From the NCBI GenBank assembly GCA_964527995.1, contig CAZGRP010000004.1, forward strand, positions 20,230 through 84,229: a stretch of DNA of 64,000 nt, written 5' to 3'. Under the pieces are notes generated by a model. That model had not been told where the DNA came from. It was given only the letters and a program-made list of their open reading frames with translations, and made no database searches. The translations under genes and the position numbers were made by a program. The stretch is from an uncultured Cytophagia bacterium (GTDB taxonomy: Bacteria > Zhuqueibacterota > Zhuqueibacteria > Oceanimicrobiales > CAZGRP01). Every line of letters begins with the position of its first letter. Positions within the stretch are counted from its first letter, which is position 1. Positions 1-64,000 of this stretch are shown here, one piece after another.

Positions 1-81
1 GGGCATCGATGCAACCTGGAAAGAGGGCTACCCACAGCCTCTGGCTATGTCGGAGGAAATCATCAAGAAGGTGGATCGTAA

Positions 82-1983
82 ATGGCAGAGCTACTGGAGA
101 TAAAGTTTCGCGACCGTCGCCTGGCGCCGATCTGGGAGAAGGTGCAGCAGGGCGAGCGTCTTTCGTTGCAGGATGGGGTGACGCTGTTTGAGACGGACGA
201 TCTGCTGTCGCTTGGGAAGATGGCCCAGGCGGTGCAGCGCGAGAAGAGCGGTGATGCCGTCTATTTCGTTGTCAACCGCCAGATCAATCCGAGCAACATC
301 TGCGTGCTGTCGTGCAAGTTCTGCGACTTCGCCGCCAAGCCGGGCGACCCCGACGCCTATGAGATGACCCTCGATGAGATCCTGGCCAAGCTGAACCCGG
401 AGCTGCATGAGGTCCACATCGTCGGCGGACTGCATCCGCAGTGGCCCTGGGAGTTCTACCTGGAGATGATGCGGCGGATCAAAGAGGCCTTTCCCAGGAT
501 CGACATCAAGGCGTGGACCGCCGTGGAGATCGATTTTTTCTCCAAGAAATTCAAGCTACCGATCCCCGAGGTGCTGCGCCAGCTCAAGGAGGCCGGCCTT
601 TCCACCATGCCGGGAGGCGGTGCCGAGGTGTTTTCGGAACGTGTCCGCAAGCTGCTGTTTCATCAGAAGATCGGCGCCAAACGCTGGCTGGAAATCCACG
701 AGGCCGCCCATCGTCTCGGCATCCCGACCAACGCCACTCTGCTCTACGGCCATGTCGAGACCTTCGACGAGCGGGTAGAGCACCTGATCAGACTGCGCCA
801 GCAGCAGGATCGCAGCGGCGGGTTTCTCAGCTTTATCCCACTGGCCTTCCAGCCTGGAGATACGGGCATCAAGGATCGCCAGACCTCGGCTGTGGATGAT
901 CTGAAGACCATCGCCGTATCGCGGCTGATGCTGGATAATTTCCCGCATATCAAAGCCTACTGGATCATGCTCAGCGCTGAGGTGGCACCCGTGGCCCTGG
1001 ACTTCGGCGCCGACGACATGGACGGCACGGTGGGCGAGGAGCGCATCGCCCACGCTGCCAAGGCGACCAGCCCGATCGCCCTGGCCAAGGACCACATCGT
1101 TCGCATGATCCGCAGCGCCGGCAAGGTGGCCGTGGAGCGCGACATTCTCTACAACCCTATCGCTGTCTACGGCGATTTCCCGATCGGCAAGATCCCGTAC
1201 CTCAACTGCGTGCCGATCTATCGCCGCTTCCAGCCCAGGCCCTTCAAGCAGGTGCCGATGTCGCCGCGGCAAATGGGGCGGCTGGCGGAAGATCGGCAGA
1301 TCGACGGCGGGCCGCTGTCGCTGATGGACTACTTCGCCGTCGCAGACGATTACGTGATGCTCGACTACTGCATCGCTGTGCGCGACCTGGCGCGCAGCGT
1401 CGTGCTCTATTCCAACTTTGCCTGGCGCGACCTGGACGGAAAGCGCATCGGCATCACGGCCGAGACATCCACCTCGATCGAGCTGCTGAAGGTTCTTCTG
1501 CGCCAGAAATATCGCATCGCCGCCCGGCTGGAGCGCATGCACCCGGTCTTTCAGGCGGCCGAGGCGGAGGGGTTCGATGCCGTGCTGGTGATCGGCGATG
1601 AGGCGTTGCGAAGGTCGAAGTCGGGTCTGGCAGGGTTCACCTTCGGCTTCGACCTGGGCCGCGAGTGGTATGAATGGACCGGGCTTCCCTTCGTCTTTGC
1701 GGTCTGGGCCGTGCGTCGCGACCTGGCGGCTGAGATGAAGGCCCTGCTGGCGCAGCGACTCGAGGAGGCCGCTCGCAGCGCCGACAACCGCCATGCCGAT
1801 TTCGGCACCCACCACGGCCGGCGCCTGGGGTTGACGCCCACCGAGGTGCAGGTCTACCTCAACGGCTTCATCTATCGCGTCGGCGAGAAAGAGCGACGGG
1901 CCATCGAGCTTTTTCAGACCTTTCTCGGCCGCAGGGAGTCTGTGACGGCGGTAAGTCGGGTGGGTGAAGGTGATGCGGAATGA
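82..1983 (+). CDS. Radical SAM futalosine-pathway enzyme (MqnE/MqnC family; CxxxCxxC = CVLSCKFC) fused to C-terminal MqnA-like (chorismate dehydratase, PBP-fold) domain
   Basis: N-terminal ~370 aa carry the radical-SAM Cys triad and the GGLHPQ, MPGGGAEVF and FIPLAFQP motifs typical of MqnC/MqnE. C-terminal ~260 aa carry the IPYLNCVPIY and GITAETSTS motifs typical of MqnA. ATG at 82. Confidence 0.7.
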   Translation: MAELLEIKFRDRRLAPIWEKVQQGERLSLQDGVTLFETDDLLSLGKMAQAVQREKSGDAVYFVVNRQINPSNICVLSCKFCDFAAKPGDPDAYEMTLDEILAKLNPELHEVHIVGGLHPQWPWEFYLEMMRRIKEAFPRIDIKAWTAVEIDFFSKKFKLPIPEVLRQLKEAGLSTMPGGGAEVFSERVRKLLFHQKIGAKRWLEIHEAAHRLGIPTNATLLYGHVETFDERVEHLIRLRQQQDRSGGFLSFIPLAFQPGDTGIKDRQTSAVDDLKTIAVSRLMLDNFPHIKAYWIMLSAEVAPVALDFGADDMDGTVGEERIAHAAKATSPIALAKDHIVRMIRSAGKVAVERDILYNPIAVYGDFPIGKIPYLNCVPIYRRFQPRPFKQVPMSPRQMGRLAEDRQIDGGPLSLMDYFAVADDYVMLDYCIAVRDLARSVVLYSNFAWRDLDGKRIGITAETSTSIELLKVLLRQKYRIAARLERMHPVFQAAEAEGFDAVLVIGDEALRRSKSGLAGFTFGFDLGREWYEWTGLPFVFAVWAVRRDLAAEMKALLAQRLEEAARSADNRHADFGTHHGRRLGLTPTEVQVYLNGFIYRVGEKERRAIELFQTFLGRRESVTAVSRVGEGDAE

Positions 1984-2146
1984 TGGAGGGATGGAGTGGT
2001 GGATTTGTGGAGTGGTTCGAACACGTTTGTTAGGTTCGCGTGAGAGGAAAGCAGGCGCCTCTGGAGGAAACTCGATGACTTCATTCCTCCATCGCTCCAG
2101 TTGGGTCGTTTGCTCTCGATTGCCTTCTTGAAGAATCGGAGGAAAA

Positions 2147-3292
2147 ATGCAGGACCTGGCAGTTGAATCGTTGCTAGCAAAAGCCCACGAAGGAGAACGG
2201 CTCTCCCCAGAAGAAGGCTTGGCCCTGCTGCGTGAGGCCGAATTGCTCGACCTCGGTGCCGCTGCGGAGGCGGTGCGTTATCGCCACAATCCGCGGCCGT
2301 GGGTGACCTTCATCGTCGATACCAATCCCAACTATACCAACGTCTGCAACGTCGACTGCATCTTCTGTGCTTTCTATCGACACGAGGGCGAGGAGGGTGC
2401 CTACACCTATTCCGTGGACGAGATGATCCAGAAGTTCAAGGAGATGGTGCCGTTGGGGGTGACCACTGTGCTGCTCCAGGGTGGTGTGAATCCGAACCTG
2501 CCCTTCGACTACTACCTGGAGCTCGTCCGCAGGACAAGAGCCGAGGTGCCGGAAATCCATCCCCATTTCTTCTCGACATCGGAAATTATCGGCGTGGCCG
2601 AAGTGTCTGGCCTGTCGATCCGCGAGGTGCTGCAGCAACTGTATGAGGCTGGGTTGAGAACCATCCCGGGAGGCGGTGCCGAAATTCTGGCCGATCGCGT
2701 CAAGAAGAAGATCAGCCACAAGAAGGGCACGTCCGATGACTGGCTCGAGGTGATGCGCCTGGCCCACCAGATCGGCTATCGCACCACGGCCACGATGATG
2801 TACGGCCACCTGGAGCGCGACGAAGAGATCATTGAGCATCTGGAACGCATTCGGGCGCTGCAAGACGAGACCGGCGGCTTCACGGCCTTCATCCCGTGGA
2901 GCTTCAAGCCCGGGAACACACCGTTGGAGAAGATCATCCCCACCTACGCCACGCCGAATCGCTATCTGCAGATGATTGCTCTGTCACGCATCTACCTCGA
3001 CAACTTCCCGCACATCCAGGCGTCCTGGTTCTCCGAGGGCAAGAAGATCGGCCAGGTGGCGCTGCATTTCGGCGCCGACGATTTCGGCGGCACCTTGGTC
3101 GAAGAGAATGTGCACAAGGCCGCCAACTTCGTCAACACCACCTCCACCGAGGAGGTCGTCTCACTCATCCGGGAGTCTGGTTTTGTGCCTGCCCAGCGGA
3201 CGACGCTGTATGAGGTGGTGAGAGTGTATGAGAACGGAGGGGCGGGAGTTAGGAAGCAGGAATCAGAAGGTAGTATCGCGAATCAGGTCTAG
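2147..3292 (+). CDS. Radical SAM menaquinone-biosynthesis enzyme, MqnC/MqnE family (paralog of previous gene)
   Basis: CNVDCIFCAF radical-SAM motif. Overall collinear similarity to the N-terminal domain of the preceding ORF (GGVNPNLP, IPGGGAEIL, FIPWSFKP, ALHFGADDFGGT). Confidence 0.7.
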   Translation: MQDLAVESLLAKAHEGERLSPEEGLALLREAELLDLGAAAEAVRYRHNPRPWVTFIVDTNPNYTNVCNVDCIFCAFYRHEGEEGAYTYSVDEMIQKFKEMVPLGVTTVLLQGGVNPNLPFDYYLELVRRTRAEVPEIHPHFFSTSEIIGVAEVSGLSIREVLQQLYEAGLRTIPGGGAEILADRVKKKISHKKGTSDDWLEVMRLAHQIGYRTTATMMYGHLERDEEIIEHLERIRALQDETGGFTAFIPWSFKPGNTPLEKIIPTYATPNRYLQMIALSRIYLDNFPHIQASWFSEGKKIGQVALHFGADDFGGTLVEENVHKAANFVNTTSTEEVVSLIRESGFVPAQRTTLYEVVRVYENGGAGVRKQESEGSIANQV

Positions 3293-3381
3293 GTAGCAGA
3301 GAGCCAGCTCGTCGGTGAATTGCATTCATCGACGCCCCCTTGAACCGGGCTCTCTGAAAAGGTGAGAAAGAATCTTGATTT

Positions 3382-3472
3382 GTCATTCCTGCGAAGCTTG
3401 TCCTCGCGAAGGCGGGGAGCGGGAATCCAGAAAAGTAAATAAGTTATAGATTCCCGCTTGCGCGGGAATGAC
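3382..3472. repeat. Nested inverted-repeat (REP/MITE-like or structured RNA) element in convergent mqnC-mqnD intergenic region
   Basis: gtcattcctgcg (3382-3393) pairs with cgcgggaatgac (3461-3472). gcgggaatc (3420-3428) pairs with gattcccgc (3449-3457). There is a local 8-bp hairpin attcccgc-ttgc-gcgggaat, followed by an aaaaag-tagg-cttttt A/T hairpin. Confidence 0.5.
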
Positions 3473-3676
3473 AGAAAAAGTAGGCTTTTTGGACAGCCTC
3501 TCGCTCTAGCCTGTCGGAAAGACGGGAATCATGCCGTCCTTTCTCAGGATCTCTCCCTCGTCAGTTCCTTCCAGCAGTTCCTCTGGGATCAGCAGAACTT
3601 GCTCAGCTACTTTTGCCCTCATCGGCGTTGCATTCATGAAGAGCCGGGCTGAAACCCAAAACCCAAAACCCGAAAC

Positions 3677-4513
3677 CTAGTACAGCAGCACCTCCGGCTT
3701 CGACGGAATGATGCCGCGCTCATGGGCTCGCTGGAACAGCAGCTCCAGAGCCTGCCTCCCGGGTTCGCCCATGTCGATAGTGACCTCGTTCACATACATC
3801 TTCACGAATCGTGTGCCCAGGTCGGTATCGATGCCGCGGCCGAATTCGAGCGCATACGGAATCGCTTCCTCCTGGTGAGCATAGCCGTACTCGATACTCT
3901 TGCGAAGCGCGGCAGAGATGCGGCCCGCCAGGTCCTCTCCCAGGTCTGACCGCACCACATCCAGTCCCAGCGGCAGTGGCAGCCCGCCACTCTCCTCTTG
4001 CCAGATCTCTCCAAAGTCTGCCACTTTATGAAGGCCGAACTCGCGGTAGGTGATTTGACCCTCGTGGATCAGCAGTCCGGCATCCACCTGGCCGTCGAGC
4101 ACGGCGTCGATGATCTGGTCGAACGGCATTTGAACGGCCTGAGCTCCGTCGGTGTAGATCTGAAAGAGCAGATAGGCGGTCGTCAGCTTCCCGGGGGTTG
4201 CCACCCGGCGGCCGCGCAGATCTTCCAGGCGGTCGACCTCTTTCGCCACGATGATAGGGCCGTAGCCGTCGCCCATGCTGGCTCCGGTGCGCATGATCCA
4301 GTAGTGGCCGGCAACGTAGGGGAAGGCATGAGCCGAAATCGCCGTCACCTCCAGCTCGGCGCGCAGAGCCCGTTCGTTGAGGCTCTGGATGTCCTCCATG
4401 ATGTGCTCGATCACGAAGTCGTCCAGGCTGACCTTGCCGCTGGCCAGGCCGTAAAACATGAAGGCGTCGTCAGGGTCGGGGCTGTGACCGACGCGCAATA
4501 ATCTTCCTGTCAT
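3677..4513 (-). CDS. mqnD: 1,4-dihydroxy-6-naphthoate synthase MqnD
   Basis: N-terminal LRVGHSPDPDDAFMFYGL matches the MqnD signature (GxSPCPND-F-F). Start chosen at MTGRLL (4513); the ORF extends to 4549 with alternative ATGs at 4528 and 4549. Confidence 0.7.
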   Translation of the reverse strand: MTGRLLRVGHSPDPDDAFMFYGLASGKVSLDDFVIEHIMEDIQSLNERALRAELEVTAISAHAFPYVAGHYWIMRTGASMGDGYGPIIVAKEVDRLEDLRGRRVATPGKLTTAYLLFQIYTDGAQAVQMPFDQIIDAVLDGQVDAGLLIHEGQITYREFGLHKVADFGEIWQEESGGLPLPLGLDVVRSDLGEDLAGRISAALRKSIEYGYAHQEEAIPYALEFGRGIDTDLGTRFVKMYVNEVTIDMGEPGRQALELLFQRAHERGIIPSKPEVLLY

Positions 4514-4545
4514 TTCTTTGCACTCCATGTGTGATTGTGACCCGA

Positions 4546-4791
4546 TCATCGACCCTTTGAGAGTCCGGGCGGAACCCGACCGCGCAGCAGGCTGACCAGA
4601 GTTTCGAAGTCTCTGCCGACGATGACTTCGCCGTTCCGGATCCGCCGGGCGAATTCGCTGGCCTTGTCCTGCAGCATGTGTGGGCTTTTGACTCGAGGAT
4701 CTTTGAGCAGCTTCTTCAGGTTGCGCTCCAGCACTTCGATGACCTGCTCGCGCTCCTCGATGGTGGCACGGCTGTAGTCGGCGACACCCAT
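4546..4791 (-). CDS. Hypothetical small protein (81 aa), no recognisable domain
   Basis: High GC3 coding frame. ATG (MGVADY) lies 10 nt after the stop of the upstream small ORF. Could be one frameshifted gene together with 4802-5032. Confidence 0.3.
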   Translation of the reverse strand: MGVADYSRATIEEREQVIEVLERNLKKLLKDPRVKSPHMLQDKASEFARRIRNGEVIVGRDFETLVSLLRGRVPPGLSKGR

Positions 4792-4801
4792 GTCAGCGCA
4801 C

Positions 4802-5032
4802 TCAACGACCGGCGACAGTGCTCGCTGCGCCGCCGTCCTGTGTGCGCCGCGGGGATTGAGAAGCGCCGTTCTGATCGCCTGTCGCCGCTGCCGGCTGGCG
4901 GGCGAGGACATACCCGCCTGGCTTGATATCCACAGGAATGTCGCATTGCGACAGATTCGTGGCGCCCATGATCGCCAGAACCAGCAAGAGGAGAAACAGC
5001 ACCAGAGCCATGGCGGGCGAAGGTTCTTTCAT
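4802..5032 (-). CDS. Hypothetical small membrane/secreted protein (N-terminal hydrophobic helix AMALVLFLLLLVLAIMGA)
   Basis: ATG at 5032 preceded by GGAGG (rc of 5041-5045) with an 8-nt spacer. Strong GC3 bias. Hydrophobic N-terminus. Confidence 0.3.
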   Translation of the reverse strand: MKEPSPAMALVLFLLLLVLAIMGATNLSQCDIPVDIKPGGYVLARQPAAATGDQNGASQSPRRTQDGGAASTVAGR

Positions 5033-5356
5033 CGATGGAGCCTCCAGATAGGGCCTTGAAGCTGCAGTTGGAAATCCTGCCACGCAATCGATAGGCAAAG
5101 GTAAGAGATTGAGTCACGGAACGCAACCAGATTCTTGTAGAAATCCTGTACCTGCCGCGCCGCCCGCGACAGACCTGCCATCGGTGGATGACATTCTTTC
5201 CCACTGGAGTCGGAGCGATGGCTGAAACTGTGGCAGAAAGTTCTGAAAAATGTTCCGAGCGTTCTGGTTCAGGAGGATGAACAGGGAGCGCCGTAAGCAA
5301 GTTCTTAAGTTTCGTAAAAACACTGAATTGGATTGGTTGGTTTTCGGCGGTTGTTC

Positions 5357-5372
5357 TGGCACGCGGGTTGCA
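5357..5372 (+). promoter_or_regulatory. Sigma-54 (RpoN) -24/-12 promoter: TGGCACG-cggg-TTGCA
   Basis: Exact match to YTGGCACGrNNNTTGCW. GG at 5358-5359 and GC at 5370-5371 (12-nt spacing). It lies ~70 nt upstream of the first hsp20 start. Confidence 0.55.
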
Positions 5373-5446
5373 AAATGCAACTACGAAGGATCATGTTCAA
5401 CAGCATGGACGTGATCGACCTACGAGAGGTAAGGAGGTGAGTGGCA

Positions 5447-5893
5447 ATGCTGGAGACTTTGAGTCCTGTTCTCAGGTCGGAGCCGTTCAGGGAATTGGCC
5501 CGGCTACGTGAGCGGCTGGATCGGATGCTGGAGGACCTTATGCGCATGGAGCCGAGCGCGCGCTGGGAGTACAACTTCCCGCCTTGCAACCTGATCAACA
5601 CCGATGATGAGCTGGTTCTCTATTGTGAGCTCCCTGGCGTCAGCCGCGAGGACTTCCATGTGGAGGTCATCGACAACCGCCTGATGCTGCGTGGAGAAAA
5701 GAAGTTTCCAGAGTTGCCTGAGGGCGCCCATTGGGTGTGCAATGAGCGCAGCTATGGCCAGTTCAATCGCAACATCGAGCTTCCATACCCTGTCGATCGC
5801 AGCAAGGTGAAGGCCACATTCCACGATGGGGTCCTGGAAGTCCATCTGCCCAAGACCGATGAGGTTCGGGCAAAGGAGATCGAGGTCCGTTGA
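5447..5893 (+). CDS. Hsp20/alpha-crystallin family small heat-shock protein
   Basis: Alpha-crystallin domain architecture. AGGAGG at 5433-5438 sits 8 nt before ATG 5447; the ORF begins at GTG 5441. Confidence 0.85.
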   Translation: MLETLSPVLRSEPFRELARLRERLDRMLEDLMRMEPSARWEYNFPPCNLINTDDELVLYCELPGVSREDFHVEVIDNRLMLRGEKKFPELPEGAHWVCNERSYGQFNRNIELPYPVDRSKVKATFHDGVLEVHLPKTDEVRAKEIEVR

Positions 5894-5989
5894 ACAGGGG
5901 CCGAGTGTGGTTGAGACGAACTCGAGAGGCTGAGTCGGCCTCCTGGGTTGCGGAGTCATTCCGAAGATCTGGCAAGGAGGTGATGTCCG

Positions 5990-6433
5990 ATGTTGGAAAG
6001 GTATGAGCCCGCCCTGGCTACGGAGCCGTTCGAGGGGCTCCGCACGATCCGCAGCCGGATCAATCGTCTGTTCAGTGAACTGTTTCCCGAGTTCGAGCGT
6101 ACCGAGGAGTGGTTCTATCCGACCTACGACATGATCGACACCAAGGACGAGGTCGTGCTCTTCGTCGAGCTGCCGGGGGTCGGCAAGAACGATTTCAAGC
6201 TGACCGTGAACAATGACATTCTGACCATCAGCGGCGAGAAGAGAAGGGTGGACATGCCCGAAGGGGCCAGCCGGCTGCGCAACGAAATCACCTACGGGAA
6301 TTTCAATCGGCAGATCCGGCTGCCCTATCCCGTCGATGCCGACATGATCAAAGCGGAGCTGCGCAACGGCATGCTGACCATCCACCTGCCCAAGAAGGAA
6401 GAGGTCAAGCCTAAGGAGATTCCGGTCAGCTAA
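5990..6433 (+). CDS. Hsp20/alpha-crystallin family small heat-shock protein (tandem paralog)
   Basis: Collinear with the previous protein (VELPGV, ELPYPVD, L..HLPK). RBS caaggaggtg before the ATG. Confidence 0.85.
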   Translation: MLERYEPALATEPFEGLRTIRSRINRLFSELFPEFERTEEWFYPTYDMIDTKDEVVLFVELPGVGKNDFKLTVNNDILTISGEKRRVDMPEGASRLRNEITYGNFNRQIRLPYPVDADMIKAELRNGMLTIHLPKKEEVKPKEIPVS

Positions 6434-6456
6434 CGAATGCCTGATCCTCGGTCAGT

Positions 6457-6511
6457 GCAGGCGGGCTTCCTTCCGGCGACAGTCGGATGGATGTCCCGCC
6501 TGTTTTTATTT
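6457..6511 (+). terminator. Putative rho-independent terminator of hsp20 operon
   Basis: Stem gcaggcggg (6457-6465) pairs with cccgcctg (6495-6502), followed by tttttattt (6503-6511). The loop is large. Confidence 0.45.
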
Positions 6512-6595
6512 GCTGCCAGGTCGGCGAGCGAACTTTCAGGCCTCATGCCTGGTTGTATTTCAACAGAGAGAAAACACGGTTGGTTGGTGAAGAGG

Positions 6596-8461
6596 ATGAG
6601 GCTGAAATCAAAAATTGCCATCATCTTCGTGTTGTTGGTGATTCTGCCGCTTGCCGCCGGGATCGTCGTGTCCTTGCACGCTCTCAGCGGCTATCTGTCT
6701 TTTCAGCAATATGCGGTGATTCGGCAGACGGCGGAGCAGCTCGACGATCTGATCGGTCTGGAGAAGGAGGACGTCCAGGCGATCGTCGAGGTGCTGAGTG
6801 GCACCCGTGCAGTGCGGCAGGCGGTGGCTGAACGCGACGTGAATCGGTTGCGCCTGCTGGCTCGAATCTATCAGCGTCTGGCACGTGCCGATATCGTCGA
6901 GTTTCGCGACACGGACGGCCGACTTCTTCTGCGTCGGGAGCGCCGCGGGGCTGAACTTACGCAAGATGTTCATCCCGGACCGTGGCGGGCGCCGGAGAGG
7001 CCCTCGGTTGATATTTATCCGGAGCGAGGCGAGGTGGTGATCCGGGCTACTTCGCCCGTTTTTTTCGCCGGCAAGCTGGTTGGCTCGGTGTCGGTCGCGG
7101 AGCGCCTGTCGCGCGAATTCATCGAGCGGTACAAGAGGGAGATGGGACTTGAGGTCGCCATCCTGGGGCGCAATCGCGTGCTCTACTCGACTCTGAAGGG
7201 ACTACAGTTGCAGGCCCTGCCGTTGGCCGCCATCGAGTCGGCGCGCAGACAGTCCTACGGCCGCACGCGGGTTTCTGGCAAGACCTATACCATGGCCGCC
7301 TACCCGTTGCTGGGCTCCGACGGACGCTATCAGGGCGCACTGCTTCTTTTTCAGATCGAGACCACGTTTCGAGCGGCAGTGGCGCGGGCGCGCCGGGCGA
7401 TTGCCCTGGCTGGAGTGCTCTCGCTTACCTACGCCCTGGGCGTTGGCTACGTGGCGACGCGGCGACTGCAGGCCCCGATTTTCGAGCTGCAACAAAAGAT
7501 GCATCAGGTGATGACGGGCAATTATGACGTCGAGGTGCGCGTCCGCACCTCGGATGAGTTCCGCGACCTCGCCGAAGGTTTCAACAGAATGTTGAACCAG
7601 ATCCGCCGGTCCCGAGAGCATTTGCGCATTCAGAACCAGCGACTGCGGGCTTTCGCCAGAGCCATGCAGCGCGAGCTGGACGTAGCCGGGCAGGTTCAGT
7701 CTCTGTTGATCCCGGAAGAGTACACCGACGACCGGGTCTCCGTCAGGGTGCAATACTTCCCGATGCTGCGGGTTGGTGGGGATTACGCTTATTTGCATAT
7801 GAGCGACGAAGGAGTCGGGTATTTCATCATCGCCGACGTGTCGGGGCATGGGGTAGCTGCCGCCCTTCTGATGAGCAGAGTCAGTGCCGAGGTTGAGAAT
7901 CTGGTGCGCAGCGACGCACCGATCGCTGATCTGATTTCGCATCTGAACCGTTTCATCTACGAAAACTTTTCTTCCACAGGGATGTACGTGACCTTCTTCT
8001 GTGCCCGTGTTCAGTTTCAGACGGGATGGATCGAGTATGGAAATGCTGGCCATCCGGCACAGTGGCTGTTTCGAGCCCGTGCTGACGAAGTCGTGGAGCT
8101 GCCTGCCCTGAACCTGCCGCTCGGTGCCTTCCCAGCGGAAACATTCGGCGAGCCCATGACGAAGACCGTTCCGTTCGAAGTCGGCGACCGCTTCTTTCTA
8201 TTCACCGACGGCATGTTCGAGGTCAGCGACCCCGAGGGGAACCCTCTCGGGCTCGGACGCCTGCGAGGGATTCTCGAGGAGGCTCTGAGACACTCCGAGG
8301 AGGTTCCCATCGAGTACGTGGTGAACGCCGTGAAGAAGTACAGCGGCGGCCGTTTCGAGGACGACGCGCTGTTCGTGTCGGTACGATTCCTGGGTGGGCC
8401 GGCGAGGCCGGAACCGGTGGCAGCGGCAGCGGCGGAGGCTGTCGGGGCAGAGAAGGTATGA
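6596..8461 (+). CDS. Membrane sensor protein-serine phosphatase, PP2C/SpoIIE family with HAMP linker (RsbU-like)
   Basis: Domain order: TM helix (IAIIFVLLVILPLAAGIVVSL), ~250-aa extracytoplasmic region, second TM, HAMP-like segment (DEFRDLAEGFNRMLNQI), then PP2C motifs (GGDYAY, IADVSGHGVAAALLMS, FLFTDGMFE). Start ambiguous: GTG 6587 or ATG 6596. Confidence 0.75.
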   Translation: MRLKSKIAIIFVLLVILPLAAGIVVSLHALSGYLSFQQYAVIRQTAEQLDDLIGLEKEDVQAIVEVLSGTRAVRQAVAERDVNRLRLLARIYQRLARADIVEFRDTDGRLLLRRERRGAELTQDVHPGPWRAPERPSVDIYPERGEVVIRATSPVFFAGKLVGSVSVAERLSREFIERYKREMGLEVAILGRNRVLYSTLKGLQLQALPLAAIESARRQSYGRTRVSGKTYTMAAYPLLGSDGRYQGALLLFQIETTFRAAVARARRAIALAGVLSLTYALGVGYVATRRLQAPIFELQQKMHQVMTGNYDVEVRVRTSDEFRDLAEGFNRMLNQIRRSREHLRIQNQRLRAFARAMQRELDVAGQVQSLLIPEEYTDDRVSVRVQYFPMLRVGGDYAYLHMSDEGVGYFIIADVSGHGVAAALLMSRVSAEVENLVRSDAPIADLISHLNRFIYENFSSTGMYVTFFCARVQFQTGWIEYGNAGHPAQWLFRARADEVVELPALNLPLGAFPAETFGEPMTKTVPFEVGDRFFLFTDGMFEVSDPEGNPLGLGRLRGILEEALRHSEEVPIEYVVNAVKKYSGGRFEDDALFVSVRFLGGPARPEPVAAAAAEAVGAEKV

Positions 8462-8633
8462 TGCGGGTGGTAGCCGGACCCGGAGCGGCCGAAGCGAGGC
8501 AACGGCGGGACTTTGATTGATTCAGGTTGATTTTTTAAGGACAGTTGGGTACATTAGGTACTGTTATGTCAACAGCCCGGCAGGCTTTTCTGAGGCCAAC
8601 CGGGCAATTTCATACGTCGTCAGGAGAGAACTT

Positions 8634-9050
8634 ATGGATGTCGGCACCCTTCGTTTGCCCATCGCGAGCCTGAAGCCGCATTCGCCTATTTGTGTTTCGA
8701 TGGGGACCTCCGTCTTGGAGGCTGTACGCAGGATGAATGACCAGCACATCGGCTGCCTTTGCGTCGTTCGCGACGGCGTTCTTCAGGGCATCGTGACAGA
8801 AAGAGACGTCCTCACCAAAGTGGTGGGCAGACGCCGCGACCCGAAAGGGCTGAAAGTTGAAGATATCATGACGCCGGACCCAGAGTATCTGTGGGAGGGA
8901 GACACGGTGGCGTTCGCCCTGAACCGCATGCACGTCGGCGGCTTTCGGCATGTGCCGCTTATTGATGGCGCAGGACGGCCGACGGGCATCATATCGGTCA
9001 AGGACATCGTGGCTCACCTGACACAGTGGTTCGAGGCCGGGCGAAAGTGA
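8634..9050 (+). CDS. CBS-domain pair protein
   Basis: Two CBS repeats (VRDGVLQGIVTERDVL; HVPLIDGAGRPTGIISVKDIV). AGGAGA lies 5 nt before the ATG. Confidence 0.7.
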   Translation: MDVGTLRLPIASLKPHSPICVSMGTSVLEAVRRMNDQHIGCLCVVRDGVLQGIVTERDVLTKVVGRRRDPKGLKVEDIMTPDPEYLWEGDTVAFALNRMHVGGFRHVPLIDGAGRPTGIISVKDIVAHLTQWFEAGRK

Positions 9051-9132
9051 TCGATGGAGGCGTTTGCGTGGCGCCCACGGGGCTGGCACGGTTTGCCAGC
9101 GGCGGCCGCCATCCGGCCAACCGAGCTGTGAG

Positions 9133-9696
9133 ATGAAGGAAGAACTGGAGGATTCGGCGGTGGAATTATTTGAGTTTGACGACGAGTTTCAAGAGTGGCA
9201 AGAGGAGATCGACGAGGCCGAGCAGAAGCTGTCGAAGGAGGCACTCCTCGAGCCAGTCACGGCGCTGCCTTTGAGGGATCCGACCACTCTGCCCGCCGGT
9301 GCCAGCGTCATCGAGGCCGTGGATCTGCTGGTGCGAGAGAGCGTCGGCGCGGTGCTGGTAGTGCGTGAGGGCCATCTGGAGGGTATCTTTTCAGAGCGCG
9401 ACCTTCTGCGCCTCCTGTCCGAGCCGGACGCGGATCTTTCCGCGACCAGGGTCGATCAGGTGATGACCCGCGAGCCACAGTCTTTGCGAGCAGACAATTC
9501 GATTGCCGACGCCTTGTCGTTGATGCATCGCGGCGGCTATCGCCACGTTCCGATTGTAGATGAGGAGCGCAGGCCTGTGGGGATTGTTTCGGTGCGCGAT
9601 ATCGTCGGCTACATTGTCGACTATTTCCCGCAGGAGGTGCTCAACCTGCCGCCTCACCCGCTGCATCGCGGAGCCAGGGAACGTGAGGGGGCATGA
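9133..9696 (+). CDS. CBS-domain pair protein with acidic N-terminal extension
   Basis: CBS repeats (VVREGHLEGIFSERDLL; HVPIVDEERRPVGIVSVRDIV). The ORF extends to TTG 9064. Confidence 0.6.
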   Translation: MKEELEDSAVELFEFDDEFQEWQEEIDEAEQKLSKEALLEPVTALPLRDPTTLPAGASVIEAVDLLVRESVGAVLVVREGHLEGIFSERDLLRLLSEPDADLSATRVDQVMTREPQSLRADNSIADALSLMHRGGYRHVPIVDEERRPVGIVSVRDIVGYIVDYFPQEVLNLPPHPLHRGAREREGA

Positions 9697-9738
9697 TTTT
9701 GGAATTCAACTATACTGTATGACCTGTCATTTTCGGAG

Positions 9739-11589
9739 ATGCACGCTGTCATGTCTAAGACGAAAGAAGTAGTTCCAGAGGTGACGATCCGGCTGGCCGG
9801 GGATTCCGGCGACGGGATGCAGTTGGCCGGCAATGAGCTGGCAACCACCTCAGCGATGGTGGGCAACGACATCGGCACCTACCCCGACTTTCCGGCCGAG
9901 ATCCGTGCTCCGGCCGGCACGTTACCGGGCGTCAGCGGATTCCAGCTGCACTTCAGCAGCTATGACATCCATACCCCAGGCGACGAGTACGACGTGCTGG
10001 TGGCCATGAATCCAGCGGCGCTGAAGACCAATCTGAAGGGCCTGAAGCCGAACGGAATCCTCATCGTCAACACCGACGCCTTCAGCGAGCGCAACCTTCA
10101 GTTGGCCCACTACGACAACAACCCGCTTGAGGACGGTTCGCTGGACAAGTACCAGCTTTTTCCGGTCGACGTCACCACGTTGACCCGCAAGGCGCTGGAG
10201 GAGTTGGAGCTGTCGCAGAAGGTGGTCGACCGGTGCAAGAATTTCTTCGCACTGGGAATGATCTTCTGGCTGTTCAACCGGCCGATGGATCATGCCATCA
10301 ACTTGATCAAAGAGAAGTTCGCCAAGAAGCCGGAACTGATTGAGGCCAATACTCGCGCTCTGAAAGCGGGCTACACGTACTGCGAGGCAACCGAGCTGTT
10401 TGCTACCTCCTATGAAGTCCGGCCTGCGAAGCTGGCGCCGGGCAAGTATCGCAACGTCAGCGGCAATACCGGATTGGCGCTTGGTTTGGTCGCGGCGGCC
10501 CAGAAGGCGGGTTTGCCGCTCTTTCTTGGCAGCTACCCGATCACTCCTGCCAGCGATATCCTGCACGAGCTTTCTCGCTACAAGAACTTCGGCGTCATCA
10601 CTTTCCAGGCTGAAGACGAGATTGCGGCCGTCACTGCCGCGATTGGTGCTTCCTACACCGGCGGCATCGGGGTCACTTCGACCAGTGGCCCTGGCATGGC
10701 CTTGAAAACAGAAGCGATCGGTCTGGCGGTGAGTGCAGAGCTGCCGCTGGTGGTAATCGACGTGCAGCGGGCCGGGCCCAGCACCGGCATGCCGACGAAG
10801 ACCGAGCAGGCCGATCTCCTGTTTGCGGTGTACGGCCGCAACAGCGAAGCACCGGTCGCCGTGCTGGCGGCGTCACGGCCGTCCGATTGTTTCGACGCCG
10901 CCTTCGAAGCGGTTCGCATGGCCATCAAGTATATGACGCCTGTGATCCTGCTGTCGGACGGCTATCTGGCGAATGGTGCCGAGCCGTGGCACATCCCGGA
11001 CGTCGATCGGTTGCCGGAGATCCCGGTGCATTTCGCCAAGGACCCGGAGAGTTTCGCCCCCTATCTTCGGGACGAGCACACTCTGGCGCGACCGTGGGCC
11101 GTTCCAGGTACACCCGGCCTGGAGCACCGCATCGGTGGCCTGGAGAAGGAGGCCGTGGCCGGGAACGTCAGCTACGATCCCCGGAACCACGAGTACATGG
11201 TGCGGATACGTGAGGAAAAGATCGAGCGTATCGCTGAGGAGCTGCCGCCCACTGAAGTGGATGGCCCTGAGAAAGGAGACCTTCTCGTCTTGGGATGGGG
11301 AAGCACGTACGGTCCGATTCGCACCGCCGTGGAACGCAAGCAACGGGAAGGCAAATCCGTTGCGCGCGCCCACCTGCGCTGGCTCAATCCACTGCCAAAG
11401 GATCTTGAGAGCGTGCTGCGACGCTACAAGCACGTGCTGATTCCCGAGAACAACCGGGGTCACTTGACCACACTCCTGCGCGCCAAGTTCCTGATGCCCG
11501 TTATCAGCCAGAGCAAGGTTCAGGGACAACCGTTTGCTGCTTCGGAGATTGAAGATAAGATCGATGAAATACTCGGAGGTGCATCATGA
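9739..11589 (+). CDS. korA: 2-oxoacid:ferredoxin oxidoreductase alpha subunit (KorA/OorA type)
   Basis: N-terminal IRLAGDSGDGMQLAGNELATTSAM and GTYPDFPAEIRAP are characteristic. ~615 aa. Alternative ATG at 9751. Confidence 0.8.
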   Translation: MHAVMSKTKEVVPEVTIRLAGDSGDGMQLAGNELATTSAMVGNDIGTYPDFPAEIRAPAGTLPGVSGFQLHFSSYDIHTPGDEYDVLVAMNPAALKTNLKGLKPNGILIVNTDAFSERNLQLAHYDNNPLEDGSLDKYQLFPVDVTTLTRKALEELELSQKVVDRCKNFFALGMIFWLFNRPMDHAINLIKEKFAKKPELIEANTRALKAGYTYCEATELFATSYEVRPAKLAPGKYRNVSGNTGLALGLVAAAQKAGLPLFLGSYPITPASDILHELSRYKNFGVITFQAEDEIAAVTAAIGASYTGGIGVTSTSGPGMALKTEAIGLAVSAELPLVVIDVQRAGPSTGMPTKTEQADLLFAVYGRNSEAPVAVLAASRPSDCFDAAFEAVRMAIKYMTPVILLSDGYLANGAEPWHIPDVDRLPEIPVHFAKDPESFAPYLRDEHTLARPWAVPGTPGLEHRIGGLEKEAVAGNVSYDPRNHEYMVRIREEKIERIAEELPPTEVDGPEKGDLLVLGWGSTYGPIRTAVERKQREGKSVARAHLRWLNPLPKDLESVLRRYKHVLIPENNRGHLTTLLRAKFLMPVISQSKVQGQPFAASEIEDKIDEILGGAS

Positions 11590-12638
11590 GTACGGCCTTG
11601 GAGACGAGCTCGCCGAATGGCCCGGCGACCCTCGGTCTCACCAAGAAAGATTTCGAATCGGACCAGGAGGTTCGCTGGTGTCCGGGCTGCGGCGACTATT
11701 CGATTCTGGCCCAGGTGCAGCGCACGCTACCGGAGCTGGGCATCCCGAAGGAGAGGTATGTGTTCGTCTCCGGCATCGGCTGCTCCAGCCGCTTCCCCTA
11801 CTATATGAACACGTACGGCTTTCATACCATCCATGGCCGGGCGCCCGGAATCGCCTCGGGCATCAAGCTGGTCAATCCGGAGCTGTCGGTATGGGTGGTC
11901 ACCGGCGATGGCGACGGCCTCAGCATCGGTGGGAATCACTTTATCCATCTGATGCGACGCAACCTGGACATCAACGTCATCCTTTTCAACAACCGCATCT
12001 ACGGGTTGACCAAGGGGCAGTACTCACCGACGTCGGAACTGGGCAAGATCACCAAGTCGTCTCCCTTTGGAACGCTGGACTATCCCTTCAATCCGATCAG
12101 CGTGGCCATTGGAGCGGGGGCGACTTTCGTGGCTCGCACCATGGATCGCGACCCGAAACACATGCAGCGGGTGTTGAGGCGGGCAGCCGAGCACAAAGGT
12201 ACCTCTTTCGTTGAGGTCTTCCAGAATTGCAACATTTTCAACGACGGTGCCTACTTCAAGTACACGGAGAAGGACACCCGGCCGGAGACGACGGTCTACC
12301 TGGAGCATGGCAAACCCCTCATCTTTGGCGCCAAGCGTGACAAAGGCATCCTCCTGCGTGGGTTCAAACCGGAGGTCGTGTCCCTGGCCGACGGCAAGCA
12401 TAGCGTCGAGGATCTTCTGGTTCACGATGAAGCGCAGGAGGAACCGACGCTGGCCTTCATCCTCAGTCACATGATCGAAGATCCCACTCTGCCCGTGCCC
12501 CTGGGTGTCTTTCGTGCGGTGGAGCGCATGGTATACGAGGAGGGCGCTTACGAGCAGATCGCCGTGGCCAAAGAGCGCATGGGTGAGCCGGATTTGCAGA
12601 AGCTCCTGGAGTCGGGGGACACCTGGGAGGTGAAGTAG
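11586..12638 (+). CDS. korB: 2-oxoacid:ferredoxin oxidoreductase beta subunit (TPP-binding)
   Basis: WCPGCGDYSIL, GIGCSSR and GDGDGLSIGGNHF TPP motifs. Overlaps korA by 4 nt. Confidence 0.8.
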   Translation: MSTALETSSPNGPATLGLTKKDFESDQEVRWCPGCGDYSILAQVQRTLPELGIPKERYVFVSGIGCSSRFPYYMNTYGFHTIHGRAPGIASGIKLVNPELSVWVVTGDGDGLSIGGNHFIHLMRRNLDINVILFNNRIYGLTKGQYSPTSELGKITKSSPFGTLDYPFNPISVAIGAGATFVARTMDRDPKHMQRVLRRAAEHKGTSFVEVFQNCNIFNDGAYFKYTEKDTRPETTVYLEHGKPLIFGAKRDKGILLRGFKPEVVSLADGKHSVEDLLVHDEAQEEPTLAFILSHMIEDPTLPVPLGVFRAVERMVYEEGAYEQIAVAKERMGEPDLQKLLESGDTWEVK

Positions 12639-12670
12639 AGAACGGAATGATCGAATTCGTTGTTGGATCG

Positions 12671-12699
12671 GCGCCCGCTTTGGCGGGCGCTTTTTTTTG
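12671..12699 (+). terminator. Rho-independent terminator after korB
   Basis: ggcgcccgc-tttg-gcgggcgc stem followed by an 8-T run. Confidence 0.75.
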
Positions 12700-12789
12700 C
12701 CCGGAGGTGGCGGCATGGCTCGACCGGCCCGGGGGAGGGGCACGGGCCGGCGATTGACATTCGGTTAAATTTTTGTTACTATCAAATGG

Positions 12790-13890
12790 ATGGAGAGGCA
12801 TGCGATCATCATTGTCGGCTCGGGCCCGGCCGGAGTGAGCACGGCGGCAGCTCTTTACCATCGAGCTCCGCTGCTCGCCGAAGACCTGCTGGTGCTGGAA
12901 AAAGCGTATCACCCGCGCGACAAGCTGTGTGGCGGCGGACTGAGCGGATGGGCGGATACGCTGCTGGCAGAGCTCCGCCTGCAGCCCCAGGTTCCTTCTG
13001 TGCGGATCGAGCAGGTCCGTTTCTATTTGGAAGATGAGCCGATCACGTTCACCCGCAAGAACATGCTGCGTATCGTTCGCCGCAGCGAATTCGACGCTGC
13101 TCTGGTTGCCGGTCTGCGGGAATACGGCGTCGAGGTGCGCGAGGGCGAGCAGGTGGTCGATGTCCACCGTGACGGCAATGCCATCGTCCTGGAAACCCAC
13201 CATCGCACCTACGTGGCGACGGTTGTGGTCGGTGCCGATGGCGCAAAGAGTGTCGTGCGGCGAAAGCTGATTCGCGACTCGCCTTCGCGGGTGAGCCGCC
13301 TGATGGAAGTGCTCGTGCCGGTGGACCCTGATCGCACCCCCGAATTCCGGGAGAAGATGGCTGTGTTCGATTTCCGCCCGAACCGTTGCGGGTTGCAGGG
13401 CTACCTGTGGGATTTCCCGAGCCTGGTAAACGGCAAGCCGCACCTGAACATCGGAGCTTTCGACAGCCGGGTGATCGAAGGGCAAAGGGCGGATATGAAG
13501 GCACTTCTGAGCGACAGGCTGGAGGCACGCGGTCTGGCCAGCGAAGAAGTTCGCTTCGAGGGGCATCCGGAGCGCTGGTTCGATCCACGCGGCGTCTACT
13601 CGGCGGCCAACGTCATTCTGGTGGGCGACGCTGCCGGCATCGAACCGTGGCTGGGTGAGGGGATTTCGATGTCGCTTGCCTACGGTCCGGTTGCGGCCGA
13701 GGCCATCGTGGCCGCCTTCGAGAAGGATGACTTTTCCTTTTCCCACTATCGATCGTACATTCTGCGAAGCTCGCTCGGCCGCGTGCTGCGACGGAATCAG
13801 CGTATTGCCAGATATTTCTACCAGCCCAAGTTGCGTCCTCTGCTTCCGGCTTTTGGAAGAATGCTGAAGTGGGTGTATGAGCACGGATGA
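12790..13890 (+). CDS. FAD-dependent oxidoreductase (geranylgeranyl-reductase-like family)
   Basis: N-terminal IIIVGSGPAGVSTAAAL Rossmann dinucleotide-binding fingerprint. Internal GDAAG motif. Confidence 0.65.
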   Translation: MERHAIIIVGSGPAGVSTAAALYHRAPLLAEDLLVLEKAYHPRDKLCGGGLSGWADTLLAELRLQPQVPSVRIEQVRFYLEDEPITFTRKNMLRIVRRSEFDAALVAGLREYGVEVREGEQVVDVHRDGNAIVLETHHRTYVATVVVGADGAKSVVRRKLIRDSPSRVSRLMEVLVPVDPDRTPEFREKMAVFDFRPNRCGLQGYLWDFPSLVNGKPHLNIGAFDSRVIEGQRADMKALLSDRLEARGLASEEVRFEGHPERWFDPRGVYSAANVILVGDAAGIEPWLGEGISMSLAYGPVAAEAIVAAFEKDDFSFSHYRSYILRSSLGRVLRRNQRIARYFYQPKLRPLLPAFGRMLKWVYEHG

Positions 13891-15500
13891 GTAGCAGATC
13901 TTGTGACATCTTGATCATCGGCGGCGGCATCAACGGCGCCGGCATCGCCCGTGAAGCAGCGGCGCGCGGGCTGTCGGTCATCCTGCTGGAGAAGAGGGAC
14001 TTCGCCTTCGGCACCACCTTCCGGTCGACCAAGCTCATCCACGGCGGACTGCGCTACCTGGAGCAGTACGAGATCGGCCTGGTGCGTGAGTCCCTGCGCG
14101 AGCGTGAAATCCTCCTGAAGCATGCCCCTCATCTGGTGCGGCCGCTGCGCTTCCTGCTGCCGCTCTACAAGGGCGGAAAGTATGGGTTCACCAAGGTCAA
14201 ACTGGGCCTGTTCGCGTACGATCTTCTTTCCTACGACAAAAGCCTGGAGAATCACCGGGCGTTGACCGACGACGAGTTGCTGGCGCTGGAGCCGTCGCTG
14301 AAGCCCGAGAGCCTGGTCGGCGGCTTTCTCTACACCGACTGCCAGTGCCTCTACCCGGAACGCCTGTGCATCGAGACCATCCTGTTGGCGGTCGCGCACG
14401 GCGCCAAGGTGCATCCCTATACCGAGGTCGTTGACGTCATTCGGTCGAGCGAGCGCATCTACGGCGTGGTTGCGCGCGATCAGTCGACCGGCAAGAAACA
14501 CGAATACTACGCCACGATGATCGTCAATGCGGCCGGTCCCTGGGTCGATGAGGTGTGCCGGCTGGTACGTGCCGATATGCCCCGCAAGATCGGCGGCACC
14601 AAGGGCAGCCACATTCTGCTGCCTGGGTTTCCCGGCGCTCCCCGACACGCTGTCTATGTCAGCGCATACCAGGACGGACGGCCCTTTTTCATCATTCCAT
14701 GGCGTGAATACTACTGGGTCGGCACCACCGACATACCGTATGATGGCGATTTGGACCGGGTGCGGGCTTCTACCGAAGAAATCCGCTACCTGCTTGCCGA
14801 GGTCAACCACCTGATTCCGGAGGCCGGGGTCACCGAAGCGGAGGTGCGTTACGCCCTGGCCGGGGTCAGGCCGTTGCCCAATTTGCCTGCGAGCGAGCCG
14901 GGCGAAATCACCCGCAAGCACATGATCCACGACCACGAGGAGCGCGACGGCATCAAGGGAATGGTGTCCATCATCGGCGGCAAGCTGACCACTTATCGCA
15001 GCCTGGCTGAGCAGGTGGTCGACTGGATCGGCGAGCGGATGGAGTGCAGGCTTGCGGCTTCGAAGAGCGCACATGAGCCGCTCTGGGGCGGGGGTGTCGG
15101 CGACTTCGAATCGTACCGGGATGCGGAGGTACGATGGGCCTGCGGCGAGTACCGTATTCCCGTGGACGCGGCGGAAAACCTGCTCGACCTTTACGGCACG
15201 CGCCATCGCGATGTGCTGGCGCTGACGGACGCCGACCCGTGGTTGCGGCAGCCGCTGTGCAAACATCACCCCGACCTCCGGGCACAGGTGGTTTACGCCG
15301 TGCGACGGGAATTCGCACGTCATCTCGCCGACGTCTATTTGCGCCGAACCGGTATCGGCACCTCGGACTGCCGCGGCCTGGACTGCACCGAGGAAGGTGC
15401 CGCCGTGTTGGGGCGCGAGCTGGGGTGGAGCAAGGAGCGCATCGCAGAAGAAATCGACAACTATCGGCAGGAGGTGGACCTGTTGTTTAGCTGGGAGTAG
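13887..15500 (+). CDS. glpD: FAD-dependent glycerol-3-phosphate dehydrogenase (GlpD/GlpA-like)
   Basis: DILIIGGGINGAGIAREAAARG, then LLEK.DFA.GTS.RSTKLIHGGLRYLE, diagnostic of GlpD. Overlaps the upstream gene by 4 nt. Confidence 0.75.
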   Translation: MSSRSCDILIIGGGINGAGIAREAAARGLSVILLEKRDFAFGTTFRSTKLIHGGLRYLEQYEIGLVRESLREREILLKHAPHLVRPLRFLLPLYKGGKYGFTKVKLGLFAYDLLSYDKSLENHRALTDDELLALEPSLKPESLVGGFLYTDCQCLYPERLCIETILLAVAHGAKVHPYTEVVDVIRSSERIYGVVARDQSTGKKHEYYATMIVNAAGPWVDEVCRLVRADMPRKIGGTKGSHILLPGFPGAPRHAVYVSAYQDGRPFFIIPWREYYWVGTTDIPYDGDLDRVRASTEEIRYLLAEVNHLIPEAGVTEAEVRYALAGVRPLPNLPASEPGEITRKHMIHDHEERDGIKGMVSIIGGKLTTYRSLAEQVVDWIGERMECRLAASKSAHEPLWGGGVGDFESYRDAEVRWACGEYRIPVDAAENLLDLYGTRHRDVLALTDADPWLRQPLCKHHPDLRAQVVYAVRREFARHLADVYLRRTGIGTSDCRGLDCTEEGAAVLGRELGWSKERIAEEIDNYRQEVDLLFSWE

Positions 15501-15668
15501 GGTGCATCGATGGAGGATTGGAAATCTGGAGTCCTGGAGTTCTTCCCTGTTGTTTGTTTCATGCCCGTCTTCACTCCATGTCTCCAACTCTCCAACCCTC
15601 CAGCACTCCAACACCCCAGGATAATCCGAATCGCTCCACGATTCTGCTGAACACCACATCGCACCAGA

Positions 15669-17015
15669 ATGCAAACGATGAACTACCGTGCCACCTACCG
15701 CTGCTTCGCTGGATGCCACGGCGAGTACGATCTCACCGAAATCATCTATCGTTGTCCGCAATGCGGCGGGCTGCTGGAGGTCCATCACGACCTTGAGCGC
15801 CTGCGGCAGCGCCCGGCCGATGCCTGGAAGGAGCTCTTCGACGCCCGCTGGATGCGCACGCAGTGGCCCTATGGCAGTTCGGTATGGGGTAAGAAGGAGA
15901 TTGTCTGTCCGCGCGTCCACAATGACCACATCGTTTCCACCTTTGAAGGCGGCAGCAACCTGTTCCGGGCCGACCGCCTCGGCAGGGAGATCGGGGTCCC
16001 GGATCTGTGGATCAAACAGTGCGGCAACAGCCACACCGGCTCCTTCAAAGACCTGGGGATGACGGTGCTGGTATCGATGGTGCGGCAGATCATCGCCGAG
16101 GGGGCGCCGGTGCGGGCTGTGGCCTGCGCTTCGACGGGCGATACCTCTGCCTCGCTCGCCGCTTACTGCGCCGCCGCAGGTCTGCAGGCCGTGGTGATCC
16201 TGCCGCGGAACAAGGTGTCCCTGGCCCAACTGATCCAGCCGATCGCCAACGGTGCCCTGACGCTGGCCCTGGATACTGATTTCGACGGCTGCATGCGCAT
16301 CGTCCAGCAGTTGACTCAGTCGAAGGAGATCTATCTGGCCAACTCGATGAATTCGCTGCGCATCGAGGGGCAAAAGACCGTGAGCATCGAGATCGTGCAG
16401 CAGTTCGATTGGGAAGTGCCCGACTGGGTGATCGTGCCCGGCGGCAACCTGGGGAACACGGCGGCGCTCGGCAGGGGCTTTCTCATGATGCGTGATCTCG
16501 GCCTGATCGACCGCCTGCCGCGACTGGTGTGCGCCCAGGCGGAACGGGCCAATCCGCTCTACGAGAGCTTTGTGCGCGGGTTCACGGAGTTCCGGCCGAA
16601 GAAAGCCGGACCTACGCTGGCAAGTGCCATTCAGATCGGCGACCCTGTGAGCGCGAACAAGGCTATCCGCGTCCTGAAAGAGCTCGACGGTCTGGTGGAG
16701 CAGGCCAGCGAAGACGAGCTGGCCAATGCCGCGGCTCGCGCCGACCGTGTGGGGCTGTTCACCTGCCCGCACACCGGCGTGGCGTTGGCTGCTTTGTTCA
16801 AGCTCGTCGAACGGGGCGAAATCAAGTCCCGAGACCGCGTTGTGGTGATCTCGACTGCAAACGGGCTGAAGTTCACCGACTTCAAGATTCGCTACCACGA
16901 AGGGCGGCTGCCGGATGTCCAGCCGCACTACGCCAATCGGCCTGTAGAATTGCCGGCGGACTACGACGCCGTGGCAGCGACCATCTGGGAGTGGACAGGA
17001 GCGGAGGCGACCTGA
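15669..17015 (+). CDS. thrC: Threonine synthase
   Basis: YRCPQCGG zinc-ribbon-like N-terminus, SFKDLGM PLP-lysine motif, STGDTSAS. Confidence 0.8.
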
Positions 17016-17223
17016 CGCAGGTATCAGGTTGCAGGTATCCGATTCCGAGCTCTGCTAGCTGATGTCGAAGTTGAGTGGGTCGAGGTTTGCAATGGCAACA
17101 CCGACTGCAAAGACACAGCCGGCGTTCAGCCTGCACCTCGCCAAGGAGGAAACTCTAAACCGTTCGGCACACACGGGGGTTGCCGACTCGACAACATGCT
17201 TGGGCAGCACGCGACTCCGGTGA

Positions 17224-19827
17224 ATGCCTGCACAACCGGAGGGAGCGATGTGCCATTTCAAAGGTATCCGTTCCACCTGGCGGCGCCTTGCCGCCGGTGT
17301 TGTGGCTGCACTTCTTTTCACCAGTCCTTCCCCTCTGCTGTTCGCGCAAATCACCTTCACCGAAGTGATGTTCGACCCCGCTGGACCGGAGTCGTCGGAC
17401 GAGTTTGTCGAGATCCTCAACCTGAGCGGCACCGACAGCGTCGATCTCAGCGGCTGGTGGTTCAGCGACGGCCGTGCCGTCGATTCCCTGCACGATGCCG
17501 GCAACGGCCTGGTCCTGGCCCCGGGGCAATATGCGCTGATCCTGGATCCAAGCTATTTCGGCAAGTCGACGTCCTACGACGCACTGATTCCCCAGGGTGC
17601 GCTGGTGTTGACCCTGGACAACGCCACTTTTGGCAGCGGCGGCCTCAGCAACAGCGTGGCGCGCACCCTGGTGCTCGGCGACGCCGCCGGCGATACGGCC
17701 TCGGTCTATACCTACTCCCTGGGCAACGCGCCCGGTCACTCGGACGAGAAGATCGATCCCACCGGCGCCAATACACCCGAAAACTGGGCGGATAGTCGCG
17801 TGTTCAACGGTACGCCCGGCGGTCCGAACAGTGTTACCCCTCCGGAGGTCGATCTGGCGCTGGGTCCGGCCGCCCCACGGTGGCAACCCGAACGGCCGCG
17901 CCAGGGCGACATCGTGGAGATCGAGATGGAGGTGAGCAACTTTGGACTTCGACCGGTGCCAGGCTATCGCCTGAGCCTCTACGACGACGCCGATCGCGAC
18001 TCGGTGGTTTCCGACGCCGAGCTGGTTCGGTCGGTGGAGGCCGGACCGCTGTCGCCGGGAGCCACGCAGCGTCTGTTTCTCGAATGGGATCGGCCTGACG
18101 CAGGAGGTCACTCTCTTCTGGCTCGCCTCGAAGCAGACGGCGATCTTCGCGCGGAAAACGACACGCTCTGGTTCCAGTTGATGATCGGCTTCCCGCCGGC
18201 TGCGCTGGTGATCAACGAATTCATGTACCGGCCGTTCAGCGGCGACCCGGAGTGGGTCGAGCTTTTCAATCCAGGCCCAAAGGCGATCGATCTGCGTGGC
18301 TGGCGGCTGAGTGACGCCGACGTCGACCGTCCGATTTCTCTGACCGAAGAGATGCTGACCGTCGCTGCCGGCAGCTACCAGGTGGTTGCCTCGGCCGTCC
18401 CTCTGAGCGCCGCATTCGCCGGCCGCTCCGACAGTGTGCTGGTGCCGTCCGGTCGTTTTCCTACCCTCAACAATACGGAAGATGAAATCGTGCTGTTCGA
18501 TCCACTGGGCTTCACCATCGACAGCGTCGCTTACACTTCCTCCTGGGGAAAGGAGACAGGCCGATCGCTGGAGAAGATCTGGTTCGAACGGAGCGGCACG
18601 GATCCCGGCAACTGGGCAGCAAGTCGTGACTCGCTCGGAGCGACGCCGGCCCGGCTCAACAGCGTCAGCCCGAGGAGCTTCGACGTCGCCGTCCGCGCCA
18701 GCGAAATCCTCTTCTCACCCGAACAGCCGGCCGCAGGCGAGGCCATTCTCCTGACAGTGCCGGTGCGCAACCTGGGACGGCTGGCGGTCGATGGTGTCGA
18801 AGTCATCGTTTTTGACGACCGCGACGGAGACCTGCGGCCTGACCCGCAGGAGGAGCTGGCGCGCCGGTCCCTGACACAGCCGCTCGAAAGCGACGAGTTG
18901 GAGAATGTCGAGTTCGATCTTGGTTCGCTCTCTTCCGGGTGGCACCTGTTGCTGATCGAAGTCCGCCTTCCGGCAGATCAGCGAATTGAAAACAACCTGG
19001 CGAAGGTCGAATTGGCCGTTGGCTATTCTGCCCTGGCGGTGGTGGTCAACGAGGTCATGTTCGATCCCCAAACGGGGCAGAGTGAGTGGGTCGAGCTGTA
19101 CAACCGCAGCCCGGAAGCAGTCGACTTGCGGAACTGGCAACTTGGGGATGCCACGGGGACTGCTCCTCTTCCCCAGCGGTCGCTGCGGCTGCCGGCCGGC
19201 GGCTTTGCCGTTCTGGCCCCCGATTCGTCTGTGCTCGGAAGGTACGGAGGTTTCGAGGGTCTTCTCGTCACGTTCAGAAACTTTCCGGCATTGAACAACA
19301 ACGCCGACAGGGTGGAGATCTGCGACATGCACGGTTTCCGCATCGACGCCATGGCGTACCGCGGTGCCTGGGGTGCGGGTCCGGGGATTTCACTGGAGCG
19401 CCTCCATCCCGATCTCGCCAGCGACGACAGCACCACCTGGTACCCGAGCGTCGCTCCGGCAGGGGCGACTCCTGGCAGGGTGAACAGCATCTTCATCCAG
19501 GTGAAACCTGCGACCACGACGCTGGAGGTTCATCCGAACCCCTTTTCGCCGGATGGCGACGGTGTCGAAGATTTCGTCGTCGTGAGTTTTCGCCTGCCGC
19601 AGCCGACGGCGAGTGTCAATCTGAAAATCTACGATATGCGCGGGCGACTCGTGCGCCAATTGCTCAACAATGCCGCGACGGGGGCCGAACGGCAGGTGGT
19701 ATGGGACGGCCTCAACGGCCGCGGCGAACCACTGCCGACGGGCATTTACATCGTCTACCTCCAGGCCATTCGCCCGCAGAGCGGCTTCTTGCGGGCGGTC
19801 AAGAAAACGGTCGTTCTGGCTCGCTAG
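17224..19827 (+). CDS. Secreted protein with three lamin-tail-domain (LTD) repeats and a T9SS/FlgD-Ig-like C-terminal domain
   Basis: Signal peptide (AALLFTSPSPLLFAQ). Three repeats of the ITEVMFDP...EFVEL-N form (at aa ~45, ~330, ~610). C-terminal LEVHPNPFSPDGDGV...IYIVYL resembles T9SS sorting or FlgD Ig-like domains. Confidence 0.7.
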   Translation: MPAQPEGAMCHFKGIRSTWRRLAAGVVAALLFTSPSPLLFAQITFTEVMFDPAGPESSDEFVEILNLSGTDSVDLSGWWFSDGRAVDSLHDAGNGLVLAPGQYALILDPSYFGKSTSYDALIPQGALVLTLDNATFGSGGLSNSVARTLVLGDAAGDTASVYTYSLGNAPGHSDEKIDPTGANTPENWADSRVFNGTPGGPNSVTPPEVDLALGPAAPRWQPERPRQGDIVEIEMEVSNFGLRPVPGYRLSLYDDADRDSVVSDAELVRSVEAGPLSPGATQRLFLEWDRPDAGGHSLLARLEADGDLRAENDTLWFQLMIGFPPAALVINEFMYRPFSGDPEWVELFNPGPKAIDLRGWRLSDADVDRPISLTEEMLTVAAGSYQVVASAVPLSAAFAGRSDSVLVPSGRFPTLNNTEDEIVLFDPLGFTIDSVAYTSSWGKETGRSLEKIWFERSGTDPGNWAASRDSLGATPARLNSVSPRSFDVAVRASEILFSPEQPAAGEAILLTVPVRNLGRLAVDGVEVIVFDDRDGDLRPDPQEELARRSLTQPLESDELENVEFDLGSLSSGWHLLLIEVRLPADQRIENNLAKVELAVGYSALAVVVNEVMFDPQTGQSEWVELYNRSPEAVDLRNWQLGDATGTAPLPQRSLRLPAGGFAVLAPDSSVLGRYGGFEGLLVTFRNFPALNNNADRVEICDMHGFRIDAMAYRGAWGAGPGISLERLHPDLASDDSTTWYPSVAPAGATPGRVNSIFIQVKPATTTLEVHPNPFSPDGDGVEDFVVVSFRLPQPTASVNLKIYDMRGRLVRQLLNNAATGAERQVVWDGLNGRGEPLPTGIYIVYLQAIRPQSGFLRAVKKTVVLAR

Positions 19828-19916
19828 TGGAGCTGCTGCGCCTGGTGGCGGGGAACTTTTCGTTTGCTTTTTAGAGGGTGAAGGGTTAAATTTAATGTCT
19901 TGATTTCTGGCCGATT

Positions 19917-20615
19917 ATGTCTATTCAGGAAAATATTCAGCGGGTTCGCGAGCGTATCGCTCGTGCCTGCCAGCGCGTCGGGCGAAGCCCCGACGAGGTT
20001 ACCCTCGTCGCCGTCTCCAAGGGGTTCTCGCCAGAGGCCATCCGTCAGGCCGTCGATGCCGGCATTCAGAAAGTGGGCGAGAATCGCGTTCAGGAAGCGG
20101 AGCCGAAAATCAGAACCCTCGGCCGAATCTGCGAGTGGCACATGGTCGGGCATCTTCAGACCAACAAAGTGCGCCGCGCCCTCGAGCTTTTCGATGTCGT
20201 GCAGTCGCTCGACAGGATGCACCTGGCCGAGGAACTGCAGCGTCGCGCCCAACAACTGGATCGCCGGGTACCGGCTCTGGTGGAGGTCAATACCTCCGGG
20301 GAGGCGACCAAGCATGGCTTCCTGCCGGCCGAAACGGTCGCTGCGGTTCGGGCACTGGCACAGTACGACCGCCTGCAGATTCGCGGCCTGATGACCATCG
20401 GGGCACTCACGGAGGACAGCGAGCGGATTCGGCGATGTTTCCGGACGCTGCAGGAGTTGCGCCGGGTGATCGAGGACGAGGGCATCGACGGTGTAAGCAT
20501 GGAGGTGCTGTCGATGGGCATGACCGACGACTTCGAGATCGCTGTGGAGGAGGGATCGACCATGGTTCGGATCGGTCGTGCTATTTTTGGGGAGCGATCT
20601 TCTGAGACCAATTGA
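19917..20615 (+). CDS. yggS: YggS-family PLP homeostasis protein
   Basis: VTLVAVSKG and HMVGHLQTNK motifs. Confidence 0.8.
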   Translation: MSIQENIQRVRERIARACQRVGRSPDEVTLVAVSKGFSPEAIRQAVDAGIQKVGENRVQEAEPKIRTLGRICEWHMVGHLQTNKVRRALELFDVVQSLDRMHLAEELQRRAQQLDRRVPALVEVNTSGEATKHGFLPAETVAAVRALAQYDRLQIRGLMTIGALTEDSERIRRCFRTLQELRRVIEDEGIDGVSMEVLSMGMTDDFEIAVEEGSTMVRIGRAIFGERSSETN

Positions 20616-20902
20616 GGGATTGCATGGGAGCGCTAATCTGGCTGATTGATACGGCTGTCGATCTTTATGTTTTGCTCATCATCGTCCGGGCAGTCCTCTC
20701 TTGGGTGAATCTGAGCCCGTATCATCCGGCGGTCCGCTTTGTCTATCGGACGACCGAGCCGGTGCTGGGGAGCATCCGGCGCTTCATCCCGCCCATCGCC
20801 GGGCTCGACCTGTCACCCCTGATCGCGATCATAGCTCTTATTTTCGTAAAGGACTTGATTCTGAGCGCCTTGTATAACCTGGTCAGCGGGCCGCGCTGGT
20901 AA
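20612..20902 (+). CDS. yggT: YggT-family membrane protein
   Basis: ~96 aa hydrophobic protein immediately after yggS and before divIVA, the conserved arrangement. Confidence 0.7.
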   Translation: MRDCMGALIWLIDTAVDLYVLLIIVRAVLSWVNLSPYHPAVRFVYRTTEPVLGSIRRFIPPIAGLDLSPLIAIIALIFVKDLILSALYNLVSGPRW

Positions 20903-20932
20903 GCGGTGCGGCTGTGACCGAGGAGGCCGACC

Positions 20933-21598
20933 TTGCGACTGACACCGTTGGACATCAAGAAGCAGGAGTTCAAACGCACCCTGCGCGGCTACGACCCCAT
21001 CGAGGTCGATGCGTTTCTCGAGATGGTCGCCGACGAATATGAAGCCGCCCTTCGCGAGAAGAACCGGCTCTCCGAGGAAGTCGTGCAGTTGCGGACGCAG
21101 TTGAAGGACTACCAGGAAGTGGAAAAGACCCTGAAGCAGACGCTGATGACAGCGGAGCAGTCGATCGCCGAGTCACGTGAAAACTCACGGCGCGAGGCGG
21201 AGATGATCATTCGCGAGGCCGAGCTCAAGGCCGACAGAATTCTGGAGGCGGCTCGCAGGCAGCTTTCAGAGCTGAAGAACGATCTGCAAATCGTCAAGGC
21301 CCAGAAGGCCTCCTTTGCTCGCCGGCTGCGACATCTACTGGAATCTCAACTGGAGCTGATCGGCGTGCTCGGCATGGACGACGTTGGTTACGGTGAGGAA
21401 GAGGAGGAGTCCCCTCCACCGGCAAGAGCTTCACGGCTTCAGACGACGAACGACCCGCGGGCCGGCCGCGAAGAGGAGCCTGTGGCCGACCAGGGGCAGA
21501 TCGACCCGGCATCCAAGGAGCAGATGCGGACGGAGGAGAGAGAGGGTGGCACATTCGAGCAAAAGCCTTCATCGACATCGGATCAATTCATCACTTGA
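20933..21598 (+). CDS. divIVA: DivIVA-domain protein
   Basis: N-terminal LTPLDIKKQEFKRTLRGYDPIEVDAFLE followed by coiled coil. Confidence 0.75.
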   Translation: MRLTPLDIKKQEFKRTLRGYDPIEVDAFLEMVADEYEAALREKNRLSEEVVQLRTQLKDYQEVEKTLKQTLMTAEQSIAESRENSRREAEMIIREAELKADRILEAARRQLSELKNDLQIVKAQKASFARRLRHLLESQLELIGVLGMDDVGYGEEEEESPPPARASRLQTTNDPRAGREEEPVADQGQIDPASKEQMRTEEREGGTFEQKPSSTSDQFIT

Positions 21599-21627
21599 TA
21601 GGACCTCAAAATGCGAGGATTGCAGCG

Positions 21628-22146
21628 ATGATCCAGCGACCGATCTCCTTCGTCCTGGTTACGGCACTGGTGCTGTCTCTGGGGTGCGCCAAACGGATCC
21701 CTGTCTATGACGAGGCGGGTGTTCCGATCACCGAGAAAGAAATCCGGCACGAAAAGAAGACTTCCAATCTGGTTCTCTATGCCATGGGGGGTGGCCTGCT
21801 GACGTTCGGGCTCAGTTTGTTTGTGGGTTCGATGGCCAGCCGTGCCTCGAACGACAGCAAGGCGGTGCTCTGGGGCACTACGTCGGCCGGCACAACCCTC
21901 GGCACGGCCATCTTCGCCACCATTGGTGCTCGCCGTGATCGCACGCTCGCGATCGAGCGGATCAAAGACCGGCGACAGCAACTGGCAGGCCAGGAGCTTG
22001 AAAAGGAGCGCCAGAAGCGTGCCCGCATCGAGGCCGAGAAAAGAGCCCTCGAGGCGGAACGCAAGAGACAGGAGGCGGAGCGCCGCCGGCTCCTGGAAGA
22101 GCTGAAGCGGCGCCAGAAACAAACGGAGAAGAACAAGAAACCGTAG
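21628..22146 (+). CDS. Putative lipoprotein with C-terminal charged coiled-coil
   Basis: Signal peptide plus LSLGC lipobox-like Cys. Extremely charged, repetitive C-terminus (EKERQKRARIEAEKRALEAERKRQEAERRR). GAGGA lies 8 nt before the ATG. Confidence 0.5.
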   Translation: MIQRPISFVLVTALVLSLGCAKRIPVYDEAGVPITEKEIRHEKKTSNLVLYAMGGGLLTFGLSLFVGSMASRASNDSKAVLWGTTSAGTTLGTAIFATIGARRDRTLAIERIKDRRQQLAGQELEKERQKRARIEAEKRALEAERKRQEAERRRLLEELKRRQKQTEKNKKP

Positions 22147-22155
22147 GCGACGGCG

Positions 22156-22980
22156 ATGAGCGAATTGCGGCAGAAGATCGAGGAAGCGGGCGCTTTTCTG
22201 AAGTCACAGACGGCCCTCCAACCTGAAATCGGCATCATCCTTGGGACGGGTCTTGGTGCGCTCGCCGAAGAGATCGACAAGGAGAGCGTGGTGTCGTACA
22301 AGGACATTCCTCACTTTCCGTTGTCCACCGTCGAAAGCCACGTCGGCAGGCTCATCTTCGGCCATCTGGGCGGAAAGCGGGTGATGGCCATGCAGGGTCG
22401 CTTTCACTACTACGAAGGCTACTCGATGCAGCAGATCACCTTCCCGGTGCGGGTGATGAAGCATCTCGGAGCCCACACCCTTTTGGTCTCCAACGCCGCA
22501 GGTGGCCTGAATCCGCTCTTTAGCGCCGGCGATCTGATGATCATCGTCGATCACATCAACCTCCTCGGCGACAATCCGCTCATCGGTCCCAACGACGACG
22601 CCCTGGGGCCACGTTTCCCCGACATGTCCGAGCCGTATACTCGCAGCCTCATCGAGCTGGCCGAGCAGGTGGCCCTCGACGAGAAGCTCCGTGTCCAAAA
22701 GGGGGTCTACGCCGCGATGACGGGGCCAAATCTCGAAACCCGCGCCGAATACCGTTTCCTGCGCCTGATCGGTGCGGACGTGGTCGGCATGTCGACGGTG
22801 CCCGAGGTCATTGTCGCCGTCCACAGCGGCATGAGGGTGCTCGGCCTGTCGGTCATCACCGATATGTGTCTGCCAGACGCCCTCAAGCCTGTGGTCATCG
22901 AGGAGATCCTGAAAACCGCCGGTGAGGCCGAGCCACGCCTGACGCGGTTGATGGCACGTGTGGTCGAGCGTATGGAGTGA
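22156..22980 (+). CDS. Purine nucleoside phosphorylase (PunA/PNP family I)
   Basis: GIILGTGLG, then SxxxHxGRLxxG, then [10 protein letters not shown], then [12 protein letters not shown] motifs. Confidence 0.75.
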
Positions 22981-23012
22981 CCGGAACCGCGAGGAAGGAT
23001 CGCAAGCTTCGA

Positions 23013-26168
<3,156 letters not shown>

Positions 26169-26216
26169 GACGGAGCACGTATCAAGAGGCCACTGTACTC
26201 TGCGACGGAGGGCATC

Positions 26217-26594
26217 ATGACCAAGAAAGACCTCGACTACTTTAGGCATCTGTTGATGCAGAAGCGCCAGGAGGCGCTGGACGAACTCGGGCACTTCAAA
26301 GAGTCCGGCATGAGCTCCACATCCAAGGAGGCTGCCGGAGAACACTCTGCCTACACGTTCCACATGGCCGACCAGGGCACCGACACCATGGAGCGCGAGA
26401 AGGCGGCGTTCTTCGCAACTCACGAAGGCCGCTATCTCTATCATCTGGACCAGGCACTGGAGCGGATCGAGTCGGGAACCTACGGGATTTGCCAGGAATG
26501 CGGCAACGAGATCAGCCGTGCCCGCCTCGAGGCGGTTCCCCATGCGCGCCTGTGCATCGAGTGCAAGTCCAAGGAAGAGCAGAACACGACGTAA
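26217..26594 (+). CDS. DksA/TraR-family C4 zinc-finger protein
   Basis: C-terminal CQECGNEIS...CIEC four-Cys finger. Conserved position between ileS and lspA. Confidence 0.75.
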   Translation: MTKKDLDYFRHLLMQKRQEALDELGHFKESGMSSTSKEAAGEHSAYTFHMADQGTDTMEREKAAFFATHEGRYLYHLDQALERIESGTYGICQECGNEISRARLEAVPHARLCIECKSKEEQNTT

Positions 26595-26612
26595 GAGACG
26601 GGCAGGAAGGCA

Positions 26613-27095
26613 GTGCGAGTGCTGAGCTATACCGCCTTCGTTATCCTCCTCGATCAGATGGCGAAGGTCCTGGTTGTCAAAATCTTTGCCCTGGGTGAGT
26701 CGATCCGCATCCTCGACGATGTCGTGCGCTTCACCTACATTGAGAATCCCGGCATGGCGTTTGGCATCCGAGTGGGAAGCAGAGGTTTTTTTACGGTCTT
26801 CTCGGCTCTGGCGAGCTTGGCGATTCTGGTGTATCTGGTGCGGATGAGGCACGACAGTTTCTATTCGCGCCTGGCGCTGGCGCTGATTCTCGGAGGAGCC
26901 ATCGGCAACTTGCTGGATCGGATGATGCGCGGTCAGGTGGTCGATTTCATCGATGTCGGTTTCGGTACCACCCGCTGGCCTGTCTTCAACGTCGCGGACA
27001 TGGCCGTCACCATCGGGATGATTCTCTTGATCGCCCAGGTCCTCTTTGAGCGCGAACCAAAAGAAGGGGGCGCCCGGGCGGTGGAAGGGGAGTAA
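26613..27095 (+). CDS. lspA: Lipoprotein signal peptidase II
   Basis: GAIGNLLDR and FNVADMAV catalytic-Asp motifs. GTG start. Confidence 0.8.
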   Translation: MRVLSYTAFVILLDQMAKVLVVKIFALGESIRILDDVVRFTYIENPGMAFGIRVGSRGFFTVFSALASLAILVYLVRMRHDSFYSRLALALILGGAIGNLLDRMMRGQVVDFIDVGFGTTRWPVFNVADMAVTIGMILLIAQVLFEREPKEGGARAVEGE

Positions 27096-27181
27096 GCGCT
27101 GCCGCTGCCAGCCGCCTTCTGTCGGAGATGCCAGATCGTTGAGCCACGATTTCGCTCGTTCCAAACACCCGCCGGGCTCAA

Positions 27182-28198
27182 ATGGAGGCTAAGCGAATCA
27201 TACGGGTCGTTGTTCCGGAGGCTCGCGCCCACGTCCGCGTCGACAAGTTCCTTGCCGAAGAGATTCCCACCCTGTCACGGTCCCGCATTCAAAAGCTCAT
27301 CGAAGAACATTGCGTGATCATCGATGGCGAGCCTGCCAAAGCCAGCAGGCCGGTGCAAGCGGGCGAGCACATCGAAGTACGCATCCCGAAGCCGCAGAAA
27401 CTGGAGATCCTTCCGGAACCGATCCCACTGGACATTGTCTACGAAGACGAGTATCTTATCGTGGTCAACAAACCGGCGGGAATGGTGGTCCACCCTGCGT
27501 TTGCCAATTACAGTGGCACTCTGGTCAATGCTCTGCTGCACCACTGCCGCTGGCTTTCAGGCATCGGTGGAGTTGAGCGCCCCGGCATCGTCCACCGGCT
27601 GGACAAAGATACGTCCGGCCTGCTTGTCGTTGCCAAAGATGATGTGACGCATCGGGCTCTGTCGCAGCAGTTTGCCGAAAAGACCAGCGAGCGCGAATAC
27701 TGGGCCGTTGTCTGGGGACATTTTCGCCGGAAGTCGGGACGTATCGATGCGGAGATCGGCCGCAGTCCCAAGGACAGGACGCGAATGACCATCCAAAGCG
27801 GCGGCAAGGTCGCGATCACCCACTACGAAGTGCTGGAGGAGTTCCATCTCTGTACGCTGGTGGCCTGTCGCCTCGAAACCGGCCGCACCCACCAGATTCG
27901 CGTCCATCTTTCCCACATTGGCCATCCTGTTTTCGGAGATGCCACCTATGGCGGCCGGGGCCGGCGGGTGACGGGTCTCAGCAGGCATGACCGCGAGCTG
28001 GCGGTCGAGTGGCTTCGCAAGATGCCGCGGCAGGCTCTGCATGCCAAAACCCTGGGATTTGTGCATCCGGTGAAGGGAGAGAAGATGCGGTTTGAAAGCG
28101 AGCTCCCCGAAGACATGCGCCAACTGCTGGCGGAACTTCGACGGGCGACATCCGTAATCAAGGAGCGCAGCGACGAACCGCGGGAGGTGAAATCATGA
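27182..28198 (+). CDS. rluD: 23S rRNA pseudouridine synthase, RluD family
   Basis: N-terminal S4-like domain. HRLDKDTSGLLVVAK catalytic motif. Classical ileS-lspA-rluD context. Confidence 0.8.
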   Translation: MEAKRIIRVVVPEARAHVRVDKFLAEEIPTLSRSRIQKLIEEHCVIIDGEPAKASRPVQAGEHIEVRIPKPQKLEILPEPIPLDIVYEDEYLIVVNKPAGMVVHPAFANYSGTLVNALLHHCRWLSGIGGVERPGIVHRLDKDTSGLLVVAKDDVTHRALSQQFAEKTSEREYWAVVWGHFRRKSGRIDAEIGRSPKDRTRMTIQSGGKVAITHYEVLEEFHLCTLVACRLETGRTHQIRVHLSHIGHPVFGDATYGGRGRRVTGLSRHDRELAVEWLRKMPRQALHAKTLGFVHPVKGEKMRFESELPEDMRQLLAELRRATSVIKERSDEPREVKS

Positions 28199-29811
28199 GT
28201 CGGCAATTTCAATGGACGGCCGGCCTGGCCTTGTGCCTCGTTTGGGTTGGAGCAGCCCTTGGCTGGGCGGCGCCTCGAGTGGGTCGTCCCGCAGAGGATC
28301 TCCGCGTGGCGCTCGATCGAGATCAGGACTTGGTGCAGGCCGCAGAGCAAAAATACCTGCAACCCGGGCATGAACACAAGGTAGTGCGGTACGAGGGGTA
28401 CACTGCCATCGCCGCCGACACCTACATTGATGGCGACGTCGTCGTTTTGCGCGGCGACATCGAGATCGAGGGTGAGATCGGCGGCACCGTCATTGCCATT
28501 CTCGGCGATGTCATCGTAGGGCGCTGGGGTGTGATCCACGGGGACGTGGTGAGTGTCGGCGGCGAGGTGCATGTGCACCGGCGGGCGGTCGTGGATGGCG
28601 ACGTGGTCGAGGCGACCGTGGAAGCTTTGCGGAGTGGCAACGGCGAAGAATCGCGCCGGGTACGCCGGCAGAGGTGGGGTCGAGGCGCTGGCCGCCGAGT
28701 GTGGAGTCGCGAGTTCTGGGACGAGGACCAGCAGGTGGTCCTGCTGCGCTACAACCGCGTCGAGGGCCTTTTTGCCGGCCTGCGACTGCCGCGCAACTTC
28801 AACCCGCGCCAGCAGGTGGTGGACTTCGGTCTGTATGGCGAAGCCGGCTACGGCTTCCGCAGCAAGGCCTGGCGCTACCGCCTGGGCGGCGAATTCTCGG
28901 CGTTCTCGGGTCCTCCTCGCGGCGTCCCCTTCCTGATGACGCTCGGCGCCGAGGTCCACGATCTCACCGACACGCAGGACCGCTGGATCATCCCCGAGAT
29001 GGAGAATTCGCTGTCGGCGTTCCTGTTCAAAAGAGACTACATGGACTTCTACCGTCGCAGTGGCTGGAGTATCTATGTGACCCAAAGAGTCGCCGGAGTG
29101 CTGTCGCTCACTGGCCGATTTGCTTCCGACGACTTCTACTCACTTCCCAATCGTACCAACTGGGCGCTGTTCGGTGGCCCGGATTTCCGACCGAATCCTG
29201 CCATCGACGAAGGCCGCATCATCAGCTTGCGCGGCGAGCTTCGCCTCGACACCAGGAACTCGCGCCAGCATCCGCACCAGGGTTGGCTCATCCAGGGTCT
29301 GGCCGAGCGCGCCGGTGGAGTGTTCGGAGGAGAATACGACTTCCAGCGCTACCTGGTGGATCTCCGGCGCTACCAGCCTTTGACTCTCGGCGACCGGCTG
29401 GACGTTCGCCTGCGGGTGGGGACCGCAAGAGGACCGCTGCCGCGACAGTACATGTACGACCTCGGTGGCCTGTCGACCTTGCGTGGCTACGGCTTCAAGG
29501 AATTCACCGGAGATCGTTTTCTGCTGGGCAACGTGGAGTATTGGGTCAATGCAGACCAGCGGCTCGGTGGTGCCTGGCTGTTCGGCGATCTGAATCTGGT
29601 TTTTCTCTTTGATGCGGGCCTGGCGTGGTTCGCCGACGATCCCTCCAGCCCCCTGGCTGATTTCTCCAATCTCGGGAACCGCAACATCCGCACGAGTGCA
29701 GGACTGGCGATTGCCAGCGACAGCGGCAATTTTCGCATTGAACTTGTCAAGCGTCTCGACCGAGGTGGCGAGAGGGTCAGCGTCCGGTTTCGAGCCAGTC
29801 GGCCCTTCTGA
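28195..29811 (+). CDS. Outer-membrane protein: N-terminal bactofilin-like beta-helix repeats fused to a C-terminal Omp85/TpsB (bacterial surface antigen) beta-barrel
   Basis: Signal peptide. DGDVVVLRGDIEIEGEIGGTVIAILGDVIVGRWGVIHGDVVSVGGEVHV matches polymer-forming/bactofilin-type repeats. C-terminal YMYDLGGLSTLRGYGF, GNVEYW, FLFDAG and a terminal F resemble BamA/TpsB barrel strands. Confidence 0.6.
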   Translation: MSRQFQWTAGLALCLVWVGAALGWAAPRVGRPAEDLRVALDRDQDLVQAAEQKYLQPGHEHKVVRYEGYTAIAADTYIDGDVVVLRGDIEIEGEIGGTVIAILGDVIVGRWGVIHGDVVSVGGEVHVHRRAVVDGDVVEATVEALRSGNGEESRRVRRQRWGRGAGRRVWSREFWDEDQQVVLLRYNRVEGLFAGLRLPRNFNPRQQVVDFGLYGEAGYGFRSKAWRYRLGGEFSAFSGPPRGVPFLMTLGAEVHDLTDTQDRWIIPEMENSLSAFLFKRDYMDFYRRSGWSIYVTQRVAGVLSLTGRFASDDFYSLPNRTNWALFGGPDFRPNPAIDEGRIISLRGELRLDTRNSRQHPHQGWLIQGLAERAGGVFGGEYDFQRYLVDLRRYQPLTLGDRLDVRLRVGTARGPLPRQYMYDLGGLSTLRGYGFKEFTGDRFLLGNVEYWVNADQRLGGAWLFGDLNLVFLFDAGLAWFADDPSSPLADFSNLGNRNIRTSAGLAIASDSGNFRIELVKRLDRGGERVSVRFRASRPF

Positions 29812-29858
29812 CGGTCGGGCCAGACTGAGGCTTGCGGAGGGAACATAGGAGGGCACAA

Positions 29859-30662
29859 ATGAGACGAGGCTTTGCGCTGGCGTCGGCAAGCATCGTGCTG
29901 GCAGTGCTGCTCGCTGGATGTGGCCCTGTCGGCGGTCGCGAGGAGTATCGCGAGTCGTTCCGCCAAAGCTATTCCTTGCAACGCGGGGGGCAGGTTTCGC
30001 TGAAGAACGTCAACGGTCGCGTCTCCGTCAGTACGTGGGACAAGGATGAGGTGCTGGTAGAGGCGGAGAAGATGGTTCGCGCATCGAGCGTGCGTGCGGC
30101 CCGCAGGGCGGCGAAGCGATTGCGCATCGAGGTGGATGATCGTCCTTCGGCCGTCATCATTTCAACCCGCTATCCTCAGGTGGGCAGTCTTTTGTCACGT
30201 TTTCTAGGTGGCGGCATGAGCTTGCAGGTCCGCTACCGCCTGACAGTTCCGCGTCAGGTCGACCTGAGCGTTGGGCTGACGAACGGCAGGATTGAGATCG
30301 AGGGCGTGCGTGGCCGCGTCGAAGCTGAAACAGTCAATGGCAGTGCCAGGCTGAATGATTGCTCCGGATCGGTGCGCGGGGAGACGGTGAACGGCGCGGT
30401 CCGAGCCAGGGTCGTCGCGCTCGATCCGTCGGACTACATCGAAATGCACACCATCAACGGCAGTGTTCACCTCTACCTGCCAGAGGATGTCGGTGCCGAG
30501 ATCAAAGCCCGGACCGTAAACGGCCGCGTGCGTCTTTCAATCCCGAACGCGGAGGTGCGTAAGAGCAGCCGCAAGCGCCTGGAGGCGCAGCTCGGCGGCG
30601 GCGGCGCCCGCATCGACTTGAGCGTCGTAAACGGTAGCATCGAGATCCGGCCGCTGCGTTGA
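29859..30662 (+). CDS. DUF4097-family beta-helical lipoprotein (putative adhesin)
   Basis: Signal peptide with LLAGCG lipobox. Repeated TVNGxxR/INGSV beta-helix rungs. AGGAGG 5-6 nt before the ATG. Confidence 0.6.
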   Translation: MRRGFALASASIVLAVLLAGCGPVGGREEYRESFRQSYSLQRGGQVSLKNVNGRVSVSTWDKDEVLVEAEKMVRASSVRAARRAAKRLRIEVDDRPSAVIISTRYPQVGSLLSRFLGGGMSLQVRYRLTVPRQVDLSVGLTNGRIEIEGVRGRVEAETVNGSARLNDCSGSVRGETVNGAVRARVVALDPSDYIEMHTINGSVHLYLPEDVGAEIKARTVNGRVRLSIPNAEVRKSSRKRLEAQLGGGGARIDLSVVNGSIEIRPLR

Positions 30663-30698
30663 CAGAAGGAGCACAAGGGGGAGGGATCAAAACTGGGA

Positions 30699-30729
30699 CC
30701 GCCGGGGCTGGAGGACGAGGCCCCGGCGG
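30699..30729 (+). terminator. GC-rich hairpin after DUF4097 gene (possible terminator, no U-tract)
   Basis: ccgccggggc-tggaggacga-gccccggcgg, a perfect 10-bp stem. Confidence 0.35.
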
Positions 30730-31164
30730 CTCAGGTAGGGAGGGGTGGATGGAACCCGACGACATGTAGACGAGGCTGTCCAAGACATCTACCTTCCAAA
30801 TGAACTGCATTCTCTACTCTCTGGACCGCCTCGTCTTGCCAGGCAACGGGTGATGGCCGGCCATCGAACCCCTGATGTCGGCCTCGACACTTCCACCGCG
30901 CCCATTCCCAATAGCATCTGCACACCTTACCATCAAGTACCATGCCACCCCGCTGATCATCCCCCAGGCCCCGGTGGGCATCTACGTAAGCGACTGTTTT
31001 CAAAAGGACGTTTGTACGTCGATCTGGGTCAGCATGCATGCGTGTCGGATGGCGTGTGTGTCTCGGGCTGAGACAGGCGCGCGTCACCCTGGCGGGCGCT
31101 GATCTTTTTCTTGACTTTATTCTGATTATATCTTAAACTCAGCCTGAAAGCCAGGCGGCCACCT

Positions 31165-32538
31165 ATGCATCCGACATCGATCCAGCATTGCAAGAACCAC
31201 CCTCGGCGCATCGCCAGGCGTAAGTGTTTTCGTTGTGGCGAGGCGCTCTGCCCCGAGTGCCAGATACGCGCACACCACCACTTTTTCTGCGGCCAGACGT
31301 GCCGTTTTCTTTTCCTGGCAGAGCGCTCGGTAGATCGCGCCGGCGCTCCCTTCCGGGTTTTTTTTGCGAAAGTCCGACGGGCTGGCCCCGGCCTGGCCCG
31401 TACACTTCTACCGTATTCGCTGCTGGCCGCTGGGGTTGTGCTGGCTCTGGCCTGGTCGAGGCAGCTTCGAAATGATGTTGAGCAGCTGCGCCGCGATCTC
31501 CAGGACGTCCGCACTGCCAGGGCCCACGATGGCGCTTCCGCCGGCACTGCCGGCAAGCTGACGATCACCCAGCCCAGCCAGGGCGCCATGGTGACCCTCA
31601 ACCGGGTCACCATCGAGGGGGAGGCGGAGCCCAACAGAATCATCAGTCTTTCGTCAGGCGACCGATTGCTCGCCGTCACCCTGGCCCGCAAAGGGCGCTT
31701 CCAGTTCAAAGACATCCCTGCCCGCCGGGGACGGAATCGCCTCGAGGTGCGCGCCATCTCGTCCGACGGCAAGGCGACGATGCTGCAGATCCTGGAATTC
31801 GTCTACAACAACCCGACCGTTGCCTACCTGGCACGAAACTTCACGCGCGGCGATCCGGGGCGCCCGCTGGTGGCGTTGACCTTCGACGGTGGCTCCGTGG
31901 CGAACGTCACTCCCGAGATTCTGGATATTCTGGCAGAGAAAGGCGTCCGGTGCACGGTCTTCCTCACAGGCGAGTATATGACCCGCTTCCCCGATTATGT
32001 CAAGCGCATCGTCGCCGACGGCCACGAGGTCGGCAACCACACCTGGTCGCATCCACATCTCACCACCTACGAGGAGAGCCGCACACAGCAGACGCGGCCG
32101 GAGGTCGATCGCGCTTTCGTGCAGGGCGAACTGCGGCGCACAGCCGACTATTTCCGCCAACTGACCGGCGCCGAGATGCAGCCGTTCTGGCGCGCGCCCT
32201 ACGGCGAGCACAATCTGGAGATCCGCGAGTGGGCGGCCGAACTCGGGTACCGTCACATCGGGTGGACCCACGGCCGCGACTGGCAGCAAAGCATGGACAC
32301 GCTCGACTGGGTGGCCGATCCGACCTCGCCCGCCTATCACTCGGCCGATGAGATCTACGATAAGATTCTCGCTGCGGCGCAACGGGAGCCGAACGGACTC
32401 AACGGTGCCGTCATCCTCATGCACCTGGGCTCGCTGCGCAACGGAGATTTTCCGCATCGAAAGCTCCCCGGTCTTATCGATCAGCTACGTGAGCTGGGTT
32501 ACGAATTCGTTCCGGTCTCCGAGCTGGTCGATCGCTGA
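31165..32538 (+). CDS. Polysaccharide deacetylase (NodB-homology) family protein with N-terminal Cys-rich zinc-finger and one TM segment
   Basis: N-terminal CFRCGEALCPECQ...FFCGQTC. TM helix LLPYSLLAAGVVLALAW. C-terminal ALTFDGG, HEVGNHTWSHP NodB motifs. Confidence 0.7.
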   Translation: MHPTSIQHCKNHPRRIARRKCFRCGEALCPECQIRAHHHFFCGQTCRFLFLAERSVDRAGAPFRVFFAKVRRAGPGLARTLLPYSLLAAGVVLALAWSRQLRNDVEQLRRDLQDVRTARAHDGASAGTAGKLTITQPSQGAMVTLNRVTIEGEAEPNRIISLSSGDRLLAVTLARKGRFQFKDIPARRGRNRLEVRAISSDGKATMLQILEFVYNNPTVAYLARNFTRGDPGRPLVALTFDGGSVANVTPEILDILAEKGVRCTVFLTGEYMTRFPDYVKRIVADGHEVGNHTWSHPHLTTYEESRTQQTRPEVDRAFVQGELRRTADYFRQLTGAEMQPFWRAPYGEHNLEIREWAAELGYRHIGWTHGRDWQQSMDTLDWVADPTSPAYHSADEIYDKILAAAQREPNGLNGAVILMHLGSLRNGDFPHRKLPGLIDQLRELGYEFVPVSELVDR

Positions 32539-32703
32539 GGTTCGTTGCTGACGCGGCGGCGTTACAGCTGAATCCACCGCTTGTTGGCCTGCGCTGGAGT
32601 GGCGCAGAGAATGCCGGTTGATTTTCGCCAAGGTATTGCTTATCTTTTTGATGATGAATCGCCCCGTGGTTGGATCCTCTGGCGGCAAGAAAGGTGGTTG
32701 GAC

Positions 32704-33516
32704 ATGAGCGAAGAAAAGCGTATACCCAGGAGCAAGGACATTTCCCCGATTTTGCGAGGCTGGGAATTTCGTCCGAATGAAATCGTGGTGAGGAAGATAC
32801 GCGGCCTCGATGGCCGGCCGAAGATCCAGATGCGCATCGACCTTGGACTGATTCAGATGGAGGCCGACGGGCGTCCGGATGGCAAGCGGCCCAACGGCAG
32901 GGAGTCGTACCTGCACTACTACCTCGCCAAACTGGCCGCCTACAAGCGGAGGACCGGCAGCGACGACGGTTTCGTGCTCGACGAGGAAGACTGCATGAAA
33001 CTGAGGGCGGAAGCGATTCAGTACTACCACCGCTATGTCAGTCTGTTTCATCTCGGCGACTACGAAGGTGTGGCGCGCGATACCGAGCGCAACCTTCGCG
33101 TCCTCGACCTGGTGCGCAGGTACGCCGAAGACGAGGAACTGGTGTGGATGTTCGACCAGTACCGCCCTTACATTTTGATGATGAACGCCCGGGCCCGCGG
33201 CGAGCTCTGCCTGAAACGCAAGGACTTCGACGGTGCGCTGCGCATCGTCGAGGAGACCATGCGCAAGATTGCCCGCTTCTACAAAGAGTATGATGTGGAT
33301 GAGGCCGGCGACCGCAGCCCGGAGATCAACTTCCTGGAAGATTGGGCGGAGGACATCCGCGATCAACGGCCGATGAGTGTGCGCGAGAAGCTGCAGGAAC
33401 AACTCCGGCAGGCGGTCGCAGAAGAGAAATACGAGCATGCCGCTATCCTGCGCGATGAACTTCGCCGCCTCGACAAACAGACTCCTGCCGGCGCCAATAA
33501 ACACCTGGAAGGGTGA
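32704..33516 (+). CDS. Hypothetical protein with C-terminal UVR (UvrB/UvrC) motif
   Basis: EKYEHAAILRDELRRL near the C-terminus. The ORF extends upstream to 32581. Confidence 0.5.
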   Translation: MSEEKRIPRSKDISPILRGWEFRPNEIVVRKIRGLDGRPKIQMRIDLGLIQMEADGRPDGKRPNGRESYLHYYLAKLAAYKRRTGSDDGFVLDEEDCMKLRAEAIQYYHRYVSLFHLGDYEGVARDTERNLRVLDLVRRYAEDEELVWMFDQYRPYILMMNARARGELCLKRKDFDGALRIVEETMRKIARFYKEYDVDEAGDRSPEINFLEDWAEDIRDQRPMSVREKLQEQLRQAVAEEKYEHAAILRDELRRLDKQTPAGANKHLEG

Positions 33517-33714
33517 GAACGGCGCCTGAATCTCCATTGGTAAGATCCGGTACGCCCAGTACCCGTAGCCACGGATCGACATTGTCCCACATACGACTCG
33601 AAAGAGCGTCCATGTCAGTCCGTGGTTCATTCTTTGTAGGAATGAATTGCCCGGTTTTTCGACAGCGGGAAGAGCCAGGCAGGCCGGTTTCACGAAGGAC
33701 AGCGAGGAGAAGCG

Positions 33715-35163
33715 TTGCGTGATCTAGCTGATCTAGCCATCGACTGCGCCCGCTCGGCGGGTGCTTCCTATGCCGATGTGCGCATCACAGAAGTGCGCAA
33801 CCAGCGCATATCCACCAAGAACGGCAAGGTGGGCTCGGTTGAAGACGCGGAGAGTTATGGTTTCGGCGTGCGCGTCATCGCCGACGGCGCCTGGGGATTT
33901 GCCAGCAGTGATATCCTTGACAGGGAGAACGTGCAGCGTGTGGCCCGGGAGGCGGTGAGCATCGCCAGGGCGAGCGCGAGCCTCAAGGAACGCGACGTGG
34001 CACTGGCTCCCGAGGAGAAGCACGTCGATACCTGGGCCACGCCGATCGAGGAGGACCCTTTTGCCGTTTCGCTGGAGACCAAGCTCGGGCTGTTGTTCGA
34101 GATCGACCGCATCTGTCGCAAGGTCAAAGGAGTGGCCGTGGTCGAGGGGCACATGGGCTTTGTGCGCAAGAAACAGCTCTTCGTCAACACCGAGGGTTCG
34201 GTCATCAATCAGACCATCGTCATGAGCGGGGTTGGCTACGCTGCCACCGCCATCGAATCCGGAGAGATCCAGAAACGTTCCTACCCGAACTCGCACGGTG
34301 GGCAGTGGGAGACGCGCGGCTACGAAATCACCCGTAGCTGGCCGCTCGTCGAAAATGCCGAACGGGTTGCCGAGGAGGCGGTGGCTCTTCTGAAAGCTGA
34401 CCAGTGCCCGAGTGGCGAGAAAGACCTGATCCTGGATGGATCCCAGCTCGGGCTACAGATCCATGAGTCGTGCGGCCACCCGGCGGAACTGGATCGCGTG
34501 TTGGGTATGGAAGCCAACTACGCCGGCATGAGTTTCCTGACCACCGACAAGCTTGGCAAGCTGCGGTATGGCTCGGAAGTGGTCAACCTGGTTTCCGACG
34601 CCACCCTTGAACATGGTCACGGCTGCGGCACGTTCGGCTACGATGACGAGGGCGTGCCCGCGCAGCGCTTCGACCTTGTGCGCAACGGTCTGTTCGTCGG
34701 GTATCTGACTTCGCGCGAGACGGCGGCTCTTGTCGGCCTGGAGCGCAGCAATGGCACCATGCGCGCCTCCGGATGGAACCGCATCCCCCTCATCCGCATG
34801 ACCAACACCAGCCTGGAGCCGGGAGATTGGGAACTCGACGACCTCATCGCCGATACCCGCGACGGCATCTACATGGAGACGAATCGCAGTTGGAGCATCG
34901 ACGACAGGCGCTACAATTTCCAGTTCGGCACCGAAATCGCCTGGGAGATCAGGAACGGCAAGAAGGTTCGCATGCTCCGCAACCCCACGTATAGCGGCAT
35001 CACCACGGAGTTCTGGAATGCCTGTGACGCCATCTGCAGCCGCAAGCACTGGGTTCTCTGGGGTGTGCCAAATTGCGGCAAAGGGCAGCCCAGCCAGGTG
35101 ATGGCCACGGGTCATGGTGCTTCGCCGGCCCGTTTCCGCGGAATCAAGATCGGAATGGGATAG
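33715..35163 (+). CDS. tldD: TldD-family metalloprotease
   Basis: HESCGH zinc-binding motif. Modulator-of-DNA-gyrase fold length. TTG start with AGGAGA RBS. Confidence 0.8.
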   Translation: MRDLADLAIDCARSAGASYADVRITEVRNQRISTKNGKVGSVEDAESYGFGVRVIADGAWGFASSDILDRENVQRVAREAVSIARASASLKERDVALAPEEKHVDTWATPIEEDPFAVSLETKLGLLFEIDRICRKVKGVAVVEGHMGFVRKKQLFVNTEGSVINQTIVMSGVGYAATAIESGEIQKRSYPNSHGGQWETRGYEITRSWPLVENAERVAEEAVALLKADQCPSGEKDLILDGSQLGLQIHESCGHPAELDRVLGMEANYAGMSFLTTDKLGKLRYGSEVVNLVSDATLEHGHGCGTFGYDDEGVPAQRFDLVRNGLFVGYLTSRETAALVGLERSNGTMRASGWNRIPLIRMTNTSLEPGDWELDDLIADTRDGIYMETNRSWSIDDRRYNFQFGTEIAWEIRNGKKVRMLRNPTYSGITTEFWNACDAICSRKHWVLWGVPNCGKGQPSQVMATGHGASPARFRGIKIGMG

Positions 35164-35306
35164 ATAGGATGAGGGATGGAAAAGGGGCCAGGGGGACAGT
35201 GTGGGTTGTGGTTCGCTGCCTCTTATCGCAGAGCCAGCGACTCATGACCATCGAGCATCAACCATCTTCCATCCAACCATAACGCATCAAACTTATTCTC
35301 AGGGCC

Positions 35307-36665
35307 ATGCTTTCTGAAGCCGAGTGCAAAGACATCATCAGCCGCCTGATCCGTTTCAGCAGTGCCGACGAGACCGAGTGTCTGCTGGCCGGCGGCCAGG
35401 ACGCCTTGACGCGTTTCGCCAACAATGTCATCCATCAGAACGTGGCGGAGCAGGGCAACACACTCTCAGTGCGCGCCATTGTAGATGGACGCCAGGCACG
35501 GGCCACCACCAGCCGCTTCGACGACGACTCGCTGCGGCAGGTGGCCGACAGGGCGGTCGAGATCGCCCGCTTGATGGAGCCCGATGAAGAGCTGCTGCCG
35601 CTGACCGAGCCCGTGGCCACGCCACGCCTGGAGCATTTCGACGCGGACACGGCGGCTGTCGCTCCGCAGCAGCGGGCCGAAGGCGTGCGCCGAATCGTGC
35701 AGGCGGCGCGAGATGCAAACCTGGTCAGTGCTGGCATCTTCGAGACAGGAGAGAGCTACCTGGCTGTCGGCAATTCACGCGGCCATTTTTGCTACTATCG
35801 TCGCACCGGGGCGACCATCAGTACCACGATGACCGGGCCTACGAGTTCAGGCTATGTTCTCGACACGGCGCCTCGGCTGCGCGAATTGGATCCAGTCGTG
35901 GCCGCGCGGGCCGCTGCCCGGAAAGCAATCGACAGCGCGGAACCGATCGAGCTGGAGCCGGGCGATTACACCGTGATCCTTGAGCCGCAGGCGGTTGCCA
36001 ACCTGGTGCCGTTCCTGCTGTTCGACTACGTCGTCGGTGCCAGCAGCTTCAGCTATACGGGGGTTTCTGAGAAGAAGAGCTATTTCACCGACCGCATCGG
36101 CACGCAGGTTTTCGGCAGCAACATCACTCTGGTCGACGACGTCTTTCACCCTCTACAGGTGGGACCTGCCTTCGACTACGAAGGAGTGCCCAAGAAGCGT
36201 GTCGTGCTGGTCGAGAACGGTATCGCCAAGAACCTTATCTACTCCCGCCTGGAAGCGAAAAAGGCCGGCGTGGAGCCGACCGGTCACGGCTTGCCACTTC
36301 CGAATACCTACGGTTCCTATCCCGAAAACATCGTCCTCCTCGGAGGGAACTCGACTCTGGAGGAGATGATCGCCTCCACCGAGCGTGGCATTCTGGTCTC
36401 CCGTTTTTGGTACATTCGGTTTGTCGATTCCGCCCGTGTCATCGTCACCGGGATGACCCGGGACGGTACCTTCCTCATCGAGGACGGCCGCATCACCAGG
36501 GGGATCAAGAACATGCGCTTCAATGAAAGCCTGGTGACGATGTTGAACAACGTCTCAATGCTGTCACCCGCGGTACGCACCAGCGACGATGAGTCGGAGA
36601 CGGTTTACGTTGTGCCGGCGATGAAAGTGGACCGCTTCCATTTTTCCAGCGCAACGAAGTTTTGA
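35307..36665 (+). CDS. pmbA: PmbA/TldE-family protein (TldD partner)
   Basis: Collinear with the TldD/PmbA family. Lacks the HExxxH motif, as expected for the partner subunit. Confidence 0.75.
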   Translation: MLSEAECKDIISRLIRFSSADETECLLAGGQDALTRFANNVIHQNVAEQGNTLSVRAIVDGRQARATTSRFDDDSLRQVADRAVEIARLMEPDEELLPLTEPVATPRLEHFDADTAAVAPQQRAEGVRRIVQAARDANLVSAGIFETGESYLAVGNSRGHFCYYRRTGATISTTMTGPTSSGYVLDTAPRLRELDPVVAARAAARKAIDSAEPIELEPGDYTVILEPQAVANLVPFLLFDYVVGASSFSYTGVSEKKSYFTDRIGTQVFGSNITLVDDVFHPLQVGPAFDYEGVPKKRVVLVENGIAKNLIYSRLEAKKAGVEPTGHGLPLPNTYGSYPENIVLLGGNSTLEEMIASTERGILVSRFWYIRFVDSARVIVTGMTRDGTFLIEDGRITRGIKNMRFNESLVTMLNNVSMLSPAVRTSDDESETVYVVPAMKVDRFHFSSATKF

Positions 36666-36871
36666 TCTGCAGGTCACCAGGGCCCGCATTTGCTTTCGTT
36701 TCGTGTACAAGAAAGAGCACGCCGCCACCCGCCACAGACGACCACGGAACTCGCTTGCCTTCGTTTCCGTGAAGATGGCCGTGCGTAGCTGTGGCAGGCC
36801 CTTTTGTGGTCTCTGTTTGGTGTCGTCCGAGTAAGGATCTTTTCCTGGGGGCATTCTCTTCGGGGTGAGCC

Positions 36872-37210
36872 ATGCGCTTCTGCGACTGGGTTCCGCTTGA
36901 GAAGTCGGGTGCAGCAGTGCCCGACAGGCCGGGGATCTTTCAGATCCGCATCGAACACGGTTTGATCCGCTACCCGCAGGGCAAGAGTGCCATGTTCTAT
37001 TACGGGTACGGGCCCAGCCTGCGCCAGGGTGTCGACGCTTTCCGGAGGAGAATTCTGCCGACACTGCGGCGAAGCGAGGAGGAGTTGCTGGTGCGCTGGA
37101 TGGAGACCGAAGAAGTGGAGGCCCACTTCCGCTCCTACCTGGCTCGATTCGCAACCAAATTCGGATCTCTCCCTGAGGGGAACGAAGTACAGTTGCGTGG
37201 TAAGTCGTAG
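36872..37210 (+). CDS. Hypothetical small protein, possible GIY-YIG-like N-terminal fold
   Basis: PDRPGIFQIRIEHG...MFYYGYGPSLRQGVDAFRRR loosely fits the PGVY...IYVGKAKNLRKR GIY-YIG pattern. Weak. Confidence 0.4.
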   Translation: MRFCDWVPLEKSGAAVPDRPGIFQIRIEHGLIRYPQGKSAMFYYGYGPSLRQGVDAFRRRILPTLRRSEEELLVRWMETEEVEAHFRSYLARFATKFGSLPEGNEVQLRGKS

Positions 37211-37413
37211 AAGCGAGATCGGTGGTGAAACTCCAACCGACTGCTGAGGGTGGCTATCCATGTGCAGCCGACTTGCTGGATAACTTCAAGGAGATCATCG
37301 GCTTTCTCATTGAGCTCGAGTTTCTGCATCCGGCCGATGGGAAGATTTTACGGTTTTGGTCTCGTTGTAATAAGTGAAACCAAAGACTTGCACGATGCCA
37401 CGAACGAGTTTGG

Positions 37414-38502
37414 ATGGCGAAAAAGCTACCGCGGATGGACAAGGGAAACAGCAAGCCTGGCAGTGTGCGTACCGCACTCTTGCTGTGCGGCGGCGGCCTG
37501 GCAGGCGCCATGTACGAAATCGGCTGCCTGCGTGCTCTCGATGAATCGTCGGGAGGTTCCTTCACCACCGAGCGGGTGGACTTCTACCTCGGGGTCAGCG
37601 CCGGGTCGGTGATTTCGGCCCTTCTTGCCAATAACATTTCCCCACGCGATCTTTACGACGCCGTCTGCGACTCCAATCATCCGGTGCATTTTCGCCGTGA
37701 TGACATCTACGGCTTCGATTGGGGTGAATTCGGCCGCTGTGTCGGCGGGGTGATGGCGCGTACACCCCGGCTTTTGCGTTACTTTTGGAAGAACCGATCC
37801 TGCTTCTCGTTCTCCGACGCCCTCGACTCTCTCCAGGAGTTGCTCCCCTCCGGCCTGTTCTCCTTGCGGAATCTGGAGGCCTTCATGCGCAGGCTGCTGA
37901 CCCAACCCGGGCGGACCAACGACTTCCGCCGGCTGCGAAAAAAACTGTTCATTCCTTCTTTCGAGCTCGACACGGGAGAACGCTGGGTGTTCGGCACCGA
38001 GGGTCTGGATGACGTACCGATCTCGGCGGCGGTGGCAGCTTCTTCCGCCCTGCCGATGTTTTTCCAGCCCTTTCCGGTGCGTGGCCACGATTTCGTAGAC
38101 GGTTCCAGCGGCCATGTGGCCCACGAGGATGTCGTGGTGGAAAGAGGGGCCAACCGTCTGGTGATCATCAACCCGACCGTGCCGGTTCGCAATGATCGCC
38201 AGACGCTGTGCATCCCCACCTTCGACGGCCACTGCGCCACCCTGCGGCGCAAGGGGCTGACCTTCGTGAGCGATCAGAGCCGCCGCATCGGTACTTGCAC
38301 GCGCCTGGAGCTGGCTCTGGAACGACTGCGTGCCAGCAGACCGGAGATTGAGATTGTGTTGATCCAGCCGGTTCCACACGAGGCAACGATGTTTTTGGCC
38401 AACGTCATGAGCTACGAGGCCCGGCAGACACTGCTGCGGTACGGCTATCAAACCACCGGGGAGTTGCTGTCCCGGCGTGCCGCCAACCTGCCACGGTTGT
38501 AG
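37414..38502 (+). CDS. Patatin-like phospholipase
   Basis: LLLCGGGLAGAMYEIGCL oxyanion motif, GVSAGS nucleophile-Ser motif, and a DGG-type Asp near aa 230. Confidence 0.75.
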   Translation: MAKKLPRMDKGNSKPGSVRTALLLCGGGLAGAMYEIGCLRALDESSGGSFTTERVDFYLGVSAGSVISALLANNISPRDLYDAVCDSNHPVHFRRDDIYGFDWGEFGRCVGGVMARTPRLLRYFWKNRSCFSFSDALDSLQELLPSGLFSLRNLEAFMRRLLTQPGRTNDFRRLRKKLFIPSFELDTGERWVFGTEGLDDVPISAAVAASSALPMFFQPFPVRGHDFVDGSSGHVAHEDVVVERGANRLVIINPTVPVRNDRQTLCIPTFDGHCATLRRKGLTFVSDQSRRIGTCTRLELALERLRASRPEIEIVLIQPVPHEATMFLANVMSYEARQTLLRYGYQTTGELLSRRAANLPRL

Positions 38503-38700
38503 GCCGAGCCCGCAACCAGGACGAGCCGGATGCAAAGGGCCTAGCGAGAGAGGAAGCCTCTCTTCACCGAGGCATCGCAGTTGCCGCGCCACCCGCAGCC
38601 GCTGCGTCCCACTTTTGTCTTTAAATCCTGCCGATATCTTCGTATATTTCAAGTGTCTTCGTTCGATTGAAATCAGGTCCCATCTTAGGATTGTGTCGAT

Positions 38701-41700
38701 ATGGCTGACGACCAACTGCACCCGTTCCTGAAGCTCCTGCGCGAAAAGATCGTCGTGCTGGACGGTGCCATGGGGACGAACATCCAGCGCCGGAACCTCT
38801 CGGCGGACGACTTCGGCGGCCTCGAAGGATGCAACGAATATCTGGTCGTCACCCGGCCGGACATCATCGAGGAGATCCATGCCTCGTTCCTGTCGGTCGG
38901 CTGTGATGCTGTGGAAACCGATTCGTTCGGCGCCAGTCGCATCGTTCTGGCTGAATACGGGCTGGCAGAGCAGGCCTACGAGCTGAATCGGCGAGCGGCG
39001 GAGCTGGCCCGGCGTGTCGCCGCGGATTTTTCCACTCCCGCGCAGCCTCGTTTCGTGGTCGGCTCCATCGGACCCACGACCAAGCTGCCGACATTGGGCC
39101 ACATTTCCTTCAGCGACATGAAGGCAGCCTACGTGGAGCAGGTTGCTGGTCTGATCGATGGCGGCGCCGACGTGCTGCTGGCCGAAACCTGCCAGGATAT
39201 CTTGCAAGCCAAGGCCGCCATCGTGGCCATCCTCGAAGTTTTCCAGCAAAAGCGGATTCGCCTGCCGGTGATGGTGCAGGTGACCATCGAGAGTACGGGC
39301 ACGATGCTGCTCGGGACCGAAATCGGCGCTGCTCTCACCGCCGTGGAGCCGTACGCTATCGATGTCTTCGGCATGAACTGCGCCACCGGCCCGGCGGAGA
39401 TGTCGGATCACCTGCGTTTTTTGTCGGCCAACAGCCCGTTTCCGATCTCGGCGATCCCGAATGCAGGTATCCCGGAGAATGTCGGTGGTCAGGCATGCTA
39501 CCACTTGACTCCCGAGGAACTGGCCCACCATCAGCGTCATTTTGCCCTGGACCTGGGGGTGAACATCGTCGGCGGCTGCTGCGGCACGACGGCCGACCAC
39601 CTGAAGGCAGTGGTTGCGGCGGTGGCGGACATCTCACCGGAGCCACGCCGCGTGCGCTTCGAGCCGTCGGTGTCGAGTCTCTACTCGCAAATGCCGCTGC
39701 ATCAGGAGCCGTCGCCGCTTATCGTTGGCGAGCGGACCAATGCCAACGGCAGCAAGCAGTTTCGGGAACTGCTGCTGAAGGAAGACTACGACGGCATGGT
39801 CAACATTGCCCGCGAGCAGTCACGGGGTGGAGCTCACGCCCTGGATGTGTGCGTCGCCTATGTCGGCCGCGATGAGGTACGCGACATGAAGGAGGTGATT
39901 CGGCGATTCAACACGCAGGTGCAAATCCCGCTGATGATCGACTCCACCGAGCCTGCCGCCATCGAAGCGGCGCTGGAGTTGATCGGTGGCCGCGCTATCG
40001 TCAACTCGATCAACCTTGAGGACGGCGAGGAGCGCATGGCCTGGGTGCTGCCGTTGTGCAAGAAGTATGGCGCGGCGGTGATCGCTCTGACCATCGACGA
40101 AGAGGGGATGGCCAAGACAGCCTCGCGGAAATTCGAGATCGCCCGGCGTATCTACGACCTGGCCACCGGCAAGTATGGCATGCGGCCCCAGGATCTGATT
40201 TTCGATGCACTTACGTTCACGCTCGGTAGCGGTGACGAGGAGTTCCGGCGCGCCGGCATCGAGACCCTCGAAGCCATCCGAAGGATCAAGGAGGGGCTGC
40301 CTGGCGTCTGGACTCTGCTGGGCGTGAGCAATATCAGTTTCGGATTGGCACCCGAGATCAGGCATGTCCTGAACAGCGTTTTTCTGCACACTGCCATTGA
40401 ATACGGTCTCGACGCCGCGATCGTCAACGCTGCCCGCATCATGCCTCTCTACAAAATCAGCGAGGAAGAGCGGGAACTCTGCCGCCGGCTCATCTTTGAC
40501 GAGCGCCGCCAGGGGTATGACCCTCTCGTCGCCCTGATGTCCTATTTCGAACCAAAGGCAGGTGCAGGCACGACAGTCCGCCAGCAAAGTCAGCCTCCGG
40601 CCAGGGTAGAGGAGGCGCTCAAGCAGCGAATCATCGACGGCGACAAGGCGGGGCTGGAAAACGATCTCGACCGCGCCTTAAAGAAGTACTCCCCTTTGCA
40701 GATCATCAACGAGTTCCTTCTGGATGGGATGAAGGTGGTCGGCGAGCTGTTCGGTTCGGGAGAAATGCAGTTGCCGTTCGTACTGCAGTCGGCGGAGACC
40801 ATGAAGGCGGCCGTGGCCTATCTGGAACGATTCATGGAAAAGGCCGACGCCGTGAACAAGGGCACCATGGTGATTGCCACCGTCAAGGGCGACGTGCACG
40901 ACATCGGCAAGAATCTGGTGGACATTATCCTGAGCAACAATGGATATCGTGTGATCAATCTGGGGATCAAGGTGCCGATCGATACCATCCTGCAGGCCGC
41001 CAGGGAACACAACGCCGACGCCATCGGCATGAGCGGCTTGCTGGTGAAGTCGACCGCCATCATGAAGGAAAACCTCGAGGTCCTGAAAGAGCGCGGTGTT
41101 CGTGTGCCGGTAGTCCTGGGGGGAGCGGCCCTGACCCGGCGTTTCGTTGAGGAGGACCTGCGCCGCATCTACGACGGCGTCCTGGAATACGCCCCCGATG
41201 CCTTCGCCGGGCTTTATTTCATGGATCGAATTACCAACAGAGAGGAAAAGCAGGCGGGTTCGAGTCGTGCAGGCGGCGGCCAGGAGACGAGAGAGTCTCA
41301 GGAGCTCGCTGCCACCGACGAGGTTGCAGAGCCGCGCTCCAGGCCGGGACGGGCGGTTCCTGCTGTTGAAGAAGGGCAAGCCGAAGTTCGCCGTTCCGCC
41401 CACGTGACGGCCCTGGTCGACATCCCTCCGCCACCGTTCTACGGCACCAGGGTTGTCAACGACGTGCCTCTCGAGGAGGTGTTTCCCTACGTCAACGAAA
41501 TCGCACTCATCCGCGGGCAGTGGCAGGTGAAGCGCGGGCGGCGGCCGCCGGCTGAATACGAGAAGGTGCTGCGCGAAAAGATCTACCCGGCCTACGAGGA
41601 GCTGAAGAAGCGTTGCATCGAAGAGCGGCTCCTCGAGCCCCAAGTAGTGTACGGCTACTTCCCGGTGCAGTCGGACGGCAACGACGTGATCGTATACCGC

Positions 41701-42216
41701 GAGGACCAGCGCACCGAGTGGCTGCGGTTCACGTTCCCAAGGCAAAAGGGGAGACGGCAACTCAGTCTGGCCGACTTTTTTGCCCCGGTTGGTTCGCGCC
41801 GCATGGATGTTCTTGGGGCTATGGTTGTCACCGTCGGAGCGCGGGCCTCGGAGGTGGCCCGCAAGCTCTACGAAGAGAGCCGGTACCAGGAGTACCTCTA
41901 CTTTCACGGCTTGAGCGTCGAGACTGCCGAGGCCCTGGCCGAGTATTGGCACAAGCGCATGCGCCAGGAGCTCGGCATCGCTGGCGAGGACGCCAAAGAG
42001 ATCCGCAAGTTGTTCTCCCAGGGATATCGTGGATCTCGTTTCAGCTTCGGTTATCCCGCCTGCCCTGAGCTCAGCGACCAGGTGAAGCTCTTCGAGATGC
42101 TGCGCCCAGAGCGCATCGGAGTGACCTTGTCCGAGGGCTACCAGATGGTGCCCGAGCAGTCGACTTCGGCCATCATCGTGCACCACCCCCAGGCGAGATA
42201 CTTCAATGTGGATTGA
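38701..42216 (+). CDS. metH: Cobalamin-dependent methionine synthase
   Basis: Hcy S-methyltransferase N-domain, pterin-binding domain, DxHxxG-type B12 domain (GDVHDIGKN), C-terminal AdoMet reactivation domain. 1171 aa. Confidence 0.9.
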   Translation: MADDQLHPFLKLLREKIVVLDGAMGTNIQRRNLSADDFGGLEGCNEYLVVTRPDIIEEIHASFLSVGCDAVETDSFGASRIVLAEYGLAEQAYELNRRAAELARRVAADFSTPAQPRFVVGSIGPTTKLPTLGHISFSDMKAAYVEQVAGLIDGGADVLLAETCQDILQAKAAIVAILEVFQQKRIRLPVMVQVTIESTGTMLLGTEIGAALTAVEPYAIDVFGMNCATGPAEMSDHLRFLSANSPFPISAIPNAGIPENVGGQACYHLTPEELAHHQRHFALDLGVNIVGGCCGTTADHLKAVVAAVADISPEPRRVRFEPSVSSLYSQMPLHQEPSPLIVGERTNANGSKQFRELLLKEDYDGMVNIAREQSRGGAHALDVCVAYVGRDEVRDMKEVIRRFNTQVQIPLMIDSTEPAAIEAALELIGGRAIVNSINLEDGEERMAWVLPLCKKYGAAVIALTIDEEGMAKTASRKFEIARRIYDLATGKYGMRPQDLIFDALTFTLGSGDEEFRRAGIETLEAIRRIKEGLPGVWTLLGVSNISFGLAPEIRHVLNSVFLHTAIEYGLDAAIVNAARIMPLYKISEEERELCRRLIFDERRQGYDPLVALMSYFEPKAGAGTTVRQQSQPPARVEEALKQRIIDGDKAGLENDLDRALKKYSPLQIINEFLLDGMKVVGELFGSGEMQLPFVLQSAETMKAAVAYLERFMEKADAVNKGTMVIATVKGDVHDIGKNLVDIILSNNGYRVINLGIKVPIDTILQAAREHNADAIGMSGLLVKSTAIMKENLEVLKERGVRVPVVLGGAALTRRFVEEDLRRIYDGVLEYAPDAFAGLYFMDRITNREEKQAGSSRAGGGQETRESQELAATDEVAEPRSRPGRAVPAVEEGQAEVRRSAHVTALVDIPPPPFYGTRVVNDVPLEEVFPYVNEIALIRGQWQVKRGRRPPAEYEKVLREKIYPAYEELKKRCIEERLLEPQVVYGYFPVQSDGNDVIVYREDQRTEWLRFTFPRQKGRRQLSLADFFAPVGSRRMDVLGAMVVTVGARASEVARKLYEESRYQEYLYFHGLSVETAEALAEYWHKRMRQELGIAGEDAKEIRKLFSQGYRGSRFSFGYPACPELSDQVKLFEMLRPERIGVTLSEGYQMVPEQSTSAIIVHHPQARYFNVD

Positions 42217-42299
42217 ATGAAGAAGGCGGGGCAAACCAGAGTTCAAGTGGGCTGGTGCTCTCAGAAGTGATTCGAGACTTCGGATGGAGCGAACCACGC

Positions 42300-43391
42300 A
42301 TGAGGAAACTCGTGGCGCCACAGACAGTGGATCCACCCGGTCACCGCGTCTCCACAGTCGACCCCACCCTCACCGGCATCGTTGGGCTCGATCGTGATGA
42401 GATGGCGGCCCTGGTGAGCTCCCTGGGCGAGCCTCGGTTCCGCGCCGACCAGCTCTTCCAGTGGGTCTACCGACGCGGTGTCTCGTCCTTTGCAGAGATG
42501 AGCAACTTGCCAGCCAGGCTGCGCCAGCGCCTCGCAGAGGCCGCTCGCATCGGCTGGTTGAGGCATATCCTCAGTCAGCGCTCTGCTGTCGATGGCACCG
42601 TGAAGTTTCTTTTCGAACTCCCCGACGGCCGGCACATCGAAAGCGTCTTGATATGCGAACAGGATCGCCATACGCTCTGCGTTTCCACGCAGGTGGGGTG
42701 TGCCATCGACTGCCAGTTTTGCGCCACCGGACGAATGGGATTCGTGAGAAATCTGACCGCCGGCGAGATCGTGGATCAGCTACTCGTTGTGCAGCGGCTC
42801 GAGGACGTGCGCCTGACCAATCTCGTGCTCATGGGCATGGGGGAGCCTTTTCACAACTACGAGGCCGCAATCAAGGCATGCCAGCTGATCAGCGACCCGG
42901 ACGGTATTGGCATGAGTGCGCGCCATATCGTGGTGTCCACCAGCGGGCTGGTTCCGCAGATCTTGCGATTCGCCGAGGAAGGACACAGGTACCGGCTGGC
43001 GATCTCACTGAATGCGACCACCGACCGGTTGCGCGATCAGCTCATGCCGCTCAATCGCCGCTGGCCGTTGCAGCAGCTTTTGAAGGCGGCGGACTTCTAC
43101 GTTCGCAAGACGGGCTCCGCCGTGACTTTCGAGTATGTCCTCATGGAGGGGCTGAATGATTCTCTGGACGACGCCCGGCGATTGAAGCAGATGTTGCGGC
43201 CCCTGCGCTGCAAGTTGAACCTGATCCCCTACAACGCCACGAAGGGACCTTTCCGTCGTCCCTCGGAGGAACGCCTGCTCCAATTCTATCGCCAGTTGGA
43301 AGGGATGCGCGTACCGGTAACCATCCGCTGGAGCCGAGGGACCGACATCGATGCGGCTTGCGGTCAACTTGCGACTGCCGAGGGGGCCTGA
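42300..43391 (+). CDS. rlmN: 23S rRNA/tRNA m2A methyltransferase RlmN (radical SAM)
   Basis: CVSTQVGCAIDCQFCATG radical-SAM motif. The ORF extends to TTG 42213. Confidence 0.8.
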   Translation: MRKLVAPQTVDPPGHRVSTVDPTLTGIVGLDRDEMAALVSSLGEPRFRADQLFQWVYRRGVSSFAEMSNLPARLRQRLAEAARIGWLRHILSQRSAVDGTVKFLFELPDGRHIESVLICEQDRHTLCVSTQVGCAIDCQFCATGRMGFVRNLTAGEIVDQLLVVQRLEDVRLTNLVLMGMGEPFHNYEAAIKACQLISDPDGIGMSARHIVVSTSGLVPQILRFAEEGHRYRLAISLNATTDRLRDQLMPLNRRWPLQQLLKAADFYVRKTGSAVTFEYVLMEGLNDSLDDARRLKQMLRPLRCKLNLIPYNATKGPFRRPSEERLLQFYRQLEGMRVPVTIRWSRGTDIDAACGQLATAEGA

Positions 43392-43414
43392 AAGAGCCGT
43401 GATGTAAAGGCTGA

Positions 43415-44491
43415 CTACTTGGGATTCGGTGGGTCTTCTGAGGATGTGGTTGTGAGGCCGGTGGCGCTTTTGGTTGTGGCGATTTTGCTCAGCTTCTGCA
43501 GATATTTCCTGGCGCGGCGTTTCTCCTCTTTTGACAGCGGAATCGCCAGCGCCAGTTTTTTTTGAGCGTCGGCCTCCGCAAGCTTTCCGAGACGGAGGTA
43601 GCACTCGGCCATACGCGTGCGTAGCACCAGCGCATTGTAGGAGCCAAGCCGTCCCTCGTTCGTGAAAGAAAGGAGCAGCGATTTGTAGAGCTTCAAAGCC
43701 GCCTGCCAGCGCCCGAGAAGGCGATCGGTGGCCGCAGCCGTCCACATGAAAAAACGGCTGGTTGGATAGGCCGCCAATGCCTGGTGTGCCAGGCGGTTCG
43801 CCTCCGGGAGTCGCTTCTCGCTCACCAGGATCCAGGCCAGGGAGTTGATGGCCGGATATCTCGAATACGTCCCCCTCTCAGCCGCCAGCCTCACCATGCG
43901 GATTCCCTCCGCCCTCTCATCGCGGACAAACGGCAGCCAGGTGAGAAACCTGGCATATTTGCTCCGGTAGTACTTGTAGGTGCCGATACCGAGGTAAGCA
44001 TCGTAGAGCGTCGAGTCGGCAGCCAAGGCCCGCTCCAGGGCGGCGATGCTCTCCATGCCGGTGCGGAAGGCTTGGACGTACTGAGCCCTTTTCCCGTAGT
44101 AGAAGGCAAGGTAGCCCAGGCCGCCGCCGAGGAAGAAGTTACCCCAGGCACTCTCAGGGTTGCGGCGTAAAAGCTTTCTGGACTTGGTGATGGTGTGCTC
44201 CACCGCGCGCTTGAATTCCTTCTCGCGACGATAGTCCTCGTAGTCGAGCATGATGGAGTGCAGCACGGCGGCATGGAAGAAGGCGCCCGCGGGGCTGTCG
44301 GGGAAGCGCCTTTCCATCTCCCGAACGTGAAGCATGGCGGCCTCGTAGTCCTGGGTGATCACCTCCTTGATTGCAGCGCTGGCCAGTGTGTCCAGGGCAG
44401 GGGAGATGAAGCCATTGCTTTCGGGCTGTGCCGTGGCAGTCGTGACGGTGGCCCCTGTGGCGAGAAGGAAGGGGAGGAGGAACCGCCTCAT
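43415..44491 (-). CDS. Secreted TPR-like repeat protein
   Basis: Signal peptide MRRFLLPFLLATGATVTTATAQ. Helical repeat content. ATG at 44491; the longer ORF to 44965 lacks support. Confidence 0.55.
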   Translation of the reverse strand: MRRFLLPFLLATGATVTTATAQPESNGFISPALDTLASAAIKEVITQDYEAAMLHVREMERRFPDSPAGAFFHAAVLHSIMLDYEDYRREKEFKRAVEHTITKSRKLLRRNPESAWGNFFLGGGLGYLAFYYGKRAQYVQAFRTGMESIAALERALAADSTLYDAYLGIGTYKYYRSKYARFLTWLPFVRDERAEGIRMVRLAAERGTYSRYPAINSLAWILVSEKRLPEANRLAHQALAAYPTSRFFMWTAAATDRLLGRWQAALKLYKSLLLSFTNEGRLGSYNALVLRTRMAECYLRLGKLAEADAQKKLALAIPLSKEEKRRARKYLQKLSKIATTKSATGLTTTSSEDPPNPK

Positions 44492-44736
44492 GATGTTCTG
44501 TCTGGTGGATCGCCGGCCAGCAGAGGGCCGGTTGGTGAGTGTGACTCGCATGGTTGGCTGCGATTCCAGCTCATGATGGTGCATGAAAACCGCCCGAGCG
44601 ATAGCTGGCAGTCGAGCTCGCCGAGGCCTGGATTCAAGATATACCAGCTCTAGAGTGAATATAGGCTTTTGGGTCAAAAAAGCAAGGATGAAAGGGCAGA
44701 GGGAACATCCGACAGGCCGAGCTTGGCAAGAAAACG

Positions 44737-44765
44737 TTGACAAACTTCGCTTGTTTCCGTATATT
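44737..44765 (+). promoter_or_regulatory. Sigma-70-type promoter TTGACA-N17-TATATT upstream of sigma-factor gene
   Basis: -35 at 44737-44742 and -10 at 44760-44765. ~60 nt before GTG 44828, which has AAGGAG 5 nt upstream. Confidence 0.55.
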
Positions 44766-44827
44766 AACAGGTTGAACCAGCTACCCACCTCCTTTCTGGT
44801 CCAACCGAAGCAGCAGAAGGAGTCCTT

Positions 44828-45685
44828 GTGGCAAAACTCACCAGTGGCAGTCGCAGTCGAAGTGAGCAGTCTCTCGAACGCTACCTCCAAGAAATTGGAG
44901 AAGTTCCACTCCTGACACCTGAGGAAGAGATTGAGCTGGCGAAGCGGATCAAGAAGGGGGACCACGAGGCACTTGAAAAACTCACCAAGGCCAACCTGCG
45001 GTTCGTGGTCAGCGTCGCCAAGCAGTATCAGAATCAGGGGCTTTCCCTGGGTGATTTGATCAACGAGGGCAACCTCGGCCTCATCAAAGCCGCCAACCGC
45101 TTTGATGAGACACGCGGCTTCAAGTTTATCTCCTATGCCGTCTGGTGGATCCGCCAGTCCATCCTCCAGGCCCTGGCCGAACAGTCCCGCGTGGTTCGGC
45201 TGCCGCTGAACCGCGTCGGCGCACTCAACAAAATCGGTAAGGCTCTGAGTGCGCTGGAACAGGAGTTCGAGCGCGAGCCTTCGGCGGCGGAGATCGCCGA
45301 TGAGTTGGACATGACGCCCTACGAGGTTTCGGACACCCTAAAGATTTCCGGCAAGCACCTTTCCCTCGATGCTCCCTTCAACCAGGACGAAGAGAGTCGA
45401 CTGCTCGACGTCCTGGCGAGCAATGAACTTCCCTCCCCAGATAACCGCCTGATGCGCGAGTCCCTCAAGATCGAGGTCGAACGCGCTCTGGCGAGTCTCA
45501 CCCCGAGAGAGGCGGAGGTCGTAAAACTCTATTTTGGTCTGGGTCGGGAACATCCCCTGACCCTCGAGGAAATCGGCGAGCGATTCAACCTGACGCGGGA
45601 ACGCGTACGGCAGATCAAAGAGAAGGCGATTCGCAGGCTTCGCCACGCCTCACGCAGCAAACCACTGCGGAGCTATCTCGGCTAG
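44828..45685 (+). CDS. RNA polymerase sigma-70-family factor, short RpoD-like (regions 1.2-4, no region 1.1)
   Basis: [18 protein letters not shown] (region 2), [10 protein letters not shown] (2.4), [25 protein letters not shown] (region 4.2). Confidence 0.85.
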
Positions 45686-45784
45686 TCAAGAATCGGTACG
45701 CTATATCTTAGGGTAATGGTTTGAGAGTCACCACGCGGTGAAATACAAACTTTTTCGTTGCTGCAATACCCGCCGATTTTTCTC

Positions 45785-45813
45785 TTGACAAGTGGTGAAC
45801 CGGTTATTATATT
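45785..45813 (+). promoter_or_regulatory. Sigma-70-type promoter TTGACA-N17-TATATT
   Basis: Same architecture as the promoter at 44737. Upstream of the M23 peptidase gene. Confidence 0.5.
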
Positions 45814-46009
45814 ACGGCTCGACTCTTAGCGCACGCTTCATCAAATCCTGCCGCAGTTAGAGGAAACGAGGTAGTTTCCGAACCATTGATCACCGTTTTG
45901 GCAAGGCCCTCTTTCGCCCTGGGGACGGCGAGCCGGCCGGTTGCGCCGCAGGTGTGGGGAATGCTTTGTGTGGAGGATTCCGGGTCCACAGATGGAGGAA
46001 GGAAAGGTG

Positions 46010-46933
46010 ATGCGCCACAAGAAGATCAAGGTGATCTACTACTCGCTGCGGGGCTCAGAGTCATCAGAGGTCAATTTCACCTGGGGCAAGTTCGTGGCTT
46101 TGATGGCGGCCGTTTTGGTCGTGGCACTGGTGGTCAGTGCCGGCCTGCTGAGCCTGCTAACGGATGTTTTCCATGATGTTCGAGTCGCTTCCCTGAAAAG
46201 GGAAAATGAAGTCCTCCAGCAGCGTTACAGCGAAATCGGTGCAAAACTCACCCGCATCGAATCACGCCTCAAGTACCTCGAAAAGCAAGACGATGACCTG
46301 AGAATATTCGCAGACCTGCCAAAGCTGGACAAGGATGTTCTCGAGGTTGGAACCGGAGGCTACGTTCGTGAGGCGAGCTACGATCCGGCCCCGCTACCGG
46401 ATGCTCTGAGCCAGGAGATCTCTGAGTTTGCGTCACTGGCCGACAAGATGGAAAGACAGATCGAGCTGTTCGTCGAAAGCCGGCGCGAGATCGACCAGAA
46501 GCTTGCCGAGGAGAACCAGAGGATTAAACATACGCCCACCATCCGACCCATCATCGGCGGCCGGATCACCGACAAGTTCGGTATGCGTATCGATCCTTTC
46601 TTGTCTCAGCGCCGCCATCACGACGGCATCGATATCGCCGTGGTGGAAGGGACCGAGGTCTATGCTTCGGCCGATGGCGTTGTCGAGCGGGTCGTGCGCC
46701 GAGCCAAGCCGAACCGTGGATACGGCAAGCAAGTTATTATCAACCACGGTTACGGCGTGCGGACGCGCTACGGGCATCTGTCAAAAATCCTCGTGCGCCA
46801 GGGCCAGAAAGTGAGTCGCTGGGACCCGATCGGCTTGGTTGGAGAAACCGGCCGCGCCACTGGGCCACATCTCCACTACGAAGTCATCGTCGACGGAAAG
46901 CCGCTGGACCCCTTCAAGTACATTCTGAATTGA
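46010..46933 (+). CDS. M23-family peptidase (LytM domain) with N-terminal TM and coiled-coil
   Basis: HDGIDIAVVEGTEVYASADG and GPHLHYEV metal-binding motifs. GGAAAGGTGA RBS before ATG 46010. Confidence 0.8.
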   Translation: MRHKKIKVIYYSLRGSESSEVNFTWGKFVALMAAVLVVALVVSAGLLSLLTDVFHDVRVASLKRENEVLQQRYSEIGAKLTRIESRLKYLEKQDDDLRIFADLPKLDKDVLEVGTGGYVREASYDPAPLPDALSQEISEFASLADKMERQIELFVESRREIDQKLAEENQRIKHTPTIRPIIGGRITDKFGMRIDPFLSQRRHHDGIDIAVVEGTEVYASADGVVERVVRRAKPNRGYGKQVIINHGYGVRTRYGHLSKILVRQGQKVSRWDPIGLVGETGRATGPHLHYEVIVDGKPLDPFKYILN

Positions 46934-47012
46934 CCTGATTTCCACCGGCGGCGCGAAAACGGTCCGGTGAGGGAACTTTCATCGGCCGGTTGGAGTCCAT
47001 AAAAGCGGATTC

Positions 47013-47373
47013 GGGGACGACATGGCTTCGACGGGGGTCGAGGAGCCAAGAACTGCATGCCGAGGTTTCCTGGAACCTCGTAAAACACCAGGAGCCCAAA
47101 TTAAACGCAGACAATTATGCGTATGCCCTGGCTGCCTAATTAATTAGTGCAGCCCGCCTTGCCTGGCGAGGCCACCTAGCCAGGTTCGGCGCCGGTAGCG
47201 GTGGCTAGCCAGCAGCTTCTGCCTGAGGGCTGCAGGCGAAACTCAATCGGGCTGGCTTTGAAACAGCTTTGCCTGTTGTGCTGTTCAAAGCGAGATAGAA
47301 CAACAGACTAAGCATGTAGAGGTTCTTGGGGACTGGCCTTCGGACGTGGGTTCGATTCCCACCGTCTCCACCA
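47013..47373 (+). ncRNA. ssrA: tmRNA (SsrA)
   Basis: 5' GGGGACGACATGGCTTCGACGGG...GCATGCCGAGG...CCTCGTAAAA. Tag ORF gca gac aat tat gcg tat gcc ctg gct gcc TAA, encoding ...ADNYAYALAA. 3' tRNA-like arm GGGTTCGATTCCCACCGTCTCCACCA. Confidence 0.85.
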
Positions 47374-47382
47374 GCTTTGTAG

Positions 47383-47433
47383 AAAGCCACACTGGGTGCT
47401 TAGGCTGGCAGCCGGTGTGGCTTTCTTTCTTTC
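47383..47433 (+). terminator. Rho-independent terminator after ssrA
   Basis: aaagccacac ... gtgtggcttt stem followed by tctttctttc. Confidence 0.6.
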
Positions 47434-47670
47434 AGGAGAGCTGCAATATCCGTTCTGTGTTCGAGGCAGGCAACCTTGTTCGTCGCGCGCCCAGGCCTGC
47501 CGGGAACGGCATGAAACCATTTGCATTCAGAGACTGAAATGCGTACTTTTGCGAGCGCATTCGGCAGGCCTGTGTCACCGGCGGCCACTTTGCCGCGGGC
47601 GAGTGCGGGGGCTTTTGCAGGATTCGGCCTTCGGTGAACTGCTTAGTGCGTGGGTGATAGGAGGAATCCG

Positions 47671-48726
47671 ATGCTTGATGTCGGGTGTTTGCCGGGCCTG
47701 AGCGGCCTTTATCATCTTTCCAATGCGCGTACGCGGTCGGTATCGGCTGAGAATCCAACTGGGGAAAAGGGTGGAGGTGCGCGTGCCGAGCCGCAGGCCG
47801 GCAGTCCCGCCGCACGACTGGGGAAAGGCTGGAAGGTGCGGCCGTGTCTGGAGCACATCCCCGCTGGCGGAACAGTCACCCTCGCCGATCTGCGCGGTCC
47901 GGGGGTCATCCAGCATATCTGGATCACCACTGATGTGAAAGTCTATAGAGACGGTGTACTGCGGTTCTACTGGGATGAGGAGCCTCATCCTTCTGTGGAG
48001 GTACCGGTAGGCGATTTTTTCGCCAACGGGCATGGCATGCGGTACGGTGTAAATTCACTGCCGGTCTGCGTCAATCCCTCCGGCGGTTTCAACTGCTATT
48101 GGCCGATGCCTTTTCGCAAGCGTGCCCGTGTGACCTTCGAAAACCAGCATCGCGACGAACTCCCTTTTTTGTTCTATCAAATCACCTATGCGGAGACCGA
48201 CATCGGCGAGGCTGCGGCCACTTTCCATGCTCAATGGCGGCGTTCCCTGACATCGCGCCAGCGGCCCGAGCACGTCTTGGTGGATGACATCCGCGGCAAG
48301 GGCCACTACGTCGGCACGCATCTGTCATGGACACAGCTTTCAGACGGCTGGTGGGGGGAAGGCGAGTTCAAATTCTACATCGATGGCGACGAAGAGTATC
48401 CCACCATCTGCGGCACGGGCACCGAAGACTACTTCGGTGGCGCCTGGTGCTTCGGAGAGACCTATTCCACTCCTTTTCTGGGCTACCCGCTCTGGCGCAA
48501 GGAGCCAGGATCGGTTCCGAAGCATGCCATGTACCGCTGGCACATTCTCGATCCCATTCGTTTTGAGCGGGATCTGCGCGTTACCGTGCAGGCCCTCGGC
48601 TGGTGGCCCGATCATACGTTTCAGCCGCTGACTGACGACATCGCCTCGGTCGCCTACTGGTATCAGAGTGAGCCTCATGTGCCTTTTCCGCCGTTGCCAC
48701 CGCCACAAGTTCGCTGGCCGCGCTGA
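47671..48726 (+). CDS. DUF2961-like protein (possible GH172-family glycoside hydrolase)
   Basis: Motifs SAENPTGEKGGG, ICGTGTEDYFGGAW and HAMYRWH recalled from DUF2961. AGGAGG 8 nt before the ATG. Confidence 0.5.
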   Translation: MLDVGCLPGLSGLYHLSNARTRSVSAENPTGEKGGGARAEPQAGSPAARLGKGWKVRPCLEHIPAGGTVTLADLRGPGVIQHIWITTDVKVYRDGVLRFYWDEEPHPSVEVPVGDFFANGHGMRYGVNSLPVCVNPSGGFNCYWPMPFRKRARVTFENQHRDELPFLFYQITYAETDIGEAAATFHAQWRRSLTSRQRPEHVLVDDIRGKGHYVGTHLSWTQLSDGWWGEGEFKFYIDGDEEYPTICGTGTEDYFGGAWCFGETYSTPFLGYPLWRKEPGSVPKHAMYRWHILDPIRFERDLRVTVQALGWWPDHTFQPLTDDIASVAYWYQSEPHVPFPPLPPPQVRWPR

Positions 48727-48901
48727 CATAGCGTTCCCACCCGGGTGGAAAGCGGGGGATGCACCCAAAGAAGCCGGAATCCGGCGGTTTCTGTAGCAGC
48801 CAGTGGGGCGCTGGTAGACGCACTTCCAGGAGGTCCGAACTGCAGCCCTGCTGTGGGCGTAAGTGGACTGAGTGGCATCCTCAGAATCAAGGAATGGCAA
48901 A

Positions 48902-50686
48902 ATGCCGGCAAAAGAGGTGAAGGGAGCAACCAAGAGGAGAGCGAAGGCGGACCCAGACAAGGCCGAACTTGCCCGCTTGCGTCGAGAAAACCAGTTGTTG
49001 GCCAAGCGGGCGCGAGCGACCAGGCGTATGGCCGACATGATGTCGGCGACTATCCGGCAGCTCGAGGCCATCAACGACCTGAACAAGTATCTCGGCGCCA
49101 TTTGGGACCTGGACAAGATTTTCGCCGAAACCATCCGCCTGTTGCGCCAGCAGATTCCTGTGGACGCAGCCTGGTTCTTCCTTTGGGACAAGACGGAGGA
49201 GACACTTCGACTCCGCGCCCAATACGGCGGCGGCAACGGTCTCACGGCGGAACTGGACCCCACCGTTCAGAGTGTGGCCGGCATCATCGTTGGGCAAAGT
49301 AAGGTCGAAGCCGCGCGTGAAATCTCACTGGTCAATCAGTCGCTGGCCGAACGCCTGTCTCGCTCTCTCATGGCGCTGGCCCTTCGCTACAAGCAAACGG
49401 CAGTGGGGGCGCTGGTCCTGCTGAGCCGGGAAGGAGCCATCTTTTCCCGTGCAGATCGGAGATTCAGTGAGAAGGTGGCCAACCAGGTGACTCTGGCGAT
49501 CCAGCGTGGCTTGTTGATCACCAAGTTCATCGATAAGAACGAGCGGCTGGCAGCGGCAAACGAAGAGCTGAATCGCGCCAAGGAACGCCTCAGCGAATGG
49601 AACCGCAATCTCGAGCAGGCCGTCGAAGAGCGGACTCACGAGCTGCGCACCTGGCACGATTTCTTGCAATCGGTCATCGACGGCTTGAGTGACGCCATTC
49701 TGATCGTCAACCGTGACCACCAGGTTCTGTTTGCCAACAGGGCCGCCAAACGCCTGGCAGAGATCGCGGCCGATTCTCTGGGCCGGTGCTACAACCGCGA
49801 CGCCGATGACCCCTGCCATTGCACGGATTGCCCCACAGCTCGCACTTTCTCGACCGGTGAGATTGGTCATACCTCCTACAGCGCTGTCGGTGGCGACGGG
49901 ATGCAGCGCTACTACGAGATGTGGACGTATCCGATCCGAGGCAAGAGCGGTGTGGTCGACCGTGTTATCGAAATCGTGCGCGATGTGTCGGAGCAGAAGT
50001 GGCTTGAGGCCCAGCTTGTGCAGGCGGAAAAGATGGCCTCCCTGGGCGAAGTGGCCAGCGGCATCGCTCATGAGATTCGCAACCCTCTCACCGGAATCAA
50101 ACTGGGCTTGAACGTCCTCAAGAATGAGCTGGACGGTGATTCAACCAAGCTGCAAGTGATGGAGCGCATCGCCCGCGACATCGACATGCTCGATCGCGTT
50201 GTGACCCAGATGCTCGAGTTTACGCGCCAGCGCGAAGTTCGCAAGGAGAGCTGCCAGCTTCTCGACGTGCTGGATAAGGCCACCTTCTACGTCAGCAAAC
50301 AAGCCCGTGACCACGGCATCGTGATTCACCGGGAGTTCAGCCCGACGCCGCCGATTCAGGTGGACCCGATTCTTATCCAGCAAGTTTTCTTGAATCTCCT
50401 GCTGAACGCAGTTCAGGCTATGCCATCGGGCGGCGACCTCTACCTTTCGGTCCGGACTCGGCATGCGCCGGACGGGATTGAAGTCGTCATCCGGGACACC
50501 GGCCCGGGGATTCCGGCGGCCAACAGGGCTCGCATCTTTCAACCGTTCTTTTCCACCAAACCGGGGGGAACCGGTCTGGGTGTACCGATTTCGGAACGCA
50601 TCGTCCGCGACCACGGGGGGCAGTTGCGCATCGATAGTGAGCCTGGCCGGGGTACTTCGGTCATCATCTTTCTACCCGAACAATGA
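48902..50686 (+). CDS. Cytoplasmic sensor histidine kinase (GAF-PAS-HisKA-HATPase_c), NtrB-like
   Basis: H-box EVASGIAHEIRNPL. N, G1, G2 boxes (LLLNAVQAM, RDTGPGIP, GTGLGVPI). No TM segments. The ORF begins at GTG 48872. Confidence 0.8.
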   Translation: MPAKEVKGATKRRAKADPDKAELARLRRENQLLAKRARATRRMADMMSATIRQLEAINDLNKYLGAIWDLDKIFAETIRLLRQQIPVDAAWFFLWDKTEETLRLRAQYGGGNGLTAELDPTVQSVAGIIVGQSKVEAAREISLVNQSLAERLSRSLMALALRYKQTAVGALVLLSREGAIFSRADRRFSEKVANQVTLAIQRGLLITKFIDKNERLAAANEELNRAKERLSEWNRNLEQAVEERTHELRTWHDFLQSVIDGLSDAILIVNRDHQVLFANRAAKRLAEIAADSLGRCYNRDADDPCHCTDCPTARTFSTGEIGHTSYSAVGGDGMQRYYEMWTYPIRGKSGVVDRVIEIVRDVSEQKWLEAQLVQAEKMASLGEVASGIAHEIRNPLTGIKLGLNVLKNELDGDSTKLQVMERIARDIDMLDRVVTQMLEFTRQREVRKESCQLLDVLDKATFYVSKQARDHGIVIHREFSPTPPIQVDPILIQQVFLNLLLNAVQAMPSGGDLYLSVRTRHAPDGIEVVIRDTGPGIPAANRARIFQPFFSTKPGGTGLGVPISERIVRDHGGQLRIDSEPGRGTSVIIFLPEQ

Positions 50687-52107
50687 GCGCATCGAGTCAC
50701 AAGCAGATCCTGATCGTCGACGACGAAGACAACATCCGCGAGTTCCTTTCGGTCTCCTTCGTGCGCGAGGGCTTCATCGTCCATACCGCCGAGTCGGGTG
50801 CCGTGGCGGAGGAGCTGTTTCAGGCATACGTCCCGGACATCGTGATCCTTGATGTTCGTCTGCCGAACCAGCACGGGCTGGATGTGTTGCGACGCATGCT
50901 CGAATTCAATCGCGACACCATGATCATCATGATCACGGCGTACGGCGACATCAAAACGGCTGTGGAGGCGATGAAGGCAGGGGCTGCGGACTACATCAGC
51001 AAGCCGTTCGACTTTGAGGAGATCCAGCTGGCCGTGGAAAGGGCGCTCCATGTTCAGGCCCTCAAGAACAAGCTCGCCGTTCTGGAGTCGCAGTCTGCCT
51101 CCTACGCCGACATGATCGGTGTCAGCGATCGCATGCGCCAGGTTTTTGCCACCATCGAGCGTGTGGCCGAAACGCCTGACTCCACGGTGCTCATCATGGG
51201 CGAGAGTGGCACTGGAAAGGAACTGGTAGCCCGGGCGATCCACAAGAGAAGCAGGCGGCACGAGAATCCTTTTGTGGCTGTCAACTGTTCCAGCTTGAAG
51301 GAACAGTTGCTGGAGAGCGAGCTGTTCGGTCATGAACGCGGCGCTTTCACCGATGCCCGGGAGCGAAAGAGGGGTCTCTTTGAGGTCGCTGACGGCGGCA
51401 CGATCTTCCTGGACGAAATCGGCGACATGGACGTCCGTTTGCAGTCCCAGCTTCTGCGCGTGCTGGAGGAGAGGGTTTTCCGGCGGGTCGGTGGCACCCG
51501 CGACATTCCCGTGGACGTACGGGTGATCGCCGCAACCAACAAGGATCTCCGGCAGGAGGTGGACGCCGGCCGGTTTCGCGACGATCTTTTCTATCGCCTC
51601 AGCGTGGTGCCTGTGGCGATTCCACCCTTGCGCGAGCGCAAAGAGGACGTACCTCCTCTGGTACGGTACTTCATCGAGGAGTTCAATCGCAAGTTGAGCC
51701 GGTCGATCCGCGGCATCACACCGGACGCGCTGAATGCGCTGATCATCTACGAATGGCCTGGAAACGTGCGCGAACTTCGAAATGTTATCGAAAGGATCGC
51801 CATTCTTGAGAATCCCGAGTTGATCCGCCTGGAGCACCTTCCGGTGGAGATCGCTCGCCGCGATGAGAGTGGATCCGGAGCGGCCGATGCCCTGGTGCAA
51901 CTGCCCTACCATGAAGCCAAGGCCCAGATGCTGGAAACGTTCGAGCGCCGTTATCTGCTCGGGTTGTTGCATCGTTATGGCGGCAACGTCTCCAAATGCG
52001 CCGAAGTAGCCGGTATCGATCGCAGTAGCTTTCATCGGCTACTGAAAAAGCACAGGATCGACTCAACGGCGTTTCGTTCCAGCACGACCGAACGGACTCT
52101 TCAGTGA
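50683..52107 (+). CDS. Sigma-54-dependent response regulator (REC-AAA+-HTH, NtrC family)
   Basis: REC domain with [20 protein letters not shown] Walker A. GAFTDA GAFTGA-like sigma-54 contact motif. C-terminal Fis-type HTH. Confidence 0.85.
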
Positions 52108-52114
52108 GGCCACA

Positions 52115-52134
52115 CTGTGGCGCTGGCGCCACAG
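52115..52134 (+). terminator. Short perfect hairpin after sigma-54 regulator gene (no U-tract)
   Basis: ctgtggcgc-tg-gcgccacag. Confidence 0.3.
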
Positions 52135-52207
52135 ACCGTAACTCGTGAGGAAACAAGGTGGAGTGTTTCTGGTGTTGTAGGCACGCCACAGTCGTCTGAA
52201 TATTTCG

Positions 52208-52236
52208 TTGACAATGGCCTTTTCCTCACTTTTATT
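52208..52236 (+). promoter_or_regulatory. Sigma-70-type promoter TTGACA-N17-TTTATT upstream of ferredoxin-sigma operon
   Basis: -35 at 52208-52213 and -10 at 52231-52236. Confidence 0.45.
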
Positions 52237-52391
52237 TCGCTGTTTTCGCCCCATTCTAGCCCATCACAGGCGGCCCTACGCAAGGAGCGTGGTACGGTGA
52301 TTGCCTTCCTTCCAGTGATCAATCATGGAGAGTGCTGGTCCGCGATTCTCCGGTAGAAGACGAGCATCTTTACAAGGGAGGTGAACGTATC

Positions 52392-52670
52392 ATGACCTAC
52401 ATCATTGCCGAGCCATGCGTGGGCGTTCGCGATCGGGCCTGCGTGGACGTGTGTCCTGTGGACTGTATCTATGAGGTCGAGGACACGCAACTCGAACCGG
52501 ATGACGAAGCCTACAAGGAAATGCTGTACATCCATCCGGAGGAGTGCATCGACTGTGGCGCCTGCGAGCCCGAGTGCCCGGTTGAAGCCATCTTCCCCGA
52601 GGACGAGGTCCCGGAGAAGTGGGAAGCCTACATCGACTACAACTACAAAGCCTTTGGGTTGAGCCGTTGA
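52392..52670 (+). CDS. Ferredoxin (two-cluster, 7Fe/8Fe-type)
   Basis: MTYIIAEPC...[10 protein letters not shown]...[21 protein letters not shown]. Confidence 0.8.
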
Positions 52671-52714
52671 CGTTGGTGATGTTACGGACGACAATCCGGG
52701 CGAGGTGAGGTTTT

Positions 52715-53575
52715 GTGGCAAGAGGTCAGCGGGGAAGCCGCGAGTATATCGACGAAGGATTCCGCCGCTACATGCGGGAGATCCAGGATTTTCCGGTTCT
52801 CACTCGGGCCGAGGAACAGCTTCTGATCCGCAAGGCCAAAGAGGGCGATCGGAAGGCGGCGGAACGGCTGATTGTCAGCAATTTGCGCTTCGTGGTCACG
52901 ATTGCCAATGAGTACAAGGATCGCGGAGTGCCGATGCTGGACTTGATCAGCCAGGGCAACCTCGGCCTGATAAAGGCGCTGGAGACGTTCGATCCGTCCA
53001 GAGGGCTGAAGTTCATCACGTATGCCGTCTGGTGGATCCGGCAGGCGATGCTGCAAGCCATCGCCGATCACTCCAGGGTGGTGCGAATACCCCAGAACCG
53101 ACTTGCCACCATGCGTCGGATTGAAATGGCCCGCCGAGAGCTTCAAAAGGTACACCAGCGCGACCCTGTGACCGAGGAAATCGGCCAGTCGCTTGGAATG
53201 GGTTCCGACGAAGTCCTCGATACCCTTCGGCTCATCCACACTGAAGTCTCCCTCGAGCAGACGCTCCAGGGCGAAAGCGATAGCCAGCTGAAGGAGCTGA
53301 TCGCCAATCCAACGTCACCTCGTCCGGATGATCGCGTCAACGCTGAATCTTTGGGACAGGATTTGCAGGACGCTTTGAGTCTGCTCAGCGACCGCGAGGC
53401 GACAATCTTGCGGCTTTACTATGGTTTGGAAAACGAGCAGGCACACTCTCTCGGCACGATCGGAGAGCGTTTTAATCTGTCACGGGAGAGAATACGGCAG
53501 ATACGCGATCAGGCCTTGAGGAAGCTCCGCCTTTCGGCGGACATCATCGCCCGCCTCCGAGAATACCTCGGCTGA
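52715..53575 (+). CDS. RNA polymerase sigma-70-family factor, short RpoD-like paralog (~50% identical to 44828-45685)
   Basis: [56 protein letters not shown] start 44 nt after the ferredoxin stop. Confidence 0.85.
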   Translation: MARGQRGSREYIDEGFRRYMREIQDFPVLTRAEEQLLIRKAKEGDRKAAERLIVSNLRFVVTIANEYKDRGVPMLDLISQGNLGLIKALETFDPSRGLKFITYAVWWIRQAMLQAIADHSRVVRIPQNRLATMRRIEMARRELQKVHQRDPVTEEIGQSLGMGSDEVLDTLRLIHTEVSLEQTLQGESDSQLKELIANPTSPRPDDRVNAESLGQDLQDALSLLSDREATILRLYYGLENEQAHSLGTIGERFNLSRERIRQIRDQALRKLRLSADIIARLREYLG

Positions 53576-53587
53576 CCCTCGCGGATT

Positions 53588-53875
53588 TCACTTCTTCTTG
53601 AACAGTTCTTCCAGCTTGCGCCGAGCCTGCTGCTGGCGGTCGGAAGGAGCAGGGTGCGGCGTTTTGGCATGCGGACGGAAGTAGTCACAGAAGTTGCCGG
53701 TCTCTTTGTCGCTGACCCAGGCGGCTTGCGGCTCACGGCACTGGTTGTGGGCGTTCGGGTCGTAGAAGTCACAATTGAGGCACACGTGCAGGTAGGCAGT
53801 GCAATGGGGGCAGGTCTCCTGCCGGCCAGGCTTTCCCGTGAGCGGGACTTCAGTCCCGCAGCGGTAGCAGATCAT
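53588..53875 (-). CDS. Cys-rich zinc-ribbon protein, hypothetical
   Basis: CYRCG...CPHC...CLNC...C...C, eight Cys. Basic C-terminus. Convergent with the sigma gene. Confidence 0.55.
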   Translation of the reverse strand: MICYRCGTEVPLTGKPGRQETCPHCTAYLHVCLNCDFYDPNAHNQCREPQAAWVSDKETGNFCDYFRPHAKTPHPAPSDRQQQARRKLEELFKKK

Positions 53876-53923
53876 CCCGCCTTCCGTGCGCAAGGTTGCG
53901 CGTCTTATGGATGGGGTAGAGTT

Positions 53924-53964
53924 GGCGCGCGCCAGGGCCTATAAAAGCCTGAAGGGCGCGCCCT
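53924..53964. promoter_or_regulatory. Dyad element: two GGCGCGCC palindromes flanking a TATAAAA-containing spacer
   Basis: ggcgcgcgcc (53924-53933) and gggcgcgccc (53954-53963). It lies in the region just upstream of the zinc-ribbon gene and upstream of the anti-sigma gene. Confidence 0.3.
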
Positions 53965-54149
53965 AAATCGGACACGCCCCTCGAAGCGCGCACGGGATAC
54001 AACACTCTAAGTAGCTGGCAAACAAAATCCGCAAGCCCTTGCGCCTTGAGCTGGTCTGCGTCGGTGGATCTTCCGCGTCTCGACGCTGACTTTGCGGCGC
54101 AAAAGCGTGTGCTAATATAGCTAACAAAAATCATCCTGTCAAGTGGAAA

Positions 54150-54869
54150 ATGGAGTTTTTGGCTCTTACCGACAAACCTTCTGCCAATCGTCCCGTAAAC
54201 AAAAAAATGTCTGAAGTCTTTCCTCACCAGAGCAAATCTCTTTCTGCCTCTGGAAAGCGACCGACACGCGCTTGGGAGGACAGCGGCCTTGAGGGGGACG
54301 GTTCTGATGTTGCACTTCCGAGTTTGTGGACCAAGAACAGCCAGGCGCTCAGCGTGAAATGGAGTTTGTGCTTTCTACCAGGGGACTTTAGCAATTTTTC
54401 CGAGACGGTGCAGATCAGCTTTCCCAGCAGGCTGGACTACGTGCCCGTAGTCGTCTCCTACCTGACCGAAGTCGCCGCCCGTCTCAAGCTGATCGATGCG
54501 GATGAATCGAACTTCCCGGTCGTGGTAGATGAGGCCCTGACCAACGCCGTAGTCCACGGCAACCGTAGCGACCACGGCAAGCTCGTGCACGTCAGGGCAA
54601 CGTTTACGCCGCACAGGCTGGAGGTCGCGGTGCGCGACGAAGGGCAAGGGTTCGACTATGATCTCTTGCCGAACCCGCTCGAAAAGGACAATCTGCACCG
54701 TACCCACGGCAGAGGTATCTTCTTGATTCGCTCCCTGGTGGATGAACTTCGCTTCAATGAAGCTGGGAATGAGATCATCCTCGTGCAGACTGTCAGACAA
54801 GATGCAGCGAGGAAGCGCCAGTCGAGCCACCCCCATTGTTCTCCCGCCCGAGACTCAGAAACCCCTTGA
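54150..54869 (+). CDS. RsbW/SpoIIAB-type anti-sigma factor serine kinase (HATPase_c_2)
   Basis: VDEALTNAVVHGN (N-box), VRDEGQGFD (G1), GRGIFLIRSLVDEL (G2). Confidence 0.65.
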   Translation: MEFLALTDKPSANRPVNKKMSEVFPHQSKSLSASGKRPTRAWEDSGLEGDGSDVALPSLWTKNSQALSVKWSLCFLPGDFSNFSETVQISFPSRLDYVPVVVSYLTEVAARLKLIDADESNFPVVVDEALTNAVVHGNRSDHGKLVHVRATFTPHRLEVAVRDEGQGFDYDLLPNPLEKDNLHRTHGRGIFLIRSLVDELRFNEAGNEIILVQTVRQDAARKRQSSHPHCSPARDSETP

Positions 54870-54894
54870 CATTGTTAAAATTCTTGAATAATAT
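54866..54894 (+). promoter_or_regulatory. Sigma-70-type promoter TTGACA-N17-TAATAT overlapping anti-sigma stop codon
   Basis: -35 at 54866-54871 and -10 at 54889-54894. Confidence 0.5.
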
Positions 54895-54900
54895 GTAACG

Positions 54901-55098
54901 CCTTGGCGAGGCCATAACGCCCCTCTCTCAGTGATTCGATGTGGCTTTGATTTGGCTTCGCCTGGGTCGTCGGCGAGTACAGATGAGTGGACTTTGCCCC
55001 TGCGGGAGGAGCCCTGTGGGTGCAGAGAAGCAGATGTTTCCTTTCGGGAACAAAGCAGGAGGCATAGCACGAAGCACGTTATGCCTCCTTTCTTTTTG
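54901..55098 (+). ncRNA. Putative ~200-nt noncoding RNA or leader bounded by promoter and intrinsic terminator
   Basis: Promoter at 54866-54894. Terminator aggaggcat (55057-55065) pairs with atgcctcct (55081-55089), followed by ttcttttt. No convincing ORF or RBS in between. Confidence 0.3.
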
Positions 55099-55138
55099 AT
55101 CCGGTGCAAGAAACTGTGGAAACTCGCGGATAGCCCCG

Positions 55139-56707
55139 ATGTCCTTCCCCGTTGCAGCCCGGTCCGACCTGCACGAAGCAGGAGTGCCCTTTGTGCCGGA
55201 GGCGCAAACGTGGGGAGCGCGGATTCTGGCGCTCCTCCCCTCTTCCGACCACTACCTCGTCGATCTCCTGGCAGGCCAGCACTGGAGTGTCGAGGCAGTG
55301 GCCGAGGCTGCATCGCTACTTGAACACGCCCGTCGCCACCAGACCGACTTGATTGTCGTCGACCTGCCGAGCCGATGCGACTGGGCGTTCGATCTCTGCC
55401 AGCGTCTCAAAGAGGATCCGGGGCTGCGTTGGGTGCCGGTGCTGGTCCTGGCAGAGGGACCACGCCAGAGGTATCTCGAACTGCTGACAGTACTGCCGGT
55501 GGAGGATTGTCTGGGCAAGCCGTTCGAGCTGGACGAACTGCTGGCCCGGATGAGCCGTCTTCTGCTGCGGCAGAACCTGCATCGTGCCACCGCCTTACTG
55601 CATGATCTGATCGACTTCGCTCACGTCATGGCCATCATCCTTGATACCAAAGGTCATGTGCGCGCCATCTCTCCCGCTGCCGCCAAGTTCCTCGGGCATA
55701 GCCAGGAGGAGGCTGTTCAGCTCAGGTCTGGCGATATTTTCTCGCCAGATTGCGCTGGCGACTTCGGGCAGCTCGTGCGCACGGCTCGAGCAGGTCGGCA
55801 GGTCAACGGACGGAGGTCACGTCTGATTGACTGTGCTGGCAGAGAGTTGGCCGTGGAGATCGACGCTGCGCCTCTTCCGACGTCCGACGGAGCGATGCAT
55901 GTGGCTCTGATTTTTCGAGACATCTCCTCGCGAGTTCGCGCCGAGAAGGAGGCGGAGGAATATACCCGGCTGCTCCAACAGGCCGTCGAAGAGCGCACTC
56001 GCCGGCTGGTGGAAACGCAGAATCAACTGATCATGTCCGAGAAAATGGCCGTTGTCGGTCAGCTCGCTGCCGGCGTTGCCCACGAAATCCGAAACCCGCT
56101 CAACATTATCGGGATGTCCGCTTATTACCTCGGCAAAGTGCTCGGAGTCCAGGCCGGTAAAGTCGGGGAGCATCTTGAGATCATCCAGGAGGAGATCACC
56201 AGGGCCCAGAAAATCATCGAGAACCTCCTGGATTTCTCGCGGCAGTCCAGCGTAAAGCGTGAAGCTGTGGACCTGAATGGATTGATCCACCTTACCCTGT
56301 CGCTGTTGCAGAAAGAGATTCAGAGAAGCGATATCGAGGTTGTGGCAGATCTGGGGGACGTCCCTCCATGCTACGCCAACAGTGACGATCTGAAACAGGT
56401 GCTCCTCAACCTGATTCTGAATGCTCGGGACGCGATGCCCAATGGCGGCGTTCTCAGCTTGAAGACACGGGCGAACGGCTCCGACTGGGTCGTCTGTGAG
56501 TTACGCGATACAGGCGTCGGCATCTCTACCAGCGACATTCCGAAGATCTTCAATCCGTTTTTCACCACAAAGCTGGAACGCAAGGGCACCGGACTTGGTC
56601 TGGCAATCGTGCGTTCAGCGATCGAACGCAACAGTGGCCAGGTGGAAGTGAAGTCTCATGTGGGAAAGGGTACGTTGTTCATCATCAAACTACCAGCGGC
56701 GAAGTAG
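55139..56707 (+). CDS. Cytoplasmic histidine kinase with N-terminal receiver-like domain (REC-PAS-HisKA-HATPase_c)
   Basis: REC-like DLIVVDL...VPVLVLAE...GKPFELDELLARM. H-box LAAGVAHEIRNPL. N/G boxes LILNARDAM, RDTGVGIS, GTGLGLAI. Confidence 0.8.
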   Translation: MSFPVAARSDLHEAGVPFVPEAQTWGARILALLPSSDHYLVDLLAGQHWSVEAVAEAASLLEHARRHQTDLIVVDLPSRCDWAFDLCQRLKEDPGLRWVPVLVLAEGPRQRYLELLTVLPVEDCLGKPFELDELLARMSRLLLRQNLHRATALLHDLIDFAHVMAIILDTKGHVRAISPAAAKFLGHSQEEAVQLRSGDIFSPDCAGDFGQLVRTARAGRQVNGRRSRLIDCAGRELAVEIDAAPLPTSDGAMHVALIFRDISSRVRAEKEAEEYTRLLQQAVEERTRRLVETQNQLIMSEKMAVVGQLAAGVAHEIRNPLNIIGMSAYYLGKVLGVQAGKVGEHLEIIQEEITRAQKIIENLLDFSRQSSVKREAVDLNGLIHLTLSLLQKEIQRSDIEVVADLGDVPPCYANSDDLKQVLLNLILNARDAMPNGGVLSLKTRANGSDWVVCELRDTGVGISTSDIPKIFNPFFTTKLERKGTGLGLAIVRSAIERNSGQVEVKSHVGKGTLFIIKLPAAK

Positions 56708-56710
56708 ACG

Positions 56711-58081
56711 ATGACGGCTGTTGCGCCACGGATCTTGCTCGTCGATGACGAGGCCAATTTCCGCAAGACGGTGGTCGATCTCCTCAAGCTCGAGGGATAC
56801 GAGGTCTTTACGGCACCGAGCGGAGCCGACGCCCTGGCGATTCTCGAAGATGTCACGGTAGACATTGTCATCACCGATGTGCGCATGCCTCGAATGTCAG
56901 GCGTGGAGCTGTTGCAGCGTCTCCGCCACGCGCATCCCGACGTGGATGTAATCGTGCTCACCGGCTACGGATCGATTCATGACGCGGTGAGAACCATCAA
57001 GATGGGCGCCTACAACTACGTCATGAAACCGGTGAATTTTGAGGAGCTGGCGCGAGACGTTCGTGACATCCTTCGGATGCGGAATCGGCTGCCCGAAGGA
57101 TCAATCGCCTCGGATTCCGCTGCAGACAGCATTGTTGGCAGCAGCCCGCCGATCCGGCACGTCCGGCATCTGATCGACCGGTTCGCGGCATCGGAACTCC
57201 CTGTGCTCATCGAAGGAGAAAGCGGAACCGGCAAGGAGCTGGTTGCCAATGCCATCCATGCGCGCAGTCCCCGAGCCGAGAATCCGTTCGTACGAATCAA
57301 CTGTGCCGCGCTTCCGGAACCACTGACCGAAAGCGAGCTTTTTGGCTACGAACGCGGCGCCTTCACGGGGGCGACCCAGCAGAAGAAGGGAAAAATCGAG
57401 TTGGCGAGCGGCGGAACGCTCTTCCTGGATGAGATCGCCGAGATGCCGCTGGGTACCCAGGCGAAGCTTCTGCGCGCCATCGAACAGCAGGAAATCGAGC
57501 GACTCGGTGGTACGGAGGTCATCAAAGTGGATGTGCGCCTGATCGCCGCAACGAACCAGAACCTGCGCGAGCTGGTGCAACGCGGGGAGTTTCGCAAGGA
57601 CCTGTACTACCGCATCAACGCCGTGTCCATCAAGACGCCGCCGCTTCGCTCGATGCCGGAAGACATTCCGCGTCTGGCCAATTATTTTCTCGACAAACAT
57701 TGCGCTGAGGTCGGAAAGCCGGTTCCCCGGCTCGGACGCGAGGTGATGCAGATTCTTCTCTCTCATCCCTGGCCTGGCAATGTGCGTGAGCTTGCAAACG
57801 TCATCCGCAGGGCGGCTATCCTGTGCGACGGCGGCGAACTGAATCCCGGACATCTTCCCGCAGAACTCGCGGAGCCGCCGGCCGAGGTTGCCGAAGACGA
57901 TGCCAGAACGTTGTCCCTGGATGAGCTTGAGCGACGTCATATCGCTCGCGTGCTGAGATTGACGGCGGGTAACAAGAATGCAGCGGCCCGATTGCTCAAT
58001 ATCCACCGCGATACGCTCTACCGCAAGATACGCAAGTACAACCTGTTATCTGATACCGGAGGAACACGCCAACCGGAGTGA
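56711..58081 (+). CDS. Sigma-54-dependent response regulator (NtrC family)
   Basis: REC (DVRMP), [22 protein letters not shown]-terminal HTH. Confidence 0.85.
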   Translation: MTAVAPRILLVDDEANFRKTVVDLLKLEGYEVFTAPSGADALAILEDVTVDIVITDVRMPRMSGVELLQRLRHAHPDVDVIVLTGYGSIHDAVRTIKMGAYNYVMKPVNFEELARDVRDILRMRNRLPEGSIASDSAADSIVGSSPPIRHVRHLIDRFAASELPVLIEGESGTGKELVANAIHARSPRAENPFVRINCAALPEPLTESELFGYERGAFTGATQQKKGKIELASGGTLFLDEIAEMPLGTQAKLLRAIEQQEIERLGGTEVIKVDVRLIAATNQNLRELVQRGEFRKDLYYRINAVSIKTPPLRSMPEDIPRLANYFLDKHCAEVGKPVPRLGREVMQILLSHPWPGNVRELANVIRRAAILCDGGELNPGHLPAELAEPPAEVAEDDARTLSLDELERRHIARVLRLTAGNKNAAARLLNIHRDTLYRKIRKYNLLSDTGGTRQPE

Positions 58082-58454
58082 TATACGATGGGAAAGAGGG
58101 TACAAGCTCAAACGACGTGGCTCCACAAGCGGCCGCCGCCGTAGGCCTGTGATGCCGAGGTTTAGGATGGACCCCCCATTTTCAGCCTGCTCGCCCGCCC
58201 GGCGAGGGCCCCAGGCGTCGGAAAGCACGGCATCTGCCGCATTTTACGACATCCTGGCGGTATCGTCCTAGTCTTTTGGAAAGCAATGGCTTAGATGGTA
58301 CTGCCTTCATTTGGAAGTCGTAATTTGTCGGCCTGAGGTTCGCTTCATTGGATCGTTACCCTCCATTTCAGGCGCTGTTTGGATGGACCTAAAAGACTGA
58401 AACCACAGCGCTTACCGGACCTTCCTCGACATAGGATTTGTCAGCGATTTGACC

Positions 58455-58471
58455 TTGGTACGTCTGTTGCA
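58455..58471 (+). promoter_or_regulatory. Sigma-54 -24/-12 promoter: TTGGTACG-tctg-TTGCA
   Basis: GG 58457-58458, GC 58469-58470 (12-nt spacing). One mismatch to TGGCACG. ~70 nt upstream of the receiver gene ATG 58539. Confidence 0.5.
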
Positions 58472-58538
58472 GAGGTGCACTGGCCTTTTGGGTGCTGACT
58501 TCCTCCGGGCGCAAGCCCGACCGACAGGGCGTACGGGT

Positions 58539-59087
58539 ATGAATCTGCTTTTGATCGATCCCGAGCGGCGTACGCTCGAGGTCTATCGTGACATCTTTGA
58601 AATATGGGGGTACGACGTGACGGCCGTCCGCACCGGCTCGGAAGCGGCAAAGGCGTTTTCCGAGGCAGCCTTTGATCTTGTCATCCTGGATGACAACCTG
58701 CCGGACACGCCGGGGGTCGAACTGATTCGGGCGATGAAGACGCAAGCGCCGGCGGTTCCGCTGATTGTGATGACGGCCAACTCGACGGTGCGTGGAGCGG
58801 TGAGCGCCATCCGTGCGGGCGCCGACGACTATTTGGCCAAGAGCACCGATGTGGAGGGTGTTCGGCACTGCCTCCAAGAGACCCTCGGGCAGCGCCCCGA
58901 AAACTCGCAGTCAGCCAAACTGCAGGCAGAGATTCTGACGAACCTTCGCCGGGTTCGCGATCATTTGGATGAGGTGATCGGATTTATCGAGCAGGCAAGC
59001 CGCCGAAGGGCCGGGCAGAGCGACACGGGGGCCTCGAGGCCGGCCCAGACAAATCGCCACGCGGAGCGTGAAGATACTGCACCTTGA
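58539..59087 (+). CDS. Stand-alone response-regulator receiver protein with ~70-aa C-terminal tail
   Basis: LLLIDPE, LVILDDNLPD (acceptor Asp), VMTANST, YLAKS. The ORF begins at TTG 58449. Confidence 0.7.
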   Translation: MNLLLIDPERRTLEVYRDIFEIWGYDVTAVRTGSEAAKAFSEAAFDLVILDDNLPDTPGVELIRAMKTQAPAVPLIVMTANSTVRGAVSAIRAGADDYLAKSTDVEGVRHCLQETLGQRPENSQSAKLQAEILTNLRRVRDHLDEVIGFIEQASRRRAGQSDTGASRPAQTNRHAEREDTAP

Positions 59088-59166
59088 TGGCGGAAGCAAG
59101 GAGGTGTTTCTGCCACGGATGAGCTGACACGTTCTGACTCAGCGAGGAAGGTTGTCTCACGGCGAC

Positions 59167-60258
59167 ATGCGTCTGCAACCAGAAACCTGGGGAATCGCAA
59201 GCGGTGATGCGGGAAGTGGGAAGACGACCGTAGCTGCCTGCCTTGGGGCCATCCTGCAACAGCAGGGGCTGCCCGCCCTCATCCTTGATGCGGACCTTAG
59301 AGGCGAGAATTACCTGCTCTCTGCTTCGGTGAGCAGCGAACCGGACGCTCTTTCTGCCAGAGTTCTTTCGGAAGGCTATCTCTTGATCTTGCGCCGCTCG
59401 CTCGGCGACGACTTCGATCGTACCATACGCGGGCTTGAGTCTATCGTGCCGCGAAGGAAGCGATCGGCGCTTCAGCTCTTGCTTGATTTTGGAACAGGAT
59501 CATCGGAAAAATATGCGGAGTTTTTTCCGCTGCTGTCCAATCCGGTGGTTGTGGCGGATCGCACCGGAGAGTCGGTCGCGAAGGCATTGTCCTTTGCTTA
59601 TCGGGCTGTTCTCCGCTGTATCGGCCGCCGACTGCGTCGATATCCAGAAGTCACCCGTATGATTCGGCAGGCTTTGACGCGCGAAGCGGAAGGCTCTGTT
59701 ACTCGGTTGAGTGAGATCGCTTACCACCTGATTGGTGTGAATCGTTATGCGGCTGAGGTGGCTCGATCGATCATTCGTGCTTATCATCCCAAAGTCGTGC
59801 TGAATCGCTCCGAAGAGGTGCAGGAACAGAAGAAGCTGCGACGGCTGTTGGCGCAGGTCCGCCTTGAAACCGATCTGGATATCTCCTTCGGCGGCACTCT
59901 TGCCAACGAGCCTCGACTTGCGGAGGTCGCGGCGCAGGCGACGAAACTGTCGCTCGACGATCCCGAAAGCGAATACGCCATCTGGCTGGCAAGAGAGCTG
60001 GCCCGGAAGCTGCAAGGAGAGAGCCGAATCGATCCACAGGGGGCGCCGCCGACGAAGCCGACCACCCGGCGCAGAAGGTGGCTCGGAGGGCTACTAGGAT
60101 CGGTAGCGATGTTCTGGACGGTATCGCCCAAAGCCGTCAGCCTGCCACCAGGCCGCCGAGCGGGGTTGACCACCGCCGGGCAGACGATTCTCGGAAGCCG
60201 ACCTTTCGATGTTACGCTTTCCCGCTATGTCAGAAAGGGGAATCGCACGATCGTGTAA
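59167..60258 (+). CDS. P-loop ATPase of the MinD/BY-kinase (CpsD/Wzc-like) superfamily, no C-terminal Tyr cluster
   Basis: Walker A GDAGSGKTT. Walker A' ALILDADLRGENY (DxDxR, BY-kinase-like). Start ambiguous (TTG 59152 or ATG 59167). Confidence 0.55.
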   Translation: MRLQPETWGIASGDAGSGKTTVAACLGAILQQQGLPALILDADLRGENYLLSASVSSEPDALSARVLSEGYLLILRRSLGDDFDRTIRGLESIVPRRKRSALQLLLDFGTGSSEKYAEFFPLLSNPVVVADRTGESVAKALSFAYRAVLRCIGRRLRRYPEVTRMIRQALTREAEGSVTRLSEIAYHLIGVNRYAAEVARSIIRAYHPKVVLNRSEEVQEQKKLRRLLAQVRLETDLDISFGGTLANEPRLAEVAAQATKLSLDDPESEYAIWLARELARKLQGESRIDPQGAPPTKPTTRRRRWLGGLLGSVAMFWTVSPKAVSLPPGRRAGLTTAGQTILGSRPFDVTLSRYVRKGNRTIV

Positions 60259-60467
60259 TCGTGGTTGTGAGGCTGGAAGCTGTTCGTCGTAGCTGAGCCT
60301 TTATTATGGGCTCGGAGGGAGACCCATCAATGGGTTCTGGGCGCAAGGTAGGATGTAGTGCCGAACGAGCCCAAAACGGAGGAAGGATGCAACCGCCATG
60401 ACGGCTGCCCGGACCCTCGCCGATCTTCGGACGGTGAGGGCGGGCAGCCGGGGTTGCTGCAAAGAGG

Positions 60468-61607
60468 ATGGAACCATCAAAGCATCAGGAGGGAGGCGTG
60501 ACTGGGTTCGAGTTCTCCTGGATTCGTGACGAGAAGGGGTTCGAAGCTTTGCAAGACGAGTGGGAGGCGCTGCTGGCGCGAAGCGGTTTGAACAGTATGT
60601 GCCTGAGCTGGGAGTGGATGTGGACCTGGTGGAGGGTCTATGGCGGGCGGAGCCAGCTCGCCCTGCTGTCGATTCGGCGCCGCGGAGAGCTGGTTGGGCT
60701 CGCGCCATTGCTTCGTGCCCCGGAGCGACGTCCCGGGCGGGAAATCGGCTGGGCCTTTCGGTTTCTTGGAAACGGCGAGACCGGGTCCGACTACCTGGAT
60801 GTCATTTGCGACACCGCCTACCAGAGAGAGGTGCTCGCAACACTGGCCGAGGTGCTTGTCGAGGAGGCGGAGGGCTGGGATGTCGTCGAGCTTTCGGCGT
60901 TGCCGGCCCACTCGGTCACCAGGCGGTTCTTGAGCGATTTCTTGAGCAGGCGGAACTTTTTTGTCGGCCGGGCACGAAACCAGGTATGCCCTTATCTCGA
61001 CCTTCCATCGTCGTGGGACGTCTTCCTGCGCCGCATCGACAAGGGGCTACGCAGCGTGCTGCGCTACAGGACCAACCAGCTCCTCCACCGTCACCGCGTG
61101 CGTTTCGAGCGCTGCCGGCGGGAAAGTCAGTTCGACGCTAGCTTTGGCACCTTAGTTCGCCTGCACCAGCATCTCTGGGAGGGACGAGGAATCTCGGGGG
61201 CATTCGCCAGCGAAAGCTACTACCGTTTTCACCGCAAGTTCGCTCAGGAGGCCCTGCGCCGTGACTGGTTGCGCCTTTTTGTGCTGAGAATCGATGACGA
61301 GCCGGTGGGGGCGGTCTGCGGCTACCATTTCGGAGACGTGGGCTATTTCTTCCAGATGGGATACGATCACGGCTGGAGTGGCCTGCAGCTCGACATCATT
61401 CTGGTGGGCCGTGCAATCCGGGATGCTATCGATTCGGGACTGTCCCAGTTTCGCTTCATGCATTCCGATTCAGAATACACGTTGCGTTGGACCAAACATT
61501 CTCACATGAACACCCACTGGGAAGTGCGACCGGCGACGAGCCTTCAGCAGCCCGGGACGACGCCGACATTTGAGAGGGTGGCCAGAGCCTACAACCCTGC
61601 TCTATGA
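60468..61607 (+). CDS. GNAT-fold FemAB/CelD-like protein (Acetyltransf_6-type, exopolysaccharide-associated)
   Basis: YYRFHRKF, LFVLRIDDEPVGAVCGYHFGDVGYFFQMGYD pattern recalled from CelD/BioF2-like proteins. Alternative GTG start at 60501 with AGGAGGGAGG RBS. Confidence 0.55.
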   Translation: MEPSKHQEGGVTGFEFSWIRDEKGFEALQDEWEALLARSGLNSMCLSWEWMWTWWRVYGGRSQLALLSIRRRGELVGLAPLLRAPERRPGREIGWAFRFLGNGETGSDYLDVICDTAYQREVLATLAEVLVEEAEGWDVVELSALPAHSVTRRFLSDFLSRRNFFVGRARNQVCPYLDLPSSWDVFLRRIDKGLRSVLRYRTNQLLHRHRVRFERCRRESQFDASFGTLVRLHQHLWEGRGISGAFASESYYRFHRKFAQEALRRDWLRLFVLRIDDEPVGAVCGYHFGDVGYFFQMGYDHGWSGLQLDIILVGRAIRDAIDSGLSQFRFMHSDSEYTLRWTKHSHMNTHWEVRPATSLQQPGTTPTFERVARAYNPAL

Positions 61608-61634
61608 TCGGTGCTCCAGAGAGGAGAGACAACA

Positions 61635-61844
61635 ATGAAGAGGAGTGTGACGCTGGTTGTATTGCTCGTGCTGGCGGTCGTGGCCCTCATTTTGCAAATC
61701 GTGGCACGGCGGGGGGCCAAATCAGATCGCCAGGGAAGCGGTGACCTGAATCGCCTCATCAACGAGCAGCCGACGCAGGTCGTGGTCTTGCCTTCGATCC
61801 ATATCCCTGCACTCGGCGACGCCAGCGAAATTCATCGGATCTGA
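61635..61844 (+). CDS. Hypothetical small membrane-anchored protein
   Basis: GAGGAGAG RBS. N-terminal TM helix VTLVVLLVLAVVALIL. 69 aa. Confidence 0.3.
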   Translation: MKRSVTLVVLLVLAVVALILQIVARRGAKSDRQGSGDLNRLINEQPTQVVVLPSIHIPALGDASEIHRI

Positions 61845-61939
61845 CCGGGCTGCAGTGCTGCGACGTATCGTTGCCCTGCAGCCAACAGCGTGTCGGCTTC
61901 GCCTCTTAACTGAGCGACCGATCCTTAGCCCTTCCTGTT

Positions 61940-62191
61940 ATGTCTTCTCGAATCTCTCGCGGCTCGCTCGAGCCTCGGGAGTGGTTGCATCCCACTCAAG
62001 AGAGCAAGCTGGGGGGATCAGCAGAAAGCGGAATCCTGCGCTCCACCGAGGTGCATGCCAGCGGCACTATGAACGTGCTCAATGCTGCCCGCCAGGCGGG
62101 CACCCGGTGCCTCGTGTTCGTCTCCTCTTTCTCAGTGTGCTCGGCTGCCAACCGGAAGTTGATTTCGAAACCGGACGACGCCGGACCCTAG
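61940..62191 (+). pseudogene. Remnant of NAD-dependent epimerase/dehydratase gene
   Basis: GTMNVLNAARQAGTRCLVFVSS matches the conserved NV.GT.N(L/V)LEAA....R.VF.SS block of the SDR epimerase family. Only ~80 codons are in frame; flanking frames are disrupted. Confidence 0.4.
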
Positions 62192-62274
62192 CCTGATCGC
62201 ACGACTACGCAAGACAACCCGCAAAAAAACGCCCAGTCCCGCAGGGGACCGGGCGTGTACGGAGGAAAGGCAAC

Positions 62275-63195
62275 TTAGCGTTCGTCGTTCTGCAGGGTGA
62301 TGCGCGTGTCCTTCTGCTGCATCAGCAGCCCCTTTACACGTTCCAGATTGGCTTGGGCTTTGGTGTTGTTCGGATCGAGCTCGACAGCCTTCGTGTAGGC
62401 GGCCTTGGCCTCCTCGACTTCGCCCAACCGTTCCAGCGTGATCCCGAGATTATTGAAGAAGAATGGCAGGTCGTCGCGCAGTGCAACGGCCCTCTGCAAG
62501 TGGGGAAGAGCCACCTCGAACCGCTCTTGCTCGATGTAGATGAGGCCGAGATTGTTGTGCGCGAAGGGATTCTCACTGTCGAGCGCGATGGCACGCTCGT
62601 AAGCCGACACCGCCTCATCAACCCGGGTTTGATTGTAGAGCACCCTGGCGAGAACGACCCAGGCATCTGGGCTGGAGCTGTCGAGCGCCGTAGCCCGGGT
62701 CGCGGCATCGAAGGCCTGTGACGTGTCGCCGAGATCGAGATCGACGCGGGCCAGGTTGAGCCATCCTTTGACGAAGTCCGGTGATATCTCCACCGCCCTC
62801 TGCAAAGAAATGCGCGCACTATCGATTTCGCCTGTGCGCCGTAATTCCAGGCCGCGAAGATACCACTGCCACGCCGTCTGCGGAGATTGTTGCGGTGCGG
62901 TCGGCATAGCCTCCTCGGCATGTTCAGCTTCGATCGTATCGGGTTCGACCTGAGTTTCGGCAACCGTCACCGGCTCAATCGTTCGGACTGTTTCGCTGAC
63001 CGGCGTGGCCGGCCGCCGAGGTGATTCGAGCGACTTCCGGGCGACCCGCTCGGGCGATTCCTTGGAATCGCCACAGCCCTGGGTGCTCTGAAGGCCGATC
63101 GCCACGGCCGTCAGAAACACCACAGCCACGAATCGGCGGGCCACGATGGCGCGCGATTCGCGCTGGGCATGACTTCGAGTGGTTGACTTGCGCAT
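62275..63195 (-). CDS. TPR-repeat lipoprotein
   Basis: ATG 63195 with AAGGAGGTG RBS. Signal peptide plus QGCG lipobox. About six TPR units (AW.NLG..Y......AI..Y..A..L.P...A..NLG). Confidence 0.7.
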   Translation of the reverse strand: MRKSTTRSHAQRESRAIVARRFVAVVFLTAVAIGLQSTQGCGDSKESPERVARKSLESPRRPATPVSETVRTIEPVTVAETQVEPDTIEAEHAEEAMPTAPQQSPQTAWQWYLRGLELRRTGEIDSARISLQRAVEISPDFVKGWLNLARVDLDLGDTSQAFDAATRATALDSSSPDAWVVLARVLYNQTRVDEAVSAYERAIALDSENPFAHNNLGLIYIEQERFEVALPHLQRAVALRDDLPFFFNNLGITLERLGEVEEAKAAYTKAVELDPNNTKAQANLERVKGLLMQQKDTRITLQNDER

Positions 63196-63647
63196 GACAC
63201 ACCTCCTTGGGTTAAGGTAATTTTGGATGACCCGCGGCTTCCGGGACTTCCATAAACCAAGAGGCGTGCCACGATTTCGGAGGGGCATCGGATAGATAGT
63301 AAGTTGTGTATTATTAGAGTGCTACGGCTATCTAGTGGTACCCATGGATGGCGGAGCCGAGGGGCCGGTGTGTCCGCGGGAACACGATTTCCGAAAACCT
63401 CGCAGCGATGGTCGTGTGGCCGAAGACACGGGCCTGTGTTCCCAGGGACACATTGGCAGACGGTAGGGTCCTCCGCACCGGAGGCGCCATACATTGCTGC
63501 GGAATCAATGCCAGCCGATTCAGGTTCATGCTCAGGCTTCTCCTCCGGCAGCGCTGGTTCTCATCCAGAGAACCACCTTGACTTTGCTGTCCCCTGGCTG
63601 TATATTGGGGCGCTTGTAGGGAACGGGCCAACAGGAGGGAACCGATC

Positions 63648-64000
63648 ATGATGGGAAAACTGCTTTGGGTCACGCTGGTGGCCCTGGTAGCATGTGGCGG
63701 ACAGGAGAAGTCGACGCAAGAGGTCTTGCCGGGCACGAAGTTCGATCCGTCCCAATCGGACCCGCAAGCGGTTAAGATTGCCGATGAGGTCATGCTGGCG
63801 CTTGGCGGCCGTGACAATTGGATGCAAGCCCGCTATCTTCGCTTCCGCTTTGTGGTGGAAAGTCGCGGCCGCGATCTGGTCGACCGCCGGCACGACTGGG
63901 ATCGCTGGACGGGTCGCTATCGGCTTGAGTACACGGATCAAGGTGGTGGCCACAACCGGGTGCTGTTCAACGTCAACACCAAACAGGGGCAGGCGTTCGT
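63648..64000 (+). CDS. Lipoprotein, partial (continues beyond window end)
   Basis: AGGAGG at 63633-63638. ATG 63648. LVACGG lipobox. No stop before the window end. Confidence 0.5.
   Translation, partial: MMGKLLWVTLVALVACGGQEKSTQEVLPGTKFDPSQSDPQAVKIADEVMLALGGRDNWMQARYLRFRFVVESRGRDLVDRRHDWDRWTGRYRLEYTDQGGGHNRVLFNVNTKQGQAF

Follow-up and report, generated by a model that had tools for sequence, protein, structure and literature searches.

The window, a 64,000-nt stretch of DNA, carries close to its start a single 633-aa open reading frame (ORF) in which a complete radical-SAM domain of the MqnE type is covalently joined to a complete MqnA-type domain (Table 1). The product is predicted from its sequence to be bifunctional, acting both as aminofutalosine synthase and as chorismate dehydratase. 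We consider it highly probable (roughly 90%) that this protein catalyses the two initial committed steps of the futalosine (Mqn) pathway to menaquinone (vitamin K2), and that its gene arose by a one-time fusion through stop-codon loss, was inherited within a lineage and lies in a conserved operon. The initial annotation had described such a fusion and had placed its ORF, a second plus-strand ORF and a minus-strand ORF ending at 4513; our analysis agreed with all of these placements.

Table 1 Features of the fusion gene and its neighbours (positions in the window)
Feature	Position (nt)	Strand	Basis or remark
UbiD-family decarboxylase gene (MqnL-like), 3' end	1..103	+	sequence; near-identical contig L001
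mqnE::mqnA fusion gene	82..1983	+	single 633-aa ORF, two complete domains, conserved architecture
MqnE domain, radical-SAM TIM barrel and CofH_C region, aa 1-362	82..1167	+	TIGR03700, PDB, Foldseek
Radical-SAM [4Fe-4S] cluster motif C74-x3-C78-x2-C81 (CVLSCKFC)	301..324	+	translation
Junction, aa 361-367 (YGDFPIG)	1162..1182	+	alignment of 30 fused proteins; AlphaFold2
MqnA domain, periplasmic-binding-protein (Venus-flytrap) fold, aa 368-612	1183..1917	+	PF02621, PDB, Foldseek
Catalytic Asn375	1204-1206	+	equivalent of ScMqnA Asn17 by HMMER alignment
Catalytic Ser439	1396-1398	+	equivalent of ScMqnA Ser86 by HMMER alignment
mqnC (cyclic dehypoxanthinyl futalosine synthase), 381 aa	2147..3292	+	TIGR03699, 480.6 bits (cutoff 428.1)
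mqnD (1,4-dihydroxy-6-naphthoate synthase), 278 aa from internal Met	3677..4513	-	PF02621, PDB, JGI gene call

Identity of the two domains

The HMM search of both halves that the initial annotation had proposed placed each half in its expected family. The N-terminal half, composed of Radical_SAM and CofH_C domains, matched the MqnE model TIGR03700 over aa 17-360 with 489 bits (cutoff 434.55), whereas the MqnC model TIGR03699 reached 365.6 bits, below its cutoff of 428.1. In the PDB this half matched the MqnE entry 6XI9 (E = 2.7e-88), and Foldseek comparison with 6XIG/6XI9 gave a target TM of 0.81 (E = 5e-31, 40% identity). The domain had previously been assigned to MqnE rather than MqnC on the strength of the fusion itself; the same assignment follows, independently of the fusion, from the HMM score of the domain and from its similarity to the MqnE structure of Pedobacter. 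With MqnE proteins (TIGR03700; Pedobacter heparinus 6XI9/6XIG; Thermus/Streptomyces SCO4494 type) it shares the CX3CX2C motif, a full-length match above cutoff and the fold, and C74, C78 and C81 were invariant across 64 fusion proteins (alignment A1). However, characterised MqnE proteins are stand-alone enzymes of ~350-390 aa, whereas the fusion protein runs on into a second enzyme, with ~5 residues between the last conserved MqnE residues and the first MqnA strand.

The C-terminal half matched PF02621 over aa 368-612 with 182 bits (profile positions 3-247 of 252), and the motif IPYLNCVPIY quoted in the initial annotation corresponds to aa 371-380. NCBIfam gave no match to this half, nor to the stand-alone MqnD. 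Among PDB entries, the MqnA structures 7ahr, 2nxo, 2i6e and 6o9a were matched at E values of about 2e-25 and the MqnD structure 2czl at 9e-9, a preference for MqnA of ~16 orders of magnitude. Foldseek target TM values were 0.74-0.85 for nearly all MqnA chains, 0.68 for MqnD 2czl and 0.76 for the MqnD-like 1zbm. Since the value for 1zbm falls in the lower part of the MqnA range, sequence comparison is the clearer test of MqnA versus MqnD. The domain retains the Venus-flytrap fold of solved MqnA proteins (Streptomyces coelicolor SCO4506, 7AHR/2NXO; Deinococcus radiodurans DR0370, 6O9A/2I6E), although it lacks a separate start codon and is joined to the MqnE C-terminus.

Both catalytic residues of MqnA are present. 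Asn17 and Ser86 of ScMqnA are both required for activity and absolutely conserved in MqnA (PMC9672406), and their equivalents, N375 and S439, were invariant in the 64 fusion proteins of alignment A1, as were S413, P395, T462/T464/S465, I504/G505 and P536-A540. These further residues are counterparts of the 3-enolpyruvyl-benzoate (3-EPB) site of ScMqnA: P395 corresponds to Pro41, S413 to Thr59 (Thr to Ser), T462-S463-T464-S465 to Ser109-Ser112, I504/G505 to Ile150/Gly151, and the P536-A540 region to Phe186/Ala187. All of these residues of the 3-EPB/chorismate pocket, with F537-A540 taken for the last region, are invariant or conservative.

It is also conceivable that the C-terminal domain is not a working MqnA but is MqnD-like, or serves as a non-catalytic ligand-binding or regulatory module on MqnE. 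PF02621 spans both MqnA and MqnD, and the domain is only about 24-30% identical to solved MqnA structures (Foldseek). It also diverges faster than the MqnE half: within the fused clade, identity to the window protein was 38-65% for the MqnA half and 66-84% for the MqnE half. A relaxation of constraint could explain this faster evolution, but the residues of the active site do not vary. However, an MqnD-like identity is at odds with the far better sequence match to MqnA, with the fold comparison, which favours MqnA over 2czl despite the overlap with 1zbm, and with the presence of a dedicated MqnD gene 1.7 kb away. A domain without MqnA activity is likewise hard to reconcile with an invariant catalytic Asn and Ser and a preserved 3-EPB pocket, and no second MqnA-like gene was found within ~8 kb in the fused loci. 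We therefore regard a C-terminal domain that is not a functional MqnA as very unlikely.

Reading frame and operon context

The continuous reading frame is real and conserved. An independent JGI assembly (99.6% identity) contains the same frame, with eight nucleotide differences in the fusion gene, of which seven are silent and one changes an amino acid. Many studies contributed the 34 species-level genomes in which one ORF crosses the junction. An alignment of 30 fused proteins was free of gaps at the junction in 28 of the 29 proteins other than that of the window, the exception being a 3-residue insertion at locus L033. The initial annotation had suggested looking for a frameshift or stop at 1150-1250; the frame was uninterrupted there in the window, in the JGI assembly and in the 34 genomes. 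In related lineages the two genes lie 0-50 nt apart or overlap, so a single indel introduced by a sequencing or assembly error in this region could in principle join a separate mqnE and mqnA. However, the frame is kept in a second, non-identical assembly, in the 34 genomes and in every one of the 120 top database clusters, and the junction aligns without indels apart from the insertion in L033. We rejected such an artefact, which is effectively refuted by these observations and retains a negligible probability.

The fusion gene lies among other genes of the pathway. The upstream UbiD gene ends with a TAA stop at 101-103 and shares 22 nt with the beginning of the fusion gene; on the near-identical contig L001 it occupies 6293-7909, its end corresponding to window position 103. 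UbiD matched TIGR03701 (menaquinone biosynthesis decarboxylase) with 455 bits, below the cutoff of 495.9, with a gene call that is truncated at the N-terminus. The downstream MqnC has Radical_SAM and CofH_C domains and the radical-SAM motif CNVDCIFC. The mqnD ORF is open to 4549 (3677..4549, minus strand, 290 aa), and 4513 is the internal Met start called by JGI. MqnD matched PF02621 with 257.5 bits and the PDB entries 2czl/3a3u (TTHA1568, E = 3e-61) and 1zbm (AF1704, E = 7e-77), and MqnA structures were absent from its list of PDB matches.

The model identities of MqnC (TIGR03699) and MqnD (PF02621 and PDB) bear out the earlier proposal that a paralogous radical-SAM gene and mqnD complete most of the pathway locally. 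The locus in fact holds more of the pathway than had been recognised, with UbiA-like, UbiX and UbiD genes immediately upstream of the fusion on the near-identical contig. Among the window ORFs scanned, none was found for MqnB/MTAN or for the final methyltransferase. Across fused loci the recurrent order is ubiA(mqnP)-ubiX-ubiD(mqnL)-[mqnE::mqnA]-mqnC with mqnD on the opposite strand; mqnC follows the fusion in most of them, and mqnD has the same position and opposite orientation in many.

Distribution and origin of the fusion

The initial annotation had regarded the fusion as an unusual architecture, which did not hold. The same three-domain architecture was seen in all of the best 120 database homologs (60-77% identity; one is a fragment of 534 aa), and the fusion was found in 34 of the 80 best species-genome loci retrieved, while 36 of the 80 have a lone mqnE. 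The nearest genome locus (L002) is 78% identical in the MqnE half and 65% in the MqnA half. The earlier remark that the fusion is not a standard annotated architecture was correct as far as names are concerned, since NCBI and JGI names, where given, mention MqnE only. However, the architecture is common, and the Pfam domains of both halves are already precomputed on fused proteins.

When MqnE domains were placed in a neighbour-joining tree, the fused proteins formed one clade comprising Ignavibacteriota and KSB1-type genomes, with the window protein nested inside it. A single origin of the fusion is supported by this unbootstrapped tree. In sister lineages, mqnE and mqnA are separate genes that overlap or abut (ATGA, TAGATG or an 11-nt overlap), and an mqnEAC operon has been described in Pelotomaculum, Syntrophomonas and Thermosinus (PMC4746308). 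As the nearest relatives have overlapping or abutting separate genes, a single loss of the mqnE stop codon within this known operon would account for the fusion. It probably arose once, when the stop codon of a translationally coupled mqnE-mqnA pair was lost, and would then have been inherited through the Ignavibacteriota and KSB1-type lineage.

Compared with separate-gene mqnEAC loci (the genera of PMC4746308; L035, labelled Dehalococcoidia; L036, Eisenbacteria; L038-L041, Myxococcota-type), the order mqnE, mqnA, mqnC is the same, and L035 also matches in the position and opposite orientation of mqnD. The separate-gene loci keep the stop codon between mqnE and mqnA together with translational coupling, whereas the window lineage has lost the stop. 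A related case is the bifunctional FO synthase CofGH (FbiC): CofH, MqnC and MqnE belong to one radical-SAM group whose members are separate or fused with a pathway partner. However, CofGH joins two radical-SAM domains and has a recognised name and an NCBIfam model (NF006687), whereas MqnE::MqnA joins a radical-SAM domain to a non-redox dehydratase, and neither a dedicated model nor a name for it was found. Other fusions of Mqn domains were also observed (MqnE-MqnC, MqnD-MqnE and a triple), and a very divergent protein, P0149, has a similar MqnE-MqnA fusion in a rearranged operon.

Possible substrate channelling and significance

In the proposed mechanism, the C-terminal MqnA domain would close around chorismate and dehydrate it to 3-EPB. 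The N-terminal MqnE domain would cleave SAM via its [4Fe-4S] cluster (C74/C78/C81), and the 5'-deoxyadenosyl radical would add to 3-EPB to give aminofutalosine. An AlphaFold2 model of the fused protein had a pTM of 0.81, with pLDDT of 86-92 over aa 350-370. MqnA buries 3-EPB and co-purifies with its product, and channelling was proposed by the authors of that work (PMC9672406). Together with the short conserved linker and the pTM of 0.81, this suggestion is an indirect hint of substrate channelling, a plausible reading that is deduced from the fusion rather than seen in the sequence. A kinetic benefit could come from fixed 1:1 stoichiometry, proximity or hand-over of 3-EPB. A stronger form, which we consider unlikely, is an obligate channelling machine: the near-zero, length-invariant linker would lock the MqnA flytrap onto the MqnE barrel, 3-EPB, which MqnA encloses completely and gives up only reluctantly, would pass directly into the radical-SAM active site without ever being in solution, and the fusions would reveal a transient MqnA-MqnE complex that also forms in organisms with separate genes.

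On the other hand, the fusion may be selectively near-neutral, an accident, now fixed, in which overlapping genes lost a stop codon, with independent domains, freely diffusing 3-EPB and no channelling. We give this possibility an even chance. Translationally coupled genes could give rise to the fusion in one simple step; the MqnE-MqnC, MqnD-MqnE and triple fusions suggest that operon neighbours fuse readily; and most lineages have separate or even unlinked genes, as with the lone mqnE above. However, the linker is very short and invariant in length and the two-domain model is confident, which suggests that the domains meet at a fixed interface and are not loosely tethered. The burial and co-purification of the MqnA product also speak against neutrality, as does the occurrence of a similar fusion in the very divergent P0149, if not in further proteins.

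In Helicobacter, Campylobacter and Chlamydia, the futalosine pathway attracts interest as a target for antibacterials. Since the two enzymes and the gene order of the operon were known beforehand, and public databases contain the fused architecture in abundance, the window copy, an ordinary, half-annotated member of the fused lineage, adds little by itself. Our literature search found no paper describing an MqnE::MqnA fusion. Because fused proteins, where they are named, are called only "MqnE", this is an annotation blind spot, and mqnA may be wrongly scored as missing in pathway reconstructions of Ignavibacteriota and KSB1-type genomes. A naturally fused protein is also a convenient target for determining the structure of the two-enzyme assembly. 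The fusion links MqnA and MqnE in the manner of a natural Rosetta stone, and supports the published idea that MqnA passes the product it binds tightly on to the enzyme that follows.

Domain identity and integrity of the fused gene

The ORF coordinates of the initial annotation agreed with ours (see table). Pfam domains in the 633-aa fusion protein followed the order Radical_SAM, CofH_C, and PF02621 (aa 368–612, 182 bits). The N-terminal half (aa 17–360) scored 489 bits against NCBIfam model TIGR03700, which has a curated cutoff of 434.55, and matched the solved MqnE of Pedobacter heparinus (6XI9) with an E value of 2.7e-88. The MqnC model reached 365.6 bits, under its cutoff of 428.1, which rules out MqnC and bears out the initial assignment of this domain as MqnE.

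The C-terminal half had been read as MqnA-like, and this also held. PF02621 spans both the MqnA and MqnD families, and NCBIfam release 20 gave no match for this half or for the stand-alone MqnD (3677–4549). However, the half matched solved MqnA structures (7AHR, 2NXO, 2I6E, 6O9A) at E values of ~1e-25, compared with 9e-9 for the MqnD 2CZL. An AlphaFold2 model of the fusion built with 64 homologs (mean pLDDT 78.7, pTM 0.81) superposed on MqnE with a target TM of 0.81 and on nearly all MqnA chains with 0.74–0.85 (0.75 for the lower-coverage 2nxo_D), compared with 0.68 for 2CZL. Sequence matches and fold comparison thus favour MqnA and make MqnD unlikely, although MqnA and MqnD are told apart more cleanly by sequence than by fold, since the MqnD-like 1ZBM reached 0.76.

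The initial annotation had named a sequencing error creating a read-through between two genes as a possible objection, but the frame runs on across the junction, with neither a frameshift nor a stop at ~1150–1250. In the near-identical JGI metagenome contig L001, eight positions differed from the window inside the fusion gene, seven of them silent, and the frame was kept. A query spanning the junction (aa 281–460) was run against contigs representing one genome per species, and tblastn was used to re-analyse the best 80 loci: 34 carried a single ORF across the junction, 10 had mqnE followed by a separate but adjacent mqnA, and 36 had mqnE without mqnA within ~8 kb. Apparent junction-spanning matches in other phyla (loci L035–L041 and L074) proved to be separate adjacent genes, because mqnE and mqnA lay in different frames or were divided by a stop. 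Alignment of 30 fused proteins showed an ungapped junction, apart from one 3-residue insertion (L033), with the consensus ERDxxYNPxxxxxx followed at once by (V/I)IGKIPYLN. The frame in L001, the 34 single-ORF loci, and the near-gapless junction rule out an artefactual read-through, and the fusion is genuine.

Gene layout and local menaquinone cluster

L001 mismatches the window at 52 of 11,983 nt (99.6% identity) and reaches further upstream, where it carries genes for a UbiA-like prenyltransferase, UbiX, and a UbiD decarboxylase whose top model was TIGR03701 ("menaquinone biosynthesis decarboxylase"). The top NCBIfam match of the prenyltransferase was a UbiA-like subfamily, and the MqnP models scored ~200 bits, under their cutoffs. 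Together with the window genes, these give a local cluster of mqnP-like, ubiX, ubiD/mqnL-like, mqnE::mqnA, and mqnC genes, with mqnD on the opposite strand. The UbiD gene call on L001 seems N-terminally truncated (6005–6293): the frame is open from 6005 onwards, where it codes for an N-terminus of the usual UbiD type and then for a Gly/Pro-rich repeat insert (GPLTGPSGAGPLMGPSGAGPLTG) directly before the called start.

The second radical-SAM gene and the mqnD gene noted initially beside the fusion were confirmed as mqnC (TIGR03699) and an mqnD-type gene (PF02621). In a search against solved structures, the minus-strand MqnD-type protein matched Thermus thermophilus MqnD (E value 3e-61), and MqnA structures were absent among its matches. 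An alternative start at an internal Met (4513) would give 278 aa, which is the JGI gene call.

No MqnB/MTAN or C-methyltransferase gene was found among the window ORFs scanned. A PNP_UDP_1 gene considered for the MqnB/MTAN role encodes a purine nucleoside phosphorylase instead (NF006054, 390 bits), within a YggS-DivIVA-PNP-IleS neighbourhood. A promoter and terminator scan of window positions 1–5500 gave no signal exceeding shuffled background.

Beyond the cluster, the FAD_binding_3 gene, flanked by genes for a 2-oxoacid:ferredoxin oxidoreductase beta subunit and a glycerol-3-phosphate dehydrogenase-like protein, could encode a geranylgeranyl-reductase-type enzyme. The 867-aa protein with a type IX sorting domain fits an FCB-group (FCB-superphylum) host.

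Features of the window and fusion proteins retrieved from metagenomes
Feature	Location	Strand	Length	Remarks
UbiD-family gene, 3' end	stop at 101-103	+		window starts inside gene
mqnE::mqnA	82..1983	+	633 aa	22-nt overlap with UbiD-family gene
mqnC	2147..3292	+	381 aa	TIGR03699, 480.6 bits (cutoff 428.1)
mqnD-type ORF	3677..4549	-	290 aa	convergent; PF02621, 257 bits
Putative ORF immediately upstream of mqnD	4546-4911	-	121 aa	overlaps longer mqnD ORF at its ATG; no Pfam or NCBIfam match; JGI calls two small ORFs (81 and 76 aa) in its place
Tandem HSP20 small heat-shock genes	5441-5893; 5990-6433			
dCache-HAMP-SpoIIE (PP2C) phosphatase gene	6437-8461			after HSP20 pair
Two CBS-domain genes	8517-9696			after SpoIIE phosphatase gene
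FAD_binding_3 protein	12790-13890	+	366 aa	weak match, E 3e-9
Lamin-tail protein	17224-19827	+	867 aa	three lamin-tail domains, type IX secretion C-terminal sorting domain (CHU_C/FlgD_ig)
PNP_UDP_1 gene	22156-22980	+		
ORF	32485-33693	-	402 aa	no Pfam match at E<=1e-5
ORF	43415-44965	-	516 aa	no Pfam match at E<=1e-5
P0149, MqnE-MqnA fusion	L082 6001-7947		648 aa	
P0125, MqnE-MqnA fusion	L083 6001-7899; L084 4392-6290		632 aa	
P0131, MqnE-MqnC			733 aa	metagenome, single representative
P0260, MqnD-MqnE			773 aa	metagenome, single representative
P0195, MqnE-PF02621 and further CofH_C region			906 aa	metagenome, single representative
P0166, MqnE with ~350-aa C-terminal extension			704 aa	metagenome, single representative

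Origin and spread of the fusion

With the MqnC of the window as the root, a neighbour-joining tree of MqnE domains placed all fused sequences in one clade, with the window and locus L002 branching earliest. Genome labels within the clade included Ignavibacteriota, Ignavibacteriae, "Bacteroidota" MAGs, and candidate division KSB1; the window lay closest to L002, with identities of 78% in the MqnE half and 65% in the MqnA half, and to a KSB1 MAG. L035 was sister to the clade, and L036 and L037 came next; each of these loci has unfused, adjacent genes. A single origin of the fused clade is well supported but not proven, since the tree carries no bootstrap values.

The ten unfused-adjacent loci are arranged as in classic translational coupling: the two genes overlap by 11 nt in L035, and they meet at ATGA in L036 and at TAGATG in L038. 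The gene order in L035 is mqnE-mqnA-mqnC with mqnD opposite, as in the fused loci, and the mqnEAC operon form has been noted in Firmicutes (PMC4746308). Most simply, the fusion would go back to one event in which an mqnEAC operon lost the stop of mqnE.

The initial annotation had regarded the architecture as non-standard, but it is abundant in public data with precomputed Pfam domains. All of the best 120 matches among 5.8 billion protein clusters contained PF04055, PF19288, and PF02621, with identities of 60–77% and lengths of 616–666 aa, except for one 534-aa fragment. Against representatives at 50% identity, the junction query retrieved only seven clusters at E<=1e-30, indicating that the fused clade is populous but of limited depth.

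P0149 and P0125 are divergent MqnE-PF02621 proteins of full length, with identities over the junction of 37% and 47%, respectively. P0125 occurred on two independent contigs, both with the order mqnP-ubiX-mqnL-[mqnE::mqnA]-mqnC. The MqnA half of P0149 matched Streptomyces coelicolor MqnA (ScMqnA) with an E value of 1.5e-41, and its operon is rearranged to UbiD-UbiA-UbiX-[MqnE::MqnA]-MqnC; P0149 may represent a second, independent fusion event. A UbiE-type methyltransferase gene lies 3.4 kb downstream in L082. The other Mqn fusion architectures from metagenomes (P0131, P0260, and P0195; see table) suggest that fusing of neighbours in this operon is not exceptional.

Predicted chemistry and annotation of the family

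Asn17 and Ser86 of ScMqnA are reported to be absolutely conserved, and the enzyme loses its activity when they are mutated (PMC9672406). Using residue roles from that source and a HMMER alignment, we mapped them to N375 and S439 of the fusion, and the pocket residues Pro41 to P395, Thr59 to S413, Ser109–Ser112 to T462–S465, Ile150/Gly151 to I504/G505, and Phe186/Ala187 to F537–A540. All of these, together with the radical-SAM cysteines C74, C78, and C81, were invariant in 64 aligned fusion proteins, and there is thus no sequence sign of degeneracy in either half. MqnA dehydrates chorismate, giving 3-enolpyruvyl-benzoate (3-EPB) by substrate-assisted elimination in a closed flytrap, and MqnE combines 3-EPB with the SAM-derived 5'-deoxyadenosyl radical to form aminofutalosine (PMC9672406 and the MqnE literature it cites). 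Because both active sites are intact and this chemistry is known, the fused protein should be bifunctional, with its MqnA and then its MqnE half predicted to convert chorismate and SAM to aminofutalosine.

3-EPB may be channelled between the fused domains. The linker is very short and conserved in length, the two-domain AlphaFold2 model is confident across the junction, and MqnA co-purifies with buried product, with channelling suggested by the authors of PMC9672406. However, three points speak against a need for channelling: most lineages encode the two enzymes in separate, often unlinked genes, the fusion could arise trivially in one step, and further Mqn domain combinations fuse too.

The two enzymes, their pathway, and the order of genes in the operon were known beforehand. 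In the portion of the literature covered (including PMC3937554, PMC3914697, PMC6189191, PMC6302742, PMC4746308, and PMC9672406), we found no description of an MqnE-MqnA fusion; the nearest were the "mqnEAC operon" (PMC4746308) and the channelling speculation (PMC9672406). NCBI and JGI names among the best 120 matches, where present, were solely "aminofutalosine synthase MqnE", probably because NCBIfam gave no match to the MqnA half, and pathway reconstructions may then score mqnA as absent in fused lineages. The window gene is a further copy in an existing, populous, and under-described family; its interest is modest and lies in its use as a Rosetta-stone link and structural target.

Follow-up and report, generated by a model that had tools for sequence, protein, structure and literature searches.

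A conserved predicted sigma-54 promoter precedes a tandem Hsp20 operon in an uncultured bacterium of the FCB group

Our analysis of a 64-kb stretch of DNA (the window) supports that a functional sigma-54 (RpoN) promoter of the -24/-12 type, located at positions 5357-5372 on the + strand, drives an operon of two small heat-shock genes, hsp20A and hsp20B. We place the probability of this reading at roughly 0.78. That a sigma-54 promoter drives a tandem Hsp20 operon was the core of the original prediction for this DNA, and the position, orientation and conservation of the site all argue well for it. In the arrangement that we propose, the two genes would be transcribed as a two-gene operon from this promoter, with a start at ~5383 and an end at the terminator at 6458-6511.

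The two genes encode paralogous small heat-shock proteins that are 45% identical to each other. hsp20A (5447-5893, + strand) encodes a protein of 148 aa and hsp20B (5990-6433, + strand) one of 147 aa, and both matched the Pfam HSP20 model with high confidence (E = 4e-21 and 1e-20; 75.5 and 74.0 bits, respectively, with a gathering cut-off of 20.8). Both proteins also carry the C-terminal I/V-x-I/V sequence that is the oligomerisation motif of the small heat-shock protein family, as ...KEIEVR (I-E-V) in hsp20A and ...KEIPVS (I-P-V) in hsp20B. The genes are preceded by the same strong Shine-Dalgarno sequence, AAGGAGGTG, at 5431-5439 and 5974-5982 on the + strand. The start of hsp20A was set at the ATG at 5447, with a GTG at 5441 as the alternative start. 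Downstream of hsp20B, a long GC-rich hairpin (CAGGCGGG...CCCGCCTG) followed by TTTTTATTT forms an intrinsic terminator (6458-6511, + strand). The RNA fold of this region has an energy of -42.6 kcal/mol (z = -4.5), and none of 200 shuffled sequences folded equally well. The predicted transcription unit would comprise the promoter, a 64-nt leader, hsp20A, hsp20B and the terminator. An internal promoter between the two genes, of the type proposed for ibpB, was considered and rejected, as no -24/-12 spacing was found in 5894-5989.

The promoter sequence, TGGCACGCGGGTTGCA, has no mismatches at the specified positions of TGGCACG-N4-TTGCW, and its GG and GC elements are spaced exactly 10 nt apart; the exact match to the RpoN -24/-12 consensus that had been predicted from the sequence was thus confirmed. 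The site is intergenic and co-oriented with hsp20A, and 74 nt separate the end of the motif from the ATG at 5447, in agreement with the ~70 nt first estimated. The intergenic region in which it lies is 414 nt long and has a G+C content of 51%, versus 60% in the window. From the -12 GC at 5370-5371 we infer a transcription start ~12 nt downstream of the GC, at ~5383, and thus a predicted 5' leader of 64 nt (5383-5446, + strand). When both strands of the 64-kb window were scanned, TGGCACGCGGGTTGCA was the single exact match to TGGCAC-N5-TTGC. The match count alone is only suggestive of a sigma-54 site. This is because 0.18 matches are expected per window by chance, and 15 of 100 shuffled windows had at least one.

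That 15% of shuffles yield an exact match per 64 kb also lends something to the view that TGGCACGCGGGTTGCA is a chance or non-productive sigma-54 site, and that all transcription of the operon starts at a different promoter that has gone unrecognised. There is precedent for such sites in E. coli, which has many non-productive sigma-54 sites and in which the site at ibpB was left unconfirmed by ChIP-seq (PMC4591121). We consider this view very improbable for the site studied here, however, as TGGCACGCGGGTTGCA has the right position and orientation, a search upstream of hsp20A gave no other promoter of a known type, and the conservation of the site across loci whose proteins are 74-82% identical is confined to the consensus, with the spacer and flanks variable.

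The evidence for this conservation comes from a protein search of 5.8 billion clusters with Hsp20A, which returned two diverged orthologues (P0002, 82% identity; P0003, 74%), with the next match at 45%. A scan of a genome collection with Hsp20A gave no confirmed relative. The orthologous contigs were syntenic with the window. They share an MqnA-like gene, two small divergent ORFs, hsp20A and hsp20B, followed beyond hsp20B by a dCache-HAMP-PP2C phosphatase, two CBS proteins and pyruvate:ferredoxin oxidoreductase, and the tandem hsp20A-hsp20B pair was kept in all of the syntenic loci. Conservation was assessed on three distinct orthologous sequences, namely the window, L003/L004 (the same sequence from two independent samples) and L005. 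Each has an exact TGGCAC-N5-TTGCA upstream of hsp20A (TGGCACGCGGGTTGCA in the window, TGGCACAAGGGTTGCA in L003/L004 and TGGCACGCAGGTTGCA in L005). In the alignment of the three motifs all 11 consensus positions were invariant, while three of the five spacer positions varied, so that the form common to these loci is TGGCAC, three variable positions and GGTTGCA. The 40 nt on each side of the motif could not be aligned among the three loci, nor could the leaders, in which the distance from the GC to the ATG ranged from 59 to 79 nt. Conservation of the consensus, with a spacer and flanks that drift, is the pattern that selection on a sigma-54 promoter would predict. It is this conservation in diverged orthologues, and not the statistics of the window, that leads us to read TGGCACGCGGGTTGCA as a probable functional site beyond chance.

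The classical controls of small heat-shock genes (HrcA/CIRCE, HspR/HAIR, sigma-32 and the ROSE/fourU RNA thermometers) act on the same class of target gene, but none of them was detectable at the hsp20 operon. Neither a CIRCE nor a HAIR element was found anywhere in the 64-kb window with up to three mismatches allowed, and the best sigma-32-like match in 5033-5446 had five mismatches, which bears out the original prediction that no CIRCE/HAIR element and no sigma-32-type promoter would be present. A scan for sigma-70 promoters upstream of hsp20A found nothing reaching 9/12. No Rfam thermometer was found upstream of the hsp20 genes at E <= 10. An RNA thermometer in the leader was rejected based on the lack of an Rfam family and on the predicted leader folds, which were not conserved among the three orthologues (z-scores of -1.7 in the window, -0.5 in L003 and -3.3 in L005).

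Two conserved blocks were observed upstream of the promoter. Block A (~5090-5138) is a conserved intergenic block that reads on the minus strand as TTG-N20-TACCTTTG (5126-5096), which is the -33/-7 shape of housekeeping promoters of the Bacteroidota type. About 60 nt downstream of it on that strand, at 5032, a small divergent ORF begins, and we read block A as the likely promoter of that ORF, separate from the hsp20 unit. The promoter-like site on this divergent strand was also counted toward the affiliation of the host with the FCB group.

Block B (5220-5258, + strand; GGCTGAAACTGTGGCAGAAAGTTCTGAAAAATGTTCCGA) is 39 nt long, and its conserved form is GGCTGAAAnnGTGrCAGAnnnnTnTGAAAAATGnTnnGA. 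Block B clearly appears to be a functional element, since the window, L003 and L005 agree at 28 of the 39 positions, whereas little of the intergenic DNA around the block can be aligned. Within block B are two CTGAAA-like repeats ~21 nt apart. There was no second copy of block B elsewhere in the 64-kb window, and a scan of a metagenome DNA collection that excludes the known JGI loci gave 11 matches, all of them AT-rich, unrelated and due to chance, and none with a -24/-12 motif. Two identities for the block were tried and rejected: a sigma-32 promoter, as the spacer is 18 nt and an A-run stands in place of the C-run, and a NifA-type TGT-N10-ACA site or other dyad, as the block has no dyad symmetry.

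Block B may be an enhancer, that is, a binding site for the activator of the sigma-54 promoter, or a second promoter in tandem with it. Its location relative to the predicted start, about -163 to -125, is a usual position for an enhancer, and it is our best candidate for the binding site of the activator at the hsp20 operon. The distance from the end of block B to TGGCAC is 98 nt in the window and 99 nt in L005. In L003, where ~88 nt have been lost between block B and the sigma-54 motif (a loss also present in L004, from an independent sample), it is 10 nt. The enhancer reading is weakened by this locus, because a 10-nt gap is too close for the usual geometry of DNA looping.

The second possibility is that the operon has dual promoters. 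Block B would then be a promoter of the sigma-70 family (CTGAAA-N18-AAAAAT, with a start at ~5259) that provides basal transcription, or transcription by an alternative sigma factor, and its transcripts would read through the sigma-54 promoter, which would add stress-induced output. Such an arrangement would modify our best explanation and leave the sigma-54 promoter in place; we regard it as possible, if on the whole doubtful. In its favor, the + strand of the intergenic region has its closest match to a sigma-70 promoter inside block B, and the two most strongly conserved parts of the block, GGCTGAAA and TGAAAAATG, fall on the -35-like and -10-like hexamers of this match, all 12 positions of which are invariant in the three orthologues. 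The variable distance between block B and the sigma-54 motif is also what would be expected of tandem promoters, and not of an enhancer. Moreover, a tandem arrangement of a sigma-54 motif and a second sigma motif has been shown for remFG-sprCDBF of Flavobacterium psychrophilum (PMC9723704). On the other hand, the match is only 8/12 with an 18-nt spacer, which is below the threshold of our scan, and it is unlike the FCB-type housekeeping promoter (TTG ... TAnnTTTG) observed on the opposite strand at 5096-5126. The GTG.CAGA of the spacer is conserved as well, which is more in keeping with a protein-binding site than with a promoter, and spacings of 98 and 99 nt in two diverged sequences hint at a constraint on length.

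A more specific form of the enhancer reading is that block B is the non-palindromic enhancer of a dedicated activator, which would sense proteotoxic stress or temperature and switch on a sigma-54 heat-shock regulon. We hold this to be unlikely. If it were true, block B in L003 would work directly against the promoter, and the geometry of activation would be unlike that of classical DNA looping.

Sigma-54 holoenzyme forms a closed complex and is unable to open DNA alone. Since this is so, expression of hsp20 should depend on an ATP-hydrolysing enhancer-binding protein, which would be activated by a stress signal. As predicted originally, two NtrC-family activators are encoded in the window, the first at 50683-52107 and the second at 56711-58081. 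Each combines a receiver domain with AAA+ sigma-54-interaction and Fis-type HTH domains, and both are response regulators that follow their own PAS/GAF histidine kinase; the second has the motif GAFTGA, which in the first is GAFTDA. Directly after the first activator is an intergenic TGGTAC-N5-TTGC site at 52290 (TGGTACGGTGATTGCC), ~85 nt before a ferredoxin gene (52392-52670; 92 aa), after which the next gene encodes a sigma-70-family protein (52715-53575; 286 aa). A second such site, at 58456 (TGGTACGTCTGTTGCA), is intergenic and directly follows the second activator, ~65 nt before the gene for a CheY-like receiver protein (58539-59087). The site at 52290 has a counterpart, TGGTATGCAGTTTGCA, in an orthologous contig (L113; 86% protein identity). 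Three matches to TGGYAC-N5-TTGCH were found in the window versus 0.07 expected from shuffles, a comparison that is inflated as the pattern was chosen after the matches had been seen. The window has no rpoN gene within its 64 kb. The sigma-54 system nevertheless appears to be in use in this genome, because it encodes two activators with sigma-54-interaction domains and has two further TGGTAC-N5-TTGC sites, one of them conserved.

The two activators most likely act locally, since each directly precedes its own -24/-12-type site facing the next genes. The original prediction had hinted that they regulate hsp20, and this part of it found no support. One of the two response regulators might still activate the hsp20 promoter, given that they are the only activators visible, that both have the full set of domains and that enhancer-binding proteins can serve several targets. 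We find this improbable. Both genes are 45-51 kb from the hsp20 operon and coupled to their own kinases, and their own promoters, the first of which is conserved in L113, face a ferredoxin gene with a sigma paralogue in one case and a CheY-like regulator in the other. In addition, the sequence of block B is absent near both TGGTAC-N5-TTGC promoters, and the first activator lacks an intact GAFTGA. Nor did the ~10 kb that flank the hsp20 operon on each side contain any activator gene. Under the sigma-54 model that we favor, the activator of hsp20 would not be encoded beside the operon, and block B would be the candidate site at which it binds.

The host is, as judged from its genes, a deep-branching lineage of the FCB group. 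We base this placement on the relatives of its IleRS, the presence of a type IX secretion (T9SS) domain and its short sigma factors. No species representative retrieved in our scan has an IleRS more than 60% identical to that of the host, and the nearest matches were from an unclassified MAG, Ignavibacteria, Zixibacteria, KSB1, Krumholzibacteriia and Bacteroidota. The T9SS domain, CHU_C, is in a large LTD/CARDB protein encoded in the window. The window also encodes two sigma-70-family proteins of ~285 aa that score best against RpoD models, and homologues of this length are annotated as the primary sigma factor in KSB1, Calditrichia and Cyclobacteriaceae.

The association of sigma-54 with stress genes has parallels elsewhere. 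In the Psp stress operons, pspA depends on PspF and sigma-54. The hsp20 operon is like Psp-type operons in having a predicted sigma-54 promoter for a stress-protective, non-enzymatic protein, with a AAA+ activator; it differs in that the window has no pspA and the operon has no adjacent activator. Sigma-54 promoters near heat-shock genes were also reportedly noted by Chhabra in 2006 for the heat shock of Desulfovibrio vulgaris. A distant Hsp20 homologue, P0043 (locus L092), is itself located in a kinase-activator-PspA-Hsp20 cluster behind TGGCATGGCGGTTGCT. A -24/-12 motif was missing upstream at six distinct loci that encode more distant Hsp20 homologues (35-45% identity), and for that reason we rejected the idea that sigma-54 promoters go with this Hsp20 subfamily in general. 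Because of these six loci, we consider that sigma-54 control of hsp20 is probably a property of the host lineage, which matches the trend in the FCB group.

E. coli offers a parallel in ibpAB, a tandem pair of small heat-shock genes for which a sigma-54 input has likewise been proposed. A sigma-54 promoter was reported for ibpB (Kuczynska-Wisnik 2001, as cited in PMC2831329) and was used as a ChIP control (PMC2831329), but later genome-wide ChIP-seq judged it not genuine (PMC4591121). The main promoter of ibpAB is a sigma-32 promoter upstream of ibpA, and the sigma-54 site, TGGTAAATGGTTTGCT, is a weaker match that serves ibpB only. In the window, in contrast, a site of perfect consensus stands before both genes, and there is no sigma-32-type promoter upstream of hsp20A.

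Precedent for the hsp20 promoter comes from cultured relatives in the FCB group. In F. psychrophilum, Guerin et al. 2021 found a -24/-12 motif (the SM4 promoters) at the mapped transcription start sites of groES-groEL, lon, dnaK, grpE-dnaJ, htpG, skp and clpB (PMC9723704). In a survey of 16 phyla, Carrera-Reyna et al. 2025 found that predicted sigma-54 promoters in Bacteroidota and Planctomycetota were significantly enriched before the genes for GroEL, GroES, GrpE, DnaJ, DnaK and the COG0071 small HSPs, the last being the same family as the hsp20 pair (PMC12316311). The hsp20 operon resembles the sigma-54 proteostasis regulon of F. psychrophilum and other Bacteroidota in that a canonical -24/-12 element is directly before protein-quality-control genes. 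It differs in its host, a deep uncultured FCB lineage and not Bacteroidota proper, and in its target, as a tandem Hsp20 pair is not in the portion of the F. psychrophilum table compared (PMC9723704).

The hsp20 promoter conforms to what has been reported for chaperone genes of the FCB group, since it was preceded by the mapped promoters of F. psychrophilum and by the enrichment in the 2025 survey. Sigma-54 control of small heat-shock genes had been called unusual in the original prediction. This is correct relative to models from Proteobacteria and Firmicutes, but it was overstated for the FCB group, where mapped or predicted sigma-54 promoters precede chaperone genes (PMC9723704, PMC12316311). 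As sigma-54 drives chaperone and protease genes in the cultured FCB relatives studied, the hsp20 operon would most likely belong to a sigma-54 proteostasis regulon. No other chaperone or protease genes (dnaK, groESL, clpB, htpG, lon) were present in the window or in the contigs that we fetched.

Overall, the hsp20 operon leaves current understanding unchanged and would add to it a clean and conserved case in which sigma-54 controls a small heat-shock operon. The case comes from a host lineage without a cultured representative, outside the phyla surveyed so far, and it supports the idea that, across the wider FCB group, sigma-54 takes the role that sigma-32 or HrcA has in model bacteria. Block B may further provide a short, conserved candidate binding site for the group-wide question of which enhancer-binding protein senses protein damage or heat.

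Analysis of the genes surrounding the hsp20 operon revealed that a membrane sensor with dCache, HAMP and SpoIIE (PP2C phosphatase) domains is encoded directly 3' of the operon's terminator (6596-8461). This gene occupies the same place in all three syntenic loci, where it is followed by two CBS-pair proteins, and it is possible that the sensor is functionally tied to the hsp20 stress operon. On the other side of the operon there are divergent small ORFs, one of 76 aa at 4802-5032 and then an 81/121-aa ORF ending at 4546, that were present in all syntenic loci and had no match in a Pfam search. About 60 nt upstream of them, on the minus strand, is a conserved TTG-N20-TACCTTTG element (5096-5126) whose layout resembles that of Bacteroidota-type -33/-7 housekeeping promoters. 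The genes at 82-4549 are a futalosine-pathway menaquinone cluster, comprised of an unusual 633-aa fusion of radical-SAM CofH/MqnC-like and MqnA-type (VitK2_biosynth) domains (82-1983), next to it another radical-SAM gene, of MqnC/E-like type (2147-3292), and, on the minus strand, an MqnA-like gene that stands alone (3677-4549).

Both NtrC-type activator genes in the window are followed by a -24/-12-type site. The first activator (50683-52107), a GAFTDA variant, precedes the -24/-12 site TGGTACGGTGATTGCC (52290-52305), 3' of which are genes for a 92-aa 4Fe-4S ferredoxin (52392-52670), a 286-aa sigma-70-family paralogue (52715-53575) and an RsbW-like HATPase_c_2 protein (54150-54869). A sigma-54-to-sigma cascade is possible in the region 50683-53575. 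In the orthologous contig L113 the site is kept as TGGTATGCAGTTTGCA (about 1590-1610; 86% aa). Just past the first activator's stop codon we also noted a perfect 9-bp inverted repeat, CTGTGGCGC-TG-GCGCCACAG (52115-52134), with an additional half-site, CGCCACAG, at about 52183. The promoter at 52290 begins some 155 nt further downstream of the repeat. The repeat, whose conservation in L113 is only partial, may be the binding site of the first activator, or a terminator stem.

The sigma-70-family paralogue is one of two such proteins, both of ~285 aa and without region 1.1, that share 45% mutual identity. FCB bacteria have a short primary sigma factor to which the other protein (44828-45685) is similar. 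Orthologues of the protein at 52715-53575 are confined to the host lineage (85-91%), the next matches falling to 51%.

The second activator (56711-58081), which has GAFTGA, is followed by the site TGGTACGTCTGTTGCA (58456-58471), about 65 nt upstream of a gene for a 182-aa CheY-like receiver protein (ending at 59087) and then a ParA/MinD-like gene (59152-60258). The site and the CheY-like gene look like a second local sigma-54 target.

A distant Hsp20 homologue (41% identity) was found in L092, a locus of the unrelated MAG GCA_973788715.1 (about 519-4483), in the gene order histidine kinase, sigma-54 activator, PspA, Hsp20, MFS and M48 peptidase. The sequence TGGCATGGCGGTTGCT is located 128 nt upstream of the histidine kinase gene, and this cluster may represent an autoregulated sigma-54 operon for envelope and proteotoxic stress.

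Follow-up and report, generated by a model that had tools for sequence, protein, structure and literature searches.

A beta-helix-Omp85 outer-membrane protein gene and its neighbouring toastrack lipoprotein gene: a gene pair conserved in the KSB1/Calditrichota branch of the FCB group

The window, a stretch of 64,000 nucleotides from an uncultured Cytophagia bacterium, carries two neighbouring genes, referred to here as ORF A and ORF B, that encode an outer-membrane barrel protein and a predicted lipoprotein. The calls for both genes are matched by independent calls on a metagenome contig (JGI Ga0256750_1001893). The features of the locus are the following.

26613-28198, + strand: upstream genes lspA (26613-27095) and rluD (27182-28198), from Pfam matches
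28195-29811, + strand: ORF A, beta-helix-Omp85 outer-membrane protein gene, 538 aa (ORF list, 412 homologues)
28195-28272, + strand: putative signal peptide of ORF A, residues 1-26, MSRQFQWTAGLALCLVWVGAALGWA followed by A, read by eye from the sequence
28291-28356, + strand: conserved alpha-helix, residues 33-54, family consensus RDRxLxxAAERRYL, helical in both predictions
28381-28614, + strand: right-handed bactofilin-type beta-helix, residues 63-140
28615-28737, + strand: charged, Arg/Trp-rich flexible linker of about 40 residues (141-181), with low pLDDT and low conservation
28738-29808, + strand: 16-strand Omp85-superfamily beta-barrel, residues 182-538 (model, Foldseek, Pfam)
29431-29514, + strand: loop L6, residues 413-440, with L429-R430-G431-Y432, mean conservation 0.81
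29605-29619, + strand: strand-13 motif, residues 471-475 (homologue conservation and strand assignment in the model)
29859-30662, + strand: ORF B, DUF4097/toastrack lipoprotein gene, 267 aa (ribosome-binding site, Pfam, gene callers)
29910-29921, + strand: predicted lipobox of ORF B, L18-A19-G20-C21 (ctc gct gga tgt)
30693-30734, + strand: GC-rich stem-loop without a U-tract, 30 nt past the toastrack stop codon (RNA fold)

The start codon of ORF A, an ATG, shares bases with the rluD stop codon (ATGA) and has a GGGAGG ribosome-binding site 7 nt upstream. The longest frame of ORF B opens at TTG 29832, but its real start is ATG 29859, which has an AGGAGG ribosome-binding site at 29847-29852; gene callers give the same 267-aa product. 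The stem-loop folds with -40.7 kcal/mol (z = -2.8; 0 of 200 shuffles fold as well) and is separated from the next gene (31165) by about 430 bp of non-coding DNA; the transcription unit probably ends here. Upstream, the barrel gene follows a conserved backbone of ileS-dksA-lspA-rluD, and the gene immediately upstream in related loci is rluD in 31 cases and lspA in 15. One clade has a second lspA copy directly 5' of the barrel gene, and at one of its loci (L003) this copy stays there even though the genomic surroundings of the pair differ. A LiaF-like gene kept by the closest relatives has been lost in this window, leaving a single DUF4097 lipoprotein. A stand-alone patatin gene, without a barrel, lies at 37414-38502.

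The N-terminus of ORF A reads by inspection as a signal peptide, with a basic residue, a long hydrophobic stretch and a small-x-small site (GWA/AP), and residues 2-25 are modelled as a helix by AlphaFold2. The conserved helix that follows, in which E51 and the adjoining L55 are almost invariant across homologues, probably caps the beta-helix at its N-terminal end. The preliminary description of this DNA placed about 130 residues of left-handed rungs here; a beta-helix is indeed present, but it is right-handed and spans only about 78 residues in some 4.5 turns. Its surfaces are variable, invariance being limited to the turn glycines G87, G93, G97, G104, G116, G123 and G135, and the conservation among homologues revealed no conserved binding face on it. 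In the linker, the 29 residues 149-177 have a pLDDT below 50, and its conservation (0.35) is among the lowest of all segments of the protein.

The overall AlphaFold2 model has a pLDDT of 80.9 and contains 16 strands within residues 182-533, and Foldseek matches the barrel to BamA, TamA and Sam50 at E values of 4e-12 to 1e-9. Omp85 proteins are defined by two motifs, (V/I/L)RG(F/Y) in L6 and F-x-D-x-G in strand 13. No other long segment of ORF A is as conserved as L6, which joins strands 11 and 12 and in which G424, G425, L429, K435 and G439 are invariant; its LRGY (429-432) is the lid-lock motif, a hallmark of the superfamily. The strand-13 motif has the family consensus F-x-D-x-G and reads L-F-D-A-G in ORF A: the nearly invariant F is replaced by L471, the nearly invariant D stands at 473 and the invariant G at 475. 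A further conserved motif, YNRVEG, lies in the first-strand region, and the terminal Phe pointed out earlier is Phe538, the final residue, invariant in 45 homologues. The predicted periplasmic turns are weakly conserved (0.2-0.5) and the extracellular cap loops conserved (0.67-0.91), a pattern that a closed Omp85 dome would be expected to show.

Profile searches agree with the model. Pfam places Omp85 (PF01103) at residues 341-517 with 53.8 bits against a cut-off of 24, so that the C-terminal region belongs to this family and not to an unrelated one. DUF5686 (PF18939) matches residues 183-334 with 40.2 bits, just above its cut-off of 39.2, in an alignment covering only positions 334-481 of the 669-position model. 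Bactofilin (PF04519) matches residues 70-128 with 20.1 bits, below its cut-off of 27.9; the 745-aa relatives P0004, P0060 and P0040 exceed this cut-off with 42-50 bits. No Pfam match to POTRA was obtained at E <= 1, nor does the model contain such a domain, and Pfam likewise gave no patatin match and none to ShlB (PF03865) or PF08479 at E <= 1. Some relatives have weak ShlB matches that overlap their Omp85 match. The 16-strand barrel, PF01103 and the L6 and strand-13 motifs thus place ORF A in the Omp85 superfamily, and its N-terminal domain has the right-handed triangular beta-helix fold of bactofilins.

Three more specific identities were considered and rejected. BamA typically carries five POTRA domains N-terminal to its barrel; ORF A has none, and its score against the BamA equivalog TIGR03303 is 29.3 bits, far under the cut-off of 297. 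A TpsB assignment is ruled out by the missing POTRA pair and ShlB domain and by a neighbour without a TPS domain, and a cytoplasmic bactofilin by the position of the domain behind a signal peptide and its fusion to an outer-membrane barrel. The product of ORF A is an exported Omp85-superfamily outer-membrane protein in which a beta-helix stands where POTRA domains normally sit; Pfam and the model both bear out the original reading of a 538-aa frame with a signal peptide and an exported bactofilin-like helix fused to an Omp85 barrel.

The fusion is not peculiar to this genome. ORF A has 412 homologues, and among the matches listed all 120 have E <= 1.5e-97, which places the architecture far beyond chance. 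Related barrels were located at 80 genome loci in KSB1, Calditrichota, Latescibacterota, Ignavibacteriota and Bacteroidota; the N-terminal region of helix plus beta-helix is kept in 65 of 88 loci, and its profile matches 1078 representative proteins at E <= 1e-10. The beta-helix-Omp85 family is large, old and FCB-group-wide. Its members carry only automatic database labels (NCBI names several 'DUF5686 family protein'), and our literature search found no paper on the family. Other barrels of the same clade carry HEAT, LamG, DUF4252, peptidase S49 or CBM48 modules instead, so the N-terminal position behaves as a swappable adaptor. Many other proteins also have this type of beta-helix after a signal peptide or a membrane anchor, and the earlier remark that bactofilin folds are normally cytoplasmic is in this respect too narrow.

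ORF B was described beforehand as a co-directional, beta-helical DUF4097 lipoprotein, and this holds: PF13349 matches residues 144-273 with 29.9 bits (cut-off 22.9), and most of its 3862 homologues are annotated as DUF4097. Its signal peptide, MRRGFALASASIVLAVL-LAGC21, fits the lipobox [LVI][ASTVI][GAS]C, by which criterion ORF B is a predicted lipoprotein; a relative at locus L002 has an identical LAGC lipobox. The NCBIfam models LiaX and LiaG score 46.2 and 40.6 bits, both far below their cut-offs of 350 and 285.

The barrel and toastrack genes form a conserved pair, which is the new result of this work. In 34 of 84 loci the barrel gene has a toastrack gene on its 3' side, in the same orientation and usually 4-190 bp away; only one of the 84 has it upstream. 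The association follows the beta-helix: 32 of the 51 assessable loci with the helix have a toastrack gene with a signal peptide as the next gene downstream, compared with 1 of 15 assessable helix-less loci (Fisher p = 2e-4), and after clustering at 50% identity the counts are 15 of 17 versus 0 of 4 clusters, these gene-order counts being correlative and drawn from phylogenetically related loci. In the KSB1/Calditrichota branch the barrel gene is followed, often after a very short gap, by one to three exported toastrack genes (LiaF-like_C and/or DUF4097), and the pairing is kept through several gene arrangements, insertions included, across barrels that are 32-45% identical. All toastrack partners have N-terminal export signals, mostly plain signal peptides. 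The LiaF-like partner family is narrow (67 matches, in the same lineages), and the broad DUF4097 family is found in other phyla without an Omp85 neighbour. No toastrack neighbour was found at the loci of Bacteroidota and Ignavibacteriota members, and the pairing is therefore not universal. The idea of a two-gene system, already raised in the preliminary description, finds its real support in this gene order conserved among diverged relatives; the surface display proposed along with it does not share that support.

Several known systems resemble parts of this arrangement. Omp85 subfamilies with non-POTRA or absent N-termini include WD40-Omp85, Metallo-Omp85 and noNterm (Heinz & Lithgow 2014, PMC4104836), and noNterm paralogues occur in Leptospira (PMC11358297). 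They share with ORF A the 16-strand barrel and a non-POTRA N-terminal position assumed to be periplasmic by default, but a bactofilin-type beta-helix is not among the types listed in either paper (PMC4104836, PMC11358297), and the beta-helix-Omp85 family is set apart from them by a conserved family of adjacent partner genes. DUF5686 corresponds to the first half of the barrel; the N-terminal two-fifths of its model are missing in ORF A, which has the beta-helix instead. PlpD likewise places a non-POTRA domain ahead of an Omp85-type barrel (PMC4104836), but has a patatin passenger and a single POTRA, neither of which occurs in ORF A, and export of its N-terminal domain has been demonstrated, whereas ORF A is known from sequence and model. 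As in type Vb systems (TpsB/FhaC-TpsA), an Omp85-superfamily barrel gene adjoins the gene of an exported beta-helical protein, and an N-terminal helix precedes the putatively periplasmic module; TpsB, however, has two POTRA domains and TpsA is a large protein with a TPS domain, whereas the partners here are toastrack proteins of 265-330 aa with no match to a TPS or haemagglutination domain. Bactofilins such as BacA (2N3D) and the Thermus protein (6RIA/6RIB) are cytoplasmic and form polymers, while the ORF A domain follows a signal peptide, is fused to a barrel and in the model has a helix at either end, probably as a cap that would keep it from polymerising end to end. ORF B and its counterparts share DUF4097, LiaF-like_C and Toast_rack_N domains with LiaF, LiaG, LiaX and YvlB, but lack the LiaI-LiaF transmembrane domain, have neither PspC nor a two-component system nearby, and are exported or lipid-anchored in diderms. 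A published comparative study places toastrack domains mostly inside the cell (PMC11237479), and the barrel-toastrack pairing accordingly has no precedent.

Based on the above data, we consider that the two genes probably form a so far undescribed module of the envelope, and that a self-secreting autotransporter is the less likely reading. By default, Omp85 barrels have their N-terminus in the periplasm, as in BamA, TamA and FhaC, and both the swappable N-terminal position and the conservation pattern of turns and cap loops favour that side here. The beta-helix of ORF A would then stay in the periplasm and serve as a rigid docking arm through which the toastrack proteins encoded next to it are recruited to the periplasmic face of the outer membrane, giving a complex of barrel and accessories whose logic would be that of BamA with its lipoproteins, or of WD40-Omp85, read as BamA-BamB fusions. 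We hold this explanation tentatively, as plausible if not quite probable; both the orientation of the beta-helix, towards periplasm or surface, and the role of the protein are inferred. The strong conservation of the first-strand region, the L6 lid-lock and the C-terminal strand suggests that the barrel may keep an Omp85-type gate activity, with the toastrack proteins, or lipoproteins more generally, as candidate clients. LamG and CBM48 modules, present in some variants, are typical of surface glycan-binding proteins and fit surface exposure better, and a linker of about 40 residues could thread through the barrel.

A second reading turns the barrel into a dedicated two-partner or Slam-like exporter that moves toastrack proteins or lipoproteins across or into the outer membrane, with the beta-helix, not POTRA, receiving or templating a beta-helical client. 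The barrel gene directly 5' of genes for exported beta-helical proteins recalls tpsB-tpsA and slam-substrate pairs, the partner in this window is a predicted lipoprotein, the barrel follows lspA in the ancestral order and has the extra lspA copy upstream in one clade, and the three conserved barrel elements named above would suit a working gate. Against this, the barrel lacks POTRA, the partners have no TPS-type motif or domain in Pfam, lipoproteins are a minority among them, DUF4097 proteins of other phyla do without an Omp85 neighbour, and we found no sign that the toastrack proteins are exposed at the surface; Slam barrels, moreover, belong to a different family (DUF560). We regard such an exporter as unlikely. 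Equally improbable in our view is the absence of any specific partnership, in which a POTRA-less Omp85 paralogue would merely carry a periplasmic spacer and its neighbours reflect gene order inherited within one superclade. This would account for the rluD/lspA adjacency as part of a widespread housekeeping backbone, for the Bacteroidota and Ignavibacteriota members without a toastrack neighbour and for the loss of the LiaF-like gene here, but not for an adjacency that is strongly directional (34 downstream, 1 upstream), confined to barrels with the beta-helix and resistant to rearrangement across such diverged barrels. The type Vd-like (PlpD-like) autotransporter of the preliminary description, with the beta-helix threaded through its own barrel and displayed or released, is very unlikely: the passenger-then-barrel order, the beta-helical passenger, a disordered linker long enough to span a pore and the LamG or CBM48 surface modules of some relatives do recall type V systems, but there is neither POTRA nor patatin, a disordered stretch joins helix and barrel, the helix is small and apparently capped at both ends in the model, L6 and the cap loops point to a closed dome, all-alpha HEAT-repeat modules at the same position in sister proteins suit a periplasmic adaptor better, and nothing shows export of the helix from its default periplasmic side.

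The bacterial outer membrane is built and populated by Omp85 proteins as its core machinery, and to our knowledge nearly all that is known of them concerns POTRA-bearing proteins. The family described here is a large conserved FCB subfamily in which POTRA has given way to a fold that had so far been known from the cytoplasmic cytoskeleton, so that bactofilin-type helices are in use outside the cytoplasm; it retains the barrel's catalytic hallmarks, and a defined set of exported partners accompanies it. We also entertain, as a doubtful but consequential possibility, a so far unrecognised pathway at the outer membrane of FCB-group bacteria, in which the beta-helix would receive clients and the barrel would export or assemble beta-helical and/or lipidated proteins at the surface. 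If true, it would add a new branch to type V or Slam-like secretion and, with the recurrent lspA linkage, be a candidate for the still-unknown machinery of surface-lipoprotein exposure in the FCB superphylum. The locus offers a concrete gene pair for two questions, the role of POTRA-less Omp85 paralogues and that of toastrack proteins at the outer membrane of diderms.

ORF A, the gene for the beta-helix–Omp85 protein, and ORF B, the toastrack (DUF4097) gene directly downstream, close the window's series ileS, dksA-like, lspA, rluD, ORF A, ORF B, all on the forward strand. Both are in the ORF list:

28195-29811, forward strand: ORF A, 538 aa
29832-30662, forward strand: ORF B, as the longest open reading frame

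The ATG start codon of ORF A overlaps the rluD stop codon (ATGA), with GGGAGG 7 nt upstream. In ORF B, an AGGAGG site stands six bases before the ATG at 29859, most likely the true start, giving a 267-aa protein that begins MRRGFALASASIVLAVLLAGC, a lipoprotein signal peptide with the lipobox LAGC. Since its DUF4097 toastrack match also exceeds the Pfam cut-off, the earlier view of ORF B as a DUF4097 lipoprotein holds; LiaX and LiaG gave far sub-threshold NCBIfam matches only. Independent gene calls on a JGI metagenome contig of 12.4 kb, whose sequence is identical to this part of the window, gave the same two genes. A strong, GC-rich stem-loop (-40.7 kcal/mol, z -2.8) lies 30 nt past ORF B, followed, after some 500 bp of non-coding DNA, by a polysaccharide deacetylase gene; a scan of 22500-31400 for consensus promoters and terminators did no better than shuffled sequence. 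The deacetylase (31165-32538, forward strand) combines a predicted membrane segment with a B-box-like zinc-ribbon (C-x2-C ... C-x2-C) at its N-terminus, and the same protein is encoded after the barrel-toastrack module of the related locus L018 and, in L007/L008, near a 745-aa class of barrel proteins with three bactofilin-like segments.

The ORF A protein is an exported barrel of the Omp85 superfamily that lacks POTRA domains and has a bactofilin-type beta-helix attached through a flexible linker. Pfam assigns Omp85 (PF01103) to residues 341-517 with 53.8 bits against a cut-off of 24 and DUF5686 (PF18939) to residues 183-334 with 40.2 against 39.2, with Bactofilin (PF04519) at residues 70-128 scoring 20.1 bits, under its 27.9 cut-off. 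The AlphaFold2 model, built with 45 homologues as input (mean pLDDT 80.9), comprises the following segments:

residues 2-25: signal-peptide helix
residues 33-54: conserved helix
residues 63-140: beta-solenoid
residues 142-146: short helix
residues 149-177: segment with pLDDT below 50
residues 182-533: sixteen strands

The C-terminal Omp85 barrel proposed in the preliminary description is borne out by the PF01103 score, by the sixteen modelled strands and by Foldseek matches of the model to the BamA, TamA and Sam50 barrels of the PDB (E 4e-12 to 1e-9). At the sequence level, the full-length protein had no match among PDB chains and a 745-aa relative gave noise only. Loop L6, between strands 11 and 12 (residues 413-440), bears L429-R430-G431-Y432; strand 13 carries LFDAG at positions 471-475, where the family consensus is F-x-D-x-G; and the C-terminal residue is the invariant F538. 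These three are hallmark Omp85 motifs. L6 is also the most conserved of the long segments (0.81), and the predicted cap loops L1, L3 and L4 score 0.67-0.91, as against 0.2-0.5 for the predicted periplasmic turns and 0.35 for the linker. No POTRA family was reported by Pfam in ORF A, even at E <= 1, and in the model the interval from the beta-helix to the first barrel strand offers too little room for a POTRA fold.

Modelled alone (residues 39-150, pLDDT 90.5), the N-terminal module forms a helix, about 4.5 beta-helix turns and a short C-terminal helix. A Foldseek search with this module alone was uninformative; the further low-rmsd matches of its model are right-handed helices, and left-handed hexapeptide-repeat enzymes align at about 11 Å only. 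When its profile was run against PDB sequences, the top two places went to two bactofilins (E 0.01 and 0.35), and the 745-aa relatives, in which such a segment is present three times, exceed Pfam's bactofilin cut-off with 42-50 bits. From the structure matches, the profile ranking and these bactofilin scores, the module is a right-handed bactofilin-type helix of about 78 residues; the bactofilin-type fold suggested earlier was therefore correct, while its left-handedness and its length of about 130 residues were not. Turn glycines are the only invariant positions. We also considered whether the beta-helix is a toastrack relative that might stack with its partner, and rejected this, hhalign giving a probability below 1% against each of three partner profiles. 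Non-barrel proteins also carry this type of helix, either after a signal peptide or joined to a multi-pass membrane domain, so that ORF A is not alone in having a bactofilin-type helix outside the cytoplasm. Four proteins from the profile search (P0247, P0255, P0268 and P0272), for example, join a signal peptide or membrane anchor to repeated bactofilin-like segments and a multi-pass membrane domain. The bactofilin-type helix is in wide extracytoplasmic use.

ORF A belongs to a large FCB-group family. A set of 5.8 billion proteins contains 412 homologues of the full protein, named, where at all, 'DUF5686 family protein', 'BamA/TamA family outer membrane protein' or 'cytoskeletal protein CcmA'. 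The nearest relatives overall are metagenomic (72% and 69% identity). A scan of one genome per species returned 80 barrel loci, the best at 43% identity, from candidate division KSB1, Calditrichota, Latescibacterota, Ignavibacteriota, Bacteroidota, Chlorobi-labelled MAGs and LCP-89. Fusions of the same type, which the preliminary description proposed to look for, do occur in other genomes: the helix-plus-beta-helix N-terminal region could be detected in 65 of the 88 barrel loci, those of Bacteroidota and Ignavibacteriota included. At E <= 1e-3 the profile of this region matches 7707 of 1.84 billion cluster representatives, and at E <= 1e-10 it matches 1078. Other members of the same barrel clade carry LamG plus HEAT, HEAT alone, DUF4252, a peptidase S49 fragment or a beta-helix plus CBM48 at this position. 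P0258, P0290 and P0254, also from the profile search, run from a bactofilin-like beta-helix through one to three CBM48/AMPK-type glycan-binding modules to an Omp85 barrel; a glycan-binding module in the N-terminal position of such barrels raises the question of surface exposure.

Several other features of the window were noted. At 17224-19827 (forward strand), an 867-aa protein combines three Lamin Tail Domains with a type IX secretion sorting domain at its C-terminus (CHU_C / FlgD_ig), which fits a T9SS-bearing organism of the FCB group. There is a full-length tmRNA gene at 47013-47373, forward strand (Rfam RF00023, 204.7 bits), and a 1036-aa ORF at 13818-16928, reverse strand, drew no Pfam hit at E <= 1e-5. 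The window also encodes, at 37414-38502 on the forward strand, a 362-aa patatin-like phospholipase that stands alone, without a barrel; unrelated to ORF A, it is noted in view of the comparison of ORF A with the type Vd autotransporter PlpD.

Adjacency of the barrel gene to exported toastrack proteins is conserved, directional and specific to barrels with the helix. HMMs built from barrel-gene neighbours, covering three Pfam-defined classes (LiaF-like_C/Toast_rack_N of about 290 aa, DUF4097 of about 265 aa and DUF4097 of about 325 aa), find a same-strand toastrack gene downstream of the barrel in 34 of the 84 non-redundant loci, mostly 4-190 bp past the barrel stop, and one upstream in only 1 of the 84. 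Among loci assessable for both features, the neighbour is present in 32/51 with the beta-helix versus 1/15 without (Fisher p = 2e-4). With barrels collapsed at 50% identity, the figures are 15/17 helix clusters versus 0/4 without the helix, plus one truncated gene. The pairing of ORF A with ORF B proposed at the outset is mirrored in many of the relatives. The downstream set varies by lineage (LiaF-like only; LiaF-like and DUF4097; LiaF-like and two DUF4097; an unknown 583-aa protein and DUF4097; DUF4097 only), a variation that speaks against simple frozen synteny. All the partners bear an export signal at the N-terminus, with a clear lipobox in the window and its close relative L002 only. The LiaF-like family is narrow, its 67 matches falling in the same lineages as the barrel; its gene lies beside the barrel in both closest relatives of the window and is absent from the 64-kb window itself. 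DUF4097 is broad (3862 matches, Acidobacteriota and others), and in two loci checked from other phyla its homologues had no Omp85 or other outer-membrane barrel neighbour. Barrel-family members of Bacteroidota and Ignavibacteriota had no toastrack neighbour, and the listed homologues of either partner or of the barrel included no toastrack-Omp85 fusion.

Across the related loci, rluD immediately precedes the barrel gene in 31, and lspA is nearby in 15. A second association, weaker than the toastrack adjacency, appears in one barrel clade, where a second lspA (signal peptidase II) copy directly precedes the barrel gene (L003:7284-7757; L009, about 7101-7577; also L011, L012, L013 and L014); in L003 the pair sits behind an RND efflux operon, outside the ileS-lspA-rluD context, as if the two had moved together. 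Calditrichia-type loci (L036:3231-4982; also L026, L035, L050, L083 and L086) encode, between the barrel and DUF4097 genes and in place of the LiaF-like gene, a conserved exported protein of 583 aa that matches no Pfam family. In L006-L008 (5128-6654 and 10937-11797), the 745-aa triple-helix class has a VanZ-plus-LamG protein upstream and a LiaF-like toastrack gene two genes downstream, past an epimerase gene.

The topology and function that we infer for the ORF A protein are as follows. We tentatively favor a model in which the beta-helix would remain in the periplasm as a rigid docking arm that recruits toastrack proteins, so that barrel and docked partners would form a barrel-plus-accessory complex. 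Omp85 barrels by default have their N-terminus in the periplasm, the site of the fusion accommodates many unrelated modules, all-alpha HEAT repeats among them, and the cap loops show conservation like that of closed Omp85 domes; all three point to such an arm. A dedicated exporter of the two-partner or Slam-like kind would suit the gene order, the lipoprotein partner in the window and the lspA linkage, but the barrel has neither POTRA nor TPS features and we consider this unlikely. Equally doubtful is the absence of any specific partnership, against which stands the directional, helix-specific adjacency across barrels only 32-45% identical. Self-display of the type Vd kind, the preliminary reading, could draw on the long linker and the LamG/CBM48 variants but is improbable for a protein that lacks both defining features, patatin and POTRA.

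Within the Omp85 superfamily, to which the protein belongs, assignment as BamA was rejected (TIGR03303, 29 bits versus a cut-off of 297; no POTRA), as was assignment as a TpsB or type Vd protein. Its nearest likeness is to the non-POTRA subfamilies of Heinz and Lithgow (WD40, Metallo and noNterm), whose functions and topologies are also unknown; unlike ORF A, none of those catalogued has a beta-helix/bactofilin N-terminus (PMC4104836; PMC11358297). The toastrack domain was seen as mainly intracellular in a comparative study that does not mention an outer-membrane context (PMC11237479). Full-text literature searches on Omp85 with bactofilin, DUF583 or BamA, and on DUF5686, returned no account of this architecture. 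Neither the barrel family nor either of the beta-helix folds is new, and relatives are already labelled automatically in databases; the combination, its breadth and the conserved toastrack partnership appear undescribed. For outer-membrane biogenesis, the interest lies in what takes the place of POTRA in this family and in what the toastrack partners do.

Follow-up and report, generated by a model that had tools for sequence, protein, structure and literature searches.

Background

Bacteroidota possess a short primary sigma factor (Vingadassalom et al. 2005), and some papers speak of an 'unusual primary sigma factor'. A σ54→RpoS cascade has been documented in Borrelia burgdorferi in the form of the Hk2-Rrp2-RpoN-RpoS pathway (PMC2940757, PMC11109971), and in the Rsb network of Chlamydia trachomatis an RsbW homologue is reported to target the primary-type sigma factor σ66 (PMC4552016).

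The window, by which we mean the whole 64-kb stretch of DNA analysed here, contains a regulatory island with an order of genes shared by two related metagenomic lineages, L083 and L084. An earlier sequence-only reading had listed eight genes in this island, all of which were recovered at their coordinates with their domain content confirmed, and had joined a ferredoxin, a zinc-ribbon protein and an RsbW-type kinase into a redox partner-switch. What was observed directly is the gene content, the promoter motifs and the degree to which they are conserved, and which genes are conserved together. The evidence speaks for a two-component/sigma-54 cascade turning on the ferredoxin and a second RpoD-like sigma factor rather than for such a switch. 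At a rough probability of 0.55, the region would represent adjacent, separately wired regulatory modules (HK1 and NtrC1 acting on fdx-sig2; HK2 and NtrC2; ZnR and ASK as neighbours) rather than a single machine.

Two kinase-regulator pairs and their predicted sigma-54 promoters

48902-50686, + strand: HK1, soluble histidine kinase (Pfam GAF_3, PAS_4, HisKA, HATPase_c)
50683-52107, + strand: NtrC1, enhancer-binding response regulator (Pfam REC, sigma-54 AAA+, HTH_8)
52115-52192, no strand given: candidate upstream activating sites (repeat search)
52290-52304, + strand: sigma-54 (−24/−12) promoter TGGTACGGTGATTGC (motif match, conserved in L084)
54866-55098, + strand: sigma-70-type promoter TTGACA-17-TAATAT and terminator-like hairpin, conserved
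55139-56707, + strand: HK2, soluble histidine kinase, REC-PAS-HisKA-HATPase_c (Pfam)
56711-58081, + strand: NtrC2, REC, sigma-54 AAA+ (GAFTGA) and HTH_8 (Pfam)
58456-58471, + strand: second sigma-54 promoter TGGTACGTCTGTTGCA, downstream of NtrC2
58539-59087, + strand: REC-only response regulator, first gene after the second sigma-54 promoter

The start of HK1 at 48902 matches that called on an identical contig (L001). A sequence scan found no convincing hydrophobic or transmembrane-like segment in HK1 or HK2, so that both look cytoplasmic; together with the Pfam domains this bears out their description as soluble GAF-PAS and REC-PAS histidine kinases with NtrC-type partners. The two NtrC proteins are 42% identical, and NtrC1, like its counterpart in L084, shows GAFTDA in place of the canonical GAFTGA sigma-54 contact loop.

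The TGGTACGGTGATTGC element comes directly after NtrC1, 87 nt ahead of the ferredoxin start. The intergenic region has diverged from that of L084, and in its proximal part this element alone is well conserved. The pattern TGGYAYN5TTGC has four matches in the window against 0.33 expected, a count reached by none of 100 shuffles. Three of the four are intergenic, correctly oriented and just upstream of genes, namely hsp20 (5357), fdx (52290) and the REC gene (58456), and the latter two sit directly downstream of the two NtrC-type genes. A palindrome CTGTGGCGC-TG-GCGCCACAG (52115-52134) downstream of NtrC1 is accompanied by a third half-site CGCCACAGT (52184-52192); at the equivalent positions L084 carries GCAACAC/GCAACAG half-sites, which have changed together. 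We regard these repeats as candidate NtrC1-binding sites. The conserved −24/−12 element upstream of fdx supports the earlier suggestion of enhancer control, and Sig2 is very probably under such sigma-54 control. No rpoN gene is present in the 64-kb window.

We propose that HK1 would phosphorylate NtrC1. NtrC1, its activity being assumed, would bind the GCCACAG repeats located 100-175 bp upstream and from there activate the sigma-54 form of RNA polymerase on the −24/−12 promoter (52290). This promoter would drive a two-gene operon encoding a 7Fe ferredoxin and Sig2, and Sig2 would then redirect RNA polymerase to its own regulon, giving a σ54→σ70-family cascade that follows the logic of the Borrelia Hk2-Rrp2-RpoN-RpoS pathway.

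HK2 and NtrC2 may form a separate module, driving the 58456 promoter and the REC, ParA-like and GNAT genes behind it. The −35 box of the TTGACA-17-TAATAT promoter overlaps the ASK stop codon, and the conserved terminator-like hairpin, which has a U-tract (55055-55098), ends 40 nt before HK2. The TGGTACGTCTGTTGCA promoter precedes the ATG at 58539 by 68 nt, and the REC-only gene is followed by genes for a CbiA/ParA-like ATPase and a GNAT (Acetyltransf_6) protein.

Pure juxtaposition, with HK1/NtrC1 unrelated to fdx-sig2, another enhancer-binding protein serving the promoter and the synteny being neutral within one family, appears unlikely to us. It would accommodate the non-canonical GAFTDA loop, the limitation of whole-island synteny to three fairly close lineages and the lack of an NtrC gene near the sigma-ferredoxin loci of KSB1-type relatives; however, enhancer-binding proteins commonly act on an adjacent promoter, both NtrC genes are followed by a correctly oriented −24/−12 element, and the palindromic repeats are as far from the promoter as a UAS usually is and have changed together in L084.

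Sig2 and its linkage to a ferredoxin gene

44828-45685, + strand: Sig1, 285 aa, probable primary sigma (short FCB type); an M23 peptidase gene comes next
52392-52670, + strand: 7Fe-type ferredoxin, FdxA-like, 92 aa (Pfam Fer4/Fer4_7)
52715-53575, + strand: Sig2, group-2-like paralogue of the short primary sigma, 286 aa (Pfam regions 1.2, 2, 3, 4)

The paralogy of Sig2 and Sig1 noted earlier holds, at a measured identity of 45% rather than the estimated ~50%. Both are about 285 aa long and lack region 1.1, and they have the −10 and −35 recognition segments (YAVWWIRQ, RERxRQI) in common, though their clades differ. Sig2 falls into an 11-member clade (11 of the 119 best sigma matches), which is separate from the Sig1-like proteins and carries the signature GLKFITYAVWW, RxPQNRL and ALETFD. 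The median identity of Sig1 to the matches outside this clade is 71%, and some of these are named primary sigma or RpoD/SigA by JGI or NCBI. The sigma phylogeny that had been suggested as a check places Sig2 as a group-2-like protein in a clade of its own and Sig1 with primary-like proteins, and Sig1 is the probable primary sigma factor of the organism, of the short FCB type. Sig2 scores below the cut-offs of the RpoD, RpoS (equivalog score 233 against 378.7) and SigB/F/G models; a SigB/F/G-type identity is ruled out by a score of 108.9 against a cut-off of 234.

The ferredoxin displays the motifs Cys-x7-Cys-x3-Cys-Pro and Cys-x2-Cys-x2-Cys-x3-Cys-Pro. Its best solved relatives are the 7Fe ferredoxins 1H98 (E=2.5e-27) and 2V2K, and its NCBIfam FdxA equivalog score of 101.5 lies below the cut-off of 125. 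The gene precedes sig2 by 44 nt on the same strand, which is consistent with the co-transcription previously suggested; a weak sigma-70-like match (9/12) between the two genes means that separate transcription of sig2 is also possible.

Of the ten Sig2-clade members examined, nine have a gene for the same 7Fe ferredoxin on the strand of the sigma gene and no more than 2 kb from it; the contig of the tenth stops in the rhodanese gene. The linkage occurs in three different gene orders. KSB1-type relatives encode the equivalent sigma beside this ferredoxin, often together with rhodanese and SufE, a company that points to an Fe-S, sulfur or redox homeostasis regulon. Their ferredoxins are 79-87% identical to the present one and their sigmas about 50%; in the close relative L084 ferredoxin identity reaches 98%. 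The promoter at KSB1-type loci is of the sigma-70 type and carries a palindrome, GTGAGT-N4-ACTCAC; three loci have it in exact form at one site, and it seems to recur further downstream. In L089 an Rrf2 gene adjoins the sigma-ferredoxin locus. Judged by these comparisons of loci, the ferredoxin is the only evolutionarily conserved partner of Sig2. From the side of the ferredoxin the linkage is not obligatory, since no sigma gene lies near any of five metagenomic loci with ferredoxins 74-87% identical to it.

The ferredoxin might conceivably be a dedicated redox or Fe-S-status modulator of the Sig2 clade, for instance binding Sig2 or being needed for its activity, in which case fdx-sig2 would constitute a two-protein sensor-effector unit placed under different inputs by different lineages. 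We consider this improbable: its linkage to the sigma outlasts gene-order changes in every sufficiently long Sig2-clade locus examined, it is far more conserved than the sigma, and the input differs by lineage (NtrC1 and sigma-54 here versus the palindrome-bearing sigma-70-type promoter in KSB1-type loci), but mere membership of the ferredoxin in the regulon of the sigma would account for the linkage equally well, the five sigma-free loci suggest a general-purpose ferredoxin, and no precedent was found in the literature.

The 8-Cys protein and the RsbW-like kinase

53588-53875, − strand: ZnR, 8-Cys small protein, 95 aa, no Pfam family
53943-54142, − strand: region upstream of ZnR, comprising the promoter of the next row and a highly conserved non-coding block that contains a GC-rich hairpin (53943-54008)
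54142-54114, − strand: sigma-70-type promoter TTGACA-17-TATATT, conserved, upstream of ZnR
54408-54869, + strand: ASK, RsbW/SpoIIAB-like serine kinase core (Pfam HATPase_c_2, 95 bits)

The convergent 8-Cys gene after sig2 was confirmed, the two stop codons being 12 nt apart. Eight Cys residues and a C-terminal LFKK motif are invariant in its family; the H-x3-C-x2-C anti-sigma motif is absent from ZnR, and its AF2 model (pLDDT 78) has no fold match in the PDB. The family occurs at 570 or more genome loci, and no Sig2, ferredoxin or kinase gene lies near any of the 80 sampled for neighbours. The identity of ZnR falls to 62% in L083; the non-coding block upstream of it, set between flanks that are not conserved, matches L084 at 97% and L083 at 91% identity and is missing at the other 80 ZnR loci. 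ZnR is probably a neighbour and not a part of the sigma module.

The RsbW/SpoIIAB-type kinase gene is likewise present. The HATPase_c_2 core of ASK (~54408-54869, inside an ORF at 54150-54869) has intact N, G1 and G2 boxes. The PDB entry nearest to it is 6M36, RsbW of B. subtilis, and with a score of 59.6 it stays below the RsbW equivalog cut-off of 145. Its counterparts in L083 and L084 are conserved from ETVQ(I/L)SFPS onward, with 44-51% identity over the ORF among related lineages. The positions of ASK and ZnR are kept in three lineages despite their diverged sequences, so a lineage-specific functional link is possible. ASK, a + strand gene, has an upstream region of its own and is separated from sig2 by the convergent ZnR gene and a ~500-nt promoter region; it is hence not co-transcribed with sig2. 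The nearest relatives of ASK outside the lineage (36-45% identity) have STAS neighbours in two of the three contexts examined and an unrelated gene in the other, and in none of the three is there a sigma operon. A gene for a dCache-HAMP-SpoIIE (PP2C) phosphatase at 6437-8461, 46 kb away, indicates that the organism does possess partner-switch parts.

Comparative genomics of the loci upholds the ferredoxin-sigma half of the proposed co-conserved four-gene unit and not the other half: both the kinase and ZnR are absent from the Sig2-clade loci examined outside the lineage, which by the sequence-only reading's own standard counts against these two genes and not against the ferredoxin. The redox partner-switch is further undercut by the position of the kinase outside the sigma operon and by the STAS search, of low sensitivity, which detected no such antagonist gene in the 64-kb window.

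That ASK is the anti-sigma factor of Sig2, with the ferredoxin and/or ZnR feeding redox into a Sig2-releasing partner-switch atop the sigma-54 control, could draw on its intact boxes and RsbW-like structure, the fdx-sig2-ZnR-ASK order kept in three lineages, the Chlamydia RsbW homologue reported to control a primary sigma (PMC4552016) and the SpoIIE phosphatase gene, yet it is the most doubtful of the readings, given the missing STAS protein in the window, the separate transcription of ASK, the company of its relatives (STAS or none, never a sigma operon, in three contexts), the KSB1-type loci that lack both genes, the 80 ZnR loci, the missing anti-sigma motif in ZnR and the score of Sig2 below that of the SigB/F/G type. 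Under the modular reading, ZnR and ASK would be lineage-specific neighbours with their own promoters, functionally unlinked to Sig2.

Comparison with known systems

With RsbV-RsbW-SigB and SpoIIAA-SpoIIAB-SigF the locus has in common a stand-alone HATPase_c_2 kinase, best matched among solved structures by RsbW, and a SpoIIE/PP2C phosphatase encoded elsewhere in the window. Unlike in those systems, no STAS antagonist was found nearby, ASK lies outside the sigma operon, Sig2 is group-1/2-like, and kinase and sigma are not co-conserved. The Chlamydia trachomatis Rsb network includes RsbV antagonists and an RsbU phosphatase, none of which was found beside ASK.

With the Borrelia Hk2-Rrp2-RpoN-RpoS cascade the locus shares a soluble PAS-type kinase gene adjoining that of an NtrC-type enhancer-binding response regulator, and a −24/−12 promoter, here read from the sequence, directly driving the gene of an RpoD/RpoS-like alternative sigma. 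It differs from the Borrelia system in the predicted co-transcription of the sigma with a 7Fe ferredoxin, in the GAFTDA of NtrC1, and in its sigma, which is paralogous to a primary sigma of the short FCB type and is not a proteobacterial or spirochaetal RpoS (233 versus 378.7).

Like the short primary sigmas of Bacteroidota/FCB and their group-2 paralogues, Sig1 and Sig2 are ~285 aa proteins without region 1.1 that keep the recognition segments; unlike them, the Sig2 clade is small, has its own signature and is consistently encoded beside a ferredoxin gene. This ferredoxin has the same two cluster-binding Cys motifs as Thermus 1H98, Mycobacterium FdxA 2V2K and Azotobacter FdI, and is set apart from them by an insertion of ~12-14 residues between the motifs and, in the Sig2 clade, by the linkage of its gene to that of a sigma factor.

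Gene content of the island

All genes that the sequence-only reading had named in this region were recovered with an ORF map and scans against Pfam and NCBIfam, which together with the probable primary sigma gene further upstream give the following layout:

44828-45685, + strand: Sig1, RpoD-like sigma factor, followed by an M23 peptidase gene
48902-50686, + strand: HK1, histidine kinase, GAF-PAS-HisKA-HATPase_c
50683-52107, + strand: NtrC1, NtrC-type regulator with REC, sigma-54 AAA+ and HTH_8 domains
52392-52670, + strand: fdx, ferredoxin, 92 aa
52715-53575, + strand: Sig2, second RpoD-like sigma factor, 286 aa, regions 1.2-4
53588-53875, - strand: ZnR, 8-Cys protein, 95 aa, convergent with sig2
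54150-54869, + strand: ASK, RsbW-like kinase, with its HATPase_c_2 core at 54408-54869
55139-56707, + strand: HK2, histidine kinase, REC-PAS-HisKA-HATPase_c
56711-58081, + strand: NtrC2, NtrC-type regulator with REC, sigma-54 AAA+ and HTH_8 domains

Both kinases combine HisKA and HATPase_c domains (Pfam) with the same H-box, AHEIRNPL, and no convincing membrane segment was found in either of them. The two regulators score 240 and 241 bits against the Sigma54_activat model and also contain the Response_reg and HTH_8 domains (Pfam); they are 42% identical to each other and therefore do not stem from a recent duplication. The sigma-54 contact loop of NtrC1 (residues ~218-223) reads GAFTDA rather than GAFTGA, as it does in the L084 orthologue (L083 and L084 being loci of two related metagenomic lineages with a similar island), whereas NtrC2 has the canonical GAFTGA. 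No rpoN gene lies inside the 64-kb window. One of the other proteins encoded there ends in a T9SS-type C-terminal domain, a feature that fits an FCB-related organism. The PAS domain of HK1 contains a C-x8-C-x-C-x2-C cluster (49787-49831). The idea that HK1 is a Cys-cluster redox sensor was dropped because an 80%-identical homologue lacks two of the four cysteines, and many members of this PAS family show a looser 3-Cys pattern. Only 12 nt separate the stop codon of sig2 from that of the convergent 8-Cys gene (53573-53590), with a similarly short gap in L083 and L084; as this leaves no space for a terminator, the two transcripts must overlap or end within each other's coding regions.

Sigma-54 promoters

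The pattern TGGYAYN5TTGC has four matches in the window against 0.33 expected. Three of these are intergenic, correctly oriented and situated just upstream of genes, and the fourth, antisense within the SpoIIE gene at 6437-8461, is probably due to chance. The three candidate promoters are:

52290, + strand: sigma-54 (−24/−12) promoter, 87 nt upstream of the ferredoxin start
58456, + strand: sigma-54 (−24/−12) promoter, 68 nt upstream of a REC-only gene, which is followed by ParA-like and GNAT genes
5357: sigma-54 promoter TGGCACGCGGGTTGC, upstream of two hsp20 genes and a SpoIIE phosphatase gene

The elements at 52290 and 58456 are each found directly downstream of an NtrC-type gene. The spacer between NtrC1 and fdx has diverged in L084, and in its proximal part only the fdx promoter stands out as well conserved. 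Upstream of this promoter, at a typical enhancer distance, lies a perfect palindrome, CTGTGGCGC-TG-GCGCCACAG, together with a third half-site, and the half-sites of L084 are altered in concert. A weak sigma-70-like match occurs between fdx and sig2. The −24/−12 element before fdx and its retention in L084 support the earlier suggestion that the alternative sigma is under sigma-54 control. Set beside these elements, the view that the genes are purely juxtaposed, NtrC1 and the fdx-sig2 pair included, strikes us as improbable.

At the third site the hsp20 genes (5441-5893 and 5990-6433) run directly into a dCache-HAMP-SpoIIE (PP2C) gene (6437-8461), which is followed by two genes for CBS-pair proteins. 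By its gene order and promoter, 5357-8461 looks like a sigma-54-dependent stress operon containing a partner-switch-type phosphatase. The phosphatase gene is 46 kb from that of ASK, and no feature links the two.

Sig2 belongs to a small clade linked to a ferredoxin

The two sigma factors are indeed paralogues, although their identity over the full length is 45% and not the roughly 50% first estimated. A search with Sig2 against 5.8 billion proteins recovered only three close homologues (85-91% identity), after which the matches fall steeply to about 50%. In a neighbor-joining tree of the 119 best matches, Sig2, these three homologues and seven KSB1-type proteins form a separate 11-member clade. 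All other matches are Sig1-like, with a median identity to Sig1 of 71% and values of up to about 86%, and some of them carry the source names 'primary sigma factor' or 'RpoD/SigA'. This bears on the question of primary versus group-2 status that the sequence-only reading had raised: Sig1 groups with the primary-like family and Sig2 apart from it. Given the company that it keeps in the tree, Sig1 is most likely the housekeeping sigma, of a short type that occurs in Bacteroidota. Sig2, judged by its sequence affinities, is a divergent group-2-like paralogue. It has regions 1.2, 2, 3 and 4 (Pfam) and has in common with the Sig1-type proteins the segments YAVWWIRQ and RERxRQI, involved in −10/−35 recognition, while differing from them at clade-specific positions of the alignment. 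Its best-scoring models are those of RpoD and RpoS. A proteobacterial RpoS equivalog was nevertheless rejected on scores below the cut-offs of TIGR02394 (233 vs 378.7) and NF004207 (231.9 vs 394), as was a group-3 sigma of the SigB/F/G type (108.9 vs 234 for TIGR02980).

The ferredoxin contains the motifs C-x7-C-x3-C-P ([3Fe-4S]) and C-x2-C-x2-C-x3-C-P ([4Fe-4S]) with invariant cysteines, and its best solved relatives are the 7Fe proteins of Thermus (1H98) and Mycobacterium (2V2K). From these motifs and structural matches it is predicted to be of the 7Fe (FdxA) type, with NCBIfam equivalog scores under the cut-off. Genomic context, available for ten of the 11 clade members, places the same ferredoxin within 2 kb of the sigma gene and on the same strand in nine, in three gene orders:

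Gene orders at Sig2-clade loci
fdx→sigma: window lineage, L083 (contig begins inside the ferredoxin gene), L084
sigma→fdx: L085/L086, L096, L178
sigma→rhodanese→SufE→fdx: L087, L088, L089
sigma→rhodanese, then contig end: L177

The ferredoxins are 79-87% identical between lineages whose sigmas share only about 50%. Because the linkage persists through three different gene orders, a functional connection between sigma and ferredoxin is likely. In the reverse direction, a survey of 80 metagenomic loci that encode related ferredoxins, five of them 74-87% identical, found no sigma gene nearby; the ferredoxin hence looks like a general-purpose protein beside which this sigma clade stays, and not like a dedicated partner. 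Some metagenomic contigs (L099:924-1605 and L100:2129-2807) encode this type of ferredoxin twice in tandem, again away from any sigma gene. A direct regulatory action of the ferredoxin on Sig2 would be compatible with the linkage, which does not require one, and we regard it as unlikely. We found no published account of such a sigma-ferredoxin pair in the literature searched. What the loci present is a small sigma clade with a 7Fe-type ferredoxin as its one constant genomic partner, often joined by rhodanese and SufE, a pairing that is modestly novel.

The wiring of this pair differs among lineages. In KSB1-type loci the Sig2 homologues are preceded by a sigma-70-type promoter and, downstream of it, the palindrome GTGAGT-N4-ACTCAC, which is exact at one site each in L085 (9866-9881), L086 (9866-9881) and L087 (5661-5676). 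There is apparently an imperfect second copy downstream, and near-matches appear to lie upstream of the sigma gene in L088 and L089. As L089 also has a divergent Rrf2-family gene upstream of the sigma gene, these features suggest Rrf2-type repression, possibly Fe-S sensing, of the sigma-rhodanese-SufE-ferredoxin operon. The palindromic operator is absent from the window. With the sigma-70 promoter and palindrome on one side and the sigma-54 element of the window on the other, one output module (sigma plus ferredoxin) appears to answer to inputs that vary from lineage to lineage.

The 8-Cys protein and the RsbW-like kinase

Members of the ZnR family share eight invariant cysteines, the conserved motif CREPQA and, at the C terminus, an equally invariant LFKK. 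The family lacks a Pfam model and is represented at no fewer than 570 genome loci in many phyla; Acidobacteriota, Syntrophales, KSB1, Binatia and Bdellovibrionota are among the groups that have it. Among the 80 best of these loci (L003-L082), with flanks of up to 8 kb per side, neither Sig2-like genes nor this ferredoxin nor RsbW-like kinases were found, and a Sig1-like gene occurred near ZnR only once. No recurrent partner emerged from the 80 loci, the most frequent neighbors being a ClC-like channel (13/80) and an M50-like protease (10/80). We also considered a ZAS domain and rejected it: the cysteines are arranged as H30-x-C32-x2-C35 instead of H-x3-C-x2-C, and the AF2 model (pLDDT 78) is mostly non-helical with one C-terminal helix. 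Foldseek searches of the PDB with this model returned only matches of E>2, to zinc ribbons, HiPIP and BSS small subunits.

ASK matches PF13581 (HATPase_c_2) with 95 bits, and its best solved relative is Bacillus subtilis RsbW (PDB 6M36, E=2.3e-12), though it remains under the RsbW equivalog cut-off (59.6 vs 145). Beyond its own lineage, identity to the nearest relatives is 36-45%. Directly after the relatives on Bryobacteraceae-type contigs comes a STAS gene, after another a gene for an unrelated outer-membrane protein, and none of the contexts examined placed a relative inside a sigma operon. ASK is absent from the KSB1-type Sig2 loci, and in the window it is set apart from sig2 by ZnR, which is convergent, and by a promoter region of its own. 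The order fdx-sig2-ZnR-ASK-HK2-NtrC2 is held in L083 and L084; as these are close relatives, neutral synteny is a sufficient explanation. The proposed co-conserved unit of ferredoxin, sigma, zinc-ribbon protein and anti-sigma kinase thus loses its last two members.

The sequence-only reading had joined the ferredoxin, ZnR and ASK into a redox- or energy-sensing partner-switch acting on Sig2, for which a STAS antagonist was to be sought. None was detected among the window ORFs of 40 aa or more by local HMM and phmmer searches, whose sensitivity is limited, the queries being SpoIIAA and RsbV together with two STAS sequences taken from loci L090 and L093. An RsbW acting on a primary-type sigma does have a precedent in Chlamydia (PMC4552016), but with ASK neither co-transcribed nor co-conserved with Sig2, no STAS gene detected in the window and Sig2 outside the SigB/F/G type, such a switch would survive only as a lineage-specific, STAS-less novelty, which is very unlikely. 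Also very unlikely is a composite in which a 7Fe ferredoxin gates the sigma directly in a previously unrecognised redox- or Fe-S-responsive module of KSB1/Calditrichota-like bacteria. In the present lineage that module would have been rewired from Rrf2-type repression to sigma-54/NtrC activation, and would have gained two further regulators, the RsbW-type kinase (acting without STAS) and the 8-Cys protein. More generally, neither an RsbW-like kinase nor a Cys-rich small protein should be taken for the anti-sigma partner of an adjacent sigma gene unless the two are co-conserved.

Conserved non-coding elements

Several non-coding elements around ZnR and ASK are conserved:

54142..54114, - strand: conserved sigma-70-type promoter TTGACA-17-TATATT, directed at ZnR, in the ZnR-ASK spacer
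54866-55098, + strand: strong promoter-like site TTGACA-17-TAATAT, its −35 box overlapping the ASK stop codon, with a terminator-like hairpin and U-tract (55055-55098) about 190 nt past the promoter and 40 nt before the HK2 start

After the ZnR promoter comes a non-coding block of 66 nt (53943-54008), with 97% identity to L084 and 91% to L083, although the flanking DNA and even the adjacent coding sequences have diverged. The block holds a 13-bp GC-rich hairpin followed by a U-run, is absent upstream of ZnR in other phyla (80 loci compared), and may represent an sRNA or a leader of the attenuator type. Between ASK and HK2 the promoter and hairpin are conserved in L083 and the intervening sequence is not, which suggests either that HK2-NtrC2 expression depends on read-through of the hairpin or that the stretch contains a gene for a small RNA. 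An Rfam scan of 48000-59500 (E≤1) gave no match, including at both conserved elements, so that these leaders are not known RNA families. A direct repeat upstream of ASK (54146 and 54356) was set aside as chance, its second copy being retained in neither L083 nor L084.

Proposed cascade and comparison with known systems

As the most likely reading of these observations we propose a sigma-54 cascade in which HK1 would sense a cytoplasmic signal and phosphorylate NtrC1, its putative phosphotransfer partner. NtrC1 would then activate sigma-54 polymerase at 52290, the promoter tentatively assigned to it, so that the ferredoxin and Sig2 are produced together from this site. Sig2 in turn would direct a regulon of its own, for which its companions in related loci (ferredoxin, rhodanese and SufE) point to Fe-S, sulfur or redox homeostasis; the constant ferredoxin partner of the clade thereby yields a concrete regulon hypothesis. 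HK2 and NtrC2, likewise a presumed phosphotransfer pair, would make up another sigma-54 module, separate from the first, with the genes after 58456 as its targets. Of the original interpretation one half is supported, namely that the alternative sigma is under sigma-54 control; the other half, the redox partner-switch, is not.

The island represents a known regulatory design in new form, the sigma-ferredoxin pairing being its modestly novel part and an example of one output put under different inputs across lineages. The proposed succession of HK1, NtrC1, sigma-54 and Sig2 has the same logic as the Hk2-Rrp2-RpoN-RpoS pathway of Borrelia, a sigma-54 cascade that switches on RpoS (PMC2940757, PMC11109971). 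Should the cascade operate in this way, an uncultured FCB-related lineage would provide a second and phylogenetically remote case of sigma-54 directly activating an RpoD-like alternative sigma, to be set beside the documented one of Borrelia.
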